DNA from: Candidatus Poriferihabitaceae bacterium
GTDB lineage: Bacteria > Pseudomonadota > Gammaproteobacteria > Arenicellales > Poriferihabitantaceae
Reading direction: 5' to 3'
Assembly (NCBI GenBank): GCA_965249035.1
Contig: CBDFKV010000003.1
Coordinates: 66,814-130,813, forward strand
DNA: 64,000 bases
Position numbers and translations under genes: made by a program. Shown in pieces: positions 1 to 64,000 of the stretch. Under the pieces are notes generated by a model. That model was not told the DNA's origin, did not search any database, and saw only the letters and a list, made by a program, of their open reading frames with translations. The number at the start of each line of letters is the position of its first letter. Position 1 is the first letter of the stretch.

Positions 1-847
1 TCACGGCTGTATCGTTTTGCAGCCCTACGATATGGAAGTCGGTGCTGGCACCTTTCACCGCGCTACTTTCTTAGACGCGGTCGGGCCGGAACCCATGCAG
101 GCTGCTTATGTGCAGCCTTCCCGGCGACCGACTGATGGCCGCTATGGTGAGAACCCGAATCGCTTGCAGCACTATTTTCAGTATCAGGTAGTGCTTAAGC
201 CTTCGCCGGACGACATTCAAGAGCTATACCTCGGCTCCTTGAAAAAACTGGGCCTGGACTTTCTCGAAGACGATATTCGCTTTGTTGAAGACAACTGGGA
301 ATCTCCTACACTGGGTGCCTGGGGCTTGGGTTGGGAAGTGTGGCTAAATGGCATGGAAGTCACCCAATTCACTTATTTTCAACAAGTGGGTGGCTTGGAA
401 TGCCGACCGGTGACCGGTGAAATCACCTACGGCCTGGAACGCATAGCGATGTATCTCCAAGGTGTTGACAGCATTTATGACTTAGTCTGGACTGATGCCT
501 ACACCTACCGGGATATTTACCATCAAAACGAAGTCGAGCAATCCCAGTACAACTTTGATTTGGCCAATGTTCCAGAATTGTTGCGTCAGTTTGATGCGGC
601 TGAAACTGCGTGCCAGTTGTGCCTCGAGCATCAGCTGCCCTTGCCTGCCTATGAGCAAATACTCAAAGCATCCCATTTGTTTAACTTGCTGGATGCGCGC
701 CACGCCATCGGCGTGACTGAACGCGCGCGTTACATCGGTCGCGTACGCACACTCTCTCGTGGCGTCGCGCAAGCGTATTACGACAGTCGAGAAGCACTGG
801 GCTTTCCACGCGGACAAACCCTAAAGCAAGCCGGGGGTGCGGCATGA
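1..847 (+). CDS. glyQ: glycine--tRNA ligase alpha subunit (5' end cut by window edge)
   Basis: The frame is open from base 2. The translation [19 protein letters not shown]...[28 protein letters not shown]...[17 protein letters not shown]...[17 protein letters not shown] matches remembered E. coli GlyQ block for block. The stop overlaps the glyS start (ATGA at 844-847). Confidence 0.96.
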
Positions 848-2949
848 GTGAGCAGCAAAACCTGTTAATCGAGCTCTGCACCGAGGAGTTGCCGCCCAAG
901 GCACTCAAACAATTAGCCAATGCTTTTGCGCGTGGCATTATCGAATCATTGCTGGAAGCGGGCGTTGTCAGCAAGAACACAGTTCATCACATTTACGCAA
1001 CCCCGCGTCGGCTAGCGATTCACATCAGTGATGTTTTGGCAAAGCAAGCCGACCGTAACGAGCAACGTCGCGGGCCATCACTGCAAGCGGCGTTTGATGC
1101 CGATGGTAATCCCAGCAAGGCCGCCGAAGGCTTCGCACGCTCGTGTGGCGTAGCCGTCGGCGATCTGGACCGCCTTGAAACTGACAAAGGCGCGTGGCTG
1201 GTTTACGAAAAATCTGTCAATGGCCGCAATATTGATGAAATCGCGCAGGAAGCGCTCGATACATCGATCCAGCGATTACCCATCCCTAAACGGATGCGCT
1301 GGGGCGACAAAAGTGTCGAGTTCGTCCGCCCGGTGCATGGCTTAGTAGCATTGTTTGGCAAGCGCGTCATGGATATCAGTACGCTGGGCCAGACCGCTGG
1401 CCGCAAAACCCGCGGACATCGGTTTCACCACCCGGATTTAGTCAGCATTGACCATGCCGATAATTACGCGGCAACGCTAAACAATGCCAAAGTTATTGCT
1501 GATTACGACCAACGCCAGCAAATCATTCACGAGCAAGCTACGAGCCTGGCCACAGAAATAAATGGCGAAGTGCAAATTCACCCGGCCCTGCTGGATGAAG
1601 TCACTGCCTTGGTCGAATGGCCAGTCGCGATCATGGGTAGTTTTGACCCTACTTTTCTGGATGTTCCAACACCTGCACTGGTCGCATCGATGCAAGACCA
1701 CCAGAAATATTTTTATGTTACTGACGGTAGTGGAGCCTTAGTACCGCGGTTCATAACCATCAGCAATATAGAATCAAGCAACGTTAGCCGTGTCCGCGAG
1801 GGCAACGAACGTGTCTTGCGTGCCCGCTTGGCCGATGCCCAGTTTTTTTGGGAAACTGATAAGCAACAAACGCTGGAGTCTCGCCGTGACGCGCTAAAAG
1901 GTGTGATGTATCACGTCAAGCTTGGCTCGGTAGCCGATAAAACCACGCGTGTTGCCGCATTGGCGCGCACGATTGCATCGATGATTGAGGCCGGTCCTGA
2001 TGAAGCTGAGCGCGCTGCTTTGCTGTGCAAAACTGATTTGGTCTCAGATATGGTCGGTGAGTTCGCTTCATTGCAAGGGATTATGGGGCGCTACTACGCT
2101 GACAATGACGGTGAGCCAGCCACAGTCATCGAAGCCATTGAACAACACTATTGGCCGCGGTTCTCAGGCGATCAACTACCCACTGGGGGCGTTTCTCAAA
2201 CCGTTGCGCTGGCCGACCGCCTGGATACCTTAGTCGGCATTTTTGCCACCGGAGAAAAACCCACCGGCGTCAAAGACCCGTATGCGCTACGTCGTGCTGC
2301 CTTGGGTGTTTTACGCTTATTAATCGAGCAAAAGCTGGACCTTGCCTTGGTTGATCTTCTGAATGCCAGCATTGAGACTTTTCAACTCACCCCTGATATT
2401 AAGGCAAAACCAGATGCCGCCACCCGCGCTGAAGTGCTGGCATTTATTCTCGACCGCCTGAAAGCCTATTACCAAGCCCGAGATTTCAGCACCCACGAAT
2501 TTAATGCGGTGGCTGGAGTTCATCCGGCGCGCGCGCATGACTTTGACTTGCGTATTCACGCGGTTAGGCAATTCCTCCACGAGGATGCCGACGCCGCCAA
2601 GTCGTTAGCAGCCGCGAATAAACGCATTTCGAATATCCTTAAGAAAACGGCTGGCGCTATCCCCAATTTTTCGCGAACCTTGTTGGTCGAGGATGCTGAA
2701 CAGGCACTGGCAAAGGCGCTTGAGCAGATAGAAAACGAAGTATCCGGCCTATTTGATCAAGCAAATTATCGGCAAGGCTTGAGCTTGTTATCAACGCTAC
2801 GTGGCCCGGTTGATCAATTCTTTGATCAGGTCATGGTCATGGCGGATGATGAAGCGCTTAGAAACAACCGCCTGGCGTTGTTAACTCGCTTGCGCGACCT
2901 ATTCTTAAGGGTGGCGGATATTTCCCATTTAAACGCCGAGGCGCAGTAG
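844..2949 (+). CDS. glyS: glycine--tRNA ligase beta subunit
   Basis: A 701-aa ORF translationally coupled to glyQ. It has the GlyS-type N-terminus [15 protein letters not shown] and the typical beta-subunit length. Confidence 0.93.
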
Positions 2950-2959
2950 TATCAAGCGC

Positions 2960-3316
2960 ATGAACAATGATCGTGACTCATGGCAAGCAATGATGTCCGC
3001 CGTTAAGGCCTTTCACGACAAGCATGCCTTCGACCAAAACGGTGGTGAAGACATGGTCTACCGGGTGGCGCTGATGGTGGAAGAGCTTGGTGAAATTGCC
3101 GACTGCGTGACCAAAGGCCATAATAAAGAAAAGCTGGCAGAAGAGTGCGCCGACTTACTGATCTTGAACCTGGGCAATGCAATCTCTGCAGATTTCGACT
3201 TAAACAAAGCGTTTTGGGCCAAGATGGACAAGCTCGCAACCCGTGAAAGCCGCGTGATCGATGGGCGAATCCGTGTCTCCGAGTTCACTGGGGTCGATGC
3301 TAACGAGTCTGACTGA
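2960..3316 (+). CDS. MazG-like nucleotide pyrophosphohydrolase family protein
   Basis: A 118-aa ORF with the all-alpha MazG pattern MVEELGEIAD...LAEECADLLILNLG. Confidence 0.6.
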   Translation: MNNDRDSWQAMMSAVKAFHDKHAFDQNGGEDMVYRVALMVEELGEIADCVTKGHNKEKLAEECADLLILNLGNAISADFDLNKAFWAKMDKLATRESRVIDGRIRVSEFTGVDANESD

Positions 3317-3917
3317 CGTGTCCCTCTCACCCAAAAAATGGCTATTTCTTGATCGTGATGGTGTCATCAATCACGATTCCGATGCTTATATTAAATCCCT
3401 AGCCGAATGGCAAGCAATTGATGGCAGCATCGACGCGATTGTACGTCTCAGTAAAGCGGGGTATGGTGTAATCGTAGTGACCAATCAATCAGGATTAGCG
3501 CGAAATTACTTTAGCCCACAGACGCTAGACGCCATCCACAGCAAGATGAGCACATTGGTACAAAACGCCGGCGGGGACATCCAGGCCATCTATTTTTGTC
3601 CGCACGGGCCAGATGATGGCTGTGATTGTCGTAAGCCTAAAGACGGTTTGTTTTTGCAAGCTGCGGCAGATCACAATATTGATCTGACCCAATGCTTCGC
3701 GGTGGGGGATTCGATCAGAGACCTCGAAGCCGCTCGCTCTGCGGGCGCGTCTCCGCTACTGGTTGAAACCGGCAAAGGCGCTCGCAGCCTCGCGGCTATT
3801 GCTGAGATAACAGCGTCTGGGGAGCGACACTGGCTGACAAGCGTCCCAACCTATACGAATCTAGCGGCTTGTGTGGATGACCTCCTCACCCTTGAAGCAA
3901 CCGCTAAAGCTCAATGA
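3297..3917 (+). CDS. gmhB: D-glycero-beta-D-manno-heptose 1,7-bisphosphate 7-phosphatase
   Basis: HAD motifs FLDRDGVIN and VVTNQSG, the Zn-loop CPHGPDDGCDCRKP, and VGDSIRD. ATG 3297 is preferred over the longer 3261 start because it leaves a short N-terminus as in E. coli GmhB. The start is uncertain. Confidence 0.85.
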   Translation: MLTSLTDVSLSPKKWLFLDRDGVINHDSDAYIKSLAEWQAIDGSIDAIVRLSKAGYGVIVVTNQSGLARNYFSPQTLDAIHSKMSTLVQNAGGDIQAIYFCPHGPDDGCDCRKPKDGLFLQAAADHNIDLTQCFAVGDSIRDLEAARSAGASPLLVETGKGARSLAAIAEITASGERHWLTSVPTYTNLAACVDDLLTLEATAKAQ

Positions 3918-4639
3918 TTTACTTACGCAGTTTACTTTTTTTGATTGGCCAACTGGTCACCACGGTGATTCATTCGATCAACGTTACCTTGTTCGCATGG
4001 TTATTACCGCCAGTCGCTCGCTCCCAGTTTGTTGGCGTGTGGGCACGGTTTATGCGTTGGTGGATGAAAATCGTACTGGGGCTCACCTACGAAGTACACG
4101 GACTCGAAAACCTGCCGGATCAGTCAGCCATCGTGCTGTCCAATCATCAATCGGCGTGGGAAACCATCATGTTTCAGAACATTCTGCCCGCACAAAGCCA
4201 GTTGATCAAACGAGAGCTACTGTGGATCCCCTTTTTTGGGTGGGCGATGGCAGTCAATTTGCCAATCGCAATTGACCGCTCTAAGAAAACCTCAGCCTTA
4301 AGCAAATTGGTCGCACAGGGTAAAGACAGACTAGCAAAAGACCGTTGGATTATTGTGTACCCTGAAGGCACCCGAATGCCGTATGGGAAACTGGGCAATT
4401 ATCAAGCGGGTGGGGCGTATCTCGCTTGTAAAACGGGCGCTCCGGTGGTTCCAGTAGTACACAATTCCGGAAAATATTGGCCCAAATCAGCCTTCTTGAA
4501 AAAACCGGGAATAGTACAGATGGTGATCGGCCCGACTATCGAAACTAAAGGCAAAAAACCGAGAGAAATCAACCAACAAGTCCATCAATGGACACAGGAA
4601 ACATTGGCGAATCATCCAGTATTTAACCCCGCCAAATAA
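3914..4639 (+). CDS. plsC: 1-acyl-sn-glycerol-3-phosphate acyltransferase
   Basis: Acyltransferase blocks SNHQSAWE and VYPEGTR. The ATGA overlap with gmhB and the gmhB-plsC order match Pseudomonas. Confidence 0.85.
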   Translation: MIYLRSLLFLIGQLVTTVIHSINVTLFAWLLPPVARSQFVGVWARFMRWWMKIVLGLTYEVHGLENLPDQSAIVLSNHQSAWETIMFQNILPAQSQLIKRELLWIPFFGWAMAVNLPIAIDRSKKTSALSKLVAQGKDRLAKDRWIIVYPEGTRMPYGKLGNYQAGGAYLACKTGAPVVPVVHNSGKYWPKSAFLKKPGIVQMVIGPTIETKGKKPREINQQVHQWTQETLANHPVFNPAK

Positions 4640-4785
4640 ATCATTTTTCAACACAAATACAACAGACTTGGCTACTCACTGCTAAATCGTATTGTGCGAA
4701 AAACATTGCGGTCGTACAATCGAACGCTAATACACCAATAAACACCTCCTAAAACCCATCCTGACCGCCCCAAGGTCCTCCCATC

Positions 4786-6600
4786 ATGTTACGACGTATC
4801 ATTTTTCCTACCGTATTGGCGTTGCTCGCCTACGGTTTCTGGATCAGCCCTGATTTCAAGCAAATCGCCGCTGGTGTTTCTATTTTCTTGTTCGGCATGC
4901 TGTTTCTTGAAGAAGGGTTCAAAGCCTTTTCGGGGGGTGTTCTAGAACGGTTGCTGCGCAAAACGACCAGCAGCACCTGGAAAGCACTCAGCTTTGGCGT
5001 CGTCAGCACCAGCATTATGCAATCGAGCTCGCTGGTTTCGGTCATCACCATTTCTTTTCTTGGCGCTGGGCTGATTTCATTGGCTGCGGGTATTGGCATT
5101 ATATTTGGCGCCAACCTCGGCACCACGACCGGTGCCTGGCTAATCGCCGGTTTTGGCATGAAAGTCAAGATCTCAGCTTACGCCATGCCAATGCTGGTGT
5201 TTGGCATCATTTTAGTCTTCCAGAAATCAAAATCATTTAAAGGGTTTGGCTATATCCTTGCTGGCCTGGGCTTTTTATTCCTCGGCATCCACTACATGAA
5301 GGAAGGGTTTGAAGCCTTTCGCGATACGATTGATTTGACCCGATTCGCGGTCGAAGGCTATCCCGGTATCATCATATTCACCTTGATTGGCGCATTTGCA
5401 ACCGTCGTCATGCAGTCTAGCCATGCGACGTTGGTGATCATCATCACCGCACTCTCGGCCGGACAAATCACTTACGAAAATGCCCTGGCGCTGGCGATCG
5501 GTGCCAATATTGGCACTACCATTACGGCAATATTGGGTGCGATGAGTTCCAACGTACAAGGCCGCCGATTAGCTGCGGCTCACCTAATTTTTAACGTAGT
5601 CACCGCCGCAATTGCGATCGCCCTGATTTATCAAATAGCCGATATGGTTGATTGGTTTAGCTCGCTGCTTGGTATCGACAGTGAAAACTATACGTTGAAG
5701 CTAGCCGTCTTTCACACGATATTTAACTTAATCGGCATTTTGGCAATGCTGCCTTTCATCAATCAATTAGTTGTGTTTCTAATGAAGGCGATGAAGCCGA
5801 AAACCCGAACCAGCGCCGATCCGATCCACTTGCATGAATCGTCTATCGAGCTGCCCGATACTGCGATTGAAGCCGTACGCAAAGAGACCCTGCACCTGTA
5901 CGACAATGCCTTTGAAATTATCACTCACGGCTTGAGTTTGCACCGCCACGACATCCTGTCAGATCGCGACCTGGAAGAGATTATTCAGGATTCTAACAAA
6001 CCCATGCCGATTGACATTACCGAAGAGTATGAAGCAACCGTAAAAGGCCTTTACAGCGAAATCGTCGCCTTTATTAGTCGCGCTCAGGTTGGGATGGACG
6101 GCGAGCAGATGAATGAGCTGTTTGCATTGCGGGCTGCTGGTCGCGATATTGTTGAAGCGATCAAAGATACCGAGCGATTACAAAAGAACTTATCCACATT
6201 TATCGCCTCGGATAATGAATTCATCCGCGCTGAATACAATCGTATTCGTCTGTTTCTTGCTTCTGTATTACGCCAAATATCCACCGCTAAAGAGGATGAC
6301 GATAGCTTAAGCATGCTAAAGCTCGATAAGATAAAATACGCCATGGAGTCTAATGATACGACCCTGAATGGCGTACTAGAAGCGCTGATCAGAGAGCAGA
6401 AAATCACACCTTTGATGGCAACATCTTTGATGAATGATTCAGCTTACGCATTTGAGGCTACCAAGGATCTTCTGCAAATGGGTGGCATCCTTTTCGCCAA
6501 AGGTGATTTAGCGATGAAGGAAGTCGAACGAAAATTTGCCCTGGATGAAGATGAAATCCAAGAAATTATTAAAACTCAAGAGCGACAACAAGAGGCGTAA
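4786..6600 (+). CDS. Na/Pi cotransporter family protein with C-terminal PhoU-like region
   Basis: A 604-aa ORF. The N-terminal ~340 aa are polytopic membrane with two NptA-type repeats (SSSLVSVITISF.. / QSSHATLVIIITAL..). The C-terminal region is soluble and helical. Confidence 0.8.
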   Translation: MLRRIIFPTVLALLAYGFWISPDFKQIAAGVSIFLFGMLFLEEGFKAFSGGVLERLLRKTTSSTWKALSFGVVSTSIMQSSSLVSVITISFLGAGLISLAAGIGIIFGANLGTTTGAWLIAGFGMKVKISAYAMPMLVFGIILVFQKSKSFKGFGYILAGLGFLFLGIHYMKEGFEAFRDTIDLTRFAVEGYPGIIIFTLIGAFATVVMQSSHATLVIIITALSAGQITYENALALAIGANIGTTITAILGAMSSNVQGRRLAAAHLIFNVVTAAIAIALIYQIADMVDWFSSLLGIDSENYTLKLAVFHTIFNLIGILAMLPFINQLVVFLMKAMKPKTRTSADPIHLHESSIELPDTAIEAVRKETLHLYDNAFEIITHGLSLHRHDILSDRDLEEIIQDSNKPMPIDITEEYEATVKGLYSEIVAFISRAQVGMDGEQMNELFALRAAGRDIVEAIKDTERLQKNLSTFIASDNEFIRAEYNRIRLFLASVLRQISTAKEDDDSLSMLKLDKIKYAMESNDTTLNGVLEALIREQKITPLMATSLMNDSAYAFEATKDLLQMGGILFAKGDLAMKEVERKFALDEDEIQEIIKTQERQQEA

Positions 6601-6603
6601 TCT

Positions 6604-6864
6604 ATGAAAACACCCAAACTCCTGAAAAAGATCAAGAAATACATCGATGAAGATACTCAAACGCAGCTGAAGAACGAAGAATATATTCTTGTAATCATCC
6701 ACAAACTGAAAAAGAAACAGCTAGCTGCCAAAGCCAAGCTTGAGCTAACCGACGCAGCATCCGAGCGCAAAGCGCTGTTGCAAGATATTGAGATTATAAA
6801 AGCGCAGCGAAAGAAAGGCCTCAAAGCGCTGAAAAAAGCGCGCCTGAAAAGAAAGACTAAGTAA
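6604..6864 (+). CDS. hypothetical Lys-rich helical protein (86 aa)
   Basis: The ORF starts 4 nt after the Na/Pi cotransporter stop. It is about one third Lys/Arg with a coiled-coil-like composition. I recognised no family. Confidence 0.4.
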   Translation: MKTPKLLKKIKKYIDEDTQTQLKNEEYILVIIHKLKKKQLAAKAKLELTDAASERKALLQDIEIIKAQRKKGLKALKKARLKRKTK

Positions 6865-7015
6865 GCATCAGACTGCCCATTTGGAATGACGCTCTGCTGC
6901 CAAACATTGGCGTCAGAGCGAAACTGCCGCTGGAAGCCAGTAACATAACTCCGTCTGTCATCTTTGATATCGGCTAGACTCAACGGGGCCAGCACCCTAT
7001 CAAATCTAAGCTCTA

Positions 7016-7759
7016 ATGCACACTCGCTTACGTCTATCCAAAGGCTACGCACTCTGCCATACAGCCTATGCTAACGAAGCTTGGCACGATTTTTATGAGC
7101 GCGTGATCAATGACCAAGTACAGCACGTCCAGCAACTGAAGCACGATGGCACCACCACGGTTTATCGCGCGGACATTCAACAAACTGAATGTGTGGTCAA
7201 GCGCTATAACACTAAGAATACTTGGCATTTCATCCGCCGTGCTCTACGCCAAAGTCGGGCGATGAATTGTTGGGAAATGGCCCAAGACTATCTGGCTGCG
7301 GGCATCCAAACACCTCAGCCAATTGCCATGATTCAGGCCCGAAACGGCCTGTTCAAACGTCGCTCCTGGTATATCTGCACCCACCAATCGGGCCAAACCT
7401 TATCAGATACAGTTGCCCATCGCCCCGACCCCAAAAAGCTGCATATCTGGCCAAGCCAAATGGCCCAGCTATTTCGTACCATGCTCGATAACCGTCTATC
7501 GCACGGCGACTTCAAGGCGACCAATCTAATCACGCATGACGATCAAATCGTACTAATCGACTTGGATGCTGCCCGCTCGCACCCATCATCGGCGCGCCAC
7601 CTGAAAATACTGACCAAAGACTACCATCGATTTATGCAAAACTGGGCTGATGACCCTATAGCGCTTACCCATTTCCGTGCCGCGTTGCAACCGATAGAAT
7701 GGGCGCTACCTAAGAACACCACAGGAGAGCACCATGAAGAAAAAGATACACCTGATTAG
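7016..7759 (+). CDS. lipopolysaccharide kinase (Kdo/WaaP) family protein
   Basis: A kinase catalytic loop HGDFKATNLI followed by LIDLDA, and a Lys-containing N-lobe (VVKRYN). The size of 247 aa is typical of stand-alone LPS core kinases. Confidence 0.7.
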   Translation: MHTRLRLSKGYALCHTAYANEAWHDFYERVINDQVQHVQQLKHDGTTTVYRADIQQTECVVKRYNTKNTWHFIRRALRQSRAMNCWEMAQDYLAAGIQTPQPIAMIQARNGLFKRRSWYICTHQSGQTLSDTVAHRPDPKKLHIWPSQMAQLFRTMLDNRLSHGDFKATNLITHDDQIVLIDLDAARSHPSSARHLKILTKDYHRFMQNWADDPIALTHFRAALQPIEWALPKNTTGEHHEEKDTPD

Positions 7760-8696
7760 CAGCCTTATCATGTTGGCGAGTTTAACCGCCAACAGCGCCG
7801 ACAAAGCCGCCCCTATTTCAGAACAATACCCACCACAATCGATTACCGAAGACGTCCATATTATTCACGGCCCATTGGCATTCCCGTCGGCAGCGAATCA
7901 AGGCTTCATGAATAACCCGGCAATCATCGAAACCAGTGCAGGGTTGGTGGTCATCGATCCCGGCGGTACTGTACAAACGGGCGATATGGTCGTAGAAGAA
8001 GCCAAAAAAATCTCTAATCAGCCTATCGTCGCCACCTTTTCCACGCATATCCACGGTGACCATTGGCTGGGCAATCAAGCGATTCTCGAACACTACCCTA
8101 GCGCAGTACTCTATGCGCATCCCAAAACGATTGAGCTCGCTGAAAATGGCGAAGCCCAAGCGTGGGTCGATTCAATGTACCAACTTACCGAGGGCGCCAG
8201 TGCCGGAACTATTGGCACCATCCCAAATAAGCCCGTTGATGATGGCGATGAAATCACTATTGGCGACAAAACCTTTCGCATTGTCCACAAAGGCCAGGCC
8301 CACACTATTACCGACATCATGATTCACGTAGTCGAAGACGATGTTTATTTTCTCGGCGATAACACCATGAATGGCCGTCTTGGGCGGATGGATGATGGCA
8401 GTTTTATCGGCTTATCCGAGACCTTGAAAAATGCTATCGCTACCCAAGCACAACATTATGTCCCGGGACACGGCCTCACCGGTGGTGTCGCGTTGGTCGA
8501 ATCATTCATGCGCTTAATCGATACCGTATACGCTACCAGTGCTGAAGAATACGACAATGGCATGAGCGACTTTGAAATAAAACCCAAAGTGGTGGAGCGG
8601 CTACAGCCTTATCAACAGTGGCAAGACTTTAATGAAGCGATTGGTAAATTTGTCAGCTTGGCAGTACTTGAAGCTGAAAATGAAGCGTTCAAATAA
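7734..8696 (+). CDS. secreted MBL-fold metallo-hydrolase
   Basis: Signal peptide MKKKIHLISSLIMLASLTANSA, metal motif THIHGDHWLGN, and a later VPGHG. Confidence 0.8.
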   Translation: MKKKIHLISSLIMLASLTANSADKAAPISEQYPPQSITEDVHIIHGPLAFPSAANQGFMNNPAIIETSAGLVVIDPGGTVQTGDMVVEEAKKISNQPIVATFSTHIHGDHWLGNQAILEHYPSAVLYAHPKTIELAENGEAQAWVDSMYQLTEGASAGTIGTIPNKPVDDGDEITIGDKTFRIVHKGQAHTITDIMIHVVEDDVYFLGDNTMNGRLGRMDDGSFIGLSETLKNAIATQAQHYVPGHGLTGGVALVESFMRLIDTVYATSAEEYDNGMSDFEIKPKVVERLQPYQQWQDFNEAIGKFVSLAVLEAENEAFK

Positions 8697-8989
8697 TCAC
8701 TGACCAATCTGCTCAAAGATAGGTGGGTCTTGATGGCACCCAAGACGGTTAGCCAGGTATTGAACACCTATGGCAAATCGATTTTACCCGAAGAGGCTGG
8801 AAATATACCGGGTTGGCATACCAAAGTGATTGATGCTACCGATGAAGCGAGTGTAATCCCCCAGTTTTTGACGAAGAAAGCAATCCAACCAACGGACCTG
8901 AAGTTCAGAGCTTCAGGGACAGCTTGGAAAGCCAGCTCGCTATATCGAGCTTTCAGCACTTGCGACTTGAGCTTTTCTTTTTAATAGTA

Positions 8990-9451
8990 CTAGATCGGCA
9001 ATGGTCGTTGTTCTTCGATGGCTTCCATCGCGAAATAAGACGTAACCGAATCAAGCTCGACATCCTCAATCAATCGCTGATAAACCTTGTCATAGCTGTT
9101 CATATCCTGAGTCACCACCTTAAGCAGGTAGTCATAGTCACCGCCAATACGGAAAAAATCAATGACTTCGGGAATATTGGATACGTGTGCCCGAAACTCC
9201 GCGAGCCAATCACTGGAATGGTGACGCGTCCGCACCATCACAAACACCACCAGCCCCAGACCCAGTTTCTGCCGATCAAGTCGAACGGTGTGCCCAAGAA
9301 TAACGCCCTGCTCTTTTAGGTTCTGCAAGCGATGCCAACAGGCATTTGCCGATAAATGTACTTGCTCCGCCAGCTCACGCTGCGATAGCGAGCCATTGCG
9401 TTGGATGATTTTCAGCATTTTCTTTCCTATTTGATCGAGTTTTATCTGCAT
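8990..9451 (-). CDS. Lrp/AsnC family transcriptional regulator
   Basis: A 153-aa ORF with an N-terminal HTH (LDQIGKKMLKIIQRNGSLSQRELAEQVHLSANACWHRLQNL) and a C-terminal RAM-like domain. It is divergent from the class-V aminotransferase gene. Confidence 0.88.
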   Translation of the reverse strand: MQIKLDQIGKKMLKIIQRNGSLSQRELAEQVHLSANACWHRLQNLKEQGVILGHTVRLDRQKLGLGLVVFVMVRTRHHSSDWLAEFRAHVSNIPEVIDFFRIGGDYDYLLKVVTQDMNSYDKVYQRLIEDVELDSVTSYFAMEAIEEQRPLPI

Positions 9452-9526
9452 TTATCGAATAATTCCCTAGTATTTTGATAATTGACTAGGTTTTATTGAA
9501 CAAAAACCCGTCAATGTCAATGCATA

Positions 9527-11068
9527 ATGTCGACAACAGATATTGAACCTTTAAATCGAGCAGCAAAAATGGCCTTTGAACTATTCCGAAAAAGTATTGC
9601 AAGCCCAAGTGTAGTCAGTGATTTACGTGCAGGCCTTATTGGTGAGGGTGTGCAAATCACAACGCCATTTGGTAAGAAAAAACTGATCTATGCCGACTAC
9701 ACGGCATCGGGACGCGCATTGCGGCAAGTGGAGGACTTCGTTGCCGAGCACGTTTTGCCCTACTATGCCAACAGCCACACCGAATCTTCTTTTTGCGGGG
9801 CTTATACGACCCGTCTTCGTAATGAAGCACGAAACATCATTGCACAAGAGACCAATGCACTAGAAGGCTGTTCGGTTATTTTTACAGGCTCTGGTGCTAC
9901 AGCAGCGATAAACCGACTGGTTGCACTCAGTGGTGTAACTAATGTGGAAAAATACGCTAAAGAGGGGAAGAAATTTTGGGGCAGTCGAGGAACCAAACCA
10001 ACCGTTTTTATTGGTCCTTATGAACATCATTCTAACATTCTCCCATGGCGTGAAAGTGGCGCTGAAATTGTTGAGATTGAAGAAGCACCAGCAGGTGGCC
10101 CGAATTTGGAACAACTCGAAAATGAGTTAGCCGCGCGCAAAAGCAGCCCGTTGCTGATTGGCTCGTTTTCTGCAGCATCCAACGTTACCGGCATCATCAC
10201 TGATGCCGATGCCGTCACTCGCTTACTCAAAAGCTATGGCGCGTTGGCGTTTTGGGATTATGCCGGTGGCGGACCGTATCTACCCATCGACATGAACCCT
10301 GGTGCAGGACTGGAAAAAGATGCCATCTTTCTTTCACCGCATAAATTTCCAGGTGGTCCAGGGGCTTCTGGAGTGTTAATCATCCGAGATTCGGCCGTTA
10401 AAACTGACCGCCCAACCTGGCCTGGCGGTGGCTCTGTTTCTTACGTATCGCCTTGGGCACACGACTATTTCAGCTCAATTATTGAGCGCGAAGAAGCGGG
10501 AACACCGAACATTATTGGAGATATTCGTGCTGCGCTTGTGTTCCTGGTCAAATCTGCTGTTGGCGTTGAATTTATCGCCAAAAGAGACCGAGAATTAGGT
10601 GAGCGAGCGCTTAAAGTCTGGAGCAAGAATCCGAATCTGAACTTGCTAGGAGTGGATAAACCTGATCGCTTACCCATCTTCTCGTTTACTGTTCACGATG
10701 ACCAAGGCGAGCATATTCATCACCAGTTGTTCACCCATATGCTCAGCGATATGACGGGCACTCAAGCCCGTGGCGGCTGTGTTTGTGCAGGCCCCTATGG
10801 TCACCGATTGCTGGGTGTTGAGCGCGAAGAATCAGAGCGTATTCGCAATATCATTCAAGGCGGTGTAGAAATACAAAAGCCTGGCTGGATCCGCCTAAAT
10901 TTCAGTTTTCTCATCGATGATGAAACCGCCGATCATATTATCGACAGTGTTGACAGCCTCGCACGAAATGCGACTGAGTTGATGAAGCACTATTCGGTGG
11001 ATGTCTCAACCGCCCAATTTCATCATTTATCCAACAGCAGCCAGGAACAACAGCTTATGACGGGTTAA
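9527..11068 (+). CDS. class-V aminotransferase-fold PLP enzyme (cysteine desulfurase/NifS-like, long form)
   Basis: A 513-aa ORF with FTGSGATAAIN, the candidate PLP-Lys block FLSPHKFPGGPGASGVL, and a C-terminal GGCVCAGPYGH. Confidence 0.7.
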   Translation: MSTTDIEPLNRAAKMAFELFRKSIASPSVVSDLRAGLIGEGVQITTPFGKKKLIYADYTASGRALRQVEDFVAEHVLPYYANSHTESSFCGAYTTRLRNEARNIIAQETNALEGCSVIFTGSGATAAINRLVALSGVTNVEKYAKEGKKFWGSRGTKPTVFIGPYEHHSNILPWRESGAEIVEIEEAPAGGPNLEQLENELAARKSSPLLIGSFSAASNVTGIITDADAVTRLLKSYGALAFWDYAGGGPYLPIDMNPGAGLEKDAIFLSPHKFPGGPGASGVLIIRDSAVKTDRPTWPGGGSVSYVSPWAHDYFSSIIEREEAGTPNIIGDIRAALVFLVKSAVGVEFIAKRDRELGERALKVWSKNPNLNLLGVDKPDRLPIFSFTVHDDQGEHIHHQLFTHMLSDMTGTQARGGCVCAGPYGHRLLGVEREESERIRNIIQGGVEIQKPGWIRLNFSFLIDDETADHIIDSVDSLARNATELMKHYSVDVSTAQFHHLSNSSQEQQLMTG

Positions 11069-11104
11069 GCAGCGCAAACTCACCCAACATAAAAGCCGTT
11101 TAGT

Positions 11105-12247
11105 CTAAACCGACAGTGCTTGCTCAAGGTCTGCGATCAAGTCTTCAGCGTCTTCAATTCCGACGCTAAGTCGAACCAAAGAATCAGTAACGCCGCTTTT
11201 AATCCGCTCTTCACGAGGGATGCTAGCGTGCGTCATACTGGCTGGATGTCCGATCAACGATTCTACTCCGCCTAATGATTCTGCCAGAGAAAAAAGACGG
11301 GTATGCGATAACACTTGATTGGCCGCTTCAACGCTATCGTCCTTCAAGCCAAAAGAGATCATCCCGCCAAACCCATCCATTTGAGACTTGGCAATATCAT
11401 GGTTATGGTGATCCTCAAAACCCGGCCAGTTCACATAGGCAACCGCATCATGCGCTCGCAGCCAGTGGGCGATCACTTCACCGTTTTCGCAATGTCTTTG
11501 CATCCGCAAATGCAGTGTTTTCAAACCGCGTAATACTAAAAAACAATCCTGTGGGCCTGGCACGGCACCGGCGCTATTTTGCAAAAAGGCCAATTCTTCG
11601 GCCAAGCTTGAGTCGTTAAGCACCAAAGCACCCATGACCACATCGCTGTGACCCCCCAGGTATTTGGTTACCGAGTGCATGACCACATCAGCACCAAGCT
11701 CAAGGGGCCGTTGTAAATAAGGTGAGGCAAATGTGTTATCAACCGCGACAATCATATTGTTGCCACTCGCCAAGTCGACGACCGCTTTTATGTTTATGAT
11801 TTTCATGGTCGGATTGGTGGGTGTTTCAATCCAAATCAATCGGGTATGTTTATTTATTTTTTCGGCGATGCGATCAAGCTCGGTCATGTCCACAAAATGA
11901 AATGTAATGCCATATTTTTCATAGACTTTAGTCATCAATCGAAACGAGCCACCGTAGAGGTCGTTGGTTGAAATGACTTCATCACCGGGTTGTAATCGTT
12001 TTAGCAGTGTATCAGTGGCGGCCATTCCACTCGCGAAAGCCAAGCCGTGTTGACCACTTTCCAGCGCCGCTAACGCGTCTTGCAAAGCGTCACGTGTGGG
12101 ATTATGAGTGCGAGAATATTCAAAGCCTTTGTGGTCTCCCGGTGCCGTTTGAACATAAGTCGAGGTTTGAAAAATCGGCGTCATGATGGCACCTGTTGCT
12201 GGGTCTGGCTTGACTCCGGCGTGTATGGCTTTGGTTGCGAATTTCAT
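11105..12247 (-). CDS. Cys/Met-metabolism PLP enzyme (cystathionine gamma-synthase/beta-lyase/gamma-lyase family)
   Basis: A 380-aa ORF with the N-terminus TKAIHAGVKPDPATGAIMTPIFQTSTY and the PLP-Lys block HSVTKYLGGHSDV. I cannot assign the subfamily by eye. Confidence 0.85.
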   Translation of the reverse strand: MKFATKAIHAGVKPDPATGAIMTPIFQTSTYVQTAPGDHKGFEYSRTHNPTRDALQDALAALESGQHGLAFASGMAATDTLLKRLQPGDEVISTNDLYGGSFRLMTKVYEKYGITFHFVDMTELDRIAEKINKHTRLIWIETPTNPTMKIINIKAVVDLASGNNMIVAVDNTFASPYLQRPLELGADVVMHSVTKYLGGHSDVVMGALVLNDSSLAEELAFLQNSAGAVPGPQDCFLVLRGLKTLHLRMQRHCENGEVIAHWLRAHDAVAYVNWPGFEDHHNHDIAKSQMDGFGGMISFGLKDDSVEAANQVLSHTRLFSLAESLGGVESLIGHPASMTHASIPREERIKSGVTDSLVRLSVGIEDAEDLIADLEQALSV

Positions 12248-12430
12248 GGTTGCTATCTAAAGATTATAAGGAAGAACAGACAATGACCGGCCAGTGAGAA
12301 GTTGGCCCAAGCTGGTTTGAATTTAACAACCAGCGGCTATTAGCCTAGTTAAAGCCAGTAAAGATCGTAGTGTATTTAAACACACAGATCCAAGCGCTTC
12401 GGACTATTTCTTCTGCTTGTTAGGGTCGAC

Positions 12431-13330
12431 TCAAATGGTAGGCAAAATAAAATCAGGAATAATGCCGCTTCGTTCGATGTAATGATTCACGTCGTGGCCC
12501 TTAAACAGACCATGATCTGTCACCAAAGCTGTACTCAATCCAGCCGCTGCACCCCCTAAAATATCAGTGTGCAAAGTATCACCAATCATCAATACCCGCG
12601 TTGGGCTTGACTGATTGATACGATCAGTTGCCTCTTTAAAAACGTGGCCAAAGGGTTTGCCAAAGAATTGCGGCTCTATCGTCGTTGCGTCGGCTATGGC
12701 ATGTGCATAAAACCCCGGCTGAAGAGAAAACCGAGTTTCTCTGGGCGCGACAATATCCGGGTTTCCCACCAAAAATGGACGTGGGCTTGCCTTGAGTGAA
12801 TTAATCAGCAATTCTTGTTGCTGCTGCGTCCAATCTCGCACACCTAAAAACAAGAAGCCATCGACCTGATCAAATTGGCTCTGTTCCTCACCCAATAACG
12901 CTAAATTAAAATCTAATTGCTCAATGCCCGATTCAGGCAGCGCAACCACACCCCAATGCATCGTGTCTGGATAGCCTGACAGCGCAGAGAACAACAGCTC
13001 ACGGCTGGAAATCACCTGTTCAATCTCAAAATTGAACCCCAGTTTTTGATATTTGGCTTGCAGCCCTTGCAGCAGAAAACTACCGGCATTGGTCACTACC
13101 AGCGTCGGTTTACCCATTTTCTGCAACTGTGCAACACAGTGCGCGGCACCTGGAACGGCTTGTTCGCCCACATTAAGCACGCCAAAGGCATCAAATAAAA
13201 AAGCGTCAAACTGATCAGCAATTTGTAGCAAATTTAGGGCGGTGCGCGACGACTCAGGAAACGAAGCCTGAGGCAATCGGGCACGCACCGCCTGATAACG
13301 CGAAAACGCGAATTCAGCATCAATTTTCAT
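12431..13330 (-). CDS. HAD-superfamily class IIA hydrolase
   Basis: Motif I FLFDAFGVLNVG (the DxxGVL of HAD-IIA), VVTNAG, and a C-terminal IGDTLHTDILGG. It is the last gene of the phn-type transporter run, 44 nt after phnE. Confidence 0.75.
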   Translation of the reverse strand: MKIDAEFAFSRYQAVRARLPQASFPESSRTALNLLQIADQFDAFLFDAFGVLNVGEQAVPGAAHCVAQLQKMGKPTLVVTNAGSFLLQGLQAKYQKLGFNFEIEQVISSRELLFSALSGYPDTMHWGVVALPESGIEQLDFNLALLGEEQSQFDQVDGFLFLGVRDWTQQQQELLINSLKASPRPFLVGNPDIVAPRETRFSLQPGFYAHAIADATTIEPQFFGKPFGHVFKEATDRINQSSPTRVLMIGDTLHTDILGGAAAGLSTALVTDHGLFKGHDVNHYIERSGIIPDFILPTI

Positions 13331-13374
13331 TGTTTTTTTAAGCTTAACGACGGTCGTCGGCCTAATCCTTTTTT

Positions 13375-14193
13375 CTAAATAATGGCAGCACGCACCTTAG
13401 CAGATACCCATTCGCTAATAATCACTGCGGCGAAAATGGTAAGCAAGATGAGCGAGACTTGCGGCCACGCTAAAATATTGAGCGATGATTGTAATTGCAA
13501 ACCGATGCCACCGGCACCGACTAAGCCTAGCACCGTGGACTCTCGAATGTTGATGTCCCAGCGAAACACCGATATCCCTGCGAACGTGGGCAATAGCTGC
13601 GGGACGATCCCATAAGCAATAATTTGCGCGCGGCTCGCACCCGTCGCCTGAATCGCTTCAACTTGTTTGATGTCTACTTCTTCAATCGCTTCGTAGAGTA
13701 GTTTGGCCAAAAAGCCAACCGAACGCAGACTTATCGCCAGTAATCCTGCGAACACGCCAGGGCCAATGATGGTAACGAACAGCACCGCCCAGATAATAGA
13801 ATTGATTGATCGTGAGCTGACAATGATTAACAATGCCAAAGGCCGTGCAATTAGTTTGCTGGGAGTCGTATTCTTGGCCGCCAAAAACGCTACAGGCACC
13901 GCCAAAAAGAGCGCGATAAAAGTACCCAGAGTTGCAATGTTGATCGTGTCCCATAAGGGCCGCCACAATTTCTCGATATAAGACCACTTAGGCGGCGTAG
14001 CGCGGTTCCAAATATCGCCAGCAATGCGTGATGCGTCCTGGACAAAAACCCAATTGGTGACTTCCGCTATAAACTGCCAGCTAAACATAAACACCGCCAC
14101 ACCCACCAACCACCCAAACCAGATCAGAAGCTGACGATTACGATCACGTCGCTGCCAGTGTTTCGGTGGTGATGTAGTTTCAGAGGCAGGCAT
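13375..14193 (-). CDS. phnE: phosphonate-type ABC transporter permease
   Basis: A polytopic 272-aa ORF with the PhnE signature EAIQATGASRAQIIAYGIVPQLLP. Confidence 0.85.
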   Translation of the reverse strand: MPASETTSPPKHWQRRDRNRQLLIWFGWLVGVAVFMFSWQFIAEVTNWVFVQDASRIAGDIWNRATPPKWSYIEKLWRPLWDTINIATLGTFIALFLAVPVAFLAAKNTTPSKLIARPLALLIIVSSRSINSIIWAVLFVTIIGPGVFAGLLAISLRSVGFLAKLLYEAIEEVDIKQVEAIQATGASRAQIIAYGIVPQLLPTFAGISVFRWDINIRESTVLGLVGAGGIGLQLQSSLNILAWPQVSLILLTIFAAVIISEWVSAKVRAAII

Positions 14194-15002
14194 TATTTAA
14201 GCTTGGCCCGGACGAAACTGGAGATATATTCCAGCGCGAAGACAATCACAATAATGATGATAATGATTGCGGCGGCGGTATCGAATTCATAGCGATCGAA
14301 AGCCGTGTTTAGGGTCGCACCAATCCCGCCAGCGCCGACTAAGCCCACCACCGAAGAATGCCTGAAATTAGTGTCCAGACGATACATACTCAAACCCACC
14401 AGACGCGGCATAAATTGAGGTTGTACGCTGTAATTCAGCCATTGCAGCCAGGACGCCCCGGTCGATTTAACCGCCTCTAGCTGCGACTTATCGCAATTCT
14501 CGATATTCTCAGCCAATAATTTCGCCAAAAAGCCAATCGACGCAAACGTAAGGGCGATAAAGCCCGCAAAAGGGCCAAAGCCGAAAATAGCCACCATAAA
14601 CAAAGCGATGATGATTTCATTGAGCGTTCGCGATAGCACTATGATGGCACGGCAAACCATATACACCGGCATAATCGAAATATTGCGTGCGGCACCTAAG
14701 CCAATCGGCACCGATAAAAGGACGCCGACCACGGTGGAGGTGACCGCCATTACGATGCTTTCACCAATACCGCTGACGATTGCTGACCCGCGACTGGTGA
14801 AATCTGGGTGCGCAAATGAAGTAACGAACTTTAGCCCGCGCTCAACACCCTCAGCTACCCGCGCCCAGTTAATATCAATCGAGACAAACGCGAGGACCAA
14901 ATAAATAGCAACGGCCGCTATGATCGCCCAACGACTCATCGGGTTAGCGATAAAGGCCGGTTTATGCCAATGGGTAGAGGAGGTTTCTGGCGGCGTATTC
15001 AT
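14193..15002 (-). CDS. phnE: phosphonate-type ABC transporter permease
   Basis: A paralogous 269-aa permease with [24 protein letters not shown]. Its ends overlap the neighbouring genes by 1 nt (phnE) and 4 nt (phnC). Confidence 0.85.
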
Positions 15003-15793
15003 GCCTTTTGGTCAAGTAACTCGCTTGCATCAGGTTCTTCAACCGTCGCTTCCCAATCCTCTTCACCATAAATACTGGTCAGTGCCTCTTCGGTTAAATC
15101 TTGCGGCGAGCCATCGAATACGATTCTACCCGCCGCTAAGCCGATAATTCGTTCGACGTGCTGCTGCGCCAGCGCAACATCATGGATGTTCACAATCGCG
15201 GCCAGTTTGTTTTCTGCACATAGCTCACCAATCAGCCGCATGATTTGCCGCGCGGTTTTTGGGTCAAGCGACGCGGTTGGCTCATCAACCAGCAATAAAG
15301 AAGGGTCTTGGATCAAGGCTCTAGCAATACCAACACGCTGGCGTTGCCCGCCAGATAGCTCATCCGCTCGTTTATTCACCATGGCGGTCAGGCCCACCCG
15401 GTCAAGCAGGCGAAATGCGTGATCAACATCATGCTGTGGGAATTTTCGAAACCAACTGCGCCAAAAACCGACGTAACCTAAGCGTCCAGATAGCACGTTT
15501 TCCATCACCGTCAAACGCTCAACCAGGGCATATTCCTGAAAGATCATACCCATTTGCCGACGTGCTTTGCGCAAGGCGGACGAATTTAAACCGGTGATGT
15601 TAACACCATCCAGAATGGCTTCACCCGACGTCGGCTCAACCAGCCGGTTAATACACCGAATCAAGGTACTTTTACCAGCCCCTGACGGGCCAATTAAGCC
15701 AATCACCTGGCCGGATGGGATCACCAGGCTGACATTATCAAGCGCCAAGTCACCCGTTGGGTAACGTTTTGTAAAATCTTTCAGCTCAAGCAT
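14999..15793 (-). CDS. phnC: phosphonate-type ABC transporter ATP-binding protein
   Basis: Walker [10 protein letters not shown], signature LSGGQRQRV, Walker B LLLVDEP. The PhnC-like N-terminus is [13 protein letters not shown]. Confidence 0.88.
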
Positions 15794-15887
15794 CGTTCGC
15801 TTCCACCTAACAGGTTTAGGGTTCGACTAAGTGATTCGATCGGCTTGATATGCCCATACTACTTAGGCATATCAGCGCACTTGAGAA

Positions 15888-16859
15888 CTAACTACAAGAG
15901 TAAGAAATATCATTCGCGGCATCAATCGTGCGAATGACTTCCCAGAATTTTTGATAGGTGATCGGCAAGAATTTTGCCTCGCCAGATTTTTCAAATTCCT
16001 TTTTCAAACTAGAGTCTGCCCAATTGAAACTAAAAAAGGCAGCTTCGATTTTTGCTCTCAACTCAGGTGCTAAATTGTGCGCAACCCCATAGCTGGTGGT
16101 GGGAAAGGTTTGTGATTTATAGATCGTCACCAGCTGATCGTCCGTAACCACGTCACGCAAAAGCATGCGGTTCTTGACCGAGTTGGCTATCGATGCCGCC
16201 GGATAGTCCTTGTTGGCGACGCCCAAAATTGAATTGTCATGCTTGCCCGAGTAGGTCGGCTCAAAATCACGCTCTGGCAGCATATCAAATTCCGCTTTCA
16301 GGATAGCCGAAGGGGCTTTAAAGCCTGAATTAGAGGTTGGAGAAGTGAACGCCAATACTTTGCCTTTGATGTCTTCCACTTTTTCGATACCACTACCCGG
16401 ATAGGTAATGATTTCCATTTCATAGCCAAAACTATCGTCTTCGCGGGCCATCATGGTAAATGGGTTATAGCCTGCGCAATTAACCGCCAAAGGATTAGAG
16501 CCGGTGTTGAACCCAGAAATGTGTAAGCGACCAGAACGCATTGCCTCTAGCTGTGCAGCATTTGATTGAACGGGGAAAAACTGAACTTTTTTACCCGTTT
16601 CGGTTTCCAGGTGGGTAATAAAGTCAGACCAAGCTGCCTCATATACTGCAGGGTCTTCCACCGGCGTATACGCGAATACTAGGGTGTCGGGATTGACAAA
16701 TTGAGCCTCATCAGTGGGCGCATCAGCCAATAAATCACCATCACGGTCACAAAAGCGCTGGTCTAGATCCCCTCGTGGGCATTCATCCGCTTGAGCGAAA
16801 GAGATTGCAAAGGTGCCCGCAACAAATACGGAAGCGATTAGTTTAAACAGTTTCTTCAT
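15888..16859 (-). CDS. phnD: phosphate/phosphite/phosphonate ABC transporter substrate-binding protein
   Basis: A signal peptide followed by a PhnD-like fold (LVFAYTPVEDP..., FTSPTSNSGF, YSGKHDNSILGVANKD). The ligand is not inferable from the sequence. Confidence 0.8.
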   Translation of the reverse strand: MKKLFKLIASVFVAGTFAISFAQADECPRGDLDQRFCDRDGDLLADAPTDEAQFVNPDTLVFAYTPVEDPAVYEAAWSDFITHLETETGKKVQFFPVQSNAAQLEAMRSGRLHISGFNTGSNPLAVNCAGYNPFTMMAREDDSFGYEMEIITYPGSGIEKVEDIKGKVLAFTSPTSNSGFKAPSAILKAEFDMLPERDFEPTYSGKHDNSILGVANKDYPAASIANSVKNRMLLRDVVTDDQLVTIYKSQTFPTTSYGVAHNLAPELRAKIEAAFFSFNWADSSLKKEFEKSGEAKFLPITYQKFWEVIRTIDAANDISYSCS

Positions 16860-17086
16860 GATGTCATCCTCTTGGGTGTATCAGCCAGCCAATATTTCGT
16901 GATGCTCGGCTATTTGAAAATTAAGTTATTTCGCACTCATTATAGTGTTCCCGGCTCCAGTACCACTAGTCGCCAAGGTTTGTAGGTGCGAAAGGAAGTC
17001 TACCGATTTAGTGCCTTGCTGTCACCATCGATTCCTCGCGGCCTCAAGATGCACAAAAACTAAAAGCCTATCCAACCGCTAGTGCG

Positions 17087-18235
17087 TCATTCATCAGGTC
17101 GCTGAACCAGCACGATGACTAGGTCCATCACATTGGTACCGGTCGGGCCGGTGATTAAAATATCATTAACGCTGCGCAAATAGTCACCCGCATTGGCCTG
17201 GTCAAGCGCTGCCTGCGCTCGTTCGGGATGCTGAAAAGTATTGCCATCGATAATTGCGCCCGCCGCATCAGTCGGACCATCGGTGCCATCGGTACCCGCT
17301 ACCAAAACATTGATATGGCTAAGACCCGCTATTTCTTTGGCCAATGCTAACGCCAGGCTTTGGTTGCGCCCCCCGTTACCTGGTTTGGGGGGTAGCTTGA
17401 TGGTTGGCTCACCGCCCCAAATATAAAGTCCGTTGTCCGCCTGGCGTAAAAACGCGCCTAATTCAGTGCTGAGTTTGAAGACATCATCATAGAGCGATTC
17501 CACATTGAGCTTGGTGCTTAAACCAAGTTTGGTTGCGTGCTTCGCGGCGGCCTGCCGTGCTAGTTGGTTGCTCGCAACTATTTGAGCCTTAGCCGCAGCT
17601 TTGCTTAGCTTGATATCTCCTATGCCAGAGCCAATGACAGCGATGCTATCTCCTTGTACATCCGATATCGCGAAGCTAACGACCTGTTTACCTAAAAATT
17701 TCTCCAGTAATTGTCCGCCCTTAATTTGAGAGATCGCTTGTCGTTTACGATTGATATGCCCGATATCTTTGCCCGAAGCGATGAGTGCTTTGTTCAAATC
17801 TTGCCATTGTTGCAACGACATTCCTTCGGGCAATTGCTCAGCAATTGACGAGGCGCCCCCGGAAACCAGCAATAAAAGAACGCTATCGGGTGCTAGCTTG
17901 CTGACTGCTTCGGCCAGCAGGCGACCCGCAAGCAGGGATTGTTCATCTGGGATAGGATGGCCTGATTCAATAGTAGTGACTGCGGGGTTAGCGCTGAGAT
18001 TTGAAGATACATGCTCATACTTGGTGGCCACCAACGCGGGAATCGAATCACCCAAAACCGCGTGGGCACCCTGACACATATCGTCAGCAGCTTTGCCCAC
18101 AGCGATAATCATATCGGGGCGGAAGTCTGAAGTTTGCTTAAGCGCGTCAGCGACTGCGCGTTTACCCGCAACCGCCTGGATGGCGGCTTCAAATATTGAT
18201 ACGAGCGTTTTTCTAGCCAAGCCTGTGCTCACCAC
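17087..18235 (-). CDS. glycerate kinase (MOFRL/DUF4147 type, TtuD/GckA-like)
   Basis: A 382-aa ORF with LLLVSGGASS and a C-terminal MOFRL block LVAGTDGTDGPTDAAGAIIDG...TGPTGTNVMDL. It begins 32 nt after the 992-aa gene on the same strand. Confidence 0.8.
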   Translation of the reverse strand: MVSTGLARKTLVSIFEAAIQAVAGKRAVADALKQTSDFRPDMIIAVGKAADDMCQGAHAVLGDSIPALVATKYEHVSSNLSANPAVTTIESGHPIPDEQSLLAGRLLAEAVSKLAPDSVLLLLVSGGASSIAEQLPEGMSLQQWQDLNKALIASGKDIGHINRKRQAISQIKGGQLLEKFLGKQVVSFAISDVQGDSIAVIGSGIGDIKLSKAAAKAQIVASNQLARQAAAKHATKLGLSTKLNVESLYDDVFKLSTELGAFLRQADNGLYIWGGEPTIKLPPKPGNGGRNQSLALALAKEIAGLSHINVLVAGTDGTDGPTDAAGAIIDGNTFQHPERAQAALDQANAGDYLRSVNDILITGPTGTNVMDLVIVLVQRPDE

Positions 18236-18267
18236 CTATGCTCACCCGCAATTAAGATCTGCTCATT

Positions 18268-21246
18268 TTACTCATAATAGGGCCCTTGCAGACCGTTGTT
18301 TGCATAAACCGAAAATAGCTCATTTGCAGCTTTGGTCGCATCGCGCGTATAGCGCTCAATCAGCTCTGCACGCCTATCTGCGTCTTTGGTTGCTTCAACC
18401 GCGCCCCAGAATGCGGCTAAATCCTGGCTTAGTGCTCGGATTTTCTTCAGCTGTTCGCCAGAAAGGCTGGCAATATCACGAGTGGTTACCGCGCCAACCC
18501 CATTCACCGTCAATGCGTTACCATTACGATAGCCAGGTGGTAGCTCCCCCACTAAATTGACGACCTTTTTGAACTGTATGACGTTAAAAAGCTGATCCAC
18601 CGCCTGCTTGGCGCCGTCAACTCGAGAAAAATGCTCTGTGTCTGCTGCCACATGCGGGAGCAGCTCCATTTTTTCGCTGTACTTAGGAAAGATATCGAGA
18701 TAAGGCTGAAGTGGGCCGGAGACCTCACCCGATTCGGCATCTTTGAATAAGTCCGCATCAATCGCAGCATAGCTAATTTGGCCAGAGGCTAAAGCGCTAT
18801 CCAGCGATTGGGTACATACTAGTTCGCCGCGGTCATAGTTGACCACAATCGCACCCGGATTCATCACCGATAACACCGTGCTATCGATCAATTTTTCATT
18901 GGCGAAGCACTTGGTATTCGCATCAAGTGGTCCCAAACCAAGATGCGGGCTAATCACGTCTGCACCGGTCGCTGCTTGAATCATCGAATTTGCGTATTCA
19001 AAGCCTTCTGAGAGAATCCACTCCTTGTGCTTCGGCCGGGCAAAAATAACCACATCCATGCCAAAGGCTTTTGCTAGTTTCGCCACTTCCCTACCAATAT
19101 TACCGTAACCGAGAATCGCAATTCTTTTACTCTCAATTTTGGTGGTGGGGTATTCGACCAGGTTTCTACCGGTATCAAAGTCTTTTGCAACAACCCGATT
19201 GTGCATGGCCTCAACCTGCAAATCAGGTAAGACTTTCAACAGTGCTTTGATAGCAGTTTGTGCGGTTGCCCTGGAATTAAAACTGGGTGTATTCATCAGC
19301 GGTGCCGATCCGCCATCGCCATTTCCACCGCCCCAGCTGTTGGCGCCCATATTTCCTGTGCCAGCACCTATGCGGACCCCACCAAACTCAAATTGACAGG
19401 CGGCGGGAATAAAGGTTGCGGCGGCGATAACCGCATCATATTGTGCTGTTTCAGCCTCGCTTAGTAATTCATCAGCGGTACTTAAGGAAGGCAAATAAAA
19501 GAAGTGTATCTTTCCGCTTTCAAGCGTGTTGACATGAGATTGTGAACCAACATGGAAGACACCACCTTTGGCTTCAATATGCGATTTGACCTCACTATAG
19601 TCAGGGTGCCCATCAACATCGAATCGCATGCCGATAAGATCCGTTATCAATACCTTATAAGGGCGGTTTGAATCGTCATGGCGTGCATTATTGAATGAAT
19701 TCTCTTCGGCTTCAAAGTTCACGCCTTGGTTTGCCAGGCTTTCTTCCAGCACGCATAATTTTGCACGCTGGTAGCAATACTCAATATTCTCAAGCAGTGC
19801 TTTGATATCGTCGGGCGGGCGTATGCCACCTATCCAAGCACGATAATCGCCGTCTGTGCCAGGAAAAGCATTCACGTAGCGCGCGACATCAAGTCCTTTT
19901 TCATGCTGGCCATTAGGAAAGGTCAAGCCTTCATAGCCAAGCATTTTCTTGCTCTGAGCAATAATGTGCTCATGCATTTGCGCATCATTAATATCTTCAT
20001 CCGTCACTTTTAACAAGGTAACGGCAGTGCCTCTGGATTCAGGCTTTTTGACCCCCAAAGTAAATAATGGGTTGTCTTCAACCCATTCTGATATGAGCTG
20101 CCTATTGACAATCGAACGCTGATTGAGCACAGCCACACTGCCTATTTTCTTTTCATTATGCAAGATTGAAAAGGTGGTTTCGGCGAACGCCAGGGTGCTG
20201 TAAGTGTTGATAATACCCCCCGTCATTTCACCCTTGATTGGGTCGTAAATCGGGCCAAGCTTGGTTGTAGCAATACTACTCAATGGCCTTTTCATGTCGC
20301 TAGGCACTGCAATCTTAAGCTGACGCGGAATAGCCCAGGATGGCTCTATCATGTTGTCATCGATCATCACCATGGCGGCTTTGGTCATGGAAAATATGAA
20401 ATACCCTGAAATGCCCCCAATGGCCTTTTGAAACGGGGTGAACATGCAACATTTTTTGAGAACGCTCGCGACGACTTCCTCCGGCCACGGCATCGCACCT
20501 AACATCGAGGTGCTGTCAATCACTGCATGATGCTCTTGTGGATCTAAATCAATCCAATCCAGCAGGTTTCTTATCTCTGATTCGGTGTAGGTGGTCGCTC
20601 CGGTGGTTTCATGACCAACACCAAAAAAGAGTTTGACTCCCAATTTCTGCAAGATTTCTGCGGATGGAATATTGCCCTCAGCATCTGCAAAATGCAGTCG
20701 TTCCACATCACCTTTGCTTGAATGCTTGAGCATTTCTATCAACTGAGCACCCCAAGACTGGCGAAAAAAGCCCGATGCCATAGCGGCATCTGATTCAGGT
20801 TTTGGCGTATCGACAAAAATATGCTGCGAAGGCTTATTGGCCGAAATAAGATGCATGGCGGCAACCGTAAATCCACTGTGTCCACCGCCCAATCCAACTG
20901 CTATTTTGGTTTTGTTGCTAAAACCGAAATAGCGCTGTATTTCCCGCATCATGTCCACAAGGACTTTATCCGCAGGGTAACCACGATGCATGCCTCGACC
21001 CAGCTCTGCGGCGGTAAAGTTGCCAATGACGTTACCTTTATCATCCAGTTTTGGATAATTCGCTTCGAGCCAGTTTTCAAACTCGATGCGTAATCTCCGG
21101 GCATCCATCTCGTCGGACGCCATGTCGGTAATAGGGCCAACGCCGAAGAATTGGTTTTGGGTTCTAACGGGGATTCCGCTCGCGGTTCCCTCCAACGCGC
21201 GTTGTCGCGCTGCTTGTAATTCTTCTATGTTCATTTGTTTAGGCAT
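18268..21246 (-). CDS. fusion protein: SerC-like class-V aminotransferase domain + D-isomer 2-hydroxyacid dehydrogenase domain
   Basis: A continuous 992-aa ORF. The N-terminal half has GLGGGHSGF and FQKAIGGISG (compare SerC GGGGRGQF and AQKNIGPAGL). The C-terminal half has the Rossmann motif RIAILGYGNIGREVAKLAKAFG, NYDRGELV, and LLPHVAADTE. Confidence 0.8.
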   Translation of the reverse strand: MPKQMNIEELQAARQRALEGTASGIPVRTQNQFFGVGPITDMASDEMDARRLRIEFENWLEANYPKLDDKGNVIGNFTAAELGRGMHRGYPADKVLVDMMREIQRYFGFSNKTKIAVGLGGGHSGFTVAAMHLISANKPSQHIFVDTPKPESDAAMASGFFRQSWGAQLIEMLKHSSKGDVERLHFADAEGNIPSAEILQKLGVKLFFGVGHETTGATTYTESEIRNLLDWIDLDPQEHHAVIDSTSMLGAMPWPEEVVASVLKKCCMFTPFQKAIGGISGYFIFSMTKAAMVMIDDNMIEPSWAIPRQLKIAVPSDMKRPLSSIATTKLGPIYDPIKGEMTGGIINTYSTLAFAETTFSILHNEKKIGSVAVLNQRSIVNRQLISEWVEDNPLFTLGVKKPESRGTAVTLLKVTDEDINDAQMHEHIIAQSKKMLGYEGLTFPNGQHEKGLDVARYVNAFPGTDGDYRAWIGGIRPPDDIKALLENIEYCYQRAKLCVLEESLANQGVNFEAEENSFNNARHDDSNRPYKVLITDLIGMRFDVDGHPDYSEVKSHIEAKGGVFHVGSQSHVNTLESGKIHFFYLPSLSTADELLSEAETAQYDAVIAAATFIPAACQFEFGGVRIGAGTGNMGANSWGGGNGDGGSAPLMNTPSFNSRATAQTAIKALLKVLPDLQVEAMHNRVVAKDFDTGRNLVEYPTTKIESKRIAILGYGNIGREVAKLAKAFGMDVVIFARPKHKEWILSEGFEYANSMIQAATGADVISPHLGLGPLDANTKCFANEKLIDSTVLSVMNPGAIVVNYDRGELVCTQSLDSALASGQISYAAIDADLFKDAESGEVSGPLQPYLDIFPKYSEKMELLPHVAADTEHFSRVDGAKQAVDQLFNVIQFKKVVNLVGELPPGYRNGNALTVNGVGAVTTRDIASLSGEQLKKIRALSQDLAAFWGAVEATKDADRRAELIERYTRDATKAANELFSVYANNGLQGPYYE

Positions 21247-21451
21247 GTTTGGGTGTGTTCAGACGGGTCTAAGTTAATGTACTTGACATTGTGACTGGGG
21301 ATCAGGGCCACATGCGACCCTTTATGGCCTAACAAAGGCCAGCCATTCTCGCAAAAAACAACCAAAGGAAGACTGCTGCATTAAGTCGTTTCACCCGAAA
21401 ATTCAAGGACATAAAGCAGCCAGACAGTGCTTACAGGTTGCACCCTACAGC

Positions 21452-21485
21452 CCGGGCCTCGAACCCAGAACCACCTGATTAAAAG
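21452..21485 (-). repeat. partial tRNA-Lys copy (anticodon loop to T-arm), 32/34 identical to 23948-23981
   Basis: I aligned the two copies base by base. ccgggCctcgaacccagAaccacctgattaaaag compares with ccgggTctcgaacccagGaccacctgattaaaag in the intact tRNA. Both copies have the same orientation. The flanks (acceptor stem, anticodon stem 5' side) do not match. Confidence 0.75.
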
Positions 21486-21760
21486 AGGTAGCAATTAAAT
21501 CACTTAATACTTATAAACAGTAAGTTAGCACGCTTCCATTTCTGTTTTGTGCCAGAAATAGACAGTAAATAGCAGTATTTTTGTTTTGGATTGACACAAC
21601 ACTGCCACAGCTACTCACGTCAAACCCCAGCAATCGAGCCGTATCAGAGAAGGACTAGAGTATTCGATCTTAGCTGGTGACTCTTAAAACACATCCTCTG
21701 AAATGATCTAGATACAGTCCAATGGCGGCTGGCTACAGCACTTCCCTTGCAGGCGAATAT

Positions 21761-21787
21761 TAGAATATGCAATTAATTGCAATTCTA
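21761..21787. promoter_or_regulatory. inverted repeat (perfect 14-bp core TGCAATTAATTGCA, flanked by TAGAAT/ATTCTA arms) upstream of nirS
   Basis: I read this directly from the sequence. The core spans 21768-21781, and the outer arms at 21761-21766 and 21782-21787 pair with a 1-nt offset. It lies about 120-140 nt upstream of the nirS ATG. The binding factor is unknown. Confidence 0.35.
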
Positions 21788-21882
21788 GCAAATATCCTCT
21801 ATAACCATAATATTCACGTGGATTCATCTAACAAAAAGCTGTGCGTCCATGTTTTTACAGCATAGATCTCAATTTTTGCTAG

Positions 21883-23835
<1,953 letters not shown>

Positions 23836-23870
23836 TTTCTACATCGAGAGGCTAAGTTACAAACTACGTG

Positions 23871-23909
23871 AACCCCGGATGGGTACATCCTTATCTGGGG
23901 TTTGGTTTT
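23871..23909 (+). terminator. candidate intrinsic terminator after nirS
   Basis: A stem accccggat / atctggggt (9 bp with one G-U pair) with a 12-nt loop, followed by the T-rich tail ttggtttt. It begins 36 nt after the nirS stop. Confidence 0.5.
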
Positions 23910-23936
23910 AGAGTAGCTGTAAGTTTTTGATTTAAA

Positions 23937-24012
23937 TGGTGGGGCGTCCGGGTCTCGAACCCAGGACCACCTGATTAAAAGTCAGATGCTCTACCAACTG
24001 AGCTAACGCCCC
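23937..24012 (-). tRNA. tRNA-Lys (anticodon UUU)
   Basis: The reverse complement folds by hand as a cloverleaf: GGGGCGT TA GCTC AGTTGGT AGAGC A TCTGA CTTTTAA TCAGG TGGTC CTGGG TTCGAGA CCCGG ACGCCCC A CCA. It has a 7-bp acceptor stem and an encoded CCA, and it resembles E. coli tRNA-Lys. Confidence 0.93.
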
Positions 24013-24068
24013 CACTGCAGATCAGAGCCAGAACGACTCCTTGAGTGCCCTTAGAAAAAGGGACGCGA

Positions 24069-24097
24069 ATTATCTGGGTTTGCGGGTGGCTTGTCAA
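24069..24097 (-). promoter_or_regulatory. sigma70-type promoter for tRNA-Lys (TTGACA-17 nt-GATAAT, GC-rich discriminator)
   Basis: The minus strand reads cgTTGACAagccacccgcaaacccaGATAATtcgcgtcc. This is a consensus -35, a 17-nt spacer, a near-consensus -10, and a GC-rich discriminator typical of stable-RNA promoters. It lies about 55 nt upstream of the mature tRNA 5' end. Confidence 0.55.
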
Positions 24098-24158
24098 CGT
24101 AGAAGCCTTTGAATTCGGTGAATTATTCTTCCTAGGAATTCTGGCTCCTAACTCCACC

Positions 24159-24998
24159 CTATTTAATCGCTGACCACCGCAAATTATCTCGCCGATGCTG
24201 CACGACAGGCATGCGTTGACGTAATGCGTGCAGCGACGCTAAGTCAATTTCGGCAGTGATAACGCCCTCCTCTGATCGCTTTTCGGCAAGCTTGGTTCCC
24301 CAAGGGTCGGTGATCAACGTTTGGCCCCAGGTCGTGCGCCCACTGGGATGCACACCTTGTTGCCCAGGCGCAACGATATAGCATTGCGTTTCAATCGCAC
24401 GGGCACGGACTAAGACTTCCCAGTGCGCGGCGCCGGTTGGAACAGTAAATGCGGACGGAATGACGATAATCTCCGCACCCAGGTCGCGCAATTGCTGATA
24501 GAGGTAAGCAAAACGCAAGTCGTAACAAATACTGAGGCCAATTTTACCTAGCGGAGTATCGACCACCACCAGCTGATCACCGGCTGCAATCGTATTTGAC
24601 TCTTTGTAGGATTCGGCATCGCTTAGCGCGGCGTCAAACAGATGGATTTTATCGTAGCGCGCGCGCTGCTCACCTTGGTCATCAAAAACCAACATCGTGT
24701 TAGTGCAACGACTGCCATCATCGCACTTCATTCGAAATGAACCACCAATTATCCAAAGCTGCAGCGCTTTCGCTGTTGCCGCTAAAAAGTCTTGGACGGG
24801 GCCGCTTCCAAAATTTTCCGCATAAGCATCCGTTGCATCATCTGCGCCCATCCAAGCAAAGTTTTCAGGCAGCACCGCCACCTTTGAACCAGCAGACTGG
24901 GCTACCCCAAGAAGTTGTGCAGCGGTTTTGAGGTTTTGTTCCAGCTGATCGCTGGAAGTCATTTGGATGGCTGCAATCTGGTTCATTGCCGGTAGCAT
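24159..24998 (-). CDS. carbon-nitrogen hydrolase (nitrilase superfamily) protein
   Basis: A 279-aa ORF with LPENF (catalytic Glu), YDKIHLFD (Lys) and GLSICYDLRF (Cys). Confidence 0.85.
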   Translation of the reverse strand: MLPAMNQIAAIQMTSSDQLEQNLKTAAQLLGVAQSAGSKVAVLPENFAWMGADDATDAYAENFGSGPVQDFLAATAKALQLWIIGGSFRMKCDDGSRCTNTMLVFDDQGEQRARYDKIHLFDAALSDAESYKESNTIAAGDQLVVVDTPLGKIGLSICYDLRFAYLYQQLRDLGAEIIVIPSAFTVPTGAAHWEVLVRARAIETQCYIVAPGQQGVHPSGRTTWGQTLITDPWGTKLAEKRSEEGVITAEIDLASLHALRQRMPVVQHRRDNLRWSAIK

Positions 24999-25023
24999 AG
25001 CACGCTAACGGTGAATCAGAAAA

Positions 25024-25524
25024 TCAGAGGTCGTAGAAAATATGGTTGCCAATTTGGGCAACAATGCGCTGATCCACGCTCCAGGACGGCTTAACTCGGG
25101 TTGCGTGATAATGGGTTGCATCACCTGCCTCAGACCGAGGTGTTCCCCGCATGAACAAGCCTGCAATTCGCAAAGACTCCACCCACGCATCGGCGTCATC
25201 GATCACATGGTATTTCACTTTCAATGACGTCCAACTAAATTGCTTGGCTTGCCAAACCACCTCACAAATGGTCGATGGATACTCATTGCTAATCACACGG
25301 TTTTTTGTAACCGCAGCGACAGCCAATTTACCGCTGGTTTCTTCGCTACGAGCCTCATGATAGATATTCATCGCCAGACAGCCCAGCTCTTCACCCATGA
25401 CCAGTGCAGGCTCATCTTGTGACATCGCGGGGACTACTAGTGTCTGACCCAATAGCAACGCTGCCAATACGCTAATGCGCAAGGCTCGGGATTTGATTAG
25501 CGTTAGTAATGAGTTCGCAAACAT
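25024..25524 (-). CDS. SleB-type cell wall hydrolase domain protein
   Basis: A signal peptide followed by NIYHEARSE...AVAAVTKNRV...ICEVVWQAKQFSW...ATHYHA, characteristic of the Hydrolase_2/SleB family. Confidence 0.75.
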   Translation of the reverse strand: MFANSLLTLIKSRALRISVLAALLLGQTLVVPAMSQDEPALVMGEELGCLAMNIYHEARSEETSGKLAVAAVTKNRVISNEYPSTICEVVWQAKQFSWTSLKVKYHVIDDADAWVESLRIAGLFMRGTPRSEAGDATHYHATRVKPSWSVDQRIVAQIGNHIFYDL

Positions 25525-25640
25525 ATTGATCAGTCTAAAATACTGTACTCTAGAAGCACAAATTTTGAAGGGCCGGCATATTAGCGAATTAGAATATTCA
25601 ATGCAATAGCTCTTTTAGATATTTTTTTGCACTGCAGCAA

Positions 25641-26951
25641 TTAAGCCTCACTGCGGCCGCGAAAGCGGCGATAAGCGAGGCGTGATTTCAGCCCAGCTTG
25701 CATCAGCGGCTCTGGCGGCAAACGAGTGGGTTTATCCAGTCCTAATACATCCGTCAAGCTATCGGATTGCCCGCCCAAGGCATAGTCAACGATCAACCGA
25801 CCAAATAACGAACCCATCGCAACCCCACCCGCGTTATAGCAACCCGCTAGATAGATGCCGTCACTTGTCTGTTCAAAAACCGGTTTAGTATTGCGGCTGA
25901 TGCAGACGCTACCCGACCAGCTATAGTCGATATCGAGACCTTCTAGCGTGGGGAACCGTTTGCGTAACCCTGCAATATTATGCTGCTTGCGCTTTGCCAG
26001 TGCCGCTTCGTTCATTTTTAAACCGGGCCAAGATTCCACCGTATTACGCACCATGATGCGCTGGTCGTCAGTCAATCGAACCGTCGCCCCCATCGGATGC
26101 ACCGATAACGCCCCCCACGGCGCGGGCTTACCGATCGACGTATATTCGGTTTCGGTTAATGGCCGCGTCATACTGGCAGTTAAGGTCAGCGGAAAAACGT
26201 GGTTTTGCTTAAGCCCAAGCGATGGCATCAGAGCATTGACTGCAACGATAACTCGATCAGCCCTTAAAACAGCCTGTGGCAGATACAGCCTAGAAGGCGC
26301 TCCTGGCTCAATACGCGTGACCGCAGTGTTCTCATAGAGCGCAATATTTTCAGGTAAGTGGGCAATCAAGCCATCAATTAGCGCCGCTGGGTTGACCAAC
26401 ACACCGCCATCGGTATGAACCGAATAATGATAAAAGTGCGTGCCCAATCGTTTAGCCAGTGCTTCTGACTCAAGACATTGGTGCTCGATCTCCAGGTCAG
26501 ATAACAAGGCGCTAAATTGTTCCAACTTCTGTCGATTAGCAGGATTGGCGCAGGCATGGAATTTTCCCGATTCATCCCAGTTGCAGTCGATATCGAATTG
26601 TTTAACTTGCTGGCGCAGCCAATCTATCCCGGCCAGATTGAGCTGAAATTTTTTCCGATACTGCGTCAAGTCGGACTGCGTACGTCCACCATCGTTCAAG
26701 GTCGAATCGACGATATAGCCGGAATTACGCGAACTGGCGCCCGCGCCCGCTTGCTCAGCGTCAATCAACACGATTTTGTCATTGGGGCGCAGCTCAGCTA
26801 AGCGATAGGCACTGGCCAAGCCAGTAAACCCAGCGCCGATAATCGCCCAATCTGCCTTGGTATCGTGATTTAAAGCGGGCAAAGGTGAGCGCTTGGGCAA
26901 TATTTCGCGCCAACCGCAGCTTTCGTCATTAATTGGAAATTGAATAGCCAT
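25641..26951 (-). CDS. FAD-dependent oxidoreductase (DAO family)
   Basis: An N-terminal dinucleotide fold DWAIIGAGFTGLASAYRLA. The 436-aa length and C-terminal region resemble gamma-glutamylputrescine oxidase-like enzymes. Confidence 0.75.
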   Translation of the reverse strand: MAIQFPINDESCGWREILPKRSPLPALNHDTKADWAIIGAGFTGLASAYRLAELRPNDKIVLIDAEQAGAGASSRNSGYIVDSTLNDGGRTQSDLTQYRKKFQLNLAGIDWLRQQVKQFDIDCNWDESGKFHACANPANRQKLEQFSALLSDLEIEHQCLESEALAKRLGTHFYHYSVHTDGGVLVNPAALIDGLIAHLPENIALYENTAVTRIEPGAPSRLYLPQAVLRADRVIVAVNALMPSLGLKQNHVFPLTLTASMTRPLTETEYTSIGKPAPWGALSVHPMGATVRLTDDQRIMVRNTVESWPGLKMNEAALAKRKQHNIAGLRKRFPTLEGLDIDYSWSGSVCISRNTKPVFEQTSDGIYLAGCYNAGGVAMGSLFGRLIVDYALGGQSDSLTDVLGLDKPTRLPPEPLMQAGLKSRLAYRRFRGRSEA

Positions 26952-26988
26952 CGAGTGGTTCAGCTTTTAGATAATGGGTGTCACCGCG

Positions 26989-29199
26989 TCAAGCCAATGC
27001 CACTTTACGTAAGCGCAGCGCATTACTGACCACAGTCACTGAACTCAAGCTCATAGCCGCGGCAGCAAATACCGGGCTGAGCAAAGTACCCGTCAGTGGA
27101 TACAGCAAGCCAGCCGCAACCGGAATACCGAGCACGTTGTAAACAAACGCACCGAACAGGTTTTGTTTGATATTGCCGATGGTTGCTTTGGACAGCATCA
27201 AGGTATCTGCCACACCCTCCAAAGAAGCACGCATCAATGCGATATCGGCCGCTTCTATTGCTACGTCTGTACCGGTGCCGATGGCAATTCCGACGTCTGC
27301 CCGCGCCAATGCAGGTGCATCATTGATGCCATCGCCAACCATCGCAACCGTTTTACCTTGCGCCTGTAATTCACGAATGACGGCTTCCTTATCGGCTGGC
27401 AGTACGTTGGCGCGGACTTGATTGATCCCCACCGTAGCCGCAACTGCATTGGCAGTGGCGAGATTATCGCCCGTTAACAGCAGCGTTTGCAGGCCGTGGT
27501 TATGCAGCCGAGCAATCGCATCCTTAGCGTTTTCCCGAACGCTGTCTTTCACCAGAAACAGCCCGGCAAACACTTGATCAATTGCCATAAATACGGGTGT
27601 TGCCGTCGGATCATCTGCCACCAGTTCTGCCGCCGATTCAGGTAATGCAATTTGATGATCACGCATCAAAACATCGTTACCCAACAAGATATTTTCGCCA
27701 TTGACTTGGCCACTAGCCCCCAAGCCTGGGACCGCTAAAAACGCACCCGAATTTGGTAGTAACAGTGATTGTTGTTTAGCCGCTTGGGTGATCGCATCAG
27801 CGATGGGGTGCTCAGAATGGCTTTCAATCGCGGCCGCGATTGTCAGCAAGTCCTCTGCCGATTTATCACCAAATGCATGCGTGGCGCTCAGGCTGGGTGT
27901 GCCTTCGGTAACGGTGCCGGTTTTATCTAGCACCACCACATTAACCTTACTCGCTGTTTGCAAGGCTTCACCATTGCGTATCAAAATACCGTTATCAGCC
28001 GCGCGACCGACCCCGACCATGATCGAAATCGGCGTCGCCAAGCCAAGCGCACAAGGACAAGCAATCACCAGCACCGTCATCGCAGCGACCAGCGCATAAG
28101 CGAGCTTGGGTTCAGGGCCCAGCCAATACCAGAGCACAAAGCTCAGAGTGGCAATGCCCACTACGATAGGAACAAAAACAGCCGCAACTTGATCGACCAA
28201 TCGTCCAATCGCGGGCTTGCTAGACTGCGCGCGGCGCACCAGCTCGACAATCCGTGCTAACGCAGTATCAGCGCCAATTTTGGTTGCCTTCATCAAAAAA
28301 CTGCCTTGCTTGTTGATGGTGCCACCAAAAACAGCCGCTTCTGCGGCTTTAAGCACCGGCATCGGCTCACCGGTCAGCATCGCTTCATCAACGTAAGATT
28401 CACCGTCGATGACACTGCCATCGACTGGAATTCTATCGCCTGGCTTCACTCGAAGCGTTTCATCCAGGCCGACATCCTCAATCGGGACTTCCACTTCAAC
28501 CCCGTTTCGAATGGCCAGTGCCACGCTGGGCTGTAAACCAACTAAGCGCTTGATCGCGGCCGATGTTTTACCGCGCGCACGCGCTTCTAGGGCAGCACCG
28601 AGTGATACTAAGCCAACGATAAATATTGCCGCTTCAAAATACACGTAGCGCGCAATACTGGGTACCGCCTCAGGAAACAACACCACCGCCGTTGAATACA
28701 ACCAGGCGGTGCCAGTGCCGAGCGCAATCAGCGTATCCATATTCCCGCGGCCTGCACGTAGGGACTGATAGGCACCCACAAAAAAGTGTCCACCAACGAA
28801 AACCAGCACCAACAACGTCAATACGCTGATCCCTAACCAAAATCTTTGGTTTTGAGCAAGTGTTGGTAAAAACCCAAGGTGGCTGGCCAACATCAACAGC
28901 GCCCCTAAACCACCTGCAATAATCGCCCGCCACCACAACACTCGCGTGTGCTGCAGCTCGCGCTCGTCTTTGGCGTATTCATCAGCCAAGCTACGCAACT
29001 CAGCGGCTTCAAATCCCGCGGTTTTGACCGCACTAACAATCGCTTCAGTCTTCGCATCACCACTAACATTAGCCGTACGCTCACCCAGATTAACCAGCAC
29101 TTCATTGACACCGGGCACAGCTTGTATTGCCGACTCAACCGCAGTCACACAACCGGCACACATCATGCCACCGATCGAAAAACGCTGTGCTTCACTCAT
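26989..29199 (-). CDS. copA: copper-translocating P1B-type ATPase
   Basis: One HMA domain (GMMCAGC), the CPC motif IACPCALGLATP, the phosphorylation site DKTGTVT, TGD, and GDGINDAP. Confidence 0.92.
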   Translation of the reverse strand: MSEAQRFSIGGMMCAGCVTAVESAIQAVPGVNEVLVNLGERTANVSGDAKTEAIVSAVKTAGFEAAELRSLADEYAKDERELQHTRVLWWRAIIAGGLGALLMLASHLGFLPTLAQNQRFWLGISVLTLLVLVFVGGHFFVGAYQSLRAGRGNMDTLIALGTGTAWLYSTAVVLFPEAVPSIARYVYFEAAIFIVGLVSLGAALEARARGKTSAAIKRLVGLQPSVALAIRNGVEVEVPIEDVGLDETLRVKPGDRIPVDGSVIDGESYVDEAMLTGEPMPVLKAAEAAVFGGTINKQGSFLMKATKIGADTALARIVELVRRAQSSKPAIGRLVDQVAAVFVPIVVGIATLSFVLWYWLGPEPKLAYALVAAMTVLVIACPCALGLATPISIMVGVGRAADNGILIRNGEALQTASKVNVVVLDKTGTVTEGTPSLSATHAFGDKSAEDLLTIAAAIESHSEHPIADAITQAAKQQSLLLPNSGAFLAVPGLGASGQVNGENILLGNDVLMRDHQIALPESAAELVADDPTATPVFMAIDQVFAGLFLVKDSVRENAKDAIARLHNHGLQTLLLTGDNLATANAVAATVGINQVRANVLPADKEAVIRELQAQGKTVAMVGDGINDAPALARADVGIAIGTGTDVAIEAADIALMRASLEGVADTLMLSKATIGNIKQNLFGAFVYNVLGIPVAAGLLYPLTGTLLSPVFAAAAMSLSSVTVVSNALRLRKVALA

Positions 29200-29228
29200 A
29201 CTAGGCTCATCCTACGCTAGTCGTGCAG

Positions 29229-29444
29229 CTACTCTGCGACGCTGGCAGGATAGCCCGCCTTGCTAATCAACGCAGTGATTTCTGTGGTATCAATATCACC
29301 CTCAACAATTACGGTTGCCGAATCAAGGTCAACCTGCACTGAATCACAACCGGGTTGATTTTCCAGCGCTTTTACAACGTTGGCAGAACAACCGCCACAT
29401 TTCATACCGCTGACATTAAAAGTAATTTTCATCGTACAGCTCAC
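29229..29444 (-). CDS. copZ: heavy-metal-associated copper chaperone
   Basis: A 71-aa ORF with GMKCGGCS in a ferredoxin-like HMA fold, immediately upstream of copA on the same strand. Confidence 0.85.
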   Translation of the reverse strand: MSCTMKITFNVSGMKCGGCSANVVKALENQPGCDSVQVDLDSATVIVEGDIDTTEITALISKAGYPASVAE

Positions 29445-29542
29445 TCATATAAAGAATTAGTAGTTACTAGCTTGGTGCAAGAGTCTATGCAGCCATTGTA
29501 CGCCGATGCTCTGCAGCGATGAACCCACACTTGATGAAATGT

Positions 29543-30013
29543 TCAATCTGAGCATATTGCCGCAAGACGAGCATTTAGGAGTGAGACAAGATCGCTTGCA
29601 CTGAGTTCAACCTCAAGGCCTCGGCGTCCGGCGCTGACATAAATCGTATCAAATGCTGAGGCTGTTTGATCGATAACGGTCTTTAAGTGCTTCTTCTGCC
29701 CCAGCGGACTAATCCCGCCGAGCACGTAACCCGTACTGCGTTCGGCTTTTTGTGGATCAGCCATGACTAGCTTTTTTGCACCCAGTGCTTTTGCACAGGC
29801 TTTCAGGTTGAGCTGGCTCGACACAGGAACTATCGCCACCGCTAATTGCCTTGCTTCAGTTTCTACCAGCAAGGTCTTAAATACCCGCTCTGGCTCCAAT
29901 CCCAAAGCATCAGCGGCTTCCTGCCCATAGGATGCGGCATTGGAGTCATGCTCGTATTGATGAATCGCATGCGGAATATTGCGGGCTTTAAGTAACACAA
30001 TTGCGGGGGTCAT
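29543..30013 (-). CDS. ybaK: Cys-tRNA(Pro)/Cys-tRNA(Cys) deacylase
   Basis: A 156-aa ORF with YbaK-like blocks FKTLLV and TGYVLGGISPLGQKK. Confidence 0.85.
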   Translation of the reverse strand: MTPAIVLLKARNIPHAIHQYEHDSNAASYGQEAADALGLEPERVFKTLLVETEARQLAVAIVPVSSQLNLKACAKALGAKKLVMADPQKAERSTGYVLGGISPLGQKKHLKTVIDQTASAFDTIYVSAGRRGLEVELSASDLVSLLNARLAAICSD

Positions 30014-30038
30014 GAGGGCGCTTGGCTAATAGGTTTGG

Positions 30039-32225
30039 CTAATATTTGGTACGTTGGAATTCACACGGCAAGGTGATGGTAACCACCACACCTGTACCCT
30101 CTTGTCGGTTATCAATTCGTGCATAACCGCCATGAAAACCTACGATCAGCCGCACCACATACAAGCCCAGACCCAGGTGCGATTTCTTGGCGTCTTTTCG
30201 ACCAATAGAAACCATTGGGTCAAAAACTCGGTCGCGCATATCTAGTGGGATGGTTGCGCCTTCATTCGCGACCGCAATTTCAACGCTATTTTCTATCCGC
30301 CGAAGTGTGACTTGGATAACTGTGTTCGGAACGCCAAACTGAACCGCATTATCAATCAGCTTATCCAATAATTCCGCTAGATGATCGCCCGAACCCAAAA
30401 TATAAATGGGATCTTCTTTAAGCACCACTTCTATACGATGAAAGGGATAGACCGCACTCACACCCTCAACGTAATCAGTCACTAATTGACAAATATTGAT
30501 CCGTGTTTTTTGCTCCGACTGCATCGCTTCTTCCAAGTTGGCTGCGTCGGTCAAACTGCTGAGAATATTACGTAAGCGCTGGACTCCACCCCGGGCGCGC
30601 TCGACATAAACATTATCCTTAATTGACGGGTTTTCCTGCTCTAGATTTTGCAGGGATGAACTCACCACATTGAGTGGATTATTCAGTTCATGCGCCAAGG
30701 TATCTGGCAAGCCTTCTAAATAGCGGGTATAGCCCGACAGGCGCTTGAGCATTGCGGTGATACTGCGGCCCAAATCGCCCAGCTCATCCTTTGGATACAG
30801 CCGAACTGGAATACGATTCTCGCGCACACGCCCTTCAATGCTAATCGCTTCGTCAGTGGTATCACGTAAGCGCCCTATCCGCACCGTCAGCCGCCAGGCA
30901 AAAATGATCAGCATCAGCGTCACAAAGGCAAATACCAGCAAACTGGCAGCGGCCATGCTTTTTAGTAGTTCGTATTGGCTGGTTAGAATCGCGTGCGAGC
31001 TTTGCTCGACTACCACCGCACCCATGACGTCACCACCAGATCGTATTGGATAACCGGCCATCACTATCTTAACTTTATTATCCACCGAGCGACGCACGTC
31101 TGATTTTGGTTGTCCGGCCAGCACCTCGGTAAACATTTCTTCGCGGCGGTGAGTAAGGTCAGACGGTAAGTCTTCAAAGTGCACATCCGGCCGGGTGAGC
31201 AACCGATCTAACTCGTTATTAAAGCGCACCTTAAACTGACTCCACTTATTTGGTGATTCGGGAGCCGGCGTTTCTACCGCACGCGGTGGCGACAAACCAC
31301 CGACGACTGCACGCACCTGCTGCTCCTTGTCCAATACCCAAATGCGTGAGTTAGGTTGATCCAGACCCCGCAATAGCTGTGCAATTTTAGGTGACGTTAG
31401 CAAAACCCGGCCTGGGAGGTTATTTTTTGCCAGTGGGAACGTGGCAATTTGCTCAAATTGGTCGTGATGACCAGGGTCATCCACGTCAACCACAACAAAT
31501 CCCATACGACTGTTTTCAGCCACTGGGGGGCGTGGCATACGTAGCTCGACGGTATAACCGACCTCAGTTTTGCGCAAGCTAGCAAAAACATCGTTAACCG
31601 CCTGCCCACCGCCTTCTGGTAATTGCCAATCCTCCCCAACCAAATAGGCACTCATTCGACCCGGTTGGCGTGCCACCAACACATAGCGAATCAGTGGGCC
31701 ATCGGCGTGCTGGATCAATATTCGAATATGGTCACTATTACCCAAGTCAGGCCCAGACCCGTTCCGATAAACGATGTGTTCATCGCGCACCTCAAACAGG
31801 GCATAAAACCACACGCCGCGATAGCCCAATATATGCGTGACTTCAAAGTCTGCTGGATCGACAGCCGGTTCACACAGATGATCTGATCCCAGCGTATAAA
31901 AACGTCGCTCATCAAGTGCAGTATCGCTCCAGTCACTCGGATCACCATCGGCTGAGACGGCCCGGGGTAAGCGATAGGCAAATAAATCATATTGCTCGCC
32001 TATCAGCTCAGGCACCCCAACGTTATCGCGAAACAGTTCATTTTGCTCGTTTAAAATGGTCGCAATGCCGCTAGCGGTTAACAGCAGTGCATCTTTTTGT
32101 CCTTGCAGCAAAAAGGCTTTCATTTCACCCACATACCGATTACCCATCCACGGGATAGCCAGCAGCGCCAACACCAAAATAATCAGTTTGGAGCGAATAC
32201 TGAGGTAACGAATCCAGCTAATCAT
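30039..32225 (-). CDS. sensor histidine kinase with large periplasmic domain
   Basis: A 728-aa ORF with TM1 at the N-terminus, a ~400-aa extracytoplasmic region, TM2 and a HAMP-like segment. It has the H-box LAHELNNPL, the N-box LIDNAVQF and a G-box GLGLYVV. Confidence 0.88.
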   Translation of the reverse strand: MISWIRYLSIRSKLIILVLALLAIPWMGNRYVGEMKAFLLQGQKDALLLTASGIATILNEQNELFRDNVGVPELIGEQYDLFAYRLPRAVSADGDPSDWSDTALDERRFYTLGSDHLCEPAVDPADFEVTHILGYRGVWFYALFEVRDEHIVYRNGSGPDLGNSDHIRILIQHADGPLIRYVLVARQPGRMSAYLVGEDWQLPEGGGQAVNDVFASLRKTEVGYTVELRMPRPPVAENSRMGFVVVDVDDPGHHDQFEQIATFPLAKNNLPGRVLLTSPKIAQLLRGLDQPNSRIWVLDKEQQVRAVVGGLSPPRAVETPAPESPNKWSQFKVRFNNELDRLLTRPDVHFEDLPSDLTHRREEMFTEVLAGQPKSDVRRSVDNKVKIVMAGYPIRSGGDVMGAVVVEQSSHAILTSQYELLKSMAAASLLVFAFVTLMLIIFAWRLTVRIGRLRDTTDEAISIEGRVRENRIPVRLYPKDELGDLGRSITAMLKRLSGYTRYLEGLPDTLAHELNNPLNVVSSSLQNLEQENPSIKDNVYVERARGGVQRLRNILSSLTDAANLEEAMQSEQKTRINICQLVTDYVEGVSAVYPFHRIEVVLKEDPIYILGSGDHLAELLDKLIDNAVQFGVPNTVIQVTLRRIENSVEIAVANEGATIPLDMRDRVFDPMVSIGRKDAKKSHLGLGLYVVRLIVGFHGGYARIDNRQEGTGVVVTITLPCEFQRTKY

Positions 32226-32252
32226 CGGCTGATTCCTGGCCTAACACCGCAG

Positions 32253-32954
32253 CTATACAGCCACTGCACGCCAGCGATAACCCACCCCAAAAACAGTTTC
32301 GATATGCGCAAATTGAGGGTCGATTTGAGCGAATTTTTTGCGGATTCGACGCACATAGCCATTAATGGTGTTCTTCTCAACGTAGGTTTGCCGCGTCACT
32401 TGCATCAAAGCCTCATAGGATTTGACTGTCCCGGGCTGGCGCGCCAAAGACTCCACCACCCAGAATTCGGTCAGCGTCAGGCTGAGCGGCTCGTCTTGCC
32501 ACGTCACTGATAAACTCGCCGGGTCTAATACTAGCGCGTCGATAACTAGGCGGTTGACGTCATCCTCCGACTCCTTGACCGCGCTAGCGATACGAAATAA
32601 GGAATCAATCCGCACCCCCAAAAATTGCAAATTAACCGGCTTGGTAATGTAGTCCCAAGCGTCCAACCGTAACCCAGAAACGCGATCAATGTCACTGTCG
32701 CGGGCGGTTAAGAAAATAATCGGCAAGCGTGGGCTCATTTGCCGTAATTCGCGACACAGATCAAAACCGCCGTCCATTTCATCTTCCAGCATGATGTCCA
32801 GAATCGCCAAGTCGGGCAATTGCTCTTTAAAGCCCGCTAATGCGGTTGGACGATTAGCGTAGGCAACAATATCGTAACCCTGAGTTTTCAGCGCATCGGC
32901 ATAATTATCACGCTGATCGGCGTCGTCCTCGACTATGGCAATGGTACGTGGCAT
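32253..32954 (-). CDS. OmpR/PhoB-family response regulator
   Basis: A receiver domain (IVEDD...DLAILDIMLEDEMDGGF...TKP) and a winged-helix output domain (LTLTEF...VRRIRKKF...TVFGVGYRW). Confidence 0.9.
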   Translation of the reverse strand: MPRTIAIVEDDADQRDNYADALKTQGYDIVAYANRPTALAGFKEQLPDLAILDIMLEDEMDGGFDLCRELRQMSPRLPIIFLTARDSDIDRVSGLRLDAWDYITKPVNLQFLGVRIDSLFRIASAVKESEDDVNRLVIDALVLDPASLSVTWQDEPLSLTLTEFWVVESLARQPGTVKSYEALMQVTRQTYVEKNTINGYVRRIRKKFAQIDPQFAHIETVFGVGYRWRAVAV

Positions 32955-33020
32955 CTTCCCGCTAATCAGAAAATCAAACCGAAATCATAGCACATCCGCA
33001 GCACCAGTTCGCCGCAGCGA

Positions 33021-34016
33021 TTAGCTGGGTTTTTGCGCGATCACCACGCTGCGGCGCGGCGCGGGATAACCCTCAACTGTACGGCTGGGATCAGTCGGAT
33101 CCAGGCATTTGTCCAGCGACTCAAACTGCATCCATTCGGTCGCGCGCTGTTCTTTTTGGCTGGTCATTGATTCATCTACCACCCGGCACTGCTCAAAGCC
33201 AGCCTCACTGAGCCAATCACATAAGGTCGCGGAAGTGGGTAGTGTCCACACATTGCGCATTCGTGCATAGCGGCCGTCAGGAATGAGCACTTTGCCTATT
33301 GCTGGCTCAACCACCAACGTCTCCAGCACCAGCTCCCCGCCGGGGCGCAAACATTCGGTCAATTCCTGGAGGTGTGCAGCGGGGTCACGTCGGTGATATA
33401 AAACTCCCATCGAAAATACCGTATCGAACACCGGCCGACGCACAAAGTCTTCTAGCGTAAACGGTAATAGGTGCAACGCACGATCACGGCCCAGATACCG
33501 CTGAACCGCCAAATACTGTAACATGAACAGCCAGTTTGGATCTATACCCAACACCCATTTGGCTTGCACCCCCAACATCCGCCAGCCGTAATAACCGTTG
33601 CCACAGCCCACGTCCAGCACTCGCCGTCCTTTAAGCGGCGACAGATGTGGCGCTACTCGGGCCCATTTCCAGTCGGAACGCCATTCAGTATCAACAGACA
33701 CACCGTGAAGCTCGAACGGCCCTTTTCGCCACGGCTGCAGCCGCAACAATGCACTTTTCAACGCTGAGTGGGTTGTGGGACCCATTGGTTGTCCCTGGGC
33801 ACTAACTCTCGCAACATCAAGTTGAACCTTTAGGGTGTGAATATCCGGCAAATCTTGATAGGCGGCGACCCAGCGTGGCAAGTTACCATTATTCAAGGAT
33901 GCCATTAATCCACGGAAACGTACTTGAATTTCCTCACCCCATTCACGACCATTACAGCTGGCAGCATGCTCACCAATCGCTGCCAGATTGAGGGCGGTGT
34001 AAAAATCGAGGCTCAC
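33021..34016 (-). CDS. cmoB: tRNA U34 carboxymethyltransferase
   Basis: A 331-aa ORF with the SAM-MT motif VLDVGCGNGYYGWRM and CmoB-type blocks (LQPWRKGPF, VDTEWRSDWKW). It has a 4-nt overlap with cmoA. Confidence 0.9.
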   Translation of the reverse strand: MSLDFYTALNLAAIGEHAASCNGREWGEEIQVRFRGLMASLNNGNLPRWVAAYQDLPDIHTLKVQLDVARVSAQGQPMGPTTHSALKSALLRLQPWRKGPFELHGVSVDTEWRSDWKWARVAPHLSPLKGRRVLDVGCGNGYYGWRMLGVQAKWVLGIDPNWLFMLQYLAVQRYLGRDRALHLLPFTLEDFVRRPVFDTVFSMGVLYHRRDPAAHLQELTECLRPGGELVLETLVVEPAIGKVLIPDGRYARMRNVWTLPTSATLCDWLSEAGFEQCRVVDESMTSQKEQRATEWMQFESLDKCLDPTDPSRTVEGYPAPRRSVVIAQKPS

Positions 34017-34732
34017 TTAAGCGCAAGAAAAGACATAAAATTCAGGCACTGGAACCAGCGCGTCACCCGACTAAAACCAGCACTATTTAACCGCTCTATA
34101 TGCTTTTCAGGCGTATCGGTAACTAATACATTTTCAATCGCAGCACGCTTTTGGCTGATCTCAAGCTCGCTGTAACCATTGTGGCGTTTAAAAGCACTGT
34201 GCAACGCCTCCCACTGCTGTTGCTCATCTACGTCATTAGAGTGGATTTTCTCAGAGACAATCAATGCGCCGCCGGGTTTCAGTGCGGTGTAGATTCGGTT
34301 GATCAGTGCCTGACGCTGCCCTGGCCCGAGAAATTGCAAAGTGTAGTTCAAGATGACGAGCGATGCCTCATCCAGCGGAGTATCACGCATATCCGCCTGA
34401 ACTAACTCCAATGGCTGAACCAAATTGGCTAGATTTTGCTCGCAGGCGCTCAACATCGCTGCGGAATTATCCACTCCAATCAAGGTGCAATCATCCGGTA
34501 CGTATTGCCCAACCGCGTGCAAACTGGCGCCCAGCGAACACCCCAGGTCAACGATACGCGCGCCTGCGCTCACATATTGCGCAGCGATCAAGCCAGTGCT
34601 GGCGATCACATTGGCGTAACCGGGTACGGAGCGACGGATCATATCCGCAAAGACTGCTGCGACTTTGTCATCAAAGACAAAGGCCTCGATATCCGAACGC
34701 AAATCTGCGTACAAACGATCTTGTGCTGTCAT
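34013..34732 (-). CDS. cmoA: carboxy-S-adenosyl-L-methionine synthase
   Basis: FVFDDKVAAVFADMIRRSVPGY matches E. coli CmoA [22 protein letters not shown]. ATG 34732 is preferred over the 34759 start because it removes the overlap with moaE. Confidence 0.9.
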   Translation of the reverse strand: MTAQDRLYADLRSDIEAFVFDDKVAAVFADMIRRSVPGYANVIASTGLIAAQYVSAGARIVDLGCSLGASLHAVGQYVPDDCTLIGVDNSAAMLSACEQNLANLVQPLELVQADMRDTPLDEASLVILNYTLQFLGPGQRQALINRIYTALKPGGALIVSEKIHSNDVDEQQQWEALHSAFKRHNGYSELEISQKRAAIENVLVTDTPEKHIERLNSAGFSRVTRWFQCLNFMSFLALK

Positions 34733-34736
34733 CGCA

Positions 34737-35186
34737 CTAACCAGCGGTATTTTTCTCAACCCAGCGCTGTCCTTCGGCGGTGATTTCCTTTTTCCAAAAT
34801 GGCGCGGTTGATTTCAGTGCCTCCATCAAGCTGCGACAGGCAGCAAAGGCATCTTTTCGGTGAGCTGCCCACACTGCTACTAACACTATCGGCTCGCTTG
34901 GGTGAATCTCACCCACGCGGTGATGGATGGTTGCTTCCAAAATATCGTGTTCAGTAAAGGCGTGCTCAAGCAATTGCTCAAGCTGGTGTTCGGTCATTCC
35001 GGGATAATGCTCCAGCACCATCGAGCTTACGGCATCGCCCTCATTAAAGTCTCGCATGGTACCAACGAACACATCGGTCGCACCAAACCCAGTCGCCGAC
35101 AGATGACCCTCACGGATTAACTCCGCTTGATAGGCTGCCAGCCATTGCCAAGGGTCGAAAGCTTGTTTACTAATCGAAACCCGCAT
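34737..35186 (-). CDS. moaE: molybdopterin synthase catalytic subunit
   Basis: A 149-aa ORF with MoaE blocks GATDVFVGTMRD, EHYPGM and WKKE. It follows moaD by 3 nt. Confidence 0.88.
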   Translation of the reverse strand: MRVSISKQAFDPWQWLAAYQAELIREGHLSATGFGATDVFVGTMRDFNEGDAVSSMVLEHYPGMTEHQLEQLLEHAFTEHDILEATIHHRVGEIHPSEPIVLVAVWAAHRKDAFAACRSLMEALKSTAPFWKKEITAEGQRWVEKNTAG

Positions 35187-35189
35187 GGC

Positions 35190-35420
35190 TCAACCGCCTG
35201 TCACTGGGGGGAAAAAGGCGACTTCATCACCACTTTGCACAACGTGGCTGGGGTCAGCATATTCATGATTGACTGCCACCAAAATGTGACTAGATAACGA
35301 TCCATCCGTGATCGCGGCCCATACCTCGGCAACCGTTTTTACCCGACCGGCATCGACCGTGGTTTCACTAATCCCTAGTTGCTCACTTAAACTGGCAAAG
35401 ACCCGGACATTGATACTCAT
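35190..35420 (-). CDS. moaD: molybdopterin synthase sulfur carrier subunit
   Basis: A 76-aa beta-grasp-sized ORF ending in FFPPVTGG (C-terminal Gly-Gly), directly upstream of moaE. Confidence 0.85.
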   Translation of the reverse strand: MSINVRVFASLSEQLGISETTVDAGRVKTVAEVWAAITDGSLSSHILVAVNHEYADPSHVVQSGDEVAFFPPVTGG

Positions 35421-35475
35421 GGCTAGCTGACGTTAATATCCTAATGCTAATTACTGGACGCTAATTATAGGCGAT

Positions 35476-36789
35476 CTAGTCGCCCATATCCGGCAGGGCG
35501 GCCAAGTTGCCAAATGCGGCCAAAGCCTGGTGTAAATAGCCTGCGTCTTTTGCACCCGCGAACTCACGTATCGAGTGCATAGCCAGCTGCGGTACGCCAA
35601 TATCAACCGTCCGAATACCCAGCTCGGTAGCGGTAATCGGCCCAATGGTGGAGCCACAGCTCATATCGCTACGAACCACATATTGCTGATAAGGAATATC
35701 ATTTTGCTGACAAATATCTGCAAAAATAGCGAGTGATTCGCTATTGGTGGCGTAGCGTTGGTTATGATTGACTTTAATCACAGGGCCGTTGTTGATCAAC
35801 GGCTGATGATTCGGTTCGTGTTTATCCGAAAAATTAGGGTGTACGCCGTGCGCATTGTCGGCAGATATCAGCATTGACCGACGCATCGCCTGACGATACT
35901 CAGACTCATCCTGGCACCTGCTCCGCAACACCTCTTGCAAAAACGGTCCGGCGGCGCCGGATGTGCTGCGGCTACCGACTTCTTCATGATCATTTAATAC
36001 CACCACCATATTAGTATCGGCATTGTGATCAAGCAACGCATAAATCGCCACAAAAGAACTCAATAAATTATCCAGCCGGGCAGAAGCGATAAATTCCTCC
36101 TGCAAACCAACCACCTGAGGTGCTTGGGTGTCATACAGCGCCAATTCGTAAGCCATTACCGAGGCACTATCATCGTTAGCGTTTTCTACTTTCAATTGTG
36201 TCAGCAGCATCGCCGCAAAATCCATCTCGTCATCGTCCAACCGGCACAGAATCGGTGGCATGTGCTGCTGCTTATTCACCTTACGCCCATTATTGGCCTC
36301 CCGATCCAGGTGAATGGCTAGGCTTGGAATGGTCGCAATGGGTCGCTTGAAATCAATCAATTTGGTTTTAAGCGCGCCGCTATCGGTTTTAACCGTCACT
36401 CTGCCCGCGAGCGATAAATCCCGATCAAACCATGGGTTCAGCAAAACACCACCGTAAACCTCAACCGCCAGCTGCACATAACCATTGGCTACCAGCGTTG
36501 CTTCTGGCTTGACCTTTAAACACGGACTGTCACTGTGGGCGCCGATGATACGAAAGCCCGCTGAGGCAGGCGCCTTCATAGAAACGGCTATCAGCGAAGA
36601 GCCATTAGTAGTAAACCAAAATTGCCCAGCCTCTCGCGCTTGATCCCCGCCTGCAGCCACAAAGCCATTGGCAGCCAGCAACGATTTCAATTCTTTGACC
36701 GCATGAAATGGCGTTGGTGCGCTGTGAATAAACGCCAGCAGGGCAGGGACAGCGTCAACTGGCTTGCTTTTGATTGCTTGCTTGGCCAT
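35476..36789 (-). CDS. apeB: M18-family aspartyl aminopeptidase
   Basis: A 437-aa ORF with GAHSDSPCLKVKP, DHEEVGS and a C-terminal GVPQLAMHS, as in M18 aminopeptidases. Confidence 0.85.
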   Translation of the reverse strand: MAKQAIKSKPVDAVPALLAFIHSAPTPFHAVKELKSLLAANGFVAAGGDQAREAGQFWFTTNGSSLIAVSMKAPASAGFRIIGAHSDSPCLKVKPEATLVANGYVQLAVEVYGGVLLNPWFDRDLSLAGRVTVKTDSGALKTKLIDFKRPIATIPSLAIHLDREANNGRKVNKQQHMPPILCRLDDDEMDFAAMLLTQLKVENANDDSASVMAYELALYDTQAPQVVGLQEEFIASARLDNLLSSFVAIYALLDHNADTNMVVVLNDHEEVGSRSTSGAAGPFLQEVLRSRCQDESEYRQAMRRSMLISADNAHGVHPNFSDKHEPNHQPLINNGPVIKVNHNQRYATNSESLAIFADICQQNDIPYQQYVVRSDMSCGSTIGPITATELGIRTVDIGVPQLAMHSIREFAGAKDAGYLHQALAAFGNLAALPDMGD

Positions 36790-36867
36790 GGCGGCTTTCG
36801 ATAACGGTTATGGGGGCAGGTAGGGTATCATCACGGGGTTTATATGCAATCAGAATTCGAGGTCTTT

Positions 36868-37866
36868 ATGACGGTCTTAGTTACAGGCGGCGCAGGCTAC
36901 ATCGGCTCGCACACGGTGCGGCACTTATTGGCTGCGGGGCATGAAGTGGTGGTGCTGGATAATTTTTATTCCGGTCACCGTTGGGCGGTTGCTAAGGAGG
37001 CCAGCTTGGTTGAGGGTGATATCGCTGATCAGCAATTGGTTGGAGACGTCATTAAGCAATATGACGTCACCGCCGTCGTCCACTTTGCGGGTTATATTGT
37101 GGTACCAGAATCGGTTGAAAATCCCAGCAAATATTATGAAAATAACGTGGTTGGATCGCTGCGGCTGATCGAAACCTCCACTCAGCATGGGGTCAAACAC
37201 TTCGTATTTTCATCCAGCGCAGCGGTTTATGGGATCCCAGACACTGTACCCGTCTCAGAGCAACAGGCCACCCAACCGATTAATCCCTATGGTCACACCA
37301 AGCTCATTACCGAAATGACGCTGAATGATTTTGCACAAGCACCTGGTAACGATTTCCAATTTGTGGCATTGCGTTATTTCAATGCGGCAGGCGCACAAAT
37401 TGCGGGCGGATTAGGCCAGGCAACGCCTGAAGCAACCCACTTAATTAAAGTCGCCTGCGAAGCCGCTTGCGGCAAACGCCCCAACATAACCATTTTTGGT
37501 GATGACTATGACACAGCTGATGGCACCTGTGAGCGCGACTATATCCACGTTGAAGACCTCGCTAGCGCCCACGTTGATGCGCTGCGGTATTTGGCTGACG
37601 GTGGTGAGTCGGTTTCGTTGAATTGCGGTTATGGCAAGGGCTATAGCGTCAGCGAAGTGGTGGATGCAGTCAAACGTGCCAGCGGGATTGATTTCACCGT
37701 TAATAGGTCAGAACGAAGGGCGGGCGACCCACCCACGCTCATTGCTGACAACCACGAAATCCGTACACGTTTGGGCTGGAAACCCCAACATGATGATCTC
37801 GATCTCATCTGCAAAACTGCCTACGATTGGGAGCGAACGGGCTTAGCCCGTCATCTCAAATCCTGA
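36868..37866 (+). CDS. galE: UDP-glucose 4-epimerase
   Basis: MTVLVTGGAGYIGSH, the catalytic YGHTK, and the C-terminal tail GWKPQH. ATG 36868 has a GAGG 6 nt upstream, so I prefer it to 36844. Confidence 0.9.
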   Translation: MTVLVTGGAGYIGSHTVRHLLAAGHEVVVLDNFYSGHRWAVAKEASLVEGDIADQQLVGDVIKQYDVTAVVHFAGYIVVPESVENPSKYYENNVVGSLRLIETSTQHGVKHFVFSSSAAVYGIPDTVPVSEQQATQPINPYGHTKLITEMTLNDFAQAPGNDFQFVALRYFNAAGAQIAGGLGQATPEATHLIKVACEAACGKRPNITIFGDDYDTADGTCERDYIHVEDLASAHVDALRYLADGGESVSLNCGYGKGYSVSEVVDAVKRASGIDFTVNRSERRAGDPPTLIADNHEIRTRLGWKPQHDDLDLICKTAYDWERTGLARHLKS

Positions 37867-37899
37867 GAATAGCCCTGAGATAGACCAGAGTATAGCGCC

Positions 37900-39900
37900 G
37901 TGCATTTCGCCTTTTGTTTATATCGATATTTCCCATATTCGGGCTTGGCACGCGACTTTCTGCGTATTTTGCTGGAAGCGCGCTCGCGCGGGCATCAAGT
38001 CGATGTTTACGTCAACGAATGGCAAGGGGATAAACCTCAAGATGTTTCGATCACGACTCTAGCCGCGCAGGGTTTAACCAACCACGGCCGCAACACCAAG
38101 TTTCATCAGTCATTTCGCCGCGCCATCGCTGATAAGCAATACGATGCCGTAGTTGGTTTTAACAAAATGCCGAATTTGGATTTGTACTACGGTGCTGATT
38201 ATTGCTACGTCGCACGAGCCAAGCCCGCTTATGGGCCGATATACCGTTTAACGCCCCGCTACATTAGCCAACAAAAATTCGAGCGCAGCGTCTTTCACGC
38301 ACGGGCGACCACCACAATTTTGTCTTTGTCAGAACGAGAAAAGAGCGTATACCAGCAACATTATGGCACGCCAGAAAACCGTTTCGTATTGATGCCGCCG
38401 ACACTGGACAAAGCCCGCCGCATTACTGGCGACCCAGACGCAACACGCACAGCTAAGCGCGCAGAGCTGGGCTTGACTGCTAACGAAAAACTGGCGCTCT
38501 TTATTGGCTCTGGATTTAAAACCAAAGGCTTGGATCGTGCGATTGAAGCAATCAATAAATTACCTGAAGCGCTTAAAACGCAGACACGCTTATACGTGGT
38601 TGGTCAGGACAATACACAGCCCTACGAGCAACAAATTGCCCGGCTCGGCTTGAGCGAAAAAGTACGGTTCTTAGGTGGCCGATCAGACGTGCCCGAATTG
38701 ATGCTGGCTGGTGATGTATTGGTGCACCCAGCCTACAGTGAAAACACCGGCACCGTCATTTTGGAGGCCATCATTACTGGCTTGCCAGTCATCGCCACCG
38801 ATGTGTGTGGCTATGCCAATCACATTGACCGAGCAAATACTGGGATCGTGTTGCGGTCACCTTTTTCGCAAACTAAACTGAATGCGGATCTATTGTCGAT
38901 ATTGACCTCTCACCGCGCAGAAGAATGGCGTCAAAGCGGTCGCAACTATGGGCAAAACCCAGATTTGTTTCAGATGCCAGAAACCGCCGTTGATGCGATC
39001 GAAGCCTGGGTAAAGCAACAACGTGCCACCGCCCATCTACCCCATACCGACTTACCTGACGGAGAGCACATTTATTTGGCGCCGGAGCTAGCTGACGCCT
39101 ATCCTACACCGGCTGATATGGAAACGATTTTGCAAACCAATGGTGAAATTGTCCGTGAAGCTCCCAATCGCCGTACGCTACGTTTTAATCACAAAGGCAA
39201 TAATTACTATCTAAAAGCGCACACCGGCGTTGGTTGGCACGAAATTGCTAAAAATTTGAGCTACGGGAAAATGCCCGTGATTGGCGCCCAAAATGAATGG
39301 CACGGCTTCCATCACCTCAGCCGGCTGGGAATTGATACGATCTGTGCGGCAGGCTACGGCATGGTCAGCGGTAACCCGGCGCGCCAGCATTCATTTATTA
39401 TTTCTCAAGCACTGGAAGACACGGTGAGCCTAGATATTTTTTGCGCACCGTGGGCTATCTCGCCCCCCTCAAAACCGGTTGAAATCCGCTTTAAGCGATG
39501 GCTGATTCGACGTTTGGCTGAGATTTCGCGTGATATGCACAACAGCGGTGCCAATCACCGCGACTTTTATTTAATCCATTTTCTGCTTCGCCGCGGCTAC
39601 TCCGACGGTAAACTTGACCCCGAAACCAGCCGCCTGTTTTTGATCGATTTGCACCGCATGCAGTTGCGAAAACGCACACCGGTGCGTTGGATTATCAAGG
39701 ATATCGCCGGGCTGTATTTTTCCAGTCTGGACTTTAACCTCAGCAATCGTGATTATTTTCGCTTCATGCGGGTTTACCATTCAGCCGATTTGGCTTATGC
39801 CCTTGGCAAAGAAGCCAAATTTTGGCAACAGGTAAAGCGTCGAGGTGCGCGTTTATATCAGGCAGAAGCACGACGTAAAGCACGCGGGAAAATTACTTAG
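37900..39900 (+). CDS. fusion protein: WaaG-like GT4 LPS glycosyltransferase + WaaP-like LPS core heptose kinase
   Basis: Residues 1 to ~375 begin FAFCLYRYFPYSGLARDFLRI (E. coli WaaG begins VAFCLYKYFPFGGLQRDFMRI) and carry the GT4 E-x7-E region. Residues ~400-666 are collinear with E. coli WaaP (RRTLRFNHKGNNYYLK, MPVIGAQNEW, SFIISQ, HNSGANHRDFYLIHFLL, LIDLHRMQLR, KDIAGLYFSS). It is a single ORF with no stop between the domains. Confidence 0.85.
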   Translation: MHFAFCLYRYFPYSGLARDFLRILLEARSRGHQVDVYVNEWQGDKPQDVSITTLAAQGLTNHGRNTKFHQSFRRAIADKQYDAVVGFNKMPNLDLYYGADYCYVARAKPAYGPIYRLTPRYISQQKFERSVFHARATTTILSLSEREKSVYQQHYGTPENRFVLMPPTLDKARRITGDPDATRTAKRAELGLTANEKLALFIGSGFKTKGLDRAIEAINKLPEALKTQTRLYVVGQDNTQPYEQQIARLGLSEKVRFLGGRSDVPELMLAGDVLVHPAYSENTGTVILEAIITGLPVIATDVCGYANHIDRANTGIVLRSPFSQTKLNADLLSILTSHRAEEWRQSGRNYGQNPDLFQMPETAVDAIEAWVKQQRATAHLPHTDLPDGEHIYLAPELADAYPTPADMETILQTNGEIVREAPNRRTLRFNHKGNNYYLKAHTGVGWHEIAKNLSYGKMPVIGAQNEWHGFHHLSRLGIDTICAAGYGMVSGNPARQHSFIISQALEDTVSLDIFCAPWAISPPSKPVEIRFKRWLIRRLAEISRDMHNSGANHRDFYLIHFLLRRGYSDGKLDPETSRLFLIDLHRMQLRKRTPVRWIIKDIAGLYFSSLDFNLSNRDYFRFMRVYHSADLAYALGKEAKFWQQVKRRGARLYQAEARRKARGKIT

Positions 39901-39907
39901 CGCTAAA

Positions 39908-40414
39908 TTAGGCGAAGCACTTTTCGTACCAAGCCACGTCCCAATACTGGTCAAATTTATAGCCTACCTCAGTCATGATACCGACCGATGTAAAACCAAA
40001 CCTGTGGTGCAAAGCATTAGATGCCTCGTTTGGCTGGGTGATCAACGCATAAGCGCGGTGCAGCGATTGCCTCGATAAGGCTTGTAACAAATGCTCATAC
40101 AAAGCACTCCCAACGCCTTTGCCTCCTGCTTCAGGGCTCAAGTAAATACTCACTTCCACCGAACTAGCGTAGGCTGCCTTTTTGTGTAAAGCTGCACTGC
40201 AGGCATAGCCCAGCACCGTATGCTGCGCATCCACCGCGACAAACAACTGATGCGGACTATCGGGTTTAAATTGCGTCAGCCACTCTCCGCGTTGACGCGC
40301 TGTGGTTGGCTCGATATCGAACGTAATCGCGCTGTTGGTGATGTAATGGTTATACAGTTCGGTGAGCGCGGCGATATCATTCTCGCACCCCGACCGGATA
40401 TCTATGTTGTGCAT
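39908..40414 (-). CDS. GNAT N-acetyltransferase (phosphinothricin/methionine-sulfoximine acetyltransferase-like)
   Basis: A 168-aa ORF with IRSGCENDIAALTELYNHYITNSAITFD and a GKGVGSALYEHLL acetyl-CoA loop. Confidence 0.75.
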   Translation of the reverse strand: MHNIDIRSGCENDIAALTELYNHYITNSAITFDIEPTTARQRGEWLTQFKPDSPHQLFVAVDAQHTVLGYACSAALHKKAAYASSVEVSIYLSPEAGGKGVGSALYEHLLQALSRQSLHRAYALITQPNEASNALHHRFGFTSVGIMTEVGYKFDQYWDVAWYEKCFA

Positions 40415-40500
40415 CTAACTACCCTCTCATTGGGGCATATCAATAAACCGTGACAATCTGCTAAGCTTTTCGCAGACTTTACCACCTTATCCAACCCACC

Positions 40501-41238
40501 ATGAAACGACTCCTTACCTTCCTCTTGATGCTATTGGTTTTTTCTGCGAATGCTTCAGACTTGGCCAAAGAGCAACGCTGGGCTGAGCAAGTGGTGGGTG
40601 ACCTGTTTGATGGTGAGCCAATTGCGCTCAACGCTGATAATACCAAATTCCTTGGTTTACTCACTGAAGCGGAAACCCCCAAGCCACTGGCAATACTGGT
40701 GTTACACGGCATTGGCGCCCATCCCGATTGGCCGCAAGTGGTTAACCCACTGAGGGTGCAGCTGGCTGAACTCGGTTGGACAACCCTGTCATTACAAATG
40801 CCTATTCTAGACAATGAAGCCAGCAGCGACGATTACCAGCCTTTAATGGCAGAAGTCGCTCCGCGGATCAACGCCGGCATTGCCCATCTACAACAACGTG
40901 GCTTTTCGACAGTCGCCATTGTCGCGCACAGCATGGGATCGCATATGAGCAGCTACTACCTCGCTGATAGCGCAGCTAGTGACGCGATAGTCGCCTTTGC
41001 AGGGGTGGGGATGGGAAAGGGCAATCTAAATTATCTGGATGCCATCCAACTACCGATCCTGGACTTATACGGTGAAAAAGATTTACCGGATGTGGTCGAC
41101 TTGGCCGATCAGCGCCGGCAAGCTGCCGCTAACAACAGCACTTATACCCAGCAGATGGTGCCTGATGCAGATCACTTTTTTGATGGCTTTGAAGCGTCGC
41201 TGTTAAATGCGGTGAGTGCTTGGCTAAAGGATAAATAG
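40501..41238 (+). CDS. secreted alpha/beta hydrolase family protein
   Basis: A signal peptide, the nucleophile elbow VAHSMGS, and a C-terminal DHFF (His). Confidence 0.65.
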   Translation: MKRLLTFLLMLLVFSANASDLAKEQRWAEQVVGDLFDGEPIALNADNTKFLGLLTEAETPKPLAILVLHGIGAHPDWPQVVNPLRVQLAELGWTTLSLQMPILDNEASSDDYQPLMAEVAPRINAGIAHLQQRGFSTVAIVAHSMGSHMSSYYLADSAASDAIVAFAGVGMGKGNLNYLDAIQLPILDLYGEKDLPDVVDLADQRRQAAANNSTYTQQMVPDADHFFDGFEASLLNAVSAWLKDK

Positions 41239-41403
41239 CACTCCCCTCCGCTATTTAACCGACCACCTAACTCTGATCATCAACGCCCTGATCAACGAGG
41301 AAAAGCCAGGCAGTTTTCCTGTAAATAAATAAGCCGGGTGGAAAAACCAACGCAGTTGGCCGAGTTAACATACAATCGCGGCCTTTTCATTCCGGCCAGC
41401 ACC

Positions 41404-43215
41404 ATGAATAAGCTCAGAAATATTGCCATCATCGCCCACGTCGACCATGGCAAAACCACCTTGGTTGATTGTTTGTTACAACAATCGGGTACTTTAGGTG
41501 ATCGTTTTGGGCCGGTCGAGCGGGTCATGGACGGCAGCGATCTGGAGAAAGAGCGCGGCATTACCATTCTTTCCAAGAACACCGCGCTCCGCTGGAATGA
41601 TTATCGCATCAATATCGTTGACACGCCGGGTCATGCCGATTTCGGTGGCGAAGTTGAGCGGGTCCTATCGATGGTCGATTCTGTCTTGCTGTTGGTCGAT
41701 GCAGTTGAAGGACCAATGCCACAAACTCGGTTTGTCACTCAGAAGGCGTTTGACCACGGTTTTCGCCCCATCGTCGTAGTCAATAAAATTGACCGCCATG
41801 GCGCGCGTCCCGACTGGGTGATTGATCAAACCTTTGATTTGTTTGATCGCCTCGGCGCCAGTGACGAGCAGCTGGATTTCCCCGTGGTTTACACCTCAGC
41901 GATTGAAGGCTATGCGACCTTGGACCCCAATCAGCGTGGAGACAGCATGACCCCGCTGTTTGAAGCCATTATTGAGCACGTCGATGCACCGGACGTCAAT
42001 ATTGATGCGCCGTTTCAAATGCAAATCTCTTCGATCGACTATTCCAGTTTCGTCGGCGCGATTGGCGTCGGTCGCATCCGCAATGGTCGTGTCTCCACCA
42101 ATACGCCGATTACCGTCATCGACCGCAATGGCGAAACTCGCAACTCTCGGATTTTGCAGATCATGGGCTTTCACGGGCTTGAGCGAATTGAAGTCGAAAC
42201 CGCGCAGGCCGGTGATATTGTTGCGGTTACCGGGATTGACGGCGTGTCGATTTCTGACACCATCTGCGACCGTGAACACGTTGAAGCTTTGCCGCCATTA
42301 ACGGTAGATCAGCCGACCGTTACCATCATGTTACAAGTGAACACCTCACCCTTTTCGGGCAAAGAAGGCAAATTTGTAACCTCTCGCCAGATATTGGAAC
42401 GATTGCAGCGTGAGCTGATTCATAATGTCGCTCTGCGGGTCAATTTGACCCCCGACCCCGATATTTTCGAAGTATCCGGGCGTGGCGAATTGCATTTATC
42501 GATCTTGCTCGAAAATATGCGCCGCGAAGGTTATGAAATGGCAGTATCGCGTCCGCATGTTATTTACCGTGACATAGAAGGCGTACGCTCTGAGCCTTTT
42601 GAGGACTTGAGCGTCGATGTCGAAGACACGCATCAAGGTGCGATTATGGAAGCCTTGGGCGACCGGCGCGGCGAATTACAGGACATGACCCCCGATGGCA
42701 AAGGACGGGTACGGCTGGTGTATGTCATTCCCGCGCGTGGTTTAATCGGCTTTCAGACCGAATTCCTAACCTTGACTTCAGGCACCGGCTTACTCAATCA
42801 TGTATTCAGCCACTACGGCCCCGTACTCAGCCACCAATTTGTGGGTAGACGCAACGGCGCGCTGGTATCGATGGCACAAGGCAAAGCACTCGGCTTCGCA
42901 TTATTCAACTTGCAGGAGCGCGGTCGTTTAATGATTGGGCATGGTGCAGAAGTTTATGAAGGCCAAGTGATTGGCGTCCATTCGCGCTCAAACGACTTAG
43001 TGGTTAACCCATTGAAAGGGAAGCAGTTAACCAACGTACGTGCGTCCGGAAAAGATGACGCGATTGTACTGGAGCCGCCGATCCGCCTTAGCTTGGAAGC
43101 CGCACTAGAGCTGATCGAAGATGATGAGCTGGTTGAAATCACACCCAAAAGCGTACGGGTACGGAAAAAATTTCTAAAAGAGCACGAGCGCAAGCGTGCC
43201 AGCCGTGAAAGCTAG
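41404..43215 (+). CDS. typA: translational GTPase TypA/BipA
   Basis: [33 protein letters not shown] and NKID, with an EF-G-like domain order. ATG 41404 matches the canonical N-terminus, and the GTG 41338 extension was rejected. Confidence 0.93.
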
Positions 43216-43444
43216 GGGCATCTTACGACTGTTTATCGGGCTAAATACGCAATACTGACCATTTGGCGGTTAATCCACACCTTTTAAGTGCGTACAAATA
43301 GTGGCAATTGATGCGTGTTGATGACTATAATTCAACGGCTTGGGGCTTGTTCTCGTAATTGATAGTGAACTTTAATCAGTAACTGACCAAAGTCTCTCAT
43401 AAATAACGCTCCAAAAATGTACCCTGTCAAAGGTTTTATTGGGC

Positions 43445-44527
43445 ATGCCATTGTTTGCAAGAAAAAATCGTCACGCTGTACTAGGTATTGATATCGGCAC
43501 AACTTCGTTGAAGTTGGTGCAGCTATCACGTCGTAATCATCACTGGGTGGTTGATCAATGCGCGATTTCAGCCGACGACGATTTAGTGATTGATGGCCAA
43601 ATCATCAACCCTGAACACGCCGGTTCTGCGATCAAGCAACTGGCTAAACAACACCGAATCACAGCCAAAAAGGCAGTTGCGTGTGTCGCCTATTCAGACG
43701 TACTGTGCAAAACCGTGCACACTGATTATCCGCTGCACGCACATGAACTCGCCGAGTGGGTCGAGCTGGAAGCTAATAAATTTGTGCCCTTTCCTATCGA
43801 TGAGCTGAGTGTCGACTTCGAAGTGTTGGACACCCCAACAGACCGTGGCCAAACCCTTTCAATCACCGCCTGCCGATAAAATCGGGTTGATAGCGTTGCC
43901 GAGGCGATTGACAGCGCCGGATTTGAGCCGCTTGCAGTCGATGTTGCCAATCACGCACTGCTGCGGGTCGTTGATGCGACAAGGGAACAAGAAGCAAGCC
44001 CAAAATCCCTGACGATTATTGATTTAGGGGCAGCCGCAACGCGTTGTTATGGCTACTCCGACGGTAGCTTGGTCTACCATAATGAATCACCAATAGCCGG
44101 TCGGGATTTAGTCGGTCAGGTGATGGACACCTACAGTTTAAGCCATCAACAAGCCTTGATGTGTTTCACCAGTCAGCACTTCCCTGACGATTATCAAGCG
44201 ATCATTCTAAAGCCTTATTTAAAGCAAATTCTGGCTGATATTGAACGTAGCCTACAAGCATTTGACAGCCTAGAGAGTAGTTTAGGGCACGACTTGGGAA
44301 ATGGCCCAGGAACTGATGACAGTGGTAAACCGATAGTTTTGGTCGGCGGGCTTACGCGCATTCACGGGCTCGACCAAGCCATTGCAAAAAAAACCCAACG
44401 CGATGTGAAAACACTGAGTGACCTGACCGGGATGACGCTGAGTAAACAATTAGATCGCAGCACCATATTACAATCTGCGCCGCAATTGGCTTTAGCGGCC
44501 GGCTTAGCGATGTGGGAGCAAGCCTGA
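43445..44527 (+). pseudogene. pilM: type IV pilus assembly ATPase-like protein PilM, interrupted by an in-frame TAA at 43877-43879
   Basis: A single reading frame encodes PilM-like sequence on both sides of one stop: ...VDFEVLDTPTDRGQTLSITACR*NRVDSVAEAIDSAGFEPLAVDV... P. aeruginosa PilM reads ...IDFEVQG...[23 protein letters not shown] at the same place, so the stop replaces the conserved Lys. Confidence 0.8.
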
Positions 44528-45111
44528 TGGCGACCAACTTATTGCCCTGGCGCGAAGACCAGCGGCGCAAACAAAATCAATCATTGCTTGGGTTTGCCAT
44601 CGTGTTTTGGTTGGTCTGCCTGGGGATGGCATTTGCGCTATACGCCAATGCCAAATCGCGTGAGGCCGATCAGATCACGCGGGTCGAGTACTTGCAGCAA
44701 GCGACCGCAAAACTCGATACTGAAATCAAAGATATCTCAAGCATAAAAGAAGAAAAATCAAACCTCCTTGAGCGCATCGATATCGTTCAAAGACTGCAAC
44801 ATAACCGTATGCTGATAGTACGTATTATGGACGACTTGGTACGCAAGCTACCTCCGGGCATTACCTTGGATGGCTTGAGCCGTTCGGGTGAATCAATCCT
44901 GCTCACTGGCCGGGCCACCACTAACGAGCGCGTTGCTGAGCTTATGAATCAACTGGATAGCTCACACTGGTTCGGACAGTCTAGCTTGGATATTGTCAAA
45001 ATTGCCGATAAAGATGGTCATGAGTTACGCGCTTTCGAGCTTAAAATCACTGAGAAAAAGCCCAACGATATGCTGGATGCTGAGTCTTTGGCAGCGGGAG
45101 CGAGCCAATGA
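44527..45111 (+). CDS. pilN: type IV pilus assembly protein PilN
   Basis: MATNLLPWREDQRR followed by one TM helix. The start overlaps the pilM stop (TGATG). Confidence 0.88.
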   Translation: MATNLLPWREDQRRKQNQSLLGFAIVFWLVCLGMAFALYANAKSREADQITRVEYLQQATAKLDTEIKDISSIKEEKSNLLERIDIVQRLQHNRMLIVRIMDDLVRKLPPGITLDGLSRSGESILLTGRATTNERVAELMNQLDSSHWFGQSSLDIVKIADKDGHELRAFELKITEKKPNDMLDAESLAAGASQ

Positions 45112-45743
45112 ATCAAAACAGCGCATTTGCCGGATGGCGAGACATAGACTCCAGCGATATTAGCTCATGGCCAATTTCGATCAAGCTGGTCGGCACTCTT
45201 TTAGTGGGTTTAGCCATCATCGGAATTAGTTATTTTTTGGTCGTCGCCAACGCGAAGGCACGCTATCAGGCGGCCACGGCTCAAGAAACATCACTCAGGG
45301 CGGAATTCCAGCAAAAACACCAACAAGCCGCCAATCTGCCACAGTATCAGCAGCAATTGGCTGAAGTCAGACTGCGTTATCAGGCATTGTTACAGAAATT
45401 GCCCAACAAAACAGAAGTGCCTGCACTGTTAACTGCCATTTCTGATGCGGGCACAAGCAATGGCTTGCAATTCAAAGAATTTCGCCCCGCAGCACCGGTG
45501 GAAACCGCTTTTTTTAAGACCATTCCCATTGAGGTTAAAACCGTGGGGACCTATCACCAACTTGCGCGTTATATCAGTAATATTGCGAATTTCCAAAGGA
45601 TCGTTTCGGTGGGTGACTTGAGTTTGAGCCGCGCTCAATCAAGCCAAAGCAATCTTCCATCTGAGCTGAATTTAGACGCAGATTTAGTCACCTATCTATA
45701 TCAACCAGAAAGCGATACCGTGCCTAAGGACAGTCGGCCATGA
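45108..45743 (+). CDS. pilO: type IV pilus assembly protein PilO
   Basis: A 211-aa ORF with one TM helix and a coiled coil, then the block IPIEVKTVGTYHQLARYISNIANFQRIV. It has an ATGA overlap with pilN. Confidence 0.88.
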   Translation: MNQNSAFAGWRDIDSSDISSWPISIKLVGTLLVGLAIIGISYFLVVANAKARYQAATAQETSLRAEFQQKHQQAANLPQYQQQLAEVRLRYQALLQKLPNKTEVPALLTAISDAGTSNGLQFKEFRPAAPVETAFFKTIPIEVKTVGTYHQLARYISNIANFQRIVSVGDLSLSRAQSSQSNLPSELNLDADLVTYLYQPESDTVPKDSRP

Positions 45744-46282
45744 AACCTTCGGCACTGAACTATCTACTCAGCATCACAACACTCATGCTCCTTAGCGCCT
45801 GCAGTGAGCCGCGTGGAATTGGTGATTTACAAGCATTCACCCAACAGCCACCTAATACCAATGAGCTAAGTGTAGACATAGCGCCATTAGCGGCTACAAT
45901 GCCACTACAAACATTCAGTTACGCCGCAGAGGGCATCGCCGACCCGTTTGATGAATCAAACATTATCGAGCGGATTGCAGCAGTGCCAAAAACAATGCTC
46001 GCAGCGCTGCCCGATGACGGCAGGCCTCGACAAGCCTTGGAAGCATACGAATTAAAGTCGTTAGTTATGTCTGGAACGCTCAGCCAAAACGGCAAAAAAT
46101 GGGCCCTGATTACGGCACCTGACGATAGAGTGTACCGAGTTACCCTCGGTAACTATGCGGGTACGCATATTGGTAAAATCATTGCGATTACCGATGCCGA
46201 AGTCACGTTGGAAGAAACCGTGCGTGCCGCTGAAACAGGCGGCTGGGTTACACGCACTAGCCGCATTGAGATTGCGAGATAA
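45740..46282 (+). CDS. pilP: type IV pilus assembly lipoprotein PilP
   Basis: Lipobox LLSAC, and the C-terminal PilP beta-domain LKSLVMSGTL...ALITAPDDRVYRVTLGNYAG...GKIIAITDAEVTLEE. Confidence 0.88.
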   Translation: MKPSALNYLLSITTLMLLSACSEPRGIGDLQAFTQQPPNTNELSVDIAPLAATMPLQTFSYAAEGIADPFDESNIIERIAAVPKTMLAALPDDGRPRQALEAYELKSLVMSGTLSQNGKKWALITAPDDRVYRVTLGNYAGTHIGKIIAITDAEVTLEETVRAAETGGWVTRTSRIEIAR

Positions 46283-46294
46283 CGTTGTGGGATA

Positions 46295-48931
46295 ATGAGA
46301 TCTAAACCAATGATCAAAGCTTTACCAACTCCACGTGAGCTGCTGCAAATGACACTGTGCAGTCGCCACCTGCTCAGCCGAGCGGGTATCACACTTGGCT
46401 TACTACTCACCGCTCCATTCGCAATGGCGAGTGGCCTGGTAGAAAACATCGCCTGGCAAACGGGAGAAAAAGGCTACGCCATCAACGTTACCTCCTCAGG
46501 CACACCACTTGACTACCAACTGCACAGCTTTGATGAAGGCGCCCACATCAAAGTAACCCTACTGAACAAAGCCCTGGCCGCACCCGTTCAGCCACTGGAA
46601 TTACCGACACAGTCGGGAGCACCGATACAGTCCATCTTTATCAGCCCGAATGCTATCGGCCCGACGCCGGTTGTCACCATTGATTTGTTTTTATCGCAAG
46701 CGGGCAGCCTTACGTTTAACGCTAAGCCTAACGGTGGCATTTTCAGGCTCAGCTCAAACGTAGCTGGTTTGTCGAGAACACCGCCTGCTCACGCGGCCGT
46801 AGAGATGGCGTCCTTTACCACCAAAATCCCCACCCAAGTTGCCACTGAGCCACCCGCTAAATCAAGATTAATTTCAGTTGAGTCGGTTAATTTAGACCAT
46901 AGCCAAGCAGCGATTGAATTGCACTTTGAAGGAAAAGTACCCGAGCTACGCCCATTTGTATTAGTCGATCCACCACAAGTAATTATCGACCTGCCGCTGA
47001 CCGACAATACGACAGGTGTTGATCAGCTTAAAATAAACAATCCACACGTCATCTCGACCCAAGTGGTCAAAGAAGCAAGCCACCTACGACTAATTTTCAA
47101 GTTATCCGCGCCAGCCAACTTACAGTCATCACCAATCGAGCAAGGCTACCGCTTATTGCTTGAAAACAAGCCATCAGCAATAACCCTTCCCTCTTCAGAT
47201 TTAGTTAATCGCACAGCTATAGAGGCAACCATCGCTGACATCGATTTTCGGCGCTCTACCGAAGGTCGCGGTATCATTACCATTGATTTGCAGCGGCCGA
47301 ATGTAGCTATTAACCTTGACCAGCAAGATAATGAGTTAGTGATTGATTTTATCAATGCCAGCCTTGATCCCAACGATGAAAAACGACTGGACGTCATCGA
47401 CTTCGCAACCCCGGTTAACACAATCGACTTATTCCGCAGAGATAACGACGTACGCATGGTGGTTACAGCGCGAGGGCGATACAAACACTCAGCCACCCAA
47501 ACCGCCAACCAATACGTACTTGAAGTCGCACCGCTCACCCCACGGGAAAAACAATCACAGAAACCCAGCACGGCTTCTGAGTTTAAGGGCGACCGTTTAT
47601 CGCTGAACTTTCATCGCATTCCTGTACGTGATGCGCTGCAGGTAATTGCAGATTTTACTCAGCTAAACATCATTACCAGCGATTCCGTCAGCGGCGATTT
47701 GTCATTGATACTTAATGACGTGCCTTGGGACCAGGCCCTGGATTTGATTTTGCAAACCAAAGGTTTGGCAATGCGCCAAAAAGGCAATGTGATACGCGTT
47801 GCCCCAGCAAACGAACTAGCCGCTCAAGAACAAGCAGCTTTTGAGGCAAATAAAGCCGTCGGTGATCTCGAGCCATTGGTGGTGGAACTGATCAAAATAC
47901 ACTACGCCAAAGCGAGTGAAATTGGCGCTTTACTCAAGTCAGTCAAAGCTGTCTCAACCGGGTTTGAAAACAACTTACTGGGATCGGTCACTTATAACCA
48001 GATCGAAACCGAAAAGAATAACCTGCTGTCTGAGCGTGGCAGCGTTACCGTTGATGAACGCACCAACTCGATTCTAGTGCGTGACACAGAACATCAAATT
48101 CGGCAAATTCAGCAGCTGATTCGACGGCTGGATATTCCGGTCAAACAGGTTCAAATCGAAACGCGTATTGTCGAGGCCACCGATGATTTTAGTCGCTCAT
48201 TAGGTGCACGTCTCGGCGTTATGCGCGTGACCGAAAATGCCCAATTCCCTGGATCTTCCTCGGGCAATACCATCGGCACCGTTTACGGCGGCGGATCAGT
48301 AGAGAGCAATAATTCAGTTCGCACCCAAAATCAGGTTAACTACCCGGACAATTTTTCAGTCAATCTGCCAGCTAATGGCCTCGGCGGTGAAATCCCGTCC
48401 AGCTACGCCTTTGAAATCATCAAAGTCGGTGCAGGCTTCCTGAATTTGATTGATCTGGAATTGTCAGCGCTACAAGCCGAAGGTAAGGGCAAAATTATTG
48501 CCAACCCCAAAATCACGACCACCGATAAACACCAAGCCCATATTGAGCAAGGCCAGGAGCGGATATTCTCTTCCGGGTCATTGTTGTCGGGCGGTACCAC
48601 TACCAAAAAAGCGGTACTGGGTCTGACGGTCACTCCACAAATCACCCCCAATGACAGCATTATTCTGGACGTTGAAATCACCAATGATTCATTTGCAGCC
48701 TCTGACACCCTGAACACCAAGCAAATTAGCACACAGACGCTATTAAAAAACGGCGAGACCGTCATCATCGGTGGTATCTATCAGCAGGATCAAGGAGAAC
48801 AAATCGTCAAGACCCCTATTTTGGGCGATATTCCATTGTTGGGAAATCTGTTCAAAAAACGCACCAAACGCAATAACCGCACCGAGCTGCTGATTTTCTT
48901 GACGCCGCGCATCATCAAATCTGACTACTAA
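46295..48931 (+). CDS. pilQ: type IV pilus secretin PilQ (long N-terminal region)
   Basis: The C-terminal secretin core is VLGLTVTPQITPNDSIILDV...TVIIGGIYQ...PILGDIPLLGNLFK...ELLIFLTPRII. N0/N1 domains and several AMIN-like repeats lie upstream. The exact start is uncertain (46295, 46310 or an internal Met). Confidence 0.9.
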   Translation: MRSKPMIKALPTPRELLQMTLCSRHLLSRAGITLGLLLTAPFAMASGLVENIAWQTGEKGYAINVTSSGTPLDYQLHSFDEGAHIKVTLLNKALAAPVQPLELPTQSGAPIQSIFISPNAIGPTPVVTIDLFLSQAGSLTFNAKPNGGIFRLSSNVAGLSRTPPAHAAVEMASFTTKIPTQVATEPPAKSRLISVESVNLDHSQAAIELHFEGKVPELRPFVLVDPPQVIIDLPLTDNTTGVDQLKINNPHVISTQVVKEASHLRLIFKLSAPANLQSSPIEQGYRLLLENKPSAITLPSSDLVNRTAIEATIADIDFRRSTEGRGIITIDLQRPNVAINLDQQDNELVIDFINASLDPNDEKRLDVIDFATPVNTIDLFRRDNDVRMVVTARGRYKHSATQTANQYVLEVAPLTPREKQSQKPSTASEFKGDRLSLNFHRIPVRDALQVIADFTQLNIITSDSVSGDLSLILNDVPWDQALDLILQTKGLAMRQKGNVIRVAPANELAAQEQAAFEANKAVGDLEPLVVELIKIHYAKASEIGALLKSVKAVSTGFENNLLGSVTYNQIETEKNNLLSERGSVTVDERTNSILVRDTEHQIRQIQQLIRRLDIPVKQVQIETRIVEATDDFSRSLGARLGVMRVTENAQFPGSSSGNTIGTVYGGGSVESNNSVRTQNQVNYPDNFSVNLPANGLGGEIPSSYAFEIIKVGAGFLNLIDLELSALQAEGKGKIIANPKITTTDKHQAHIEQGQERIFSSGSLLSGGTTTKKAVLGLTVTPQITPNDSIILDVEITNDSFAASDTLNTKQISTQTLLKNGETVIIGGIYQQDQGEQIVKTPILGDIPLLGNLFKKRTKRNNRTELLIFLTPRIIKSDY

Positions 48932-48949
48932 CTACTCGCTCAGTTTACC

Positions 48950-49900
48950 ATGATTCCCTGGTTATCCAGCCTTAGCCTCAATGCGCTGCGCATTACCGCA
49001 GCCTTGTTCAAAATAATGATCCCGATCATCGTGGTGGTTAAGGTGATCGAAATGTTGGGTGGAATTGGGGCAGTCGGACGCTTGTTAGGCCCCATGATGG
49101 AATGGCTCGGCTTGCCCGCATCAATGGGCTTGGTCTGGGCTACCACTATGATTACCAACGTCTATGGTGGCATGATCATGTTTATTACGGTTGCACCCAA
49201 TGAATCGCTAACCGTTGCCGAAGTCACCATCATCAGCACCATGATGATGCTAGCCCATTCTCTACCAGTAGAAACCAGCATTGCCCGCAAAGCGGGGATG
49301 CCCGCGTGGTTCAGCTTGCTGATCCGAATCGGCAGTAGCGTGTTGATCGCTTTTGTTTTGTCGCGCATTTACCAGCACTTTTCCTGGCTGCAAAGCCCTA
49401 GCACGCTCAACTGGATTCCAGAAGCTCGAGACAATAGCTTGCTTGCGTGGTTATTGAACCAACTAAAACTATTAGTGGGTATCGCCATTATTATTTGGGT
49501 ATTGGTGATTGTGCTGGATATCTTGCGCCGCTCGGGTGTCGAACGTGTATTTATCGTCTTGCTTTCACCCATCCTGCACCTGCTGGGTTTAGGCTCTCGA
49601 GTGGCTTCGATGAGCGTGGTGGGCATGACACTGGGCCTGACTTACGGTGGTGGGTTGTTGATTGATGAAGCCCGTAAAGGAGACTTGCGCCCACGCGAAG
49701 TATTTGGGGCGTTGGCTTTATTATCGCTGTGTCACGGCTTGATCGAAGACACGTTGCTGGTCCTGATGCTGGGCGCGGATATCTCCGGCGTGCTGTATGC
49801 ACGCCTGATTTATAGCGGTCTATTCATGGCAATCAGTTTATTTTTTGTGCGCCGCTTAAGCGACAAGCAGTTTCATCGCTATCTGTATAAGGCTCCCTGA
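48950..49900 (+). CDS. nucleoside-recognition (Gate) domain membrane protein
   Basis: A 316-aa polytopic ORF with two Gate-like halves (GLPASMGLVWATTMITNVYGG ; MSVVGMTLGLTYGG). It sits between pilQ and aroK. Confidence 0.6.
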   Translation: MIPWLSSLSLNALRITAALFKIMIPIIVVVKVIEMLGGIGAVGRLLGPMMEWLGLPASMGLVWATTMITNVYGGMIMFITVAPNESLTVAEVTIISTMMMLAHSLPVETSIARKAGMPAWFSLLIRIGSSVLIAFVLSRIYQHFSWLQSPSTLNWIPEARDNSLLAWLLNQLKLLVGIAIIIWVLVIVLDILRRSGVERVFIVLLSPILHLLGLGSRVASMSVVGMTLGLTYGGGLLIDEARKGDLRPREVFGALALLSLCHGLIEDTLLVLMLGADISGVLYARLIYSGLFMAISLFFVRRLSDKQFHRYLYKAP

Positions 49901-49946
49901 GCCTTTGTGATACAGTTGCGTTTAATCCGATTTTGTTTGATACCAC

Positions 49947-50471
49947 GTGCTCCAAAATGACAATATCTATCTGGTCGGCCTGATGGGGGTTGGTAAAACC
50001 ACGGTAGGTAAAAAGCTGGCAAATCGTTTACGACGAGAATTTATTGATACCGATCAGGCGATTGAAAGAGCCACCGGCGTCAATGTCAATTACATCTTTG
50101 ATATTGAAGGTGAAGCAGGTTTTCGCGCGCGTGAAACCGCCACGTTGGAAGCCATCGCAGCGCACAATAATTGCGTAGTCGCGACTGGTGGTGGGATCGT
50201 CACTGAGGCGGAAAATAGACGTATTCTGAATCGTCAGGGTGTGGTGGTTTATTTGCGCGGATCGCTGGAGTTGCTATGGTCCAGGGTACGCCACAGCAAA
50301 ACTCGGCCATTGTTACAGCAGCCCAACCCTAAACAGGTATTAGCCGAGTTACTCAAAGCTCGCGAGCCGTTGTATCGCTCAGTCGCTGATCACGTCGTGT
50401 CAATTCCCCGCGGCTCACCCGCAAAAACCGTACAGCGTATTATCGACCTGATTGATGAGCCTGACCAATAA
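49947..50471 (+). CDS. aroK: shikimate kinase
   Basis: NIYLVGLMGVGKTTVGKKLA, FIDTD and TGGG. A GTG start is assumed. Confidence 0.9.
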   Translation: MLQNDNIYLVGLMGVGKTTVGKKLANRLRREFIDTDQAIERATGVNVNYIFDIEGEAGFRARETATLEAIAAHNNCVVATGGGIVTEAENRRILNRQGVVVYLRGSLELLWSRVRHSKTRPLLQQPNPKQVLAELLKAREPLYRSVADHVVSIPRGSPAKTVQRIIDLIDEPDQ

Positions 50472-50480
50472 CCCCATTTA

Positions 50481-51590
50481 ATGACCAATAGCCAAGCCAT
50501 GAAGACCGTCACCATTGACCTTGGAGATCGCAGCTATCCGATTTTTATCGGCACTAATTTGCTGGATAACAGTGCGCTGTTTTTGCCGTATATCAACAGC
50601 CGGCGCGTTTTTATCATCAGCAATGAGATCGTTGCACCGCTGTATCTTGAGCAAGTAAAAAAGACCTTGGGTGATGCCTGTGACATTCACCAATATATTT
50701 TGCCCGATGGTGAAGCCACTAAAACCCTGGATTTCGCCAACACCTTATTCACCAAAATGCTGGAGGCCCCCTGTGACCGCTTAACCACCGTACTGGCTCT
50801 AGGTGGAGGTGTGATCGGTGATTTATCGGGCTTTGCGGCGGCTTGTTACCAACGCGGCATTCCATTTATTCAAATTCCGACCACGTTGTTATCACAAGTC
50901 GACTCGTCAGTCGGTGGCAAAACAGGGGTTAACCACCCACTGGGGAAAAATATGATTGGCGCGTTTTATCAACCTCAATGCGTTGTGATCGACACCAATA
51001 CGCTAAAAACGCTGAATGACCGTGAATTATCCGCCGGATTAGCCGAAGTCATTAAGTATGGCTTAATCCGCGACCCCTTATTCTTCGACTGGCTTGAGAA
51101 CAATATTGATCGTGCAATGGCACGAGATACAGGTGCATTGGCTTATATTATCGAGCGCTCCTGTCAGAATAAAGCAGCCGTCGTTGCTGAAGATGAGCGT
51201 GAACAAGGCGTGCGTGCTTTGCTCAATTTGGGCCACACATTTGGCCACGCGATCGAAAACGCCAAAGGCTATGGCCAATGGCTGCATGGCGAGGCCGTGG
51301 CGCTGGGTATGGTAATGGCGGCCGATTTATCCCGTCGTCTGGGCTGGATAGATCAAACCGACCAAGATCGTATCGTTGTCTTATTGCAACGCGCTCAATT
51401 GCCGGTCGATCACGTTGATGGTGTCAGCGTACGTCGCTTACGAGCGTTAATGACGATTGACAAAAAGGTATTGGCTGGCGAATTGCGGCTGGTATTATTG
51501 CAGGGGATTGGTTCATCGTTGGTATCATCTGATACACCCGAAGCACTGATCCTGCAAACCCTAGAAGCGTTCACCCGCCCAGCGGCGTAG
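50481..51590 (+). CDS. aroB: 3-dehydroquinate synthase
   Basis: LGGGVIGDLSGFAAA, PTTLLSQVDSSVGGKTG, and GHTFGHAIE...HGEAVALGM. Confidence 0.93.
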   Translation: MTNSQAMKTVTIDLGDRSYPIFIGTNLLDNSALFLPYINSRRVFIISNEIVAPLYLEQVKKTLGDACDIHQYILPDGEATKTLDFANTLFTKMLEAPCDRLTTVLALGGGVIGDLSGFAAACYQRGIPFIQIPTTLLSQVDSSVGGKTGVNHPLGKNMIGAFYQPQCVVIDTNTLKTLNDRELSAGLAEVIKYGLIRDPLFFDWLENNIDRAMARDTGALAYIIERSCQNKAAVVAEDEREQGVRALLNLGHTFGHAIENAKGYGQWLHGEAVALGMVMAADLSRRLGWIDQTDQDRIVVLLQRAQLPVDHVDGVSVRRLRALMTIDKKVLAGELRLVLLQGIGSSLVSSDTPEALILQTLEAFTRPAA

Positions 51591-51634
51591 TGCTTTTTTA
51601 CGCCTGATTAGTTAAGATCGGGCGATTACTAATA

Positions 51635-51976
51635 GTGAGTCAAAATATGATTATTCGAGTAGCGAAAATGGCGGTGGCAGGACTGGTACTAACCGGTCTA
51701 GCCGCTTGCGCACACCATGGCGCAGCGCAAATTAATTCCATCCCCTCGGGCGCTGAAGTAGTAGATATGGATGGTGACGTTTTGCTGGGTGTCACCCCGG
51801 TCAAAGTCTGGTGGAAGGAAAACAAGGAATCGCGTAAATTTATCAATGTACGCATCCAAAAAGACGGCTTTCGCGATAAAACCACGTCATTCTGGGTCAC
51901 ACTACGCCATTCAACTCGCGAAAACGCGGTTGAAAACCCACAGATGGTCGAAATAACTTTAGACAAAACCGAGTAA
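51635..51976 (+). CDS. PEGA-domain lipoprotein
   Basis: Lipobox LAAC, then INSIPSGAEVVDMDGDVLLGVTPVKV...IQKDGF (PEGA-like). A GTG start is assumed. Confidence 0.6.
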   Translation: MSQNMIIRVAKMAVAGLVLTGLAACAHHGAAQINSIPSGAEVVDMDGDVLLGVTPVKVWWKENKESRKFINVRIQKDGFRDKTTSFWVTLRHSTRENAVENPQMVEITLDKTE

Positions 51977-51980
51977 TCAC

Positions 51981-52352
51981 ATGATGAATCAAATGAAAAC
52001 ACCCTTACGCGTGATCACAATCGTAGTGGCTTTGGGCTTATTAACGGGCTGCGCTGGCAAAAAGCTGGTGCCAATGACGATTCAATCAGACCCTCTGGGC
52101 GCTTACGTGGCCTACCAGATTCGAACCGGGGAAGGCCAAAAATCAGATTGGATATTTCTTGGTAAAACCCCGATTGATATCAACCGCAGCATTAGCCGCA
52201 AGCGCCTGCGTAAAGCCCAAGCCTTCAGCATGAAAGTGATGAAAGAAGGTTACAGCGATCAGGTTAAAGAATTGAGTGGTAAAGACTTGTTGGGCCAGAT
52301 TCAATCCAAAGGCCGGGTATTCTGGAACCCACGCTTAGTACCCAGCAACTAA
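51981..52352 (+). CDS. PEGA-domain lipoprotein (paralogue of preceding gene)
   Basis: Lipobox LLTGC, then IQSDPLGAYVAY...LGKTPIDI...VMKEGY. It starts 4 nt after the previous stop. Confidence 0.6.
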   Translation: MMNQMKTPLRVITIVVALGLLTGCAGKKLVPMTIQSDPLGAYVAYQIRTGEGQKSDWIFLGKTPIDINRSISRKRLRKAQAFSMKVMKEGYSDQVKELSGKDLLGQIQSKGRVFWNPRLVPSN

Positions 52353-52589
52353 CCCGCTCCCAGCCCTGACTGCTGCTTTGGGTTGGCACGAGTCACTGCG
52401 TGTGACTCACTGCTTGATTGGGTAGCGATTGTTGCGACGCAGAATGAGCATAATGATTATCCACAAATAGCTGGTAGTCAAAACAGTCATTCTGTTTTAT
52501 CCTTCAGGGTTCTGCGGAATTCTGCTCAGACGCGCGTGCTTACACGGGCGTCATTTTTTGGGCACTACCTATTGATTTGAGGATTAACA

Positions 52590-55500
52590 ATGAGTCGAGG
52601 CTGCTTGCCCCCCCGACAAGGTCTGTATGACCCTGCTAATGAACACGATGCCTGTGGCGTCGGCTTTGTCGCAAATATCAATGGTACCCGGAATCACGAT
52701 ATCGTTGCTAAAGCGCTCGAAATATTATGCCGCCTAGAGCATCGCGGTGCGGTTGGTGCAGACGCTAAAGCCGGTGACGGGGCTGGCATTCTGTTTCAGG
52801 TGCCCAATCAATTCCTGCGTGAAAACGTCGATTTTGAATTGCCCGAATTTGGACAGTACGCGGTCGGCATGGTATTTCTGCCTAAAGAGCCCTCCGCACA
52901 AGCGCGCGCGATTGCTGTCATCGAATCATTCATCCAACAAGAAAACCAAACAGTACTCGGCTGGCGCTATGTGCCGGTTAACAGTAAAGCGCTCGGCGAT
53001 ACCATCAAGCCCTCAGAACCAGATACCTGGCAAGTATTTATTCGGTGCGCAGACGGCTGTAAGGACACCGATGCCTTTGAGCGCAAACTGTTTGTAATCC
53101 GCAAACAAATTGAGAACCAAATGGCGCTGGCAACCTGGGAGGGCAGTGAAACCGTTTATTTTTCTTCGCTATCCACTCGGCTCATCAACTACAAAGGCGT
53201 ATTGCTGGCCGACCAGCTGGCTGCCTATTTCCCGGAGCTGGCTGATGCGCGGATGCAATCTGCCATGGCCTTGGTTCACCAGCGATTTTCAACCAATACC
53301 TTCCCGACTTGGGATTTGGCCCATCCATTTCGCCTGATCGCCCATAACGGCGAAATTAATACCGTACGTGGCAACCGCAACTGGATGGCTGCACGTCGCC
53401 ACTCAATGGCGTCAGAGCTATTTGGCGACGATCTGGAAAAAGTCTTTCCCCTCATCCAAGGCGGCCAATCTGATTCAGCCAGTTTTGACAATACGCTGGA
53501 GCTACTCTCTCTGTCTGGCTATTCGCTGTCACACGCGGTCATGATGATGATCCCGGAAGCATGGTCAGGCAATCCCATGATGGATGCCAAGCGCCGCGCT
53601 TTTTATGAATACCACGCTGCCTTAATGGAGCCGTGGGATGGCCCAGCCGCAGTCGCATTTACTGATGGCCGTCAAATTGGTGCCACCCTGGACCGCAATG
53701 GCTTACGCCCAGCGCGATATCTCGTCACCGACGATGGTCTGTGCGTGATGGCCTCAGAAATGGGTGTTTTGGACATTCCTGAAGAGAAAATCATCAAAAA
53801 GTGGCGTTTGCAACCCGGCAAAATGTTTTTGATTGATCTGGAAGAAGGTCGCATCGTCGAAGACGAAGAAATCAAAGCAGATCTGGCTGCTTCTCAGCCG
53901 TACCAAAGCTGGCTCAATAAAACTCAACTGGCGGTTCATAAGCTACCTCACGTGATTGGTGCAATGGCACCCGACCGAAAAACATTGCTGAATACCCAAC
54001 AAGCCTTTGGTTACTCCCAGGAAGACATCAAATTTCTGCTACGGCCAATGCTAGAAACAGGCATGGAAGCGACGGGCTCCATGGGTACCGATGTGCCTCC
54101 TTCAGTGATGTCGGCCAAATCTAAGCATTTATCGACCTATTTCAAACAAAACTTTGCCCAAGTCACCAACCCACCGATTGACCCAATCCGCGAAGACGTG
54201 GTGATGTCATTGGTGACCTTGATCGGCCCGCGCCCTAACCTGCTGGATCGCCACAACGGTGGTAAATCCATGCGCCTGGAAGCCTTACAGCCTATCTTGA
54301 CCAATGCCGAGTTAGAGGCTATCCGCAAAATCGAAGACCGTACCGACTCGTTCTTGTCGCGCACCATCGATATTTGCTACCCCGCCAATCAGGGCGCTGC
54401 AGGCATGAAACCTGCCCTGGGGGCCATTTGCCGTCGGGCAGAATCGCTGGTGCACAAAGGCAACAATATTCTGATTTTGTCCGATCGCTGGGTTGATGTG
54501 GACCAAGTAGCGATCCCGGCTTTGTTGGCTACCGCAGCGGTACACCACCACCTCATCCGTAAAGGCTTAAGAACTAAAACCGGTTTGTTGGTTGAGACCG
54601 GCTCGGCCATTGAAATACACCATTTCGCCACGCTGGCGGGTTACGGCGCAGAAGCAATCAACCCTTACCTGGCGCTGGATACGATCCACGCTGAGCTATC
54701 CACGCTCAGTAATGAGACCCGCTTTACCGCAGCGCGCGAGCGCTATATCAAGGCGATTGGCAAAGGCTTGAAAAAGGTCATGTCAAAAATGGGGATTTCG
54801 ACCTATCAATCCTATTGCGGCGCCCAGATTTTCGACGCGATTGGCTTGTCGTCAGATTTTCTCAACCAATATTTCACCGGCACCGCAACCACGATTGAGG
54901 GTGCTGGCTTGTATGAAATTGCTAGAGAAACCATGCGCTGGCACCAGCAAGCCTATGGCAACAACCCCATCTACGACAAGCACTTGAACGTCGGCGGTGA
55001 GTACGCTGTGCGTGAACGGGGTGAACGTCACGCCTGGACTACTGACTCCATTTCCAAGTTGCAGCATGCGGTTCGCGGCAACGACTGGAATACCTATCAA
55101 GAATTTGCCACGACCATGAACGACCAGCGTGGACGCCTGTTGAACCTGCGGGGTTTGTTCACGCTCAACTTTGCGCCCAAGCCGGTGCCATTGCACGAAG
55201 TAGAGCCGGTTACTGACATTGTCAAACGCTTTGCCACCGGTGCAATGTCGTTTGGTTCTATTTCTTATGAAGCGCACTCGACCCTCGCCCGCGCGATGAA
55301 TGAACTGGGCGGCAAATCCAATACCGGTGAAGGTGGCGAAGAAGCCAGCCGCTTTAATCCGCTGGAAGATGGCTCACCCAACCCGGAACGCTCCGCCATT
55401 AAACAGGTGGCTTCAGGCCGATTTGGTGTCACCACCGAGTATTTGGTTAACGCTGATGATATTCAAATCAAGATGGCCCAAGGGGCCAAGCCCGGTGAAG

Positions 55501-57203
55501 GTGGGCAATTGCCGGGGTATAAGGTCAATCAGCAAATCGCCTCGGTTCGCCATTCGACACCCGGCGTAGGGCTGATTTCGCCACCGCCACATCATGACAT
55601 TTACTCCATCGAGGACTTGGCCCAGCTTATTCACGACCTTAAAAACGTCAATCCAGAAGCACGGATATCGGTCAAGCTGGTTTCTGAAGTGGGCGTGGGT
55701 ACGGTTGCGGCGGGCGTGTCTAAAGCACATGCTGACCACGTCACTATTTCCGGTTACGACGGTGGCACCGGTGCCAGCCCGCTCACCTCAATCAAACACG
55801 CTGGCTCACCATGGGAAATTGGTCTATCTGAAACCCACCAAACGCTGGTGAAAAATAACCTGCGTAGTCGTATTTGCGTACAGGCCGATGGTGGTATACG
55901 CACCGGTCGTGATGTAGTTATCGCTGCACTATTGGGCGCTGATGAATTTGGATTTGCAACCGCACCGTTGATCGCAGAAGGCTGCTTGATGATGCGCAAA
56001 TGCCATCTCAATACCTGCCCGGTGGGCGTCGCCACTCAAAACCCCGAGCTGCGCAAGCGCTTTACCGGCAAGCCTGAGCACGTCATCAACTATTTCTTTT
56101 TTGTCGCCAAAGAAGTGCGCGAACTGATGTCGAAACTTGGCTATCGAACCATGAGCGAAATGGTGGGCCAAATGCAAAGCCTCAATATGCGCCGCGCGAT
56201 CAAGCATTGGAAAGCTCATGGCTTGGACTACACACGCTTACTGACCAAGCCAGACGTAGATGATTCGATTGGTATTTTCCATAGTGAAACACAAGATCAT
56301 GGGCTGAATAAAGCGCTTGATCGTCAATTGATCAAAAAGGCCAAAGCGGCACTGGACTCGGGAACCAGCGTCCAAATTATTACCCGCTTTCATAACTACA
56401 ACCGCTCAATCGGGGCGATGCTATCAGGTGAAGTAGCCCGTCGCTACGGTCATAAGGGTTTGCCCGACGACAGCATTTACATCAAAGCCAACGGCACCGC
56501 CGGGCAATCACTGGGTGCCTGGCTCGCGCGCGGCATCACCATTGATTTGGCGGGTGAAGCGAATGACTACGTCGGCAAAGGTTTATCCGGTGGAAGGATT
56601 GCGATATACCCGCAGGAAAACAGCGCCATCGGCAAAGCCGAAGACAATATTATCGTTGGCAATACTGCTTTGTACGGCGCGATCAGCGGTGAAGCCTATT
56701 TCCGCGGTGTCGGCGGTGAGCGTTTTTGCGTGCGCAACTCTGGCGCGATTGCGGTCGTCGAAGGCGTTGGCGACCATGGCTGTGAATACATGACTGGTGG
56801 GGTGATGGTTTGTTTGGGCAGCACCGGGCGCAACTTTGCAGCCGGAATGTCCGGCGGTATCGCCTATGTCTGGGACCAAGAAGGGCGATTTACTGAACGG
56901 TGTAATACTGAGATGGTTGAGTTAGAAGCACTTACCACCGACACCCCAGACCTGGACGCCACAACCATCGCCAGCGACTTGACCCGCTATGATGAGAGCC
57001 GCTTAAAAGCGCTGATAAAACAACATAAACACTATACTAACAGCGCCGTTGCCACCGATTTATTGGATCGCTGGGAAGCTGTCCACGGTCAGTTTATCAA
57101 AGTCATGCCCGCCGATTATAAGCGAGCACTGGAAGACCAATATGCAGCGAGTGCAACCAAACAGACCAAGCAACCCAGCACTGCGGAGGTGAAAAATGGG
57201 TAA
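52590..57203 (+). CDS. gltB: glutamate synthase large subunit
   Basis: A 1537-aa ORF with an N-terminal amidotransferase Cys (EHDACGVGF), an FMN/Fe-S central domain, and the C-terminal GXGXG repeat domain. Confidence 0.96.
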   Translation: MSRGCLPPRQGLYDPANEHDACGVGFVANINGTRNHDIVAKALEILCRLEHRGAVGADAKAGDGAGILFQVPNQFLRENVDFELPEFGQYAVGMVFLPKEPSAQARAIAVIESFIQQENQTVLGWRYVPVNSKALGDTIKPSEPDTWQVFIRCADGCKDTDAFERKLFVIRKQIENQMALATWEGSETVYFSSLSTRLINYKGVLLADQLAAYFPELADARMQSAMALVHQRFSTNTFPTWDLAHPFRLIAHNGEINTVRGNRNWMAARRHSMASELFGDDLEKVFPLIQGGQSDSASFDNTLELLSLSGYSLSHAVMMMIPEAWSGNPMMDAKRRAFYEYHAALMEPWDGPAAVAFTDGRQIGATLDRNGLRPARYLVTDDGLCVMASEMGVLDIPEEKIIKKWRLQPGKMFLIDLEEGRIVEDEEIKADLAASQPYQSWLNKTQLAVHKLPHVIGAMAPDRKTLLNTQQAFGYSQEDIKFLLRPMLETGMEATGSMGTDVPPSVMSAKSKHLSTYFKQNFAQVTNPPIDPIREDVVMSLVTLIGPRPNLLDRHNGGKSMRLEALQPILTNAELEAIRKIEDRTDSFLSRTIDICYPANQGAAGMKPALGAICRRAESLVHKGNNILILSDRWVDVDQVAIPALLATAAVHHHLIRKGLRTKTGLLVETGSAIEIHHFATLAGYGAEAINPYLALDTIHAELSTLSNETRFTAARERYIKAIGKGLKKVMSKMGISTYQSYCGAQIFDAIGLSSDFLNQYFTGTATTIEGAGLYEIARETMRWHQQAYGNNPIYDKHLNVGGEYAVRERGERHAWTTDSISKLQHAVRGNDWNTYQEFATTMNDQRGRLLNLRGLFTLNFAPKPVPLHEVEPVTDIVKRFATGAMSFGSISYEAHSTLARAMNELGGKSNTGEGGEEASRFNPLEDGSPNPERSAIKQVASGRFGVTTEYLVNADDIQIKMAQGAKPGEGGQLPGYKVNQQIASVRHSTPGVGLISPPPHHDIYSIEDLAQLIHDLKNVNPEARISVKLVSEVGVGTVAAGVSKAHADHVTISGYDGGTGASPLTSIKHAGSPWEIGLSETHQTLVKNNLRSRICVQADGGIRTGRDVVIAALLGADEFGFATAPLIAEGCLMMRKCHLNTCPVGVATQNPELRKRFTGKPEHVINYFFFVAKEVRELMSKLGYRTMSEMVGQMQSLNMRRAIKHWKAHGLDYTRLLTKPDVDDSIGIFHSETQDHGLNKALDRQLIKKAKAALDSGTSVQIITRFHNYNRSIGAMLSGEVARRYGHKGLPDDSIYIKANGTAGQSLGAWLARGITIDLAGEANDYVGKGLSGGRIAIYPQENSAIGKAEDNIIVGNTALYGAISGEAYFRGVGGERFCVRNSGAIAVVEGVGDHGCEYMTGGVMVCLGSTGRNFAAGMSGGIAYVWDQEGRFTERCNTEMVELEALTTDTPDLDATTIASDLTRYDESRLKALIKQHKHYTNSAVATDLLDRWEAVHGQFIKVMPADYKRALEDQYAASATKQTKQPSTAEVKNG

Positions 57204-58650
57204 GCCAACGGGGTTTATCGAAGTCGAACTGAAAGATCGTTCTTATGCGCCGGTTGAGAAGCGGATTCAACATTTCAAAGAATTTATTATCAATCTCGAT
57301 GACCAAGAGTTAGCCGCGCAAGCGTCACGCTGCATGGATTGTGGCATTCCGTTTTGCCATCAAGGTTGCCCGGTCAATAACCATATCCCCGACTGGAATG
57401 ACTTAGTCTATCAGCAGGACTGGAAGGCAGCTCTGGATCAGCTACATTCGACCAATAATTTCCCGGAATTTACCGGCCGCATCTGCCCTGCGCCCTGTGA
57501 AGAATCTTGCACTCTGAATATTAATAGTGCGCCGGTGACGATCAAAACTATTGAGCAAGCGATTGTCGAAAAAGGTTGGGAACAAGGCTGGATTAAGCCA
57601 CGAATTGCCCGCCATCGCAGTGGTAAGCGTGTTGCAGTCATTGGTTCCGGCCCCGCCGGATTGGCCTGCGCACAGCAATTGGCGCGCGCGGGGCACATGG
57701 TTGATGTGTACGAAAAACAGCAGCGGATCGGTGGTTTATTGCGCTACGGTATCCCCGATTTTAAGCTGGAAAAACACATTATTGATCGACGCATCGGCCA
57801 AATGCGCCGTGAAGGCGTGCATTTTCACACCAACACCCACGTCGGGACAGAGTTACCGATGTACAAACTGTGGCAGAAGTTTGATTCAGTCGTGGTGGCA
57901 ATCGGTTCTGAAAAGCCGCGCAACTTACCCGTACCAGGCCGTGATCTCGGCGGTGTTTATTATGCGATGGATTTTCTGCGTGCTAATAGCGCCAAGGTTC
58001 AGGGCGATTTTGATGCCAACGAACACTTCATCTCTGCCAAAAGTAAGCACGTGTTGGTTATTGGTGGGGGCGATACGGGCTCTGATTGCATCGGCACCTC
58101 TATCCGGCAAGGTGCAGCCAAGGTCACCCAGATTGAAATCATGCCGCAACCGCCCGAGCAAGAAGATAAGGCGATGGTTTGGCCCGAATGGCCCAATAAA
58201 ATGCGTACTTCAAGCTCACAGCAGGAAGGTTGTGAACGTCAATGGAGTGTGGCCACCCAGTCATTCGAAAGCGATGCGGAAGGCAACGTCAAAGCGGCTA
58301 ATTGTATTCAAGTGGAGTGGCTCAAAGACGATCACGGTCGCTGGCAAATGAGTGAAGTGGCAGGCTCGGAATTTCAAATCAAAGCCGAGCACGTACTGTT
58401 GGCCATGGGCTTCATACACCCGGTTCACGTAGGCATGCTTGATGAATTAGGTGTTGCTCTAGATCCAGCCGGTAATGTCAAAGCGCCAATCAGCGGCGAC
58501 CTGGCTTATCAAACCTCAGTTGAAGGCGTGTTTGCCACCGGCGATGCACGCCGCGGACAATCGCTTGTGGTTTGGGCGATTCGTGAAGGTCGCCAAGCAG
58601 CGCGTTCGGTGGATGAATATCTGCGTGGCGATAGCGAACTACCGCTATAA
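57196..58650 (+). CDS. gltD: glutamate synthase small subunit
   Basis: A 484-aa ORF with Fe-S Cys clusters (CMDCGIPFCHQGCP, CPAPCEESC) and dinucleotide folds VAVIGSGPAGLA and VLVIGGGDTGSD. It overlaps gltB by 8 nt. Confidence 0.95.
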   Translation: MGKPTGFIEVELKDRSYAPVEKRIQHFKEFIINLDDQELAAQASRCMDCGIPFCHQGCPVNNHIPDWNDLVYQQDWKAALDQLHSTNNFPEFTGRICPAPCEESCTLNINSAPVTIKTIEQAIVEKGWEQGWIKPRIARHRSGKRVAVIGSGPAGLACAQQLARAGHMVDVYEKQQRIGGLLRYGIPDFKLEKHIIDRRIGQMRREGVHFHTNTHVGTELPMYKLWQKFDSVVVAIGSEKPRNLPVPGRDLGGVYYAMDFLRANSAKVQGDFDANEHFISAKSKHVLVIGGGDTGSDCIGTSIRQGAAKVTQIEIMPQPPEQEDKAMVWPEWPNKMRTSSSQQEGCERQWSVATQSFESDAEGNVKAANCIQVEWLKDDHGRWQMSEVAGSEFQIKAEHVLLAMGFIHPVHVGMLDELGVALDPAGNVKAPISGDLAYQTSVEGVFATGDARRGQSLVVWAIREGRQAARSVDEYLRGDSELPL

Positions 58651-58768
58651 AACGGCCATTGGCTTTGATAGCGTGGGCGATGCTGCTTCCTCTCATTTGT
58701 CGAGTCTGGGGTGATACAATCACGCCACCAGTTGATTTAAGAAAACGGACACCCTAGAGAACATAATA

Positions 58769-59818
58769 ATGGCACAAAAAAACGACCGCTATCTACGCGC
58801 CTTACGTCGAGAAGACGTTGATTGCACCCCAGTTTGGATCATGCGTCAAGCTGGTCGCTATCTGCCGGAATATCGTGCCACACGCAAGCAAGCGGGAGAT
58901 TTCCTGACCTTATGTAAAACACCTGAATTGGCCTGCGAAGTAACTTTACAGCCGTTGGAGCGATTTGACCTAGACGCGGCGATTTTATTTTCTGACATTT
59001 TGACCATTCCCGATGCCATGGGGCTGGGATTGACGCTGGAAGAAGGGGTTGGCCCCAAGTTCTCCAAGCCAATTCGCAGCGTCAAAGCGATCGACAAACT
59101 CGACGTGGTGGATATGGATGATCTTCGCTACGTTACCGACGCGGTTAAGCTCATTCGCCAAGAATTAGATGATCGAGTGCCATTGATCGGCTTTGCCGGC
59201 AGCCCCTGGACGCTAATGACTTACATGGTCGAAGGTGGCAGCAGCAAGGATTTCCAGCACGCCAAAGGCATGCTACACAGCGAGCCTGACGCGGCACACC
59301 GCTTGCTGGGGAAAATAACTGATTCGGTCGGCGAATATCTGCGTCAACAAGTGCTCGCAGGCGCGCAATCGCTGATGCTGTTTGATACCTGGGGCGGGGC
59401 TTTGTCCACACCCATGTACTTACAATATTCTCTCGCGTATATGTGGAAGATTGTGTTTGATTTAAAGCGTGACCCCAAAACCAAAGATGTTCCGATCACC
59501 TTATTTACCAAGGGCGGTGGCCAATGGCTGGAGCAATTAACGGCAACTGGCTGCGACGGCCTCGGTATTGACTGGACCACGCCGCTTCAAAGTGCGCGCC
59601 TAGCGGTGGGTGATCGCGTTGCTTTACAAGGCAATATGGATCCAACCGCTCTTTACGGCACGCCGGACACGGTTCGTGCGGAGGTTAAAAAAGTACTGAA
59701 CGATTTTGGCCCCGGTAATGGCCATATCTTCAACCTCGGCCACGGTATTCATCCCGGCATTGATCCAGAAAACGTCAAGGCGATGGTGGATGCGGTCCAC
59801 GAGTTTTCCCAGCGTTAA
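58769..59818 (+). CDS. hemE: uroporphyrinogen decarboxylase
   Basis: [23 protein letters not shown] and GFAGSPWTL. Confidence 0.94.
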
Positions 59819-59902
59819 TCAACACACCAGCACTGCACCAACGACTGGCGGACCCAGGCAATTCGGTTATACTTATAGGCCGGTTTAACCTTAAACAGCA
59901 TC

Positions 59903-61189
59903 ATGCTCACCGCTCAACAAGCTGAATTACCCCAATCGATAGAAGAGACGATTACCACTATCGGTAAAGCCGCGCGCGCGGCCAGCCGGGTTATCGCTCA
60001 GGCAGAAACCCAGCAAAAGGATGCCGCTCTTAACGCGATTGCGGATGCGCTGATCGCCGCTGAAGCGTCTTTGATTAGCGAAAATGCTAAAGACTTAGCT
60101 GCTGGTAAGGCCAAAGGTTTAACCGCAGCACTGCTTGATCGTCTGGAGCTAGATAGCAGCCGCATAACCGCCATGGCGGATGGCTTACGCCAAATTGCCA
60201 CCCTGCCTGATCCTGTGGGCGAAATCAGCGATATGAGCTTTCGCCCCAGCGGGATTCAAGTCGGCAAAATGCGTATGCCGCTAGGCGTCATCGGGATTAT
60301 TTATGAGTCGCGCCCCAATGTCACCGCTGATGCGGCAGCGCTGTGCTTGAAATCTGGTAATAGCGTGATCTTGCGCGGCGGTTCTGAAGCCATTCATTCC
60401 AATCAGGCGATAGCAGCCTGCATTCATACCGGACTGAAACAAGCGGGCTTGCCGATCGAATGCATTCAGGTGGTGCCAACGACCGACCGTGCCGCAGTTG
60501 GTGCACTGATCACTGCGGACGAATACGTAGATATCATCATCCCACGCGGTGGTAAGGGCTTGATTGCGCGCATCAGCCAGGAAGCCAGTATCCCCGTGAT
60601 CAAACACCTAGATGGCATTTGTCACGTCTATATCGATGATCACGCTGACTACCAAAAAGCGATTGATGTGGCCTACAACGCCAAAGCTCGCCGCTACGGA
60701 ATTTGCGGCGCGATGGAAACGCTGCTAGTTGCCAACAGCATGGCCCAAACCGTGCTACCCACCTTAGCCAAACAGTATGCCGCTAAGGGCATAGAGGTAC
60801 GCGGCTGTGAGAAAACCCGCGCCATCCTTGCAGACGCGGTTAGCGCCAGTGAAGAAGATTGGTCAACCGAATATCTCGCCGGGATTTTATCGATCAAAGT
60901 GGTTGATGGTTTAGACCAAGCGATCCAACATATTAATCACTACGGCTCGCACCACACCGATGCCATCATCACAGAAAATGTTAGCAACAGTCGCCGCTTT
61001 CTGCGTGAAGTAGATTCAGCATCGGTGATGCTGAACGCCTCAACCCAGTTTGCTGACGGCTTTGAGTATGGTCTGGGTGCAGAAATCGGTATCAGCACGG
61101 ATAAATTACACGTGCGTGGCCCAGTCGGCTTAGAAGGCTTAACTTGCCAGAAATATGTCGTTATCGGCGACGGCCATACTCGTCCCTGA
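59903..61189 (+). CDS. proA: glutamate-5-semialdehyde dehydrogenase
   Basis: A 428-aa ORF with [25 protein letters not shown] and [12 protein letters not shown]. Confidence 0.94.
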
Positions 61190-61200
61190 ATATTTAATCG

Positions 61201-61449
61201 ATGTCCATCACCTGCATCCTGCACGGCAGTTTTGAGGATTTATTGGCTGATGCCAGCGAGGGCAATGAAATCCAACTAAGTACCGCAATCGCCACTTCAG
61301 CTCGCGCAGTATTTTCCCACTTTAAGATCGATACTGATCTGATTCAGCACGTTATTTTAGATGGGCGCTACATTTACGAAGCCGATTGGGATACACCACT
61401 AGCGAGCGGAGCTACATTGCGTATTTGGCCACGGATCGCAGGCGGCTAA
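61201..61449 (+). CDS. MoaD/ThiS-like ubiquitin-fold protein (C-terminal Gly-Gly)
   Basis: An 82-aa ORF ending ...GATLRIWPRIAGG followed by the stop. The size and the hydrophobic-x-x-GG terminus fit a beta-grasp sulfur carrier. No motif evidence goes beyond that. Confidence 0.45.
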   Translation: MSITCILHGSFEDLLADASEGNEIQLSTAIATSARAVFSHFKIDTDLIQHVILDGRYIYEADWDTPLASGATLRIWPRIAGG

Positions 61450-61488
61450 TTGTGATCGCGCTTACTTTTTAACCCAGCCCTCTGAGCA

Positions 61489-61800
61489 ATGGAAATCATA
61501 CGAAGCAAAGCGTTCAAGCCCGATCGAGCATGGGATGCAAAAGATATTGCCACTATGAATGGCATAACAACGCGACTGCACTGGACTGATCAACCCTACC
61601 AATGGCATGTGAACGAAGGCCAAGAAGTATTTGTTGTACTTGATGGCGTTGTCGAAATGCTTTTTATCTCGGACGGCAAACAGGAATCAACGATCTTATG
61701 TGCCGGAGACATATTCTATGCATCAGAAGGAACCGAGCACGTAGCGCACCCAAAAGGTGAAGCTAGAATTTTGGTAGTTGAATCAGAAGCAAGCGTATAA
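61489..61800 (+). CDS. cupin domain protein
   Basis: A 103-aa ORF with a two-motif cupin pattern (YQWHVNEGQEVFVVLDG ... GTEHVAHP). Confidence 0.6.
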   Translation: MEIIRSKAFKPDRAWDAKDIATMNGITTRLHWTDQPYQWHVNEGQEVFVVLDGVVEMLFISDGKQESTILCAGDIFYASEGTEHVAHPKGEARILVVESEASV

Positions 61801-61808
61801 AAAGATAG

Positions 61809-62450
61809 TTAAATCATCGGGTTAAAATAATTCCGCCCACGGCTGGTATTGGCTATTTGGTTTACCAGCAGCTCAAAATGCTCGTCATTTTCCAGGAAAT
61901 TCAGGTTTTCTGCATTGATCACCAATAAAGGTGAGTGCAAATAGTTCAAGAAAAACCGTGCATAGGTTTCCACCAGATCGCTTAAATAATCCGGGCTAAT
62001 CAGTTTTTCGTATTTGACCCCGCGGCGCTTGATCCGGCGGGTCAAAACCTCGACCGGCGCCTGTAAGTAGACCACCAAATCTGGCACTGGCACCCGTGGT
62101 GATAGCGATTCATACACAGCGTAATACAAATCCAGCTCGTCTTTTTCCAGCGTCAGCTCGGCAAATAGTGGATCTTTTTCGAGCATAAAATCCGACACGA
62201 CCCCGCGTGAAAATAAATCCGCTTGGCCCAAATCACGTAATTGTTTGACCCGCTGAAATAAAAAGTACAGCTGTGCTTGCAGTGCGTATTGTTCCGGATT
62301 TTCGTAAAAGCGCTCCAAAAACGGATTATCAGACGGCTCTTCAAACAGCGTTTGAAACCCAAACGCATCCGCTAAGCGACGCGTCAGTGTCGTCTTGCCG
62401 ACCCCAATAGGCCCTTCTACTACGATATGTCGGTGTTGAATATCTTTCAT
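61809..62450 (-). CDS. deoxynucleoside kinase family protein
   Basis: The P-loop VEGPIGVGKTTL, an ERF-type block (FLERFYENP), and DR-/arginine-rich lid RRIKRRG. Confidence 0.8.
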   Translation of the reverse strand: MKDIQHRHIVVEGPIGVGKTTLTRRLADAFGFQTLFEEPSDNPFLERFYENPEQYALQAQLYFLFQRVKQLRDLGQADLFSRGVVSDFMLEKDPLFAELTLEKDELDLYYAVYESLSPRVPVPDLVVYLQAPVEVLTRRIKRRGVKYEKLISPDYLSDLVETYARFFLNYLHSPLLVINAENLNFLENDEHFELLVNQIANTSRGRNYFNPMI

Positions 62451-62471
62451 GAATCGATCTTTGCCAATGCC

Positions 62472-64000
62472 CTATTTAACCCGCATACCAGGCGCGGCGC
62501 CGCTATCTGGAGACAGCAGGAAAATCTCCGACCCACCCGGGCCAGCGGCCATCACCATGCCTTCTGACAAGCCAAAGCGCATTTTACGCGGCGCCAGATT
62601 AGCCACCATCACGGTGAGTTTACCTACCAGTTCTTCGGGCTGATAGGCCGACTTAATCCCGGCGAATACATTACGGCTTTCGCCGCCCAGGTCGAGGGTT
62701 AATTGCAATAATTTATCGGCCCCTTCAACGTGCTGCGCATCTACTATTTTGGCAATCCGCAGGTCCACTTTGGCGAAGGCGTCAAAATCAATTTCCCTGC
62801 TGATCGGGTCATCTATTAAGGGGCTTTTGGTACTCGCATCGGTTTCGGCTGCGACTTTATCTTTTGGTGCCGCGGTAATCTTCAATTCTTCTTCCAGTGC
62901 AACTTTAGTGTCTTCTATCATGGCATCGATTTGTTTAGGATCAATCCGCGTCATCAATGGTTTATAGGCATTAATCGTCGTACCGACTAATGGCGTACTT
63001 AAATCATCCCACGCCATCGCATCAATGTTTAGAAATGCCTCTGAGTCGGCCGCAAGCTGTGGTAATACAGGCTTTAACATCCCGATCAATACCCGAAACA
63101 GGTTCAAACCTTGCGTACATACGCCCTGCACTTCATCACGGCGCGCTTCATCTTTGATCAACACCCACGGCTGAGCCTGATCAACATACTGGTTGGCTTT
63201 ATCCGCCAGCGCCATGATGTCGCGAATAGCGCGGCTATAACGACGACTCTCGTAGCCATCGCTAACCTGGGGCAACATGGCAGTAAATTCCTCAAACAAG
63301 GCTGGATCAGGCAGCGTATCACTTAGCTTGCTGTCAAATTGCTTGACGAGAAAGCCCGCACAACGGCTGGCAATATTGACCAGTTTTCCGACTAAATCCG
63401 AATTCACCCGCGCCTGAAAATCTTCCAGGCTAAGATCGATGTCGTCAATTCCATCGTCTAGTTTAGCTGCGAAATAATATCGCAAATACTCGGGCCGAAA
63501 ATTATTCAGATAGGTTCGCGCCTTGATAAACGTGCCCTTGGATTTAGACATCTTCTGACCATTGACGGTCAAAAAGCCGTGACACCACACATTGGTCGGC
63601 GTGCGATAACCCGCGCCATACAGCTCAGCCGGCCAAAACAAGGTGTGAAACCGCGCGATATCTTTGCCGACAAAATGCACCATTTCATAGTCACTGTCCG
63701 CTTTCAGATAATCATCAAACTCCAAGCCTTCGGTGCGGTCACAGAGGTTTTTGAAGCTGGCCAGATAGCCAATCGGTGCATCCAGCCAGACATAAAAATA
63801 TTTGTCAGTCTCGCCCGGGATTTGAAACCCCCAGTAAGGCGCATTGCGCGAAATATCCCACTCAAACAGCTCTTCTTCGAATAACTCTTTTTGCTTATTG
63901 GCAATCTCAGTCTGGGTGTGGCCCTGATTCAACCATTCCAGCAAGAATTCACGAAAATCCCCGAGCTTAAAAAATAGCTGCTCTGAATCACGCTCTACGG
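62472..64000 (-). CDS. metG: methionine--tRNA ligase (N-terminal part lies beyond window end)
   Basis: The frame stays open to base 64000: [23 protein letters not shown]... compares with E. coli [21 protein letters not shown]. It also has [33 protein letters not shown], and the C-terminal tRNA-binding domain [10 protein letters not shown]... Confidence 0.95.

Follow-up and report, generated by a model that had tools for sequence, protein, structure and literature searches.

Gene content of the run

In the window (the whole stretch of 64,000 nucleotides that was analysed), the ORF list places eight minus-strand ORFs between positions 21246 and 11105. They are given below in gene order together with the two longest gaps, and each gene is labelled with the unit to which it belongs in the reading preferred here.

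18268..21246, minus strand: fusion of a weakly SerC-like part and a 2-hydroxyacid dehydrogenase, 992 aa (unit 1)
17087..18235, minus strand: gck, putative MOFRL-family glycerate 2-kinase, partner of the fusion (unit 1)
16860..17086, minus strand: gap of 227 nt between gck and gpxB
15888..16859, minus strand: gpxB, binding protein, the 'PhnD' of the earlier note (unit 2)
14999..15793, minus strand: importer ABC ATPase, PhnC-type (TIGR02315; unit 2)
14193..15002, minus strand: importer permease 1, PhnE-type (TIGR01097; unit 2)
13375..14193, minus strand: importer permease 2, PhnE-type (TIGR01097; unit 2)
12431..13330, minus strand: HAD-IIA hydrolase, fifth gene of the importer cassette (TIGR01460; unit 2)
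12248..12430, minus strand: gap of 183 nt separating the HAD and PLP-enzyme genes
11105..12247, minus strand: cystathionine gamma-synthase/lyase-type PLP enzyme (PF01053, NF005871; unit 3)

Starting at the fusion, the recomputed gaps are 32, 227, 94, -4, -1, 44 and 183 nt, and both the eight minus-strand genes and the gap lengths reported in the earlier note proved exact on recount. Its family assignments hold as well; domain profiles recovered 2-Hacid_dh_C, DUF4147 with MOFRL, Phosphonate-bd, the PhnC ATPase, two PhnE permeases, HAD-IIA and Cys_Met_Meta_PP. A shared strand by itself is weak evidence for one functional cluster. Other same-strand runs in the window comprise 10 minus-strand ORFs (24159-36789) and about 14 plus-strand ORFs (40501-61189). 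When GC and GC3 were compared across the blocks, no separation of the blocks was seen.

The fusion carries PF02826 at residues 678-831 (85.3 bits), and its N-terminal part gives weak phosphoserine-transaminase matches over residues 230-496, the SerC models reaching 48 and 37 bits where about 450-480 would be required. It belongs to a family of proteins of about 990 aa with 338 loci in genome_contigs, in whose alignment the lysine K274 of the 'FQKAIGG' motif, the GxGxxG at 713-718 and H865 are conserved. Homologues in Marinomonas, Aliikangiella, Maribrevibacterium and others are annotated as 'NAD(P)-dependent oxidoreductase' or 'phosphoglycerate dehydrogenase'. For the gck product, DUF4147 and MOFRL are present, and the best NCBIfam models are glycerate 2-kinase equivalogs, matched at 172.8 and 134.3 bits against cut-offs of 550 and 670. 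Of 80 fusion loci, 13 have a gck orthologue (50-57% identity) as the next gene downstream. Unit 1 (21246-17087) most likely encodes a route on which a C3 amino acid, for instance serine, would be converted to hydroxypyruvate, then to glycerate and finally to 2-phosphoglycerate.

At the other end of the run, the PLP enzyme matches PF01053 with 513.6 bits and NF005871 with 539.8 bits, above the cut-off of 513, which places it in the cystathionine gamma-synthase family. In none of the loci examined does an orthologue of this enzyme adjoin gpx, the HAD gene or the fusion. It is a trans-sulfuration enzyme and an unrelated neighbour (unit 3, 12247-11105).

Linkage between the blocks

Neither the 227-nt nor the 183-nt gap has a predicted intrinsic terminator, and read-through transcription is therefore possible. 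Compared with shuffled sequence, the fold of the 227-nt gap shows no extra stability (z-score -0.20); the corresponding value for the 183-nt gap is -1.22. These gaps, without predicted terminator or stable structure, would suit a local, lineage-specific coupling, in which blocks of separate origin have come to be co-expressed by read-through from the fusion/gck promoter into the importer, and possibly into the PLP enzyme, as a new regulon for C3 carbon. Two further observations are in keeping with such coupling. Of 40 other genomes, 10 have a DeoR/GlpR-type regulator upstream of gpxB, and this locus has none. In addition, the adjacency of a MOFRL gene and gpxB occurs twice independently; an unrelated metagenome contig (L166) carries a distant MOFRL/gck-family gene directly upstream of gpxB, the sole such case among 80 HAD loci. 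However, a TATAAT hexamer at 16944-16939, about 80 nt upstream of gpxB, fits a promoter of gpxB's own. The arrangement is, moreover, unique among all sampled loci; the eight-gene adjacency recurred in none of the 80 fusion loci, 16 relatives, 80 HAD loci and 40 upstream regions searched. The locus also sits at a tRNA-Lys breakpoint, on the side where synteny is lost. Coupling of this kind is rated as unlikely.

Less probable still is the proposal of the earlier note that the eight genes together make up a single cluster for uptake and assimilation, by which a phosphorylated or phosphonylated C3 compound would be converted to glycerate or phosphoglycerate. The genes are indeed co-directional, with short gaps and no terminator predicted between the blocks; units 1 and 2 both handle C3 compounds, and the MOFRL kinase gene of L166 offers a distant parallel. 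Against this, the co-occurrence check gave a negative answer from both directions. Within 10 kb of the fusion, GpxB, PhnE, the HAD and the PLP enzyme were found in 0 of 80 fusion loci, and neither the fusion nor an orthologue of gck or of the PLP enzyme was found beside gpx in 16 relatives, 80 metagenome HAD loci and 40 Rhodobacteraceae-type genomes. In one relative (G020), the fusion, gck and gpx each lie on a different contig, and at the level of whole genomes GpxB is not enriched with the fusion (14 of 40 fusion-bearing genomes, versus 16 of 60 and 45 of 151 elsewhere). Furthermore, the run encodes no enzyme by which glycerol or its phosphates would be linked to hydroxypyruvate or glycerate. 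The earlier note had named independent occurrence of the fusion/gck pair and the phn block as a refutation, and this is what the loci show. The 10-kb run is best explained as a mosaic in which three independent units share a strand by chance, the second being a GpxB-type importer with its HAD; we put the probability of this reading at about three in four.

The binding protein and its importer

The gpxB product has a signal peptide ending in AQA and the PhnT-family binding-protein fold (PF12974, 203 bits; TIGR01098, 223.5 bits, above the cut-off of 112). A classical PhnD identity was considered and rejected, the TIGR03431 equivalog being matched at 140.5 bits, below its cut-off of 261.1. With GpxB of Marinobacter sp. 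DSM11874 (PDB 9LF9/9LFB), the protein gives an ungapped alignment of 292 residues (485.8 bits, E 4.9e-145); this bit score is about six-fold that to PtxB (5O2J, 80.7 bits) or E. coli PhnD (3P7I, 48.6 bits). GpxB of this Marinobacter is a proven binding protein for sn-glycerol-1-phosphate (G1P) and sn-glycerol-3-phosphate (G3P), with Kd values of 1.72 uM and 1.06 uM, respectively, and 9LF9 is its G1P-bound structure (PMC12718374). In GpxB, the phosphate of the ligand is bound by Tyr138 and His199 and its hydroxyl groups by Arg223 and Thr247, residues whose importance was shown by mutagenesis, and a homologue with only 50% identity binds the same ligands (PMC12718374). All four residues are kept here, as Y146, H207, R231 and T255 (alignment offset +8), and R231 and T255 occupy the positions of the amine-binding Glu/Asp pair of PhnD.

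The GpxB match and the four kept ligand residues therefore argue that a phosphorylated C3 compound is imported and not a phosphonate. By sequence comparison, the ligand of the gpxB product is probably G1P/G3P. The uptake of a phosphorylated C3 compound foreseen in the earlier note, which listed glycerol phosphates as test ligands, thus stands, whereas the phosphonylated alternative is dropped. That note had also reported the absence of C-P lyase genes, an observation that can now be extended: PhnJ (PF06007) had no match anywhere in the assembly (94% complete), while an E. coli control was matched. The apparent lack of a partner pathway for the binding protein is likewise resolved, as the protein does not appear to be a phosphonate binder, and glpK (703 bits) with an adjacent glpD-type gene lies on contig 7 of the same genome.

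The ATPase exceeds the TIGR02315 cut-off (322.8 versus 266.1 bits), and both permeases pass that of TIGR01097, with 264.6 bits for permease 1, whose gene shares 4 nt with the ATPase gene, and 276.6 bits for permease 2, whose gene overlaps that of permease 1 by 1 nt. The ATPase gene adjoins gpxB in every gpx locus examined, and the order of gpxB, one ATPase gene and two permease genes is the same in 16 relatives. The window also has a Na/Pi cotransporter gene not far from the importer, and about 10 other loci have one near gpx. A classical Phn/Ptx-type scavenger of phosphite, phosphonate or phosphate, with the HAD as an unrelated housekeeping phosphatase, could draw on the PF12974 and TIGR01098 matches, the passed PhnC and PhnE equivalog cut-offs and this cotransporter, but is the least probable reading of all in view of the PhnD score below cut-off, the far higher GpxB score, the R231/T255 substitution, the missing PhnJ and the linkage of the HAD to gpx in many genomes.

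The HAD-IIA hydrolase and its proposed role in the use of glycerol phosphates

The linkage of the HAD gene to gpx, which is absent for the genes of units 1 and 3, recurs in several sets of genomes. The gene follows permease 2 in three to four of 16 relatives (G033, 68% identity; G040; G053); in metagenomes, it lies directly downstream of gpx in 29 of 51 informative loci and is divergent from gpxB in five more, and a further sample has it directly after permease 2 in 21 of 30 loci. Among 151 genomes of the Rhodobacteraceae-type family, 45 encode GpxB, 51 the HAD and 32 both, such that 13 of the 45 GpxB genomes are without the HAD and 19 of the 51 HAD genomes without GpxB; in 25 of the 45, the HAD gene shares the strand of gpxB and lies about 2.5 kb downstream of it. 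The HAD gene is a conserved importer partner, and its conservation in relatives, metagenome loci and Rhodobacteraceae-type genomes bears out the earlier suggestion of a phosphatase-type HAD as the importer's associate. In Phaeobacter MED193, the 'uncharacterized protein' MED193_19469 is induced by both G1P (log2FC 3.84) and G3P (3.68). By locus tag, it is the fifth gene, after 19449/54/59/[64], and gene order suggests that it is the HAD homologue. The GpxBACD paper names the four transporter genes only, and the HAD-IIA gene that follows them has no place in its discussion (PMC12718374). Published work covers only the transporter; the new lead here is a conserved HAD partner without the usual Asp+2.

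The HAD has the HAD-IIA architecture (PF13344 and PF13242); it scores 116.4 bits with TIGR01460, above the cut-off of 100.15, and 98 bits with TIGR01459, slightly under the cut-off of 103.75. In motif I, FDAFGV, the nucleophile D47 is kept and Asp+2 is replaced by Phe (F49). This departure from D-x-D is general, as position +2 is Phe or Tyr in 15 of 15 aligned homologues and in 2HX1; PLP phosphatase has D-C-D. Motifs II-IV are present, with T80 near-invariant and K225, D251 and D256 invariant in the homologue alignment. Since the Asp+2 general acid/base is missing, plain hydrolysis with a poor leaving group such as glycerol is less certain, and the atypical D-A-F motif could also point to a different reaction.

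In the mechanism proposed for unit 2 (15888-12431), at the centre of the run, the importer would take G1P and G3P from the periplasm. The HAD, a candidate cytoplasmic enzyme for glycerol phosphate, would act on the imported compound, in the simplest case releasing glycerol and Pi, after which glycerol would be converted to G3P by GlpK and oxidized by a GlpD-type enzyme, both encoded elsewhere in the genome. G1P is the backbone of archaeal lipids, and dephosphorylation followed by GlpK would turn this 'wrong' enantiomer into usable G3P. That the HAD with its D-A-F motif supplies the step still lacking inside the cell for the use of G1P by bacteria, through such a 'chirality reset', is put forward tentatively, with the odds leaning slightly against it.

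Several parts of the locus have counterparts elsewhere. The pair of fusion and putative glycerate 2-kinase is shared with Marinomonas, Aliikangiella, Maribrevibacterium and others, where the fusion shows 60-76% identity along its entire length and the gpx cassette adjoins none of the pairs. The importer has the gene set and order of GpxBACD, a PhnT-family transporter (TC 3.A.1.9) of Phaeobacter sp. MED193 and Marinobacter sp. DSM11874 (Wang et al., PNAS 2025, PMC12718374), but has no adjoining DeoR/GlpR-type regulator or histidine kinase. With E. coli PhnCDE and P. stutzeri PtxABC, it has in common the ABC subfamily and the binding-protein fold family, yet it differs in the substrate-tail residues, falls below the PhnD cut-off and lacks a C-P lyase or ptxD partner. 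The HAD shares Hydrolase_6 and Hydrolase_like domains with a C2 cap, as well as the Asp nucleophile and motifs II-IV, with two solved enzymes, PDB 4I9F/4I9G and 7PO7/7POE ('Glycerol 3-phosphate phosphatase'), namely M. tuberculosis Rv1692 and mammalian PGP/G3PP; its genomic setting, too, suggests glycerol phosphate. Its similarity to these glycerol-3-phosphate phosphatases is only distant (E 2.6e-9 and 2.2e-11), and it has D-A-F instead of D-x-D. The nearest solved relative of the HAD is 2HX1, and the DAFGV motif is common to both.

The eight-gene run and its importer

The earlier note described eight minus-strand genes, from 21246 down to 11105, and read them tentatively as an uptake and assimilation cluster for a phosphorylated or phosphonylated C3 compound. 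The run exists as it was observed: the coordinates of all eight open reading frames match exactly, the gaps were recomputed as 32, 227, 94, -4, -1, 44, and 183 nt, and the family assignments were upheld by Pfam and NCBIfam.

Genes of the run (positions in the window)
18268-21246, minus strand: fusion gene, 992-aa protein with a PF02826 D-2-hydroxyacid dehydrogenase domain (residues 678-831) and weak SerC-like matches (residues 230-496)
17087-18235, minus strand: gck, DUF4147+MOFRL protein of the glycerate 2-kinase family
15888-16859, minus strand: gpxB, the 'PhnD' gene, Phosphonate-bd binding protein
Between gpxB and the HAD gene, minus strand: PhnC-type ATPase and two PhnE-type permeases, each above its equivalog cut-off
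12431-13330, minus strand: HAD-IIA hydrolase, TIGR01460 above cut-off
11105-12247, minus strand: Cys/Met PLP enzyme, NF005871 (cystathionine gamma-synthase) above cut-off

The shared orientation of these genes carries little weight, as the window holds other same-strand runs, one of 10 open reading frames and another of about 14. The blocks of the run could not be separated by GC or GC3 composition. No terminator was predicted in the 227-nt and 183-nt gaps, and the folds of both were no better than those of shuffles; thus, read-through transcription across them may occur. Promoter and terminator scans performed at chance level, and a TATAAT hexamer lies ~80 nt upstream of gpxB. The window also encodes a Na/Pi cotransporter at 4786-6600, ~4.5 kb beyond the PLP enzyme.

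Among solved structures, the best match to the 'PhnD' protein is PDB 9LF9/9LFB (485.8 bits, E 4.9e-145; 292 residues aligned without gaps), while PtxB and E. coli PhnD reached 80.7 and 48.6 bits in the same search. These entries represent GpxB of Marinobacter sp. DSM11874 with sn-glycerol-1-phosphate (G1P) and sn-glycerol-3-phosphate (G3P) bound (PMC12718374). GpxB binds both ligands with a Kd of ~1-2.5 uM and other C3 phosphates much less or not at all; the Phaeobacter homolog, only 50% identical to the Marinobacter protein, binds G1P and G3P in the same Kd range (PMC12718374). Important for binding are Tyr138 and His199, which contact the phosphate, and Arg223 and Thr247, which contact the hydroxyls and stand in place of PhnD Glu177 and Asp205, the residues that hold the amine of 2-AEP (PMC12718374). 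In the window protein, the ligand positions are Y146, H207, R231, and T255. The protein also carries a Sec signal peptide with AQA at its end and scores 140.5 bits on the PhnD equivalog model, short of the 261.1-bit cut-off, and no PhnJ was found in the 94%-complete assembly. On account of the structural match, the retained ligand residues, the signal peptide, the missed PhnD model, and the missing PhnJ, we infer that the four transporter genes (gpxBACD) encode a GpxB-type importer, with G1P and G3P as the predicted ligands of the window protein. Loci of marine Proteobacteria that appear as 'phnDCEE without C-P lyase' and encode the Arg/Thr pair should be read as glycerol-phosphate (GpxB-type) importers, which mends a common annotation error.

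Linkage of the HAD-IIA gene to the importer

The importer and the HAD gene together form a glycerol-phosphate uptake cassette, of a kind that is known and recently described. Among 60 relatives of the window genome, 16 possess the four-gene importer, and in three of these the HAD gene comes after the second permease, at 68% identity in G033 and 45-47% in G040 and G053, with a weak fourth case in G056. Eighty metagenome loci were gathered with a HAD alignment; in 29 of the 51 whose upstream sequence extends for 1.2 kb or more, a permease gene lies directly upstream of HAD on the same strand, and in five more metagenome loci HAD is divergent from gpxB. A sample of 151 genomes, the family of a Rhodobacteraceae MAG, contains GpxB in 45 and HAD in 51; 32 genomes have both, and in 25 the two genes share a strand, with HAD ~2.5 kb 3' of gpxB and right behind the permease genes; these counts are descriptive, with no statistical test, and the genomes are related to one another. 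In this one large family, over half of the sampled genomes with GpxB have HAD-IIA attached to the importer, and by linkage across genomes the gene belongs to the importer cassette.

Published proteomics of Phaeobacter sp. MED193 is also pertinent. MED193_19469, listed as 'Uncharacterized protein', was the fourth most induced on G1P (log2FC 3.84) and was induced on G3P too (log2FC 3.68) (PMC12718374, Table S1). Its locus tag places it fifth in line behind MED193_19449/54/59/[64], and from this gene order it is probably the homolog of the window HAD; the main text of the study mentions no phosphatase or hydrolase (PMC12718374). The gene in this position appears to be co-induced by both glycerol phosphates.

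Some cassettes depart from this arrangement. For example, two loci carry a second HAD hydrolase gene, of the 266-aa HAD-IIA or 219-aa HAD_2 type, directly upstream of gpxB (L142:734-1534, L173:3704-4363). In one Rhodobacteraceae-type genome (G076:C6:50436-51341), gpxB has three in-frame stops and HAD is convergent; this cassette is probably decaying.

Clustering of the genes flanking gpx-HAD revealed no additional partner of wide conservation; the best candidate was a Na/Pi-PhoU cotransporter at 5 of 27 loci. Among 40 Rhodobacteraceae-type loci, this cotransporter occurs in 5 and a DeoR/GlpR-like regulator in 10, where the regulator gene is directly upstream of gpxB and co-directional (L254:4980-5894, L255:5139-5954, and 8 others among L244-L283). 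The best NCBIfam match of the regulator is GlpR, below cut-off, and the window has no DeoR-family regulator of that kind. Outside the window, about 10 loci have such a PhoU-domain Na/Pi cotransporter close to the gpx genes (L170:335-2002, L245:196-1860, and others).

The fusion gene, gck, and the PLP enzyme as neighbors

Fusion proteins (~990 aa) from Alpha- and Gammaproteobacteria are 60-76% identical, and a search of genome_contigs with the alignment of this large family as query found 338 loci. In the best 80 of these 338, gck lies directly 3' of the fusion gene in 13 (Marinomonas, Aliikangiella, Maribrevibacterium, and others), and GpxB, a PhnE-type permease, HAD, and the PLP enzyme occur within 10 kb in none. 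PhnC-like matches near the fusion gene were rejected as generic ABC ATPases, about 30% identical. The neighbors otherwise vary and include an amidase (downstream in 9 of the best 80 loci), a sigma/anti-sigma pair, and unrelated ABC systems. Full-length fusion occurs in only 1 of the 60 relatives, G020 (76% identity), where it lies beside rpsB-tsf-pyrH-frr, gck and gpxBACD being on contigs 20 and 125, respectively. Thus, the fusion/gck pair and the phn block, whose joint conservation in other genomes had been proposed as a check, are not kept together in the loci examined. The high conservation of the fusion family, yet patchy presence in close relatives, suggests horizontal spread. Of 40 fusion-bearing genomes, 14 encode GpxB, a rate no higher than in the window relatives (16/60) or the Rhodobacteraceae-type sample (45/151).

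For gck, a second, independent MOFRL-gpxB adjacency exists on a metagenome contig unrelated to the window (Ga0316204_10000501; L166:2870-8900). There, a gene for a 439-aa DUF4147+MOFRL kinase, 30% identical to the window gck product and preceded by pseudouridine-catabolism genes (PsuG-like, PfkB-kinase), lies 130 nt upstream of a co-directional gpxB-ATPase-permease-permease-HAD set. A recurrent MOFRL-gpx link was sought in 40 further genomes, and none was found. Likewise, no PLP-enzyme ortholog adjoins gpx, HAD, or fusion in any locus examined.

The relative G010 keeps the order of cell-wall hydrolase, CN hydrolase, and tRNA-Lys (L240:8265-9860 versus window 23937-25524). Past tRNA-Lys it has nothing of the window's 8-23 kb, everything from nirS to at least the Lrp gene being absent there; the eight-gene run therefore lies on the variable side of a synteny breakpoint. 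Of the proposed C3-phosphate uptake cluster, the importer-plus-HAD part stands, as a glycerol-phosphate cassette; no support was found for the link to fusion/gck and the PLP enzyme. The run is a gene mosaic beside the tRNA-Lys breakpoint instead of a new phosphonate or C3-phosphoester assimilation cluster, and the HAD partner is the one lead worth following.

Possible role of the HAD protein

The fate of G1P, the archaeal enantiomer, after uptake lay outside the scope of the transporter paper (PMC12718374), and the HAD protein is a concrete candidate for the subsequent step in bacterial G1P metabolism. In the simplest model, to which we give a probability of about 0.4-0.5, HAD would convert G1P or G3P to glycerol and Pi, and GlpK and GlpD would then act; by this route, G1P too would be turned into G3P. 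A glpK gene (703 bits) is located beside a glpD-type gene on contig 7 of the same genome. HAD retains the nucleophile D47, T80 of motif II, K225 of motif III, and D251 and D256 of motif IV, and its more distant solved relatives 4I9F and 7PO7 are both entitled glycerol-3-phosphate phosphatase. In the HAD superfamily, phosphatases and mutases use Asp+2 as general acid/base; ATPases, phosphonatase, and dehalogenases lack it. This position is Phe in the window protein; the 15 homologs that were aligned all have Phe or Tyr there, as does 2HX1, the closest solved relative, which has no assigned function. Due to this replacement, plain hydrolysis of glycerol phosphate is plausible but not a safe prediction. 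No function for this HAD family emerged from a literature search on TIGR01459, 2HX1, and G1P phosphatase.

HAD homologs also occur away from gpx. In one group of marine metagenome loci (L178, L179, L181, L183, L184, and L195; e.g., L184:7980-16900), a divergent Lrp/AsnC gene comes after a HAD homolog that has no gpx beside it, and ~7 kb further, past one indolepyruvate-oxidoreductase-like and two GcvT-like genes, lies a MetY-type Cys/Met PLP enzyme; the loose likeness to the HAD, PLP enzyme, and Lrp neighborhood of the window is probably lineage synteny. In another group (L284-L301; e.g., L291:1247-5900, L297:6084-10185), the homologs keep company with other polyol-phosphate-type genes: a UgpB-like CUT1 ABC system, an Fe-ADH_2 protein, an HxlB-like SIS protein, a GolD/DthD-type SDR, and a DeoR regulator. 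In NCBIfam, these neighbors score highest against UgpB, NAD(P)-dependent glycerol-1-phosphate dehydrogenase (141 bits, top match of the Fe-ADH_2 protein), 6-phospho-3-hexuloisomerase, GolD/DthD, and DeoR/GlpR; all these scores are below curated cut-offs, and the neighbors are hence no more than hints in favor of glycerol-phosphate hydrolysis. This arrangement resembles that of Bacillus subtilis, in which araL (HAD-IIA) and araM (G1P dehydrogenase) accompany araNPQ.
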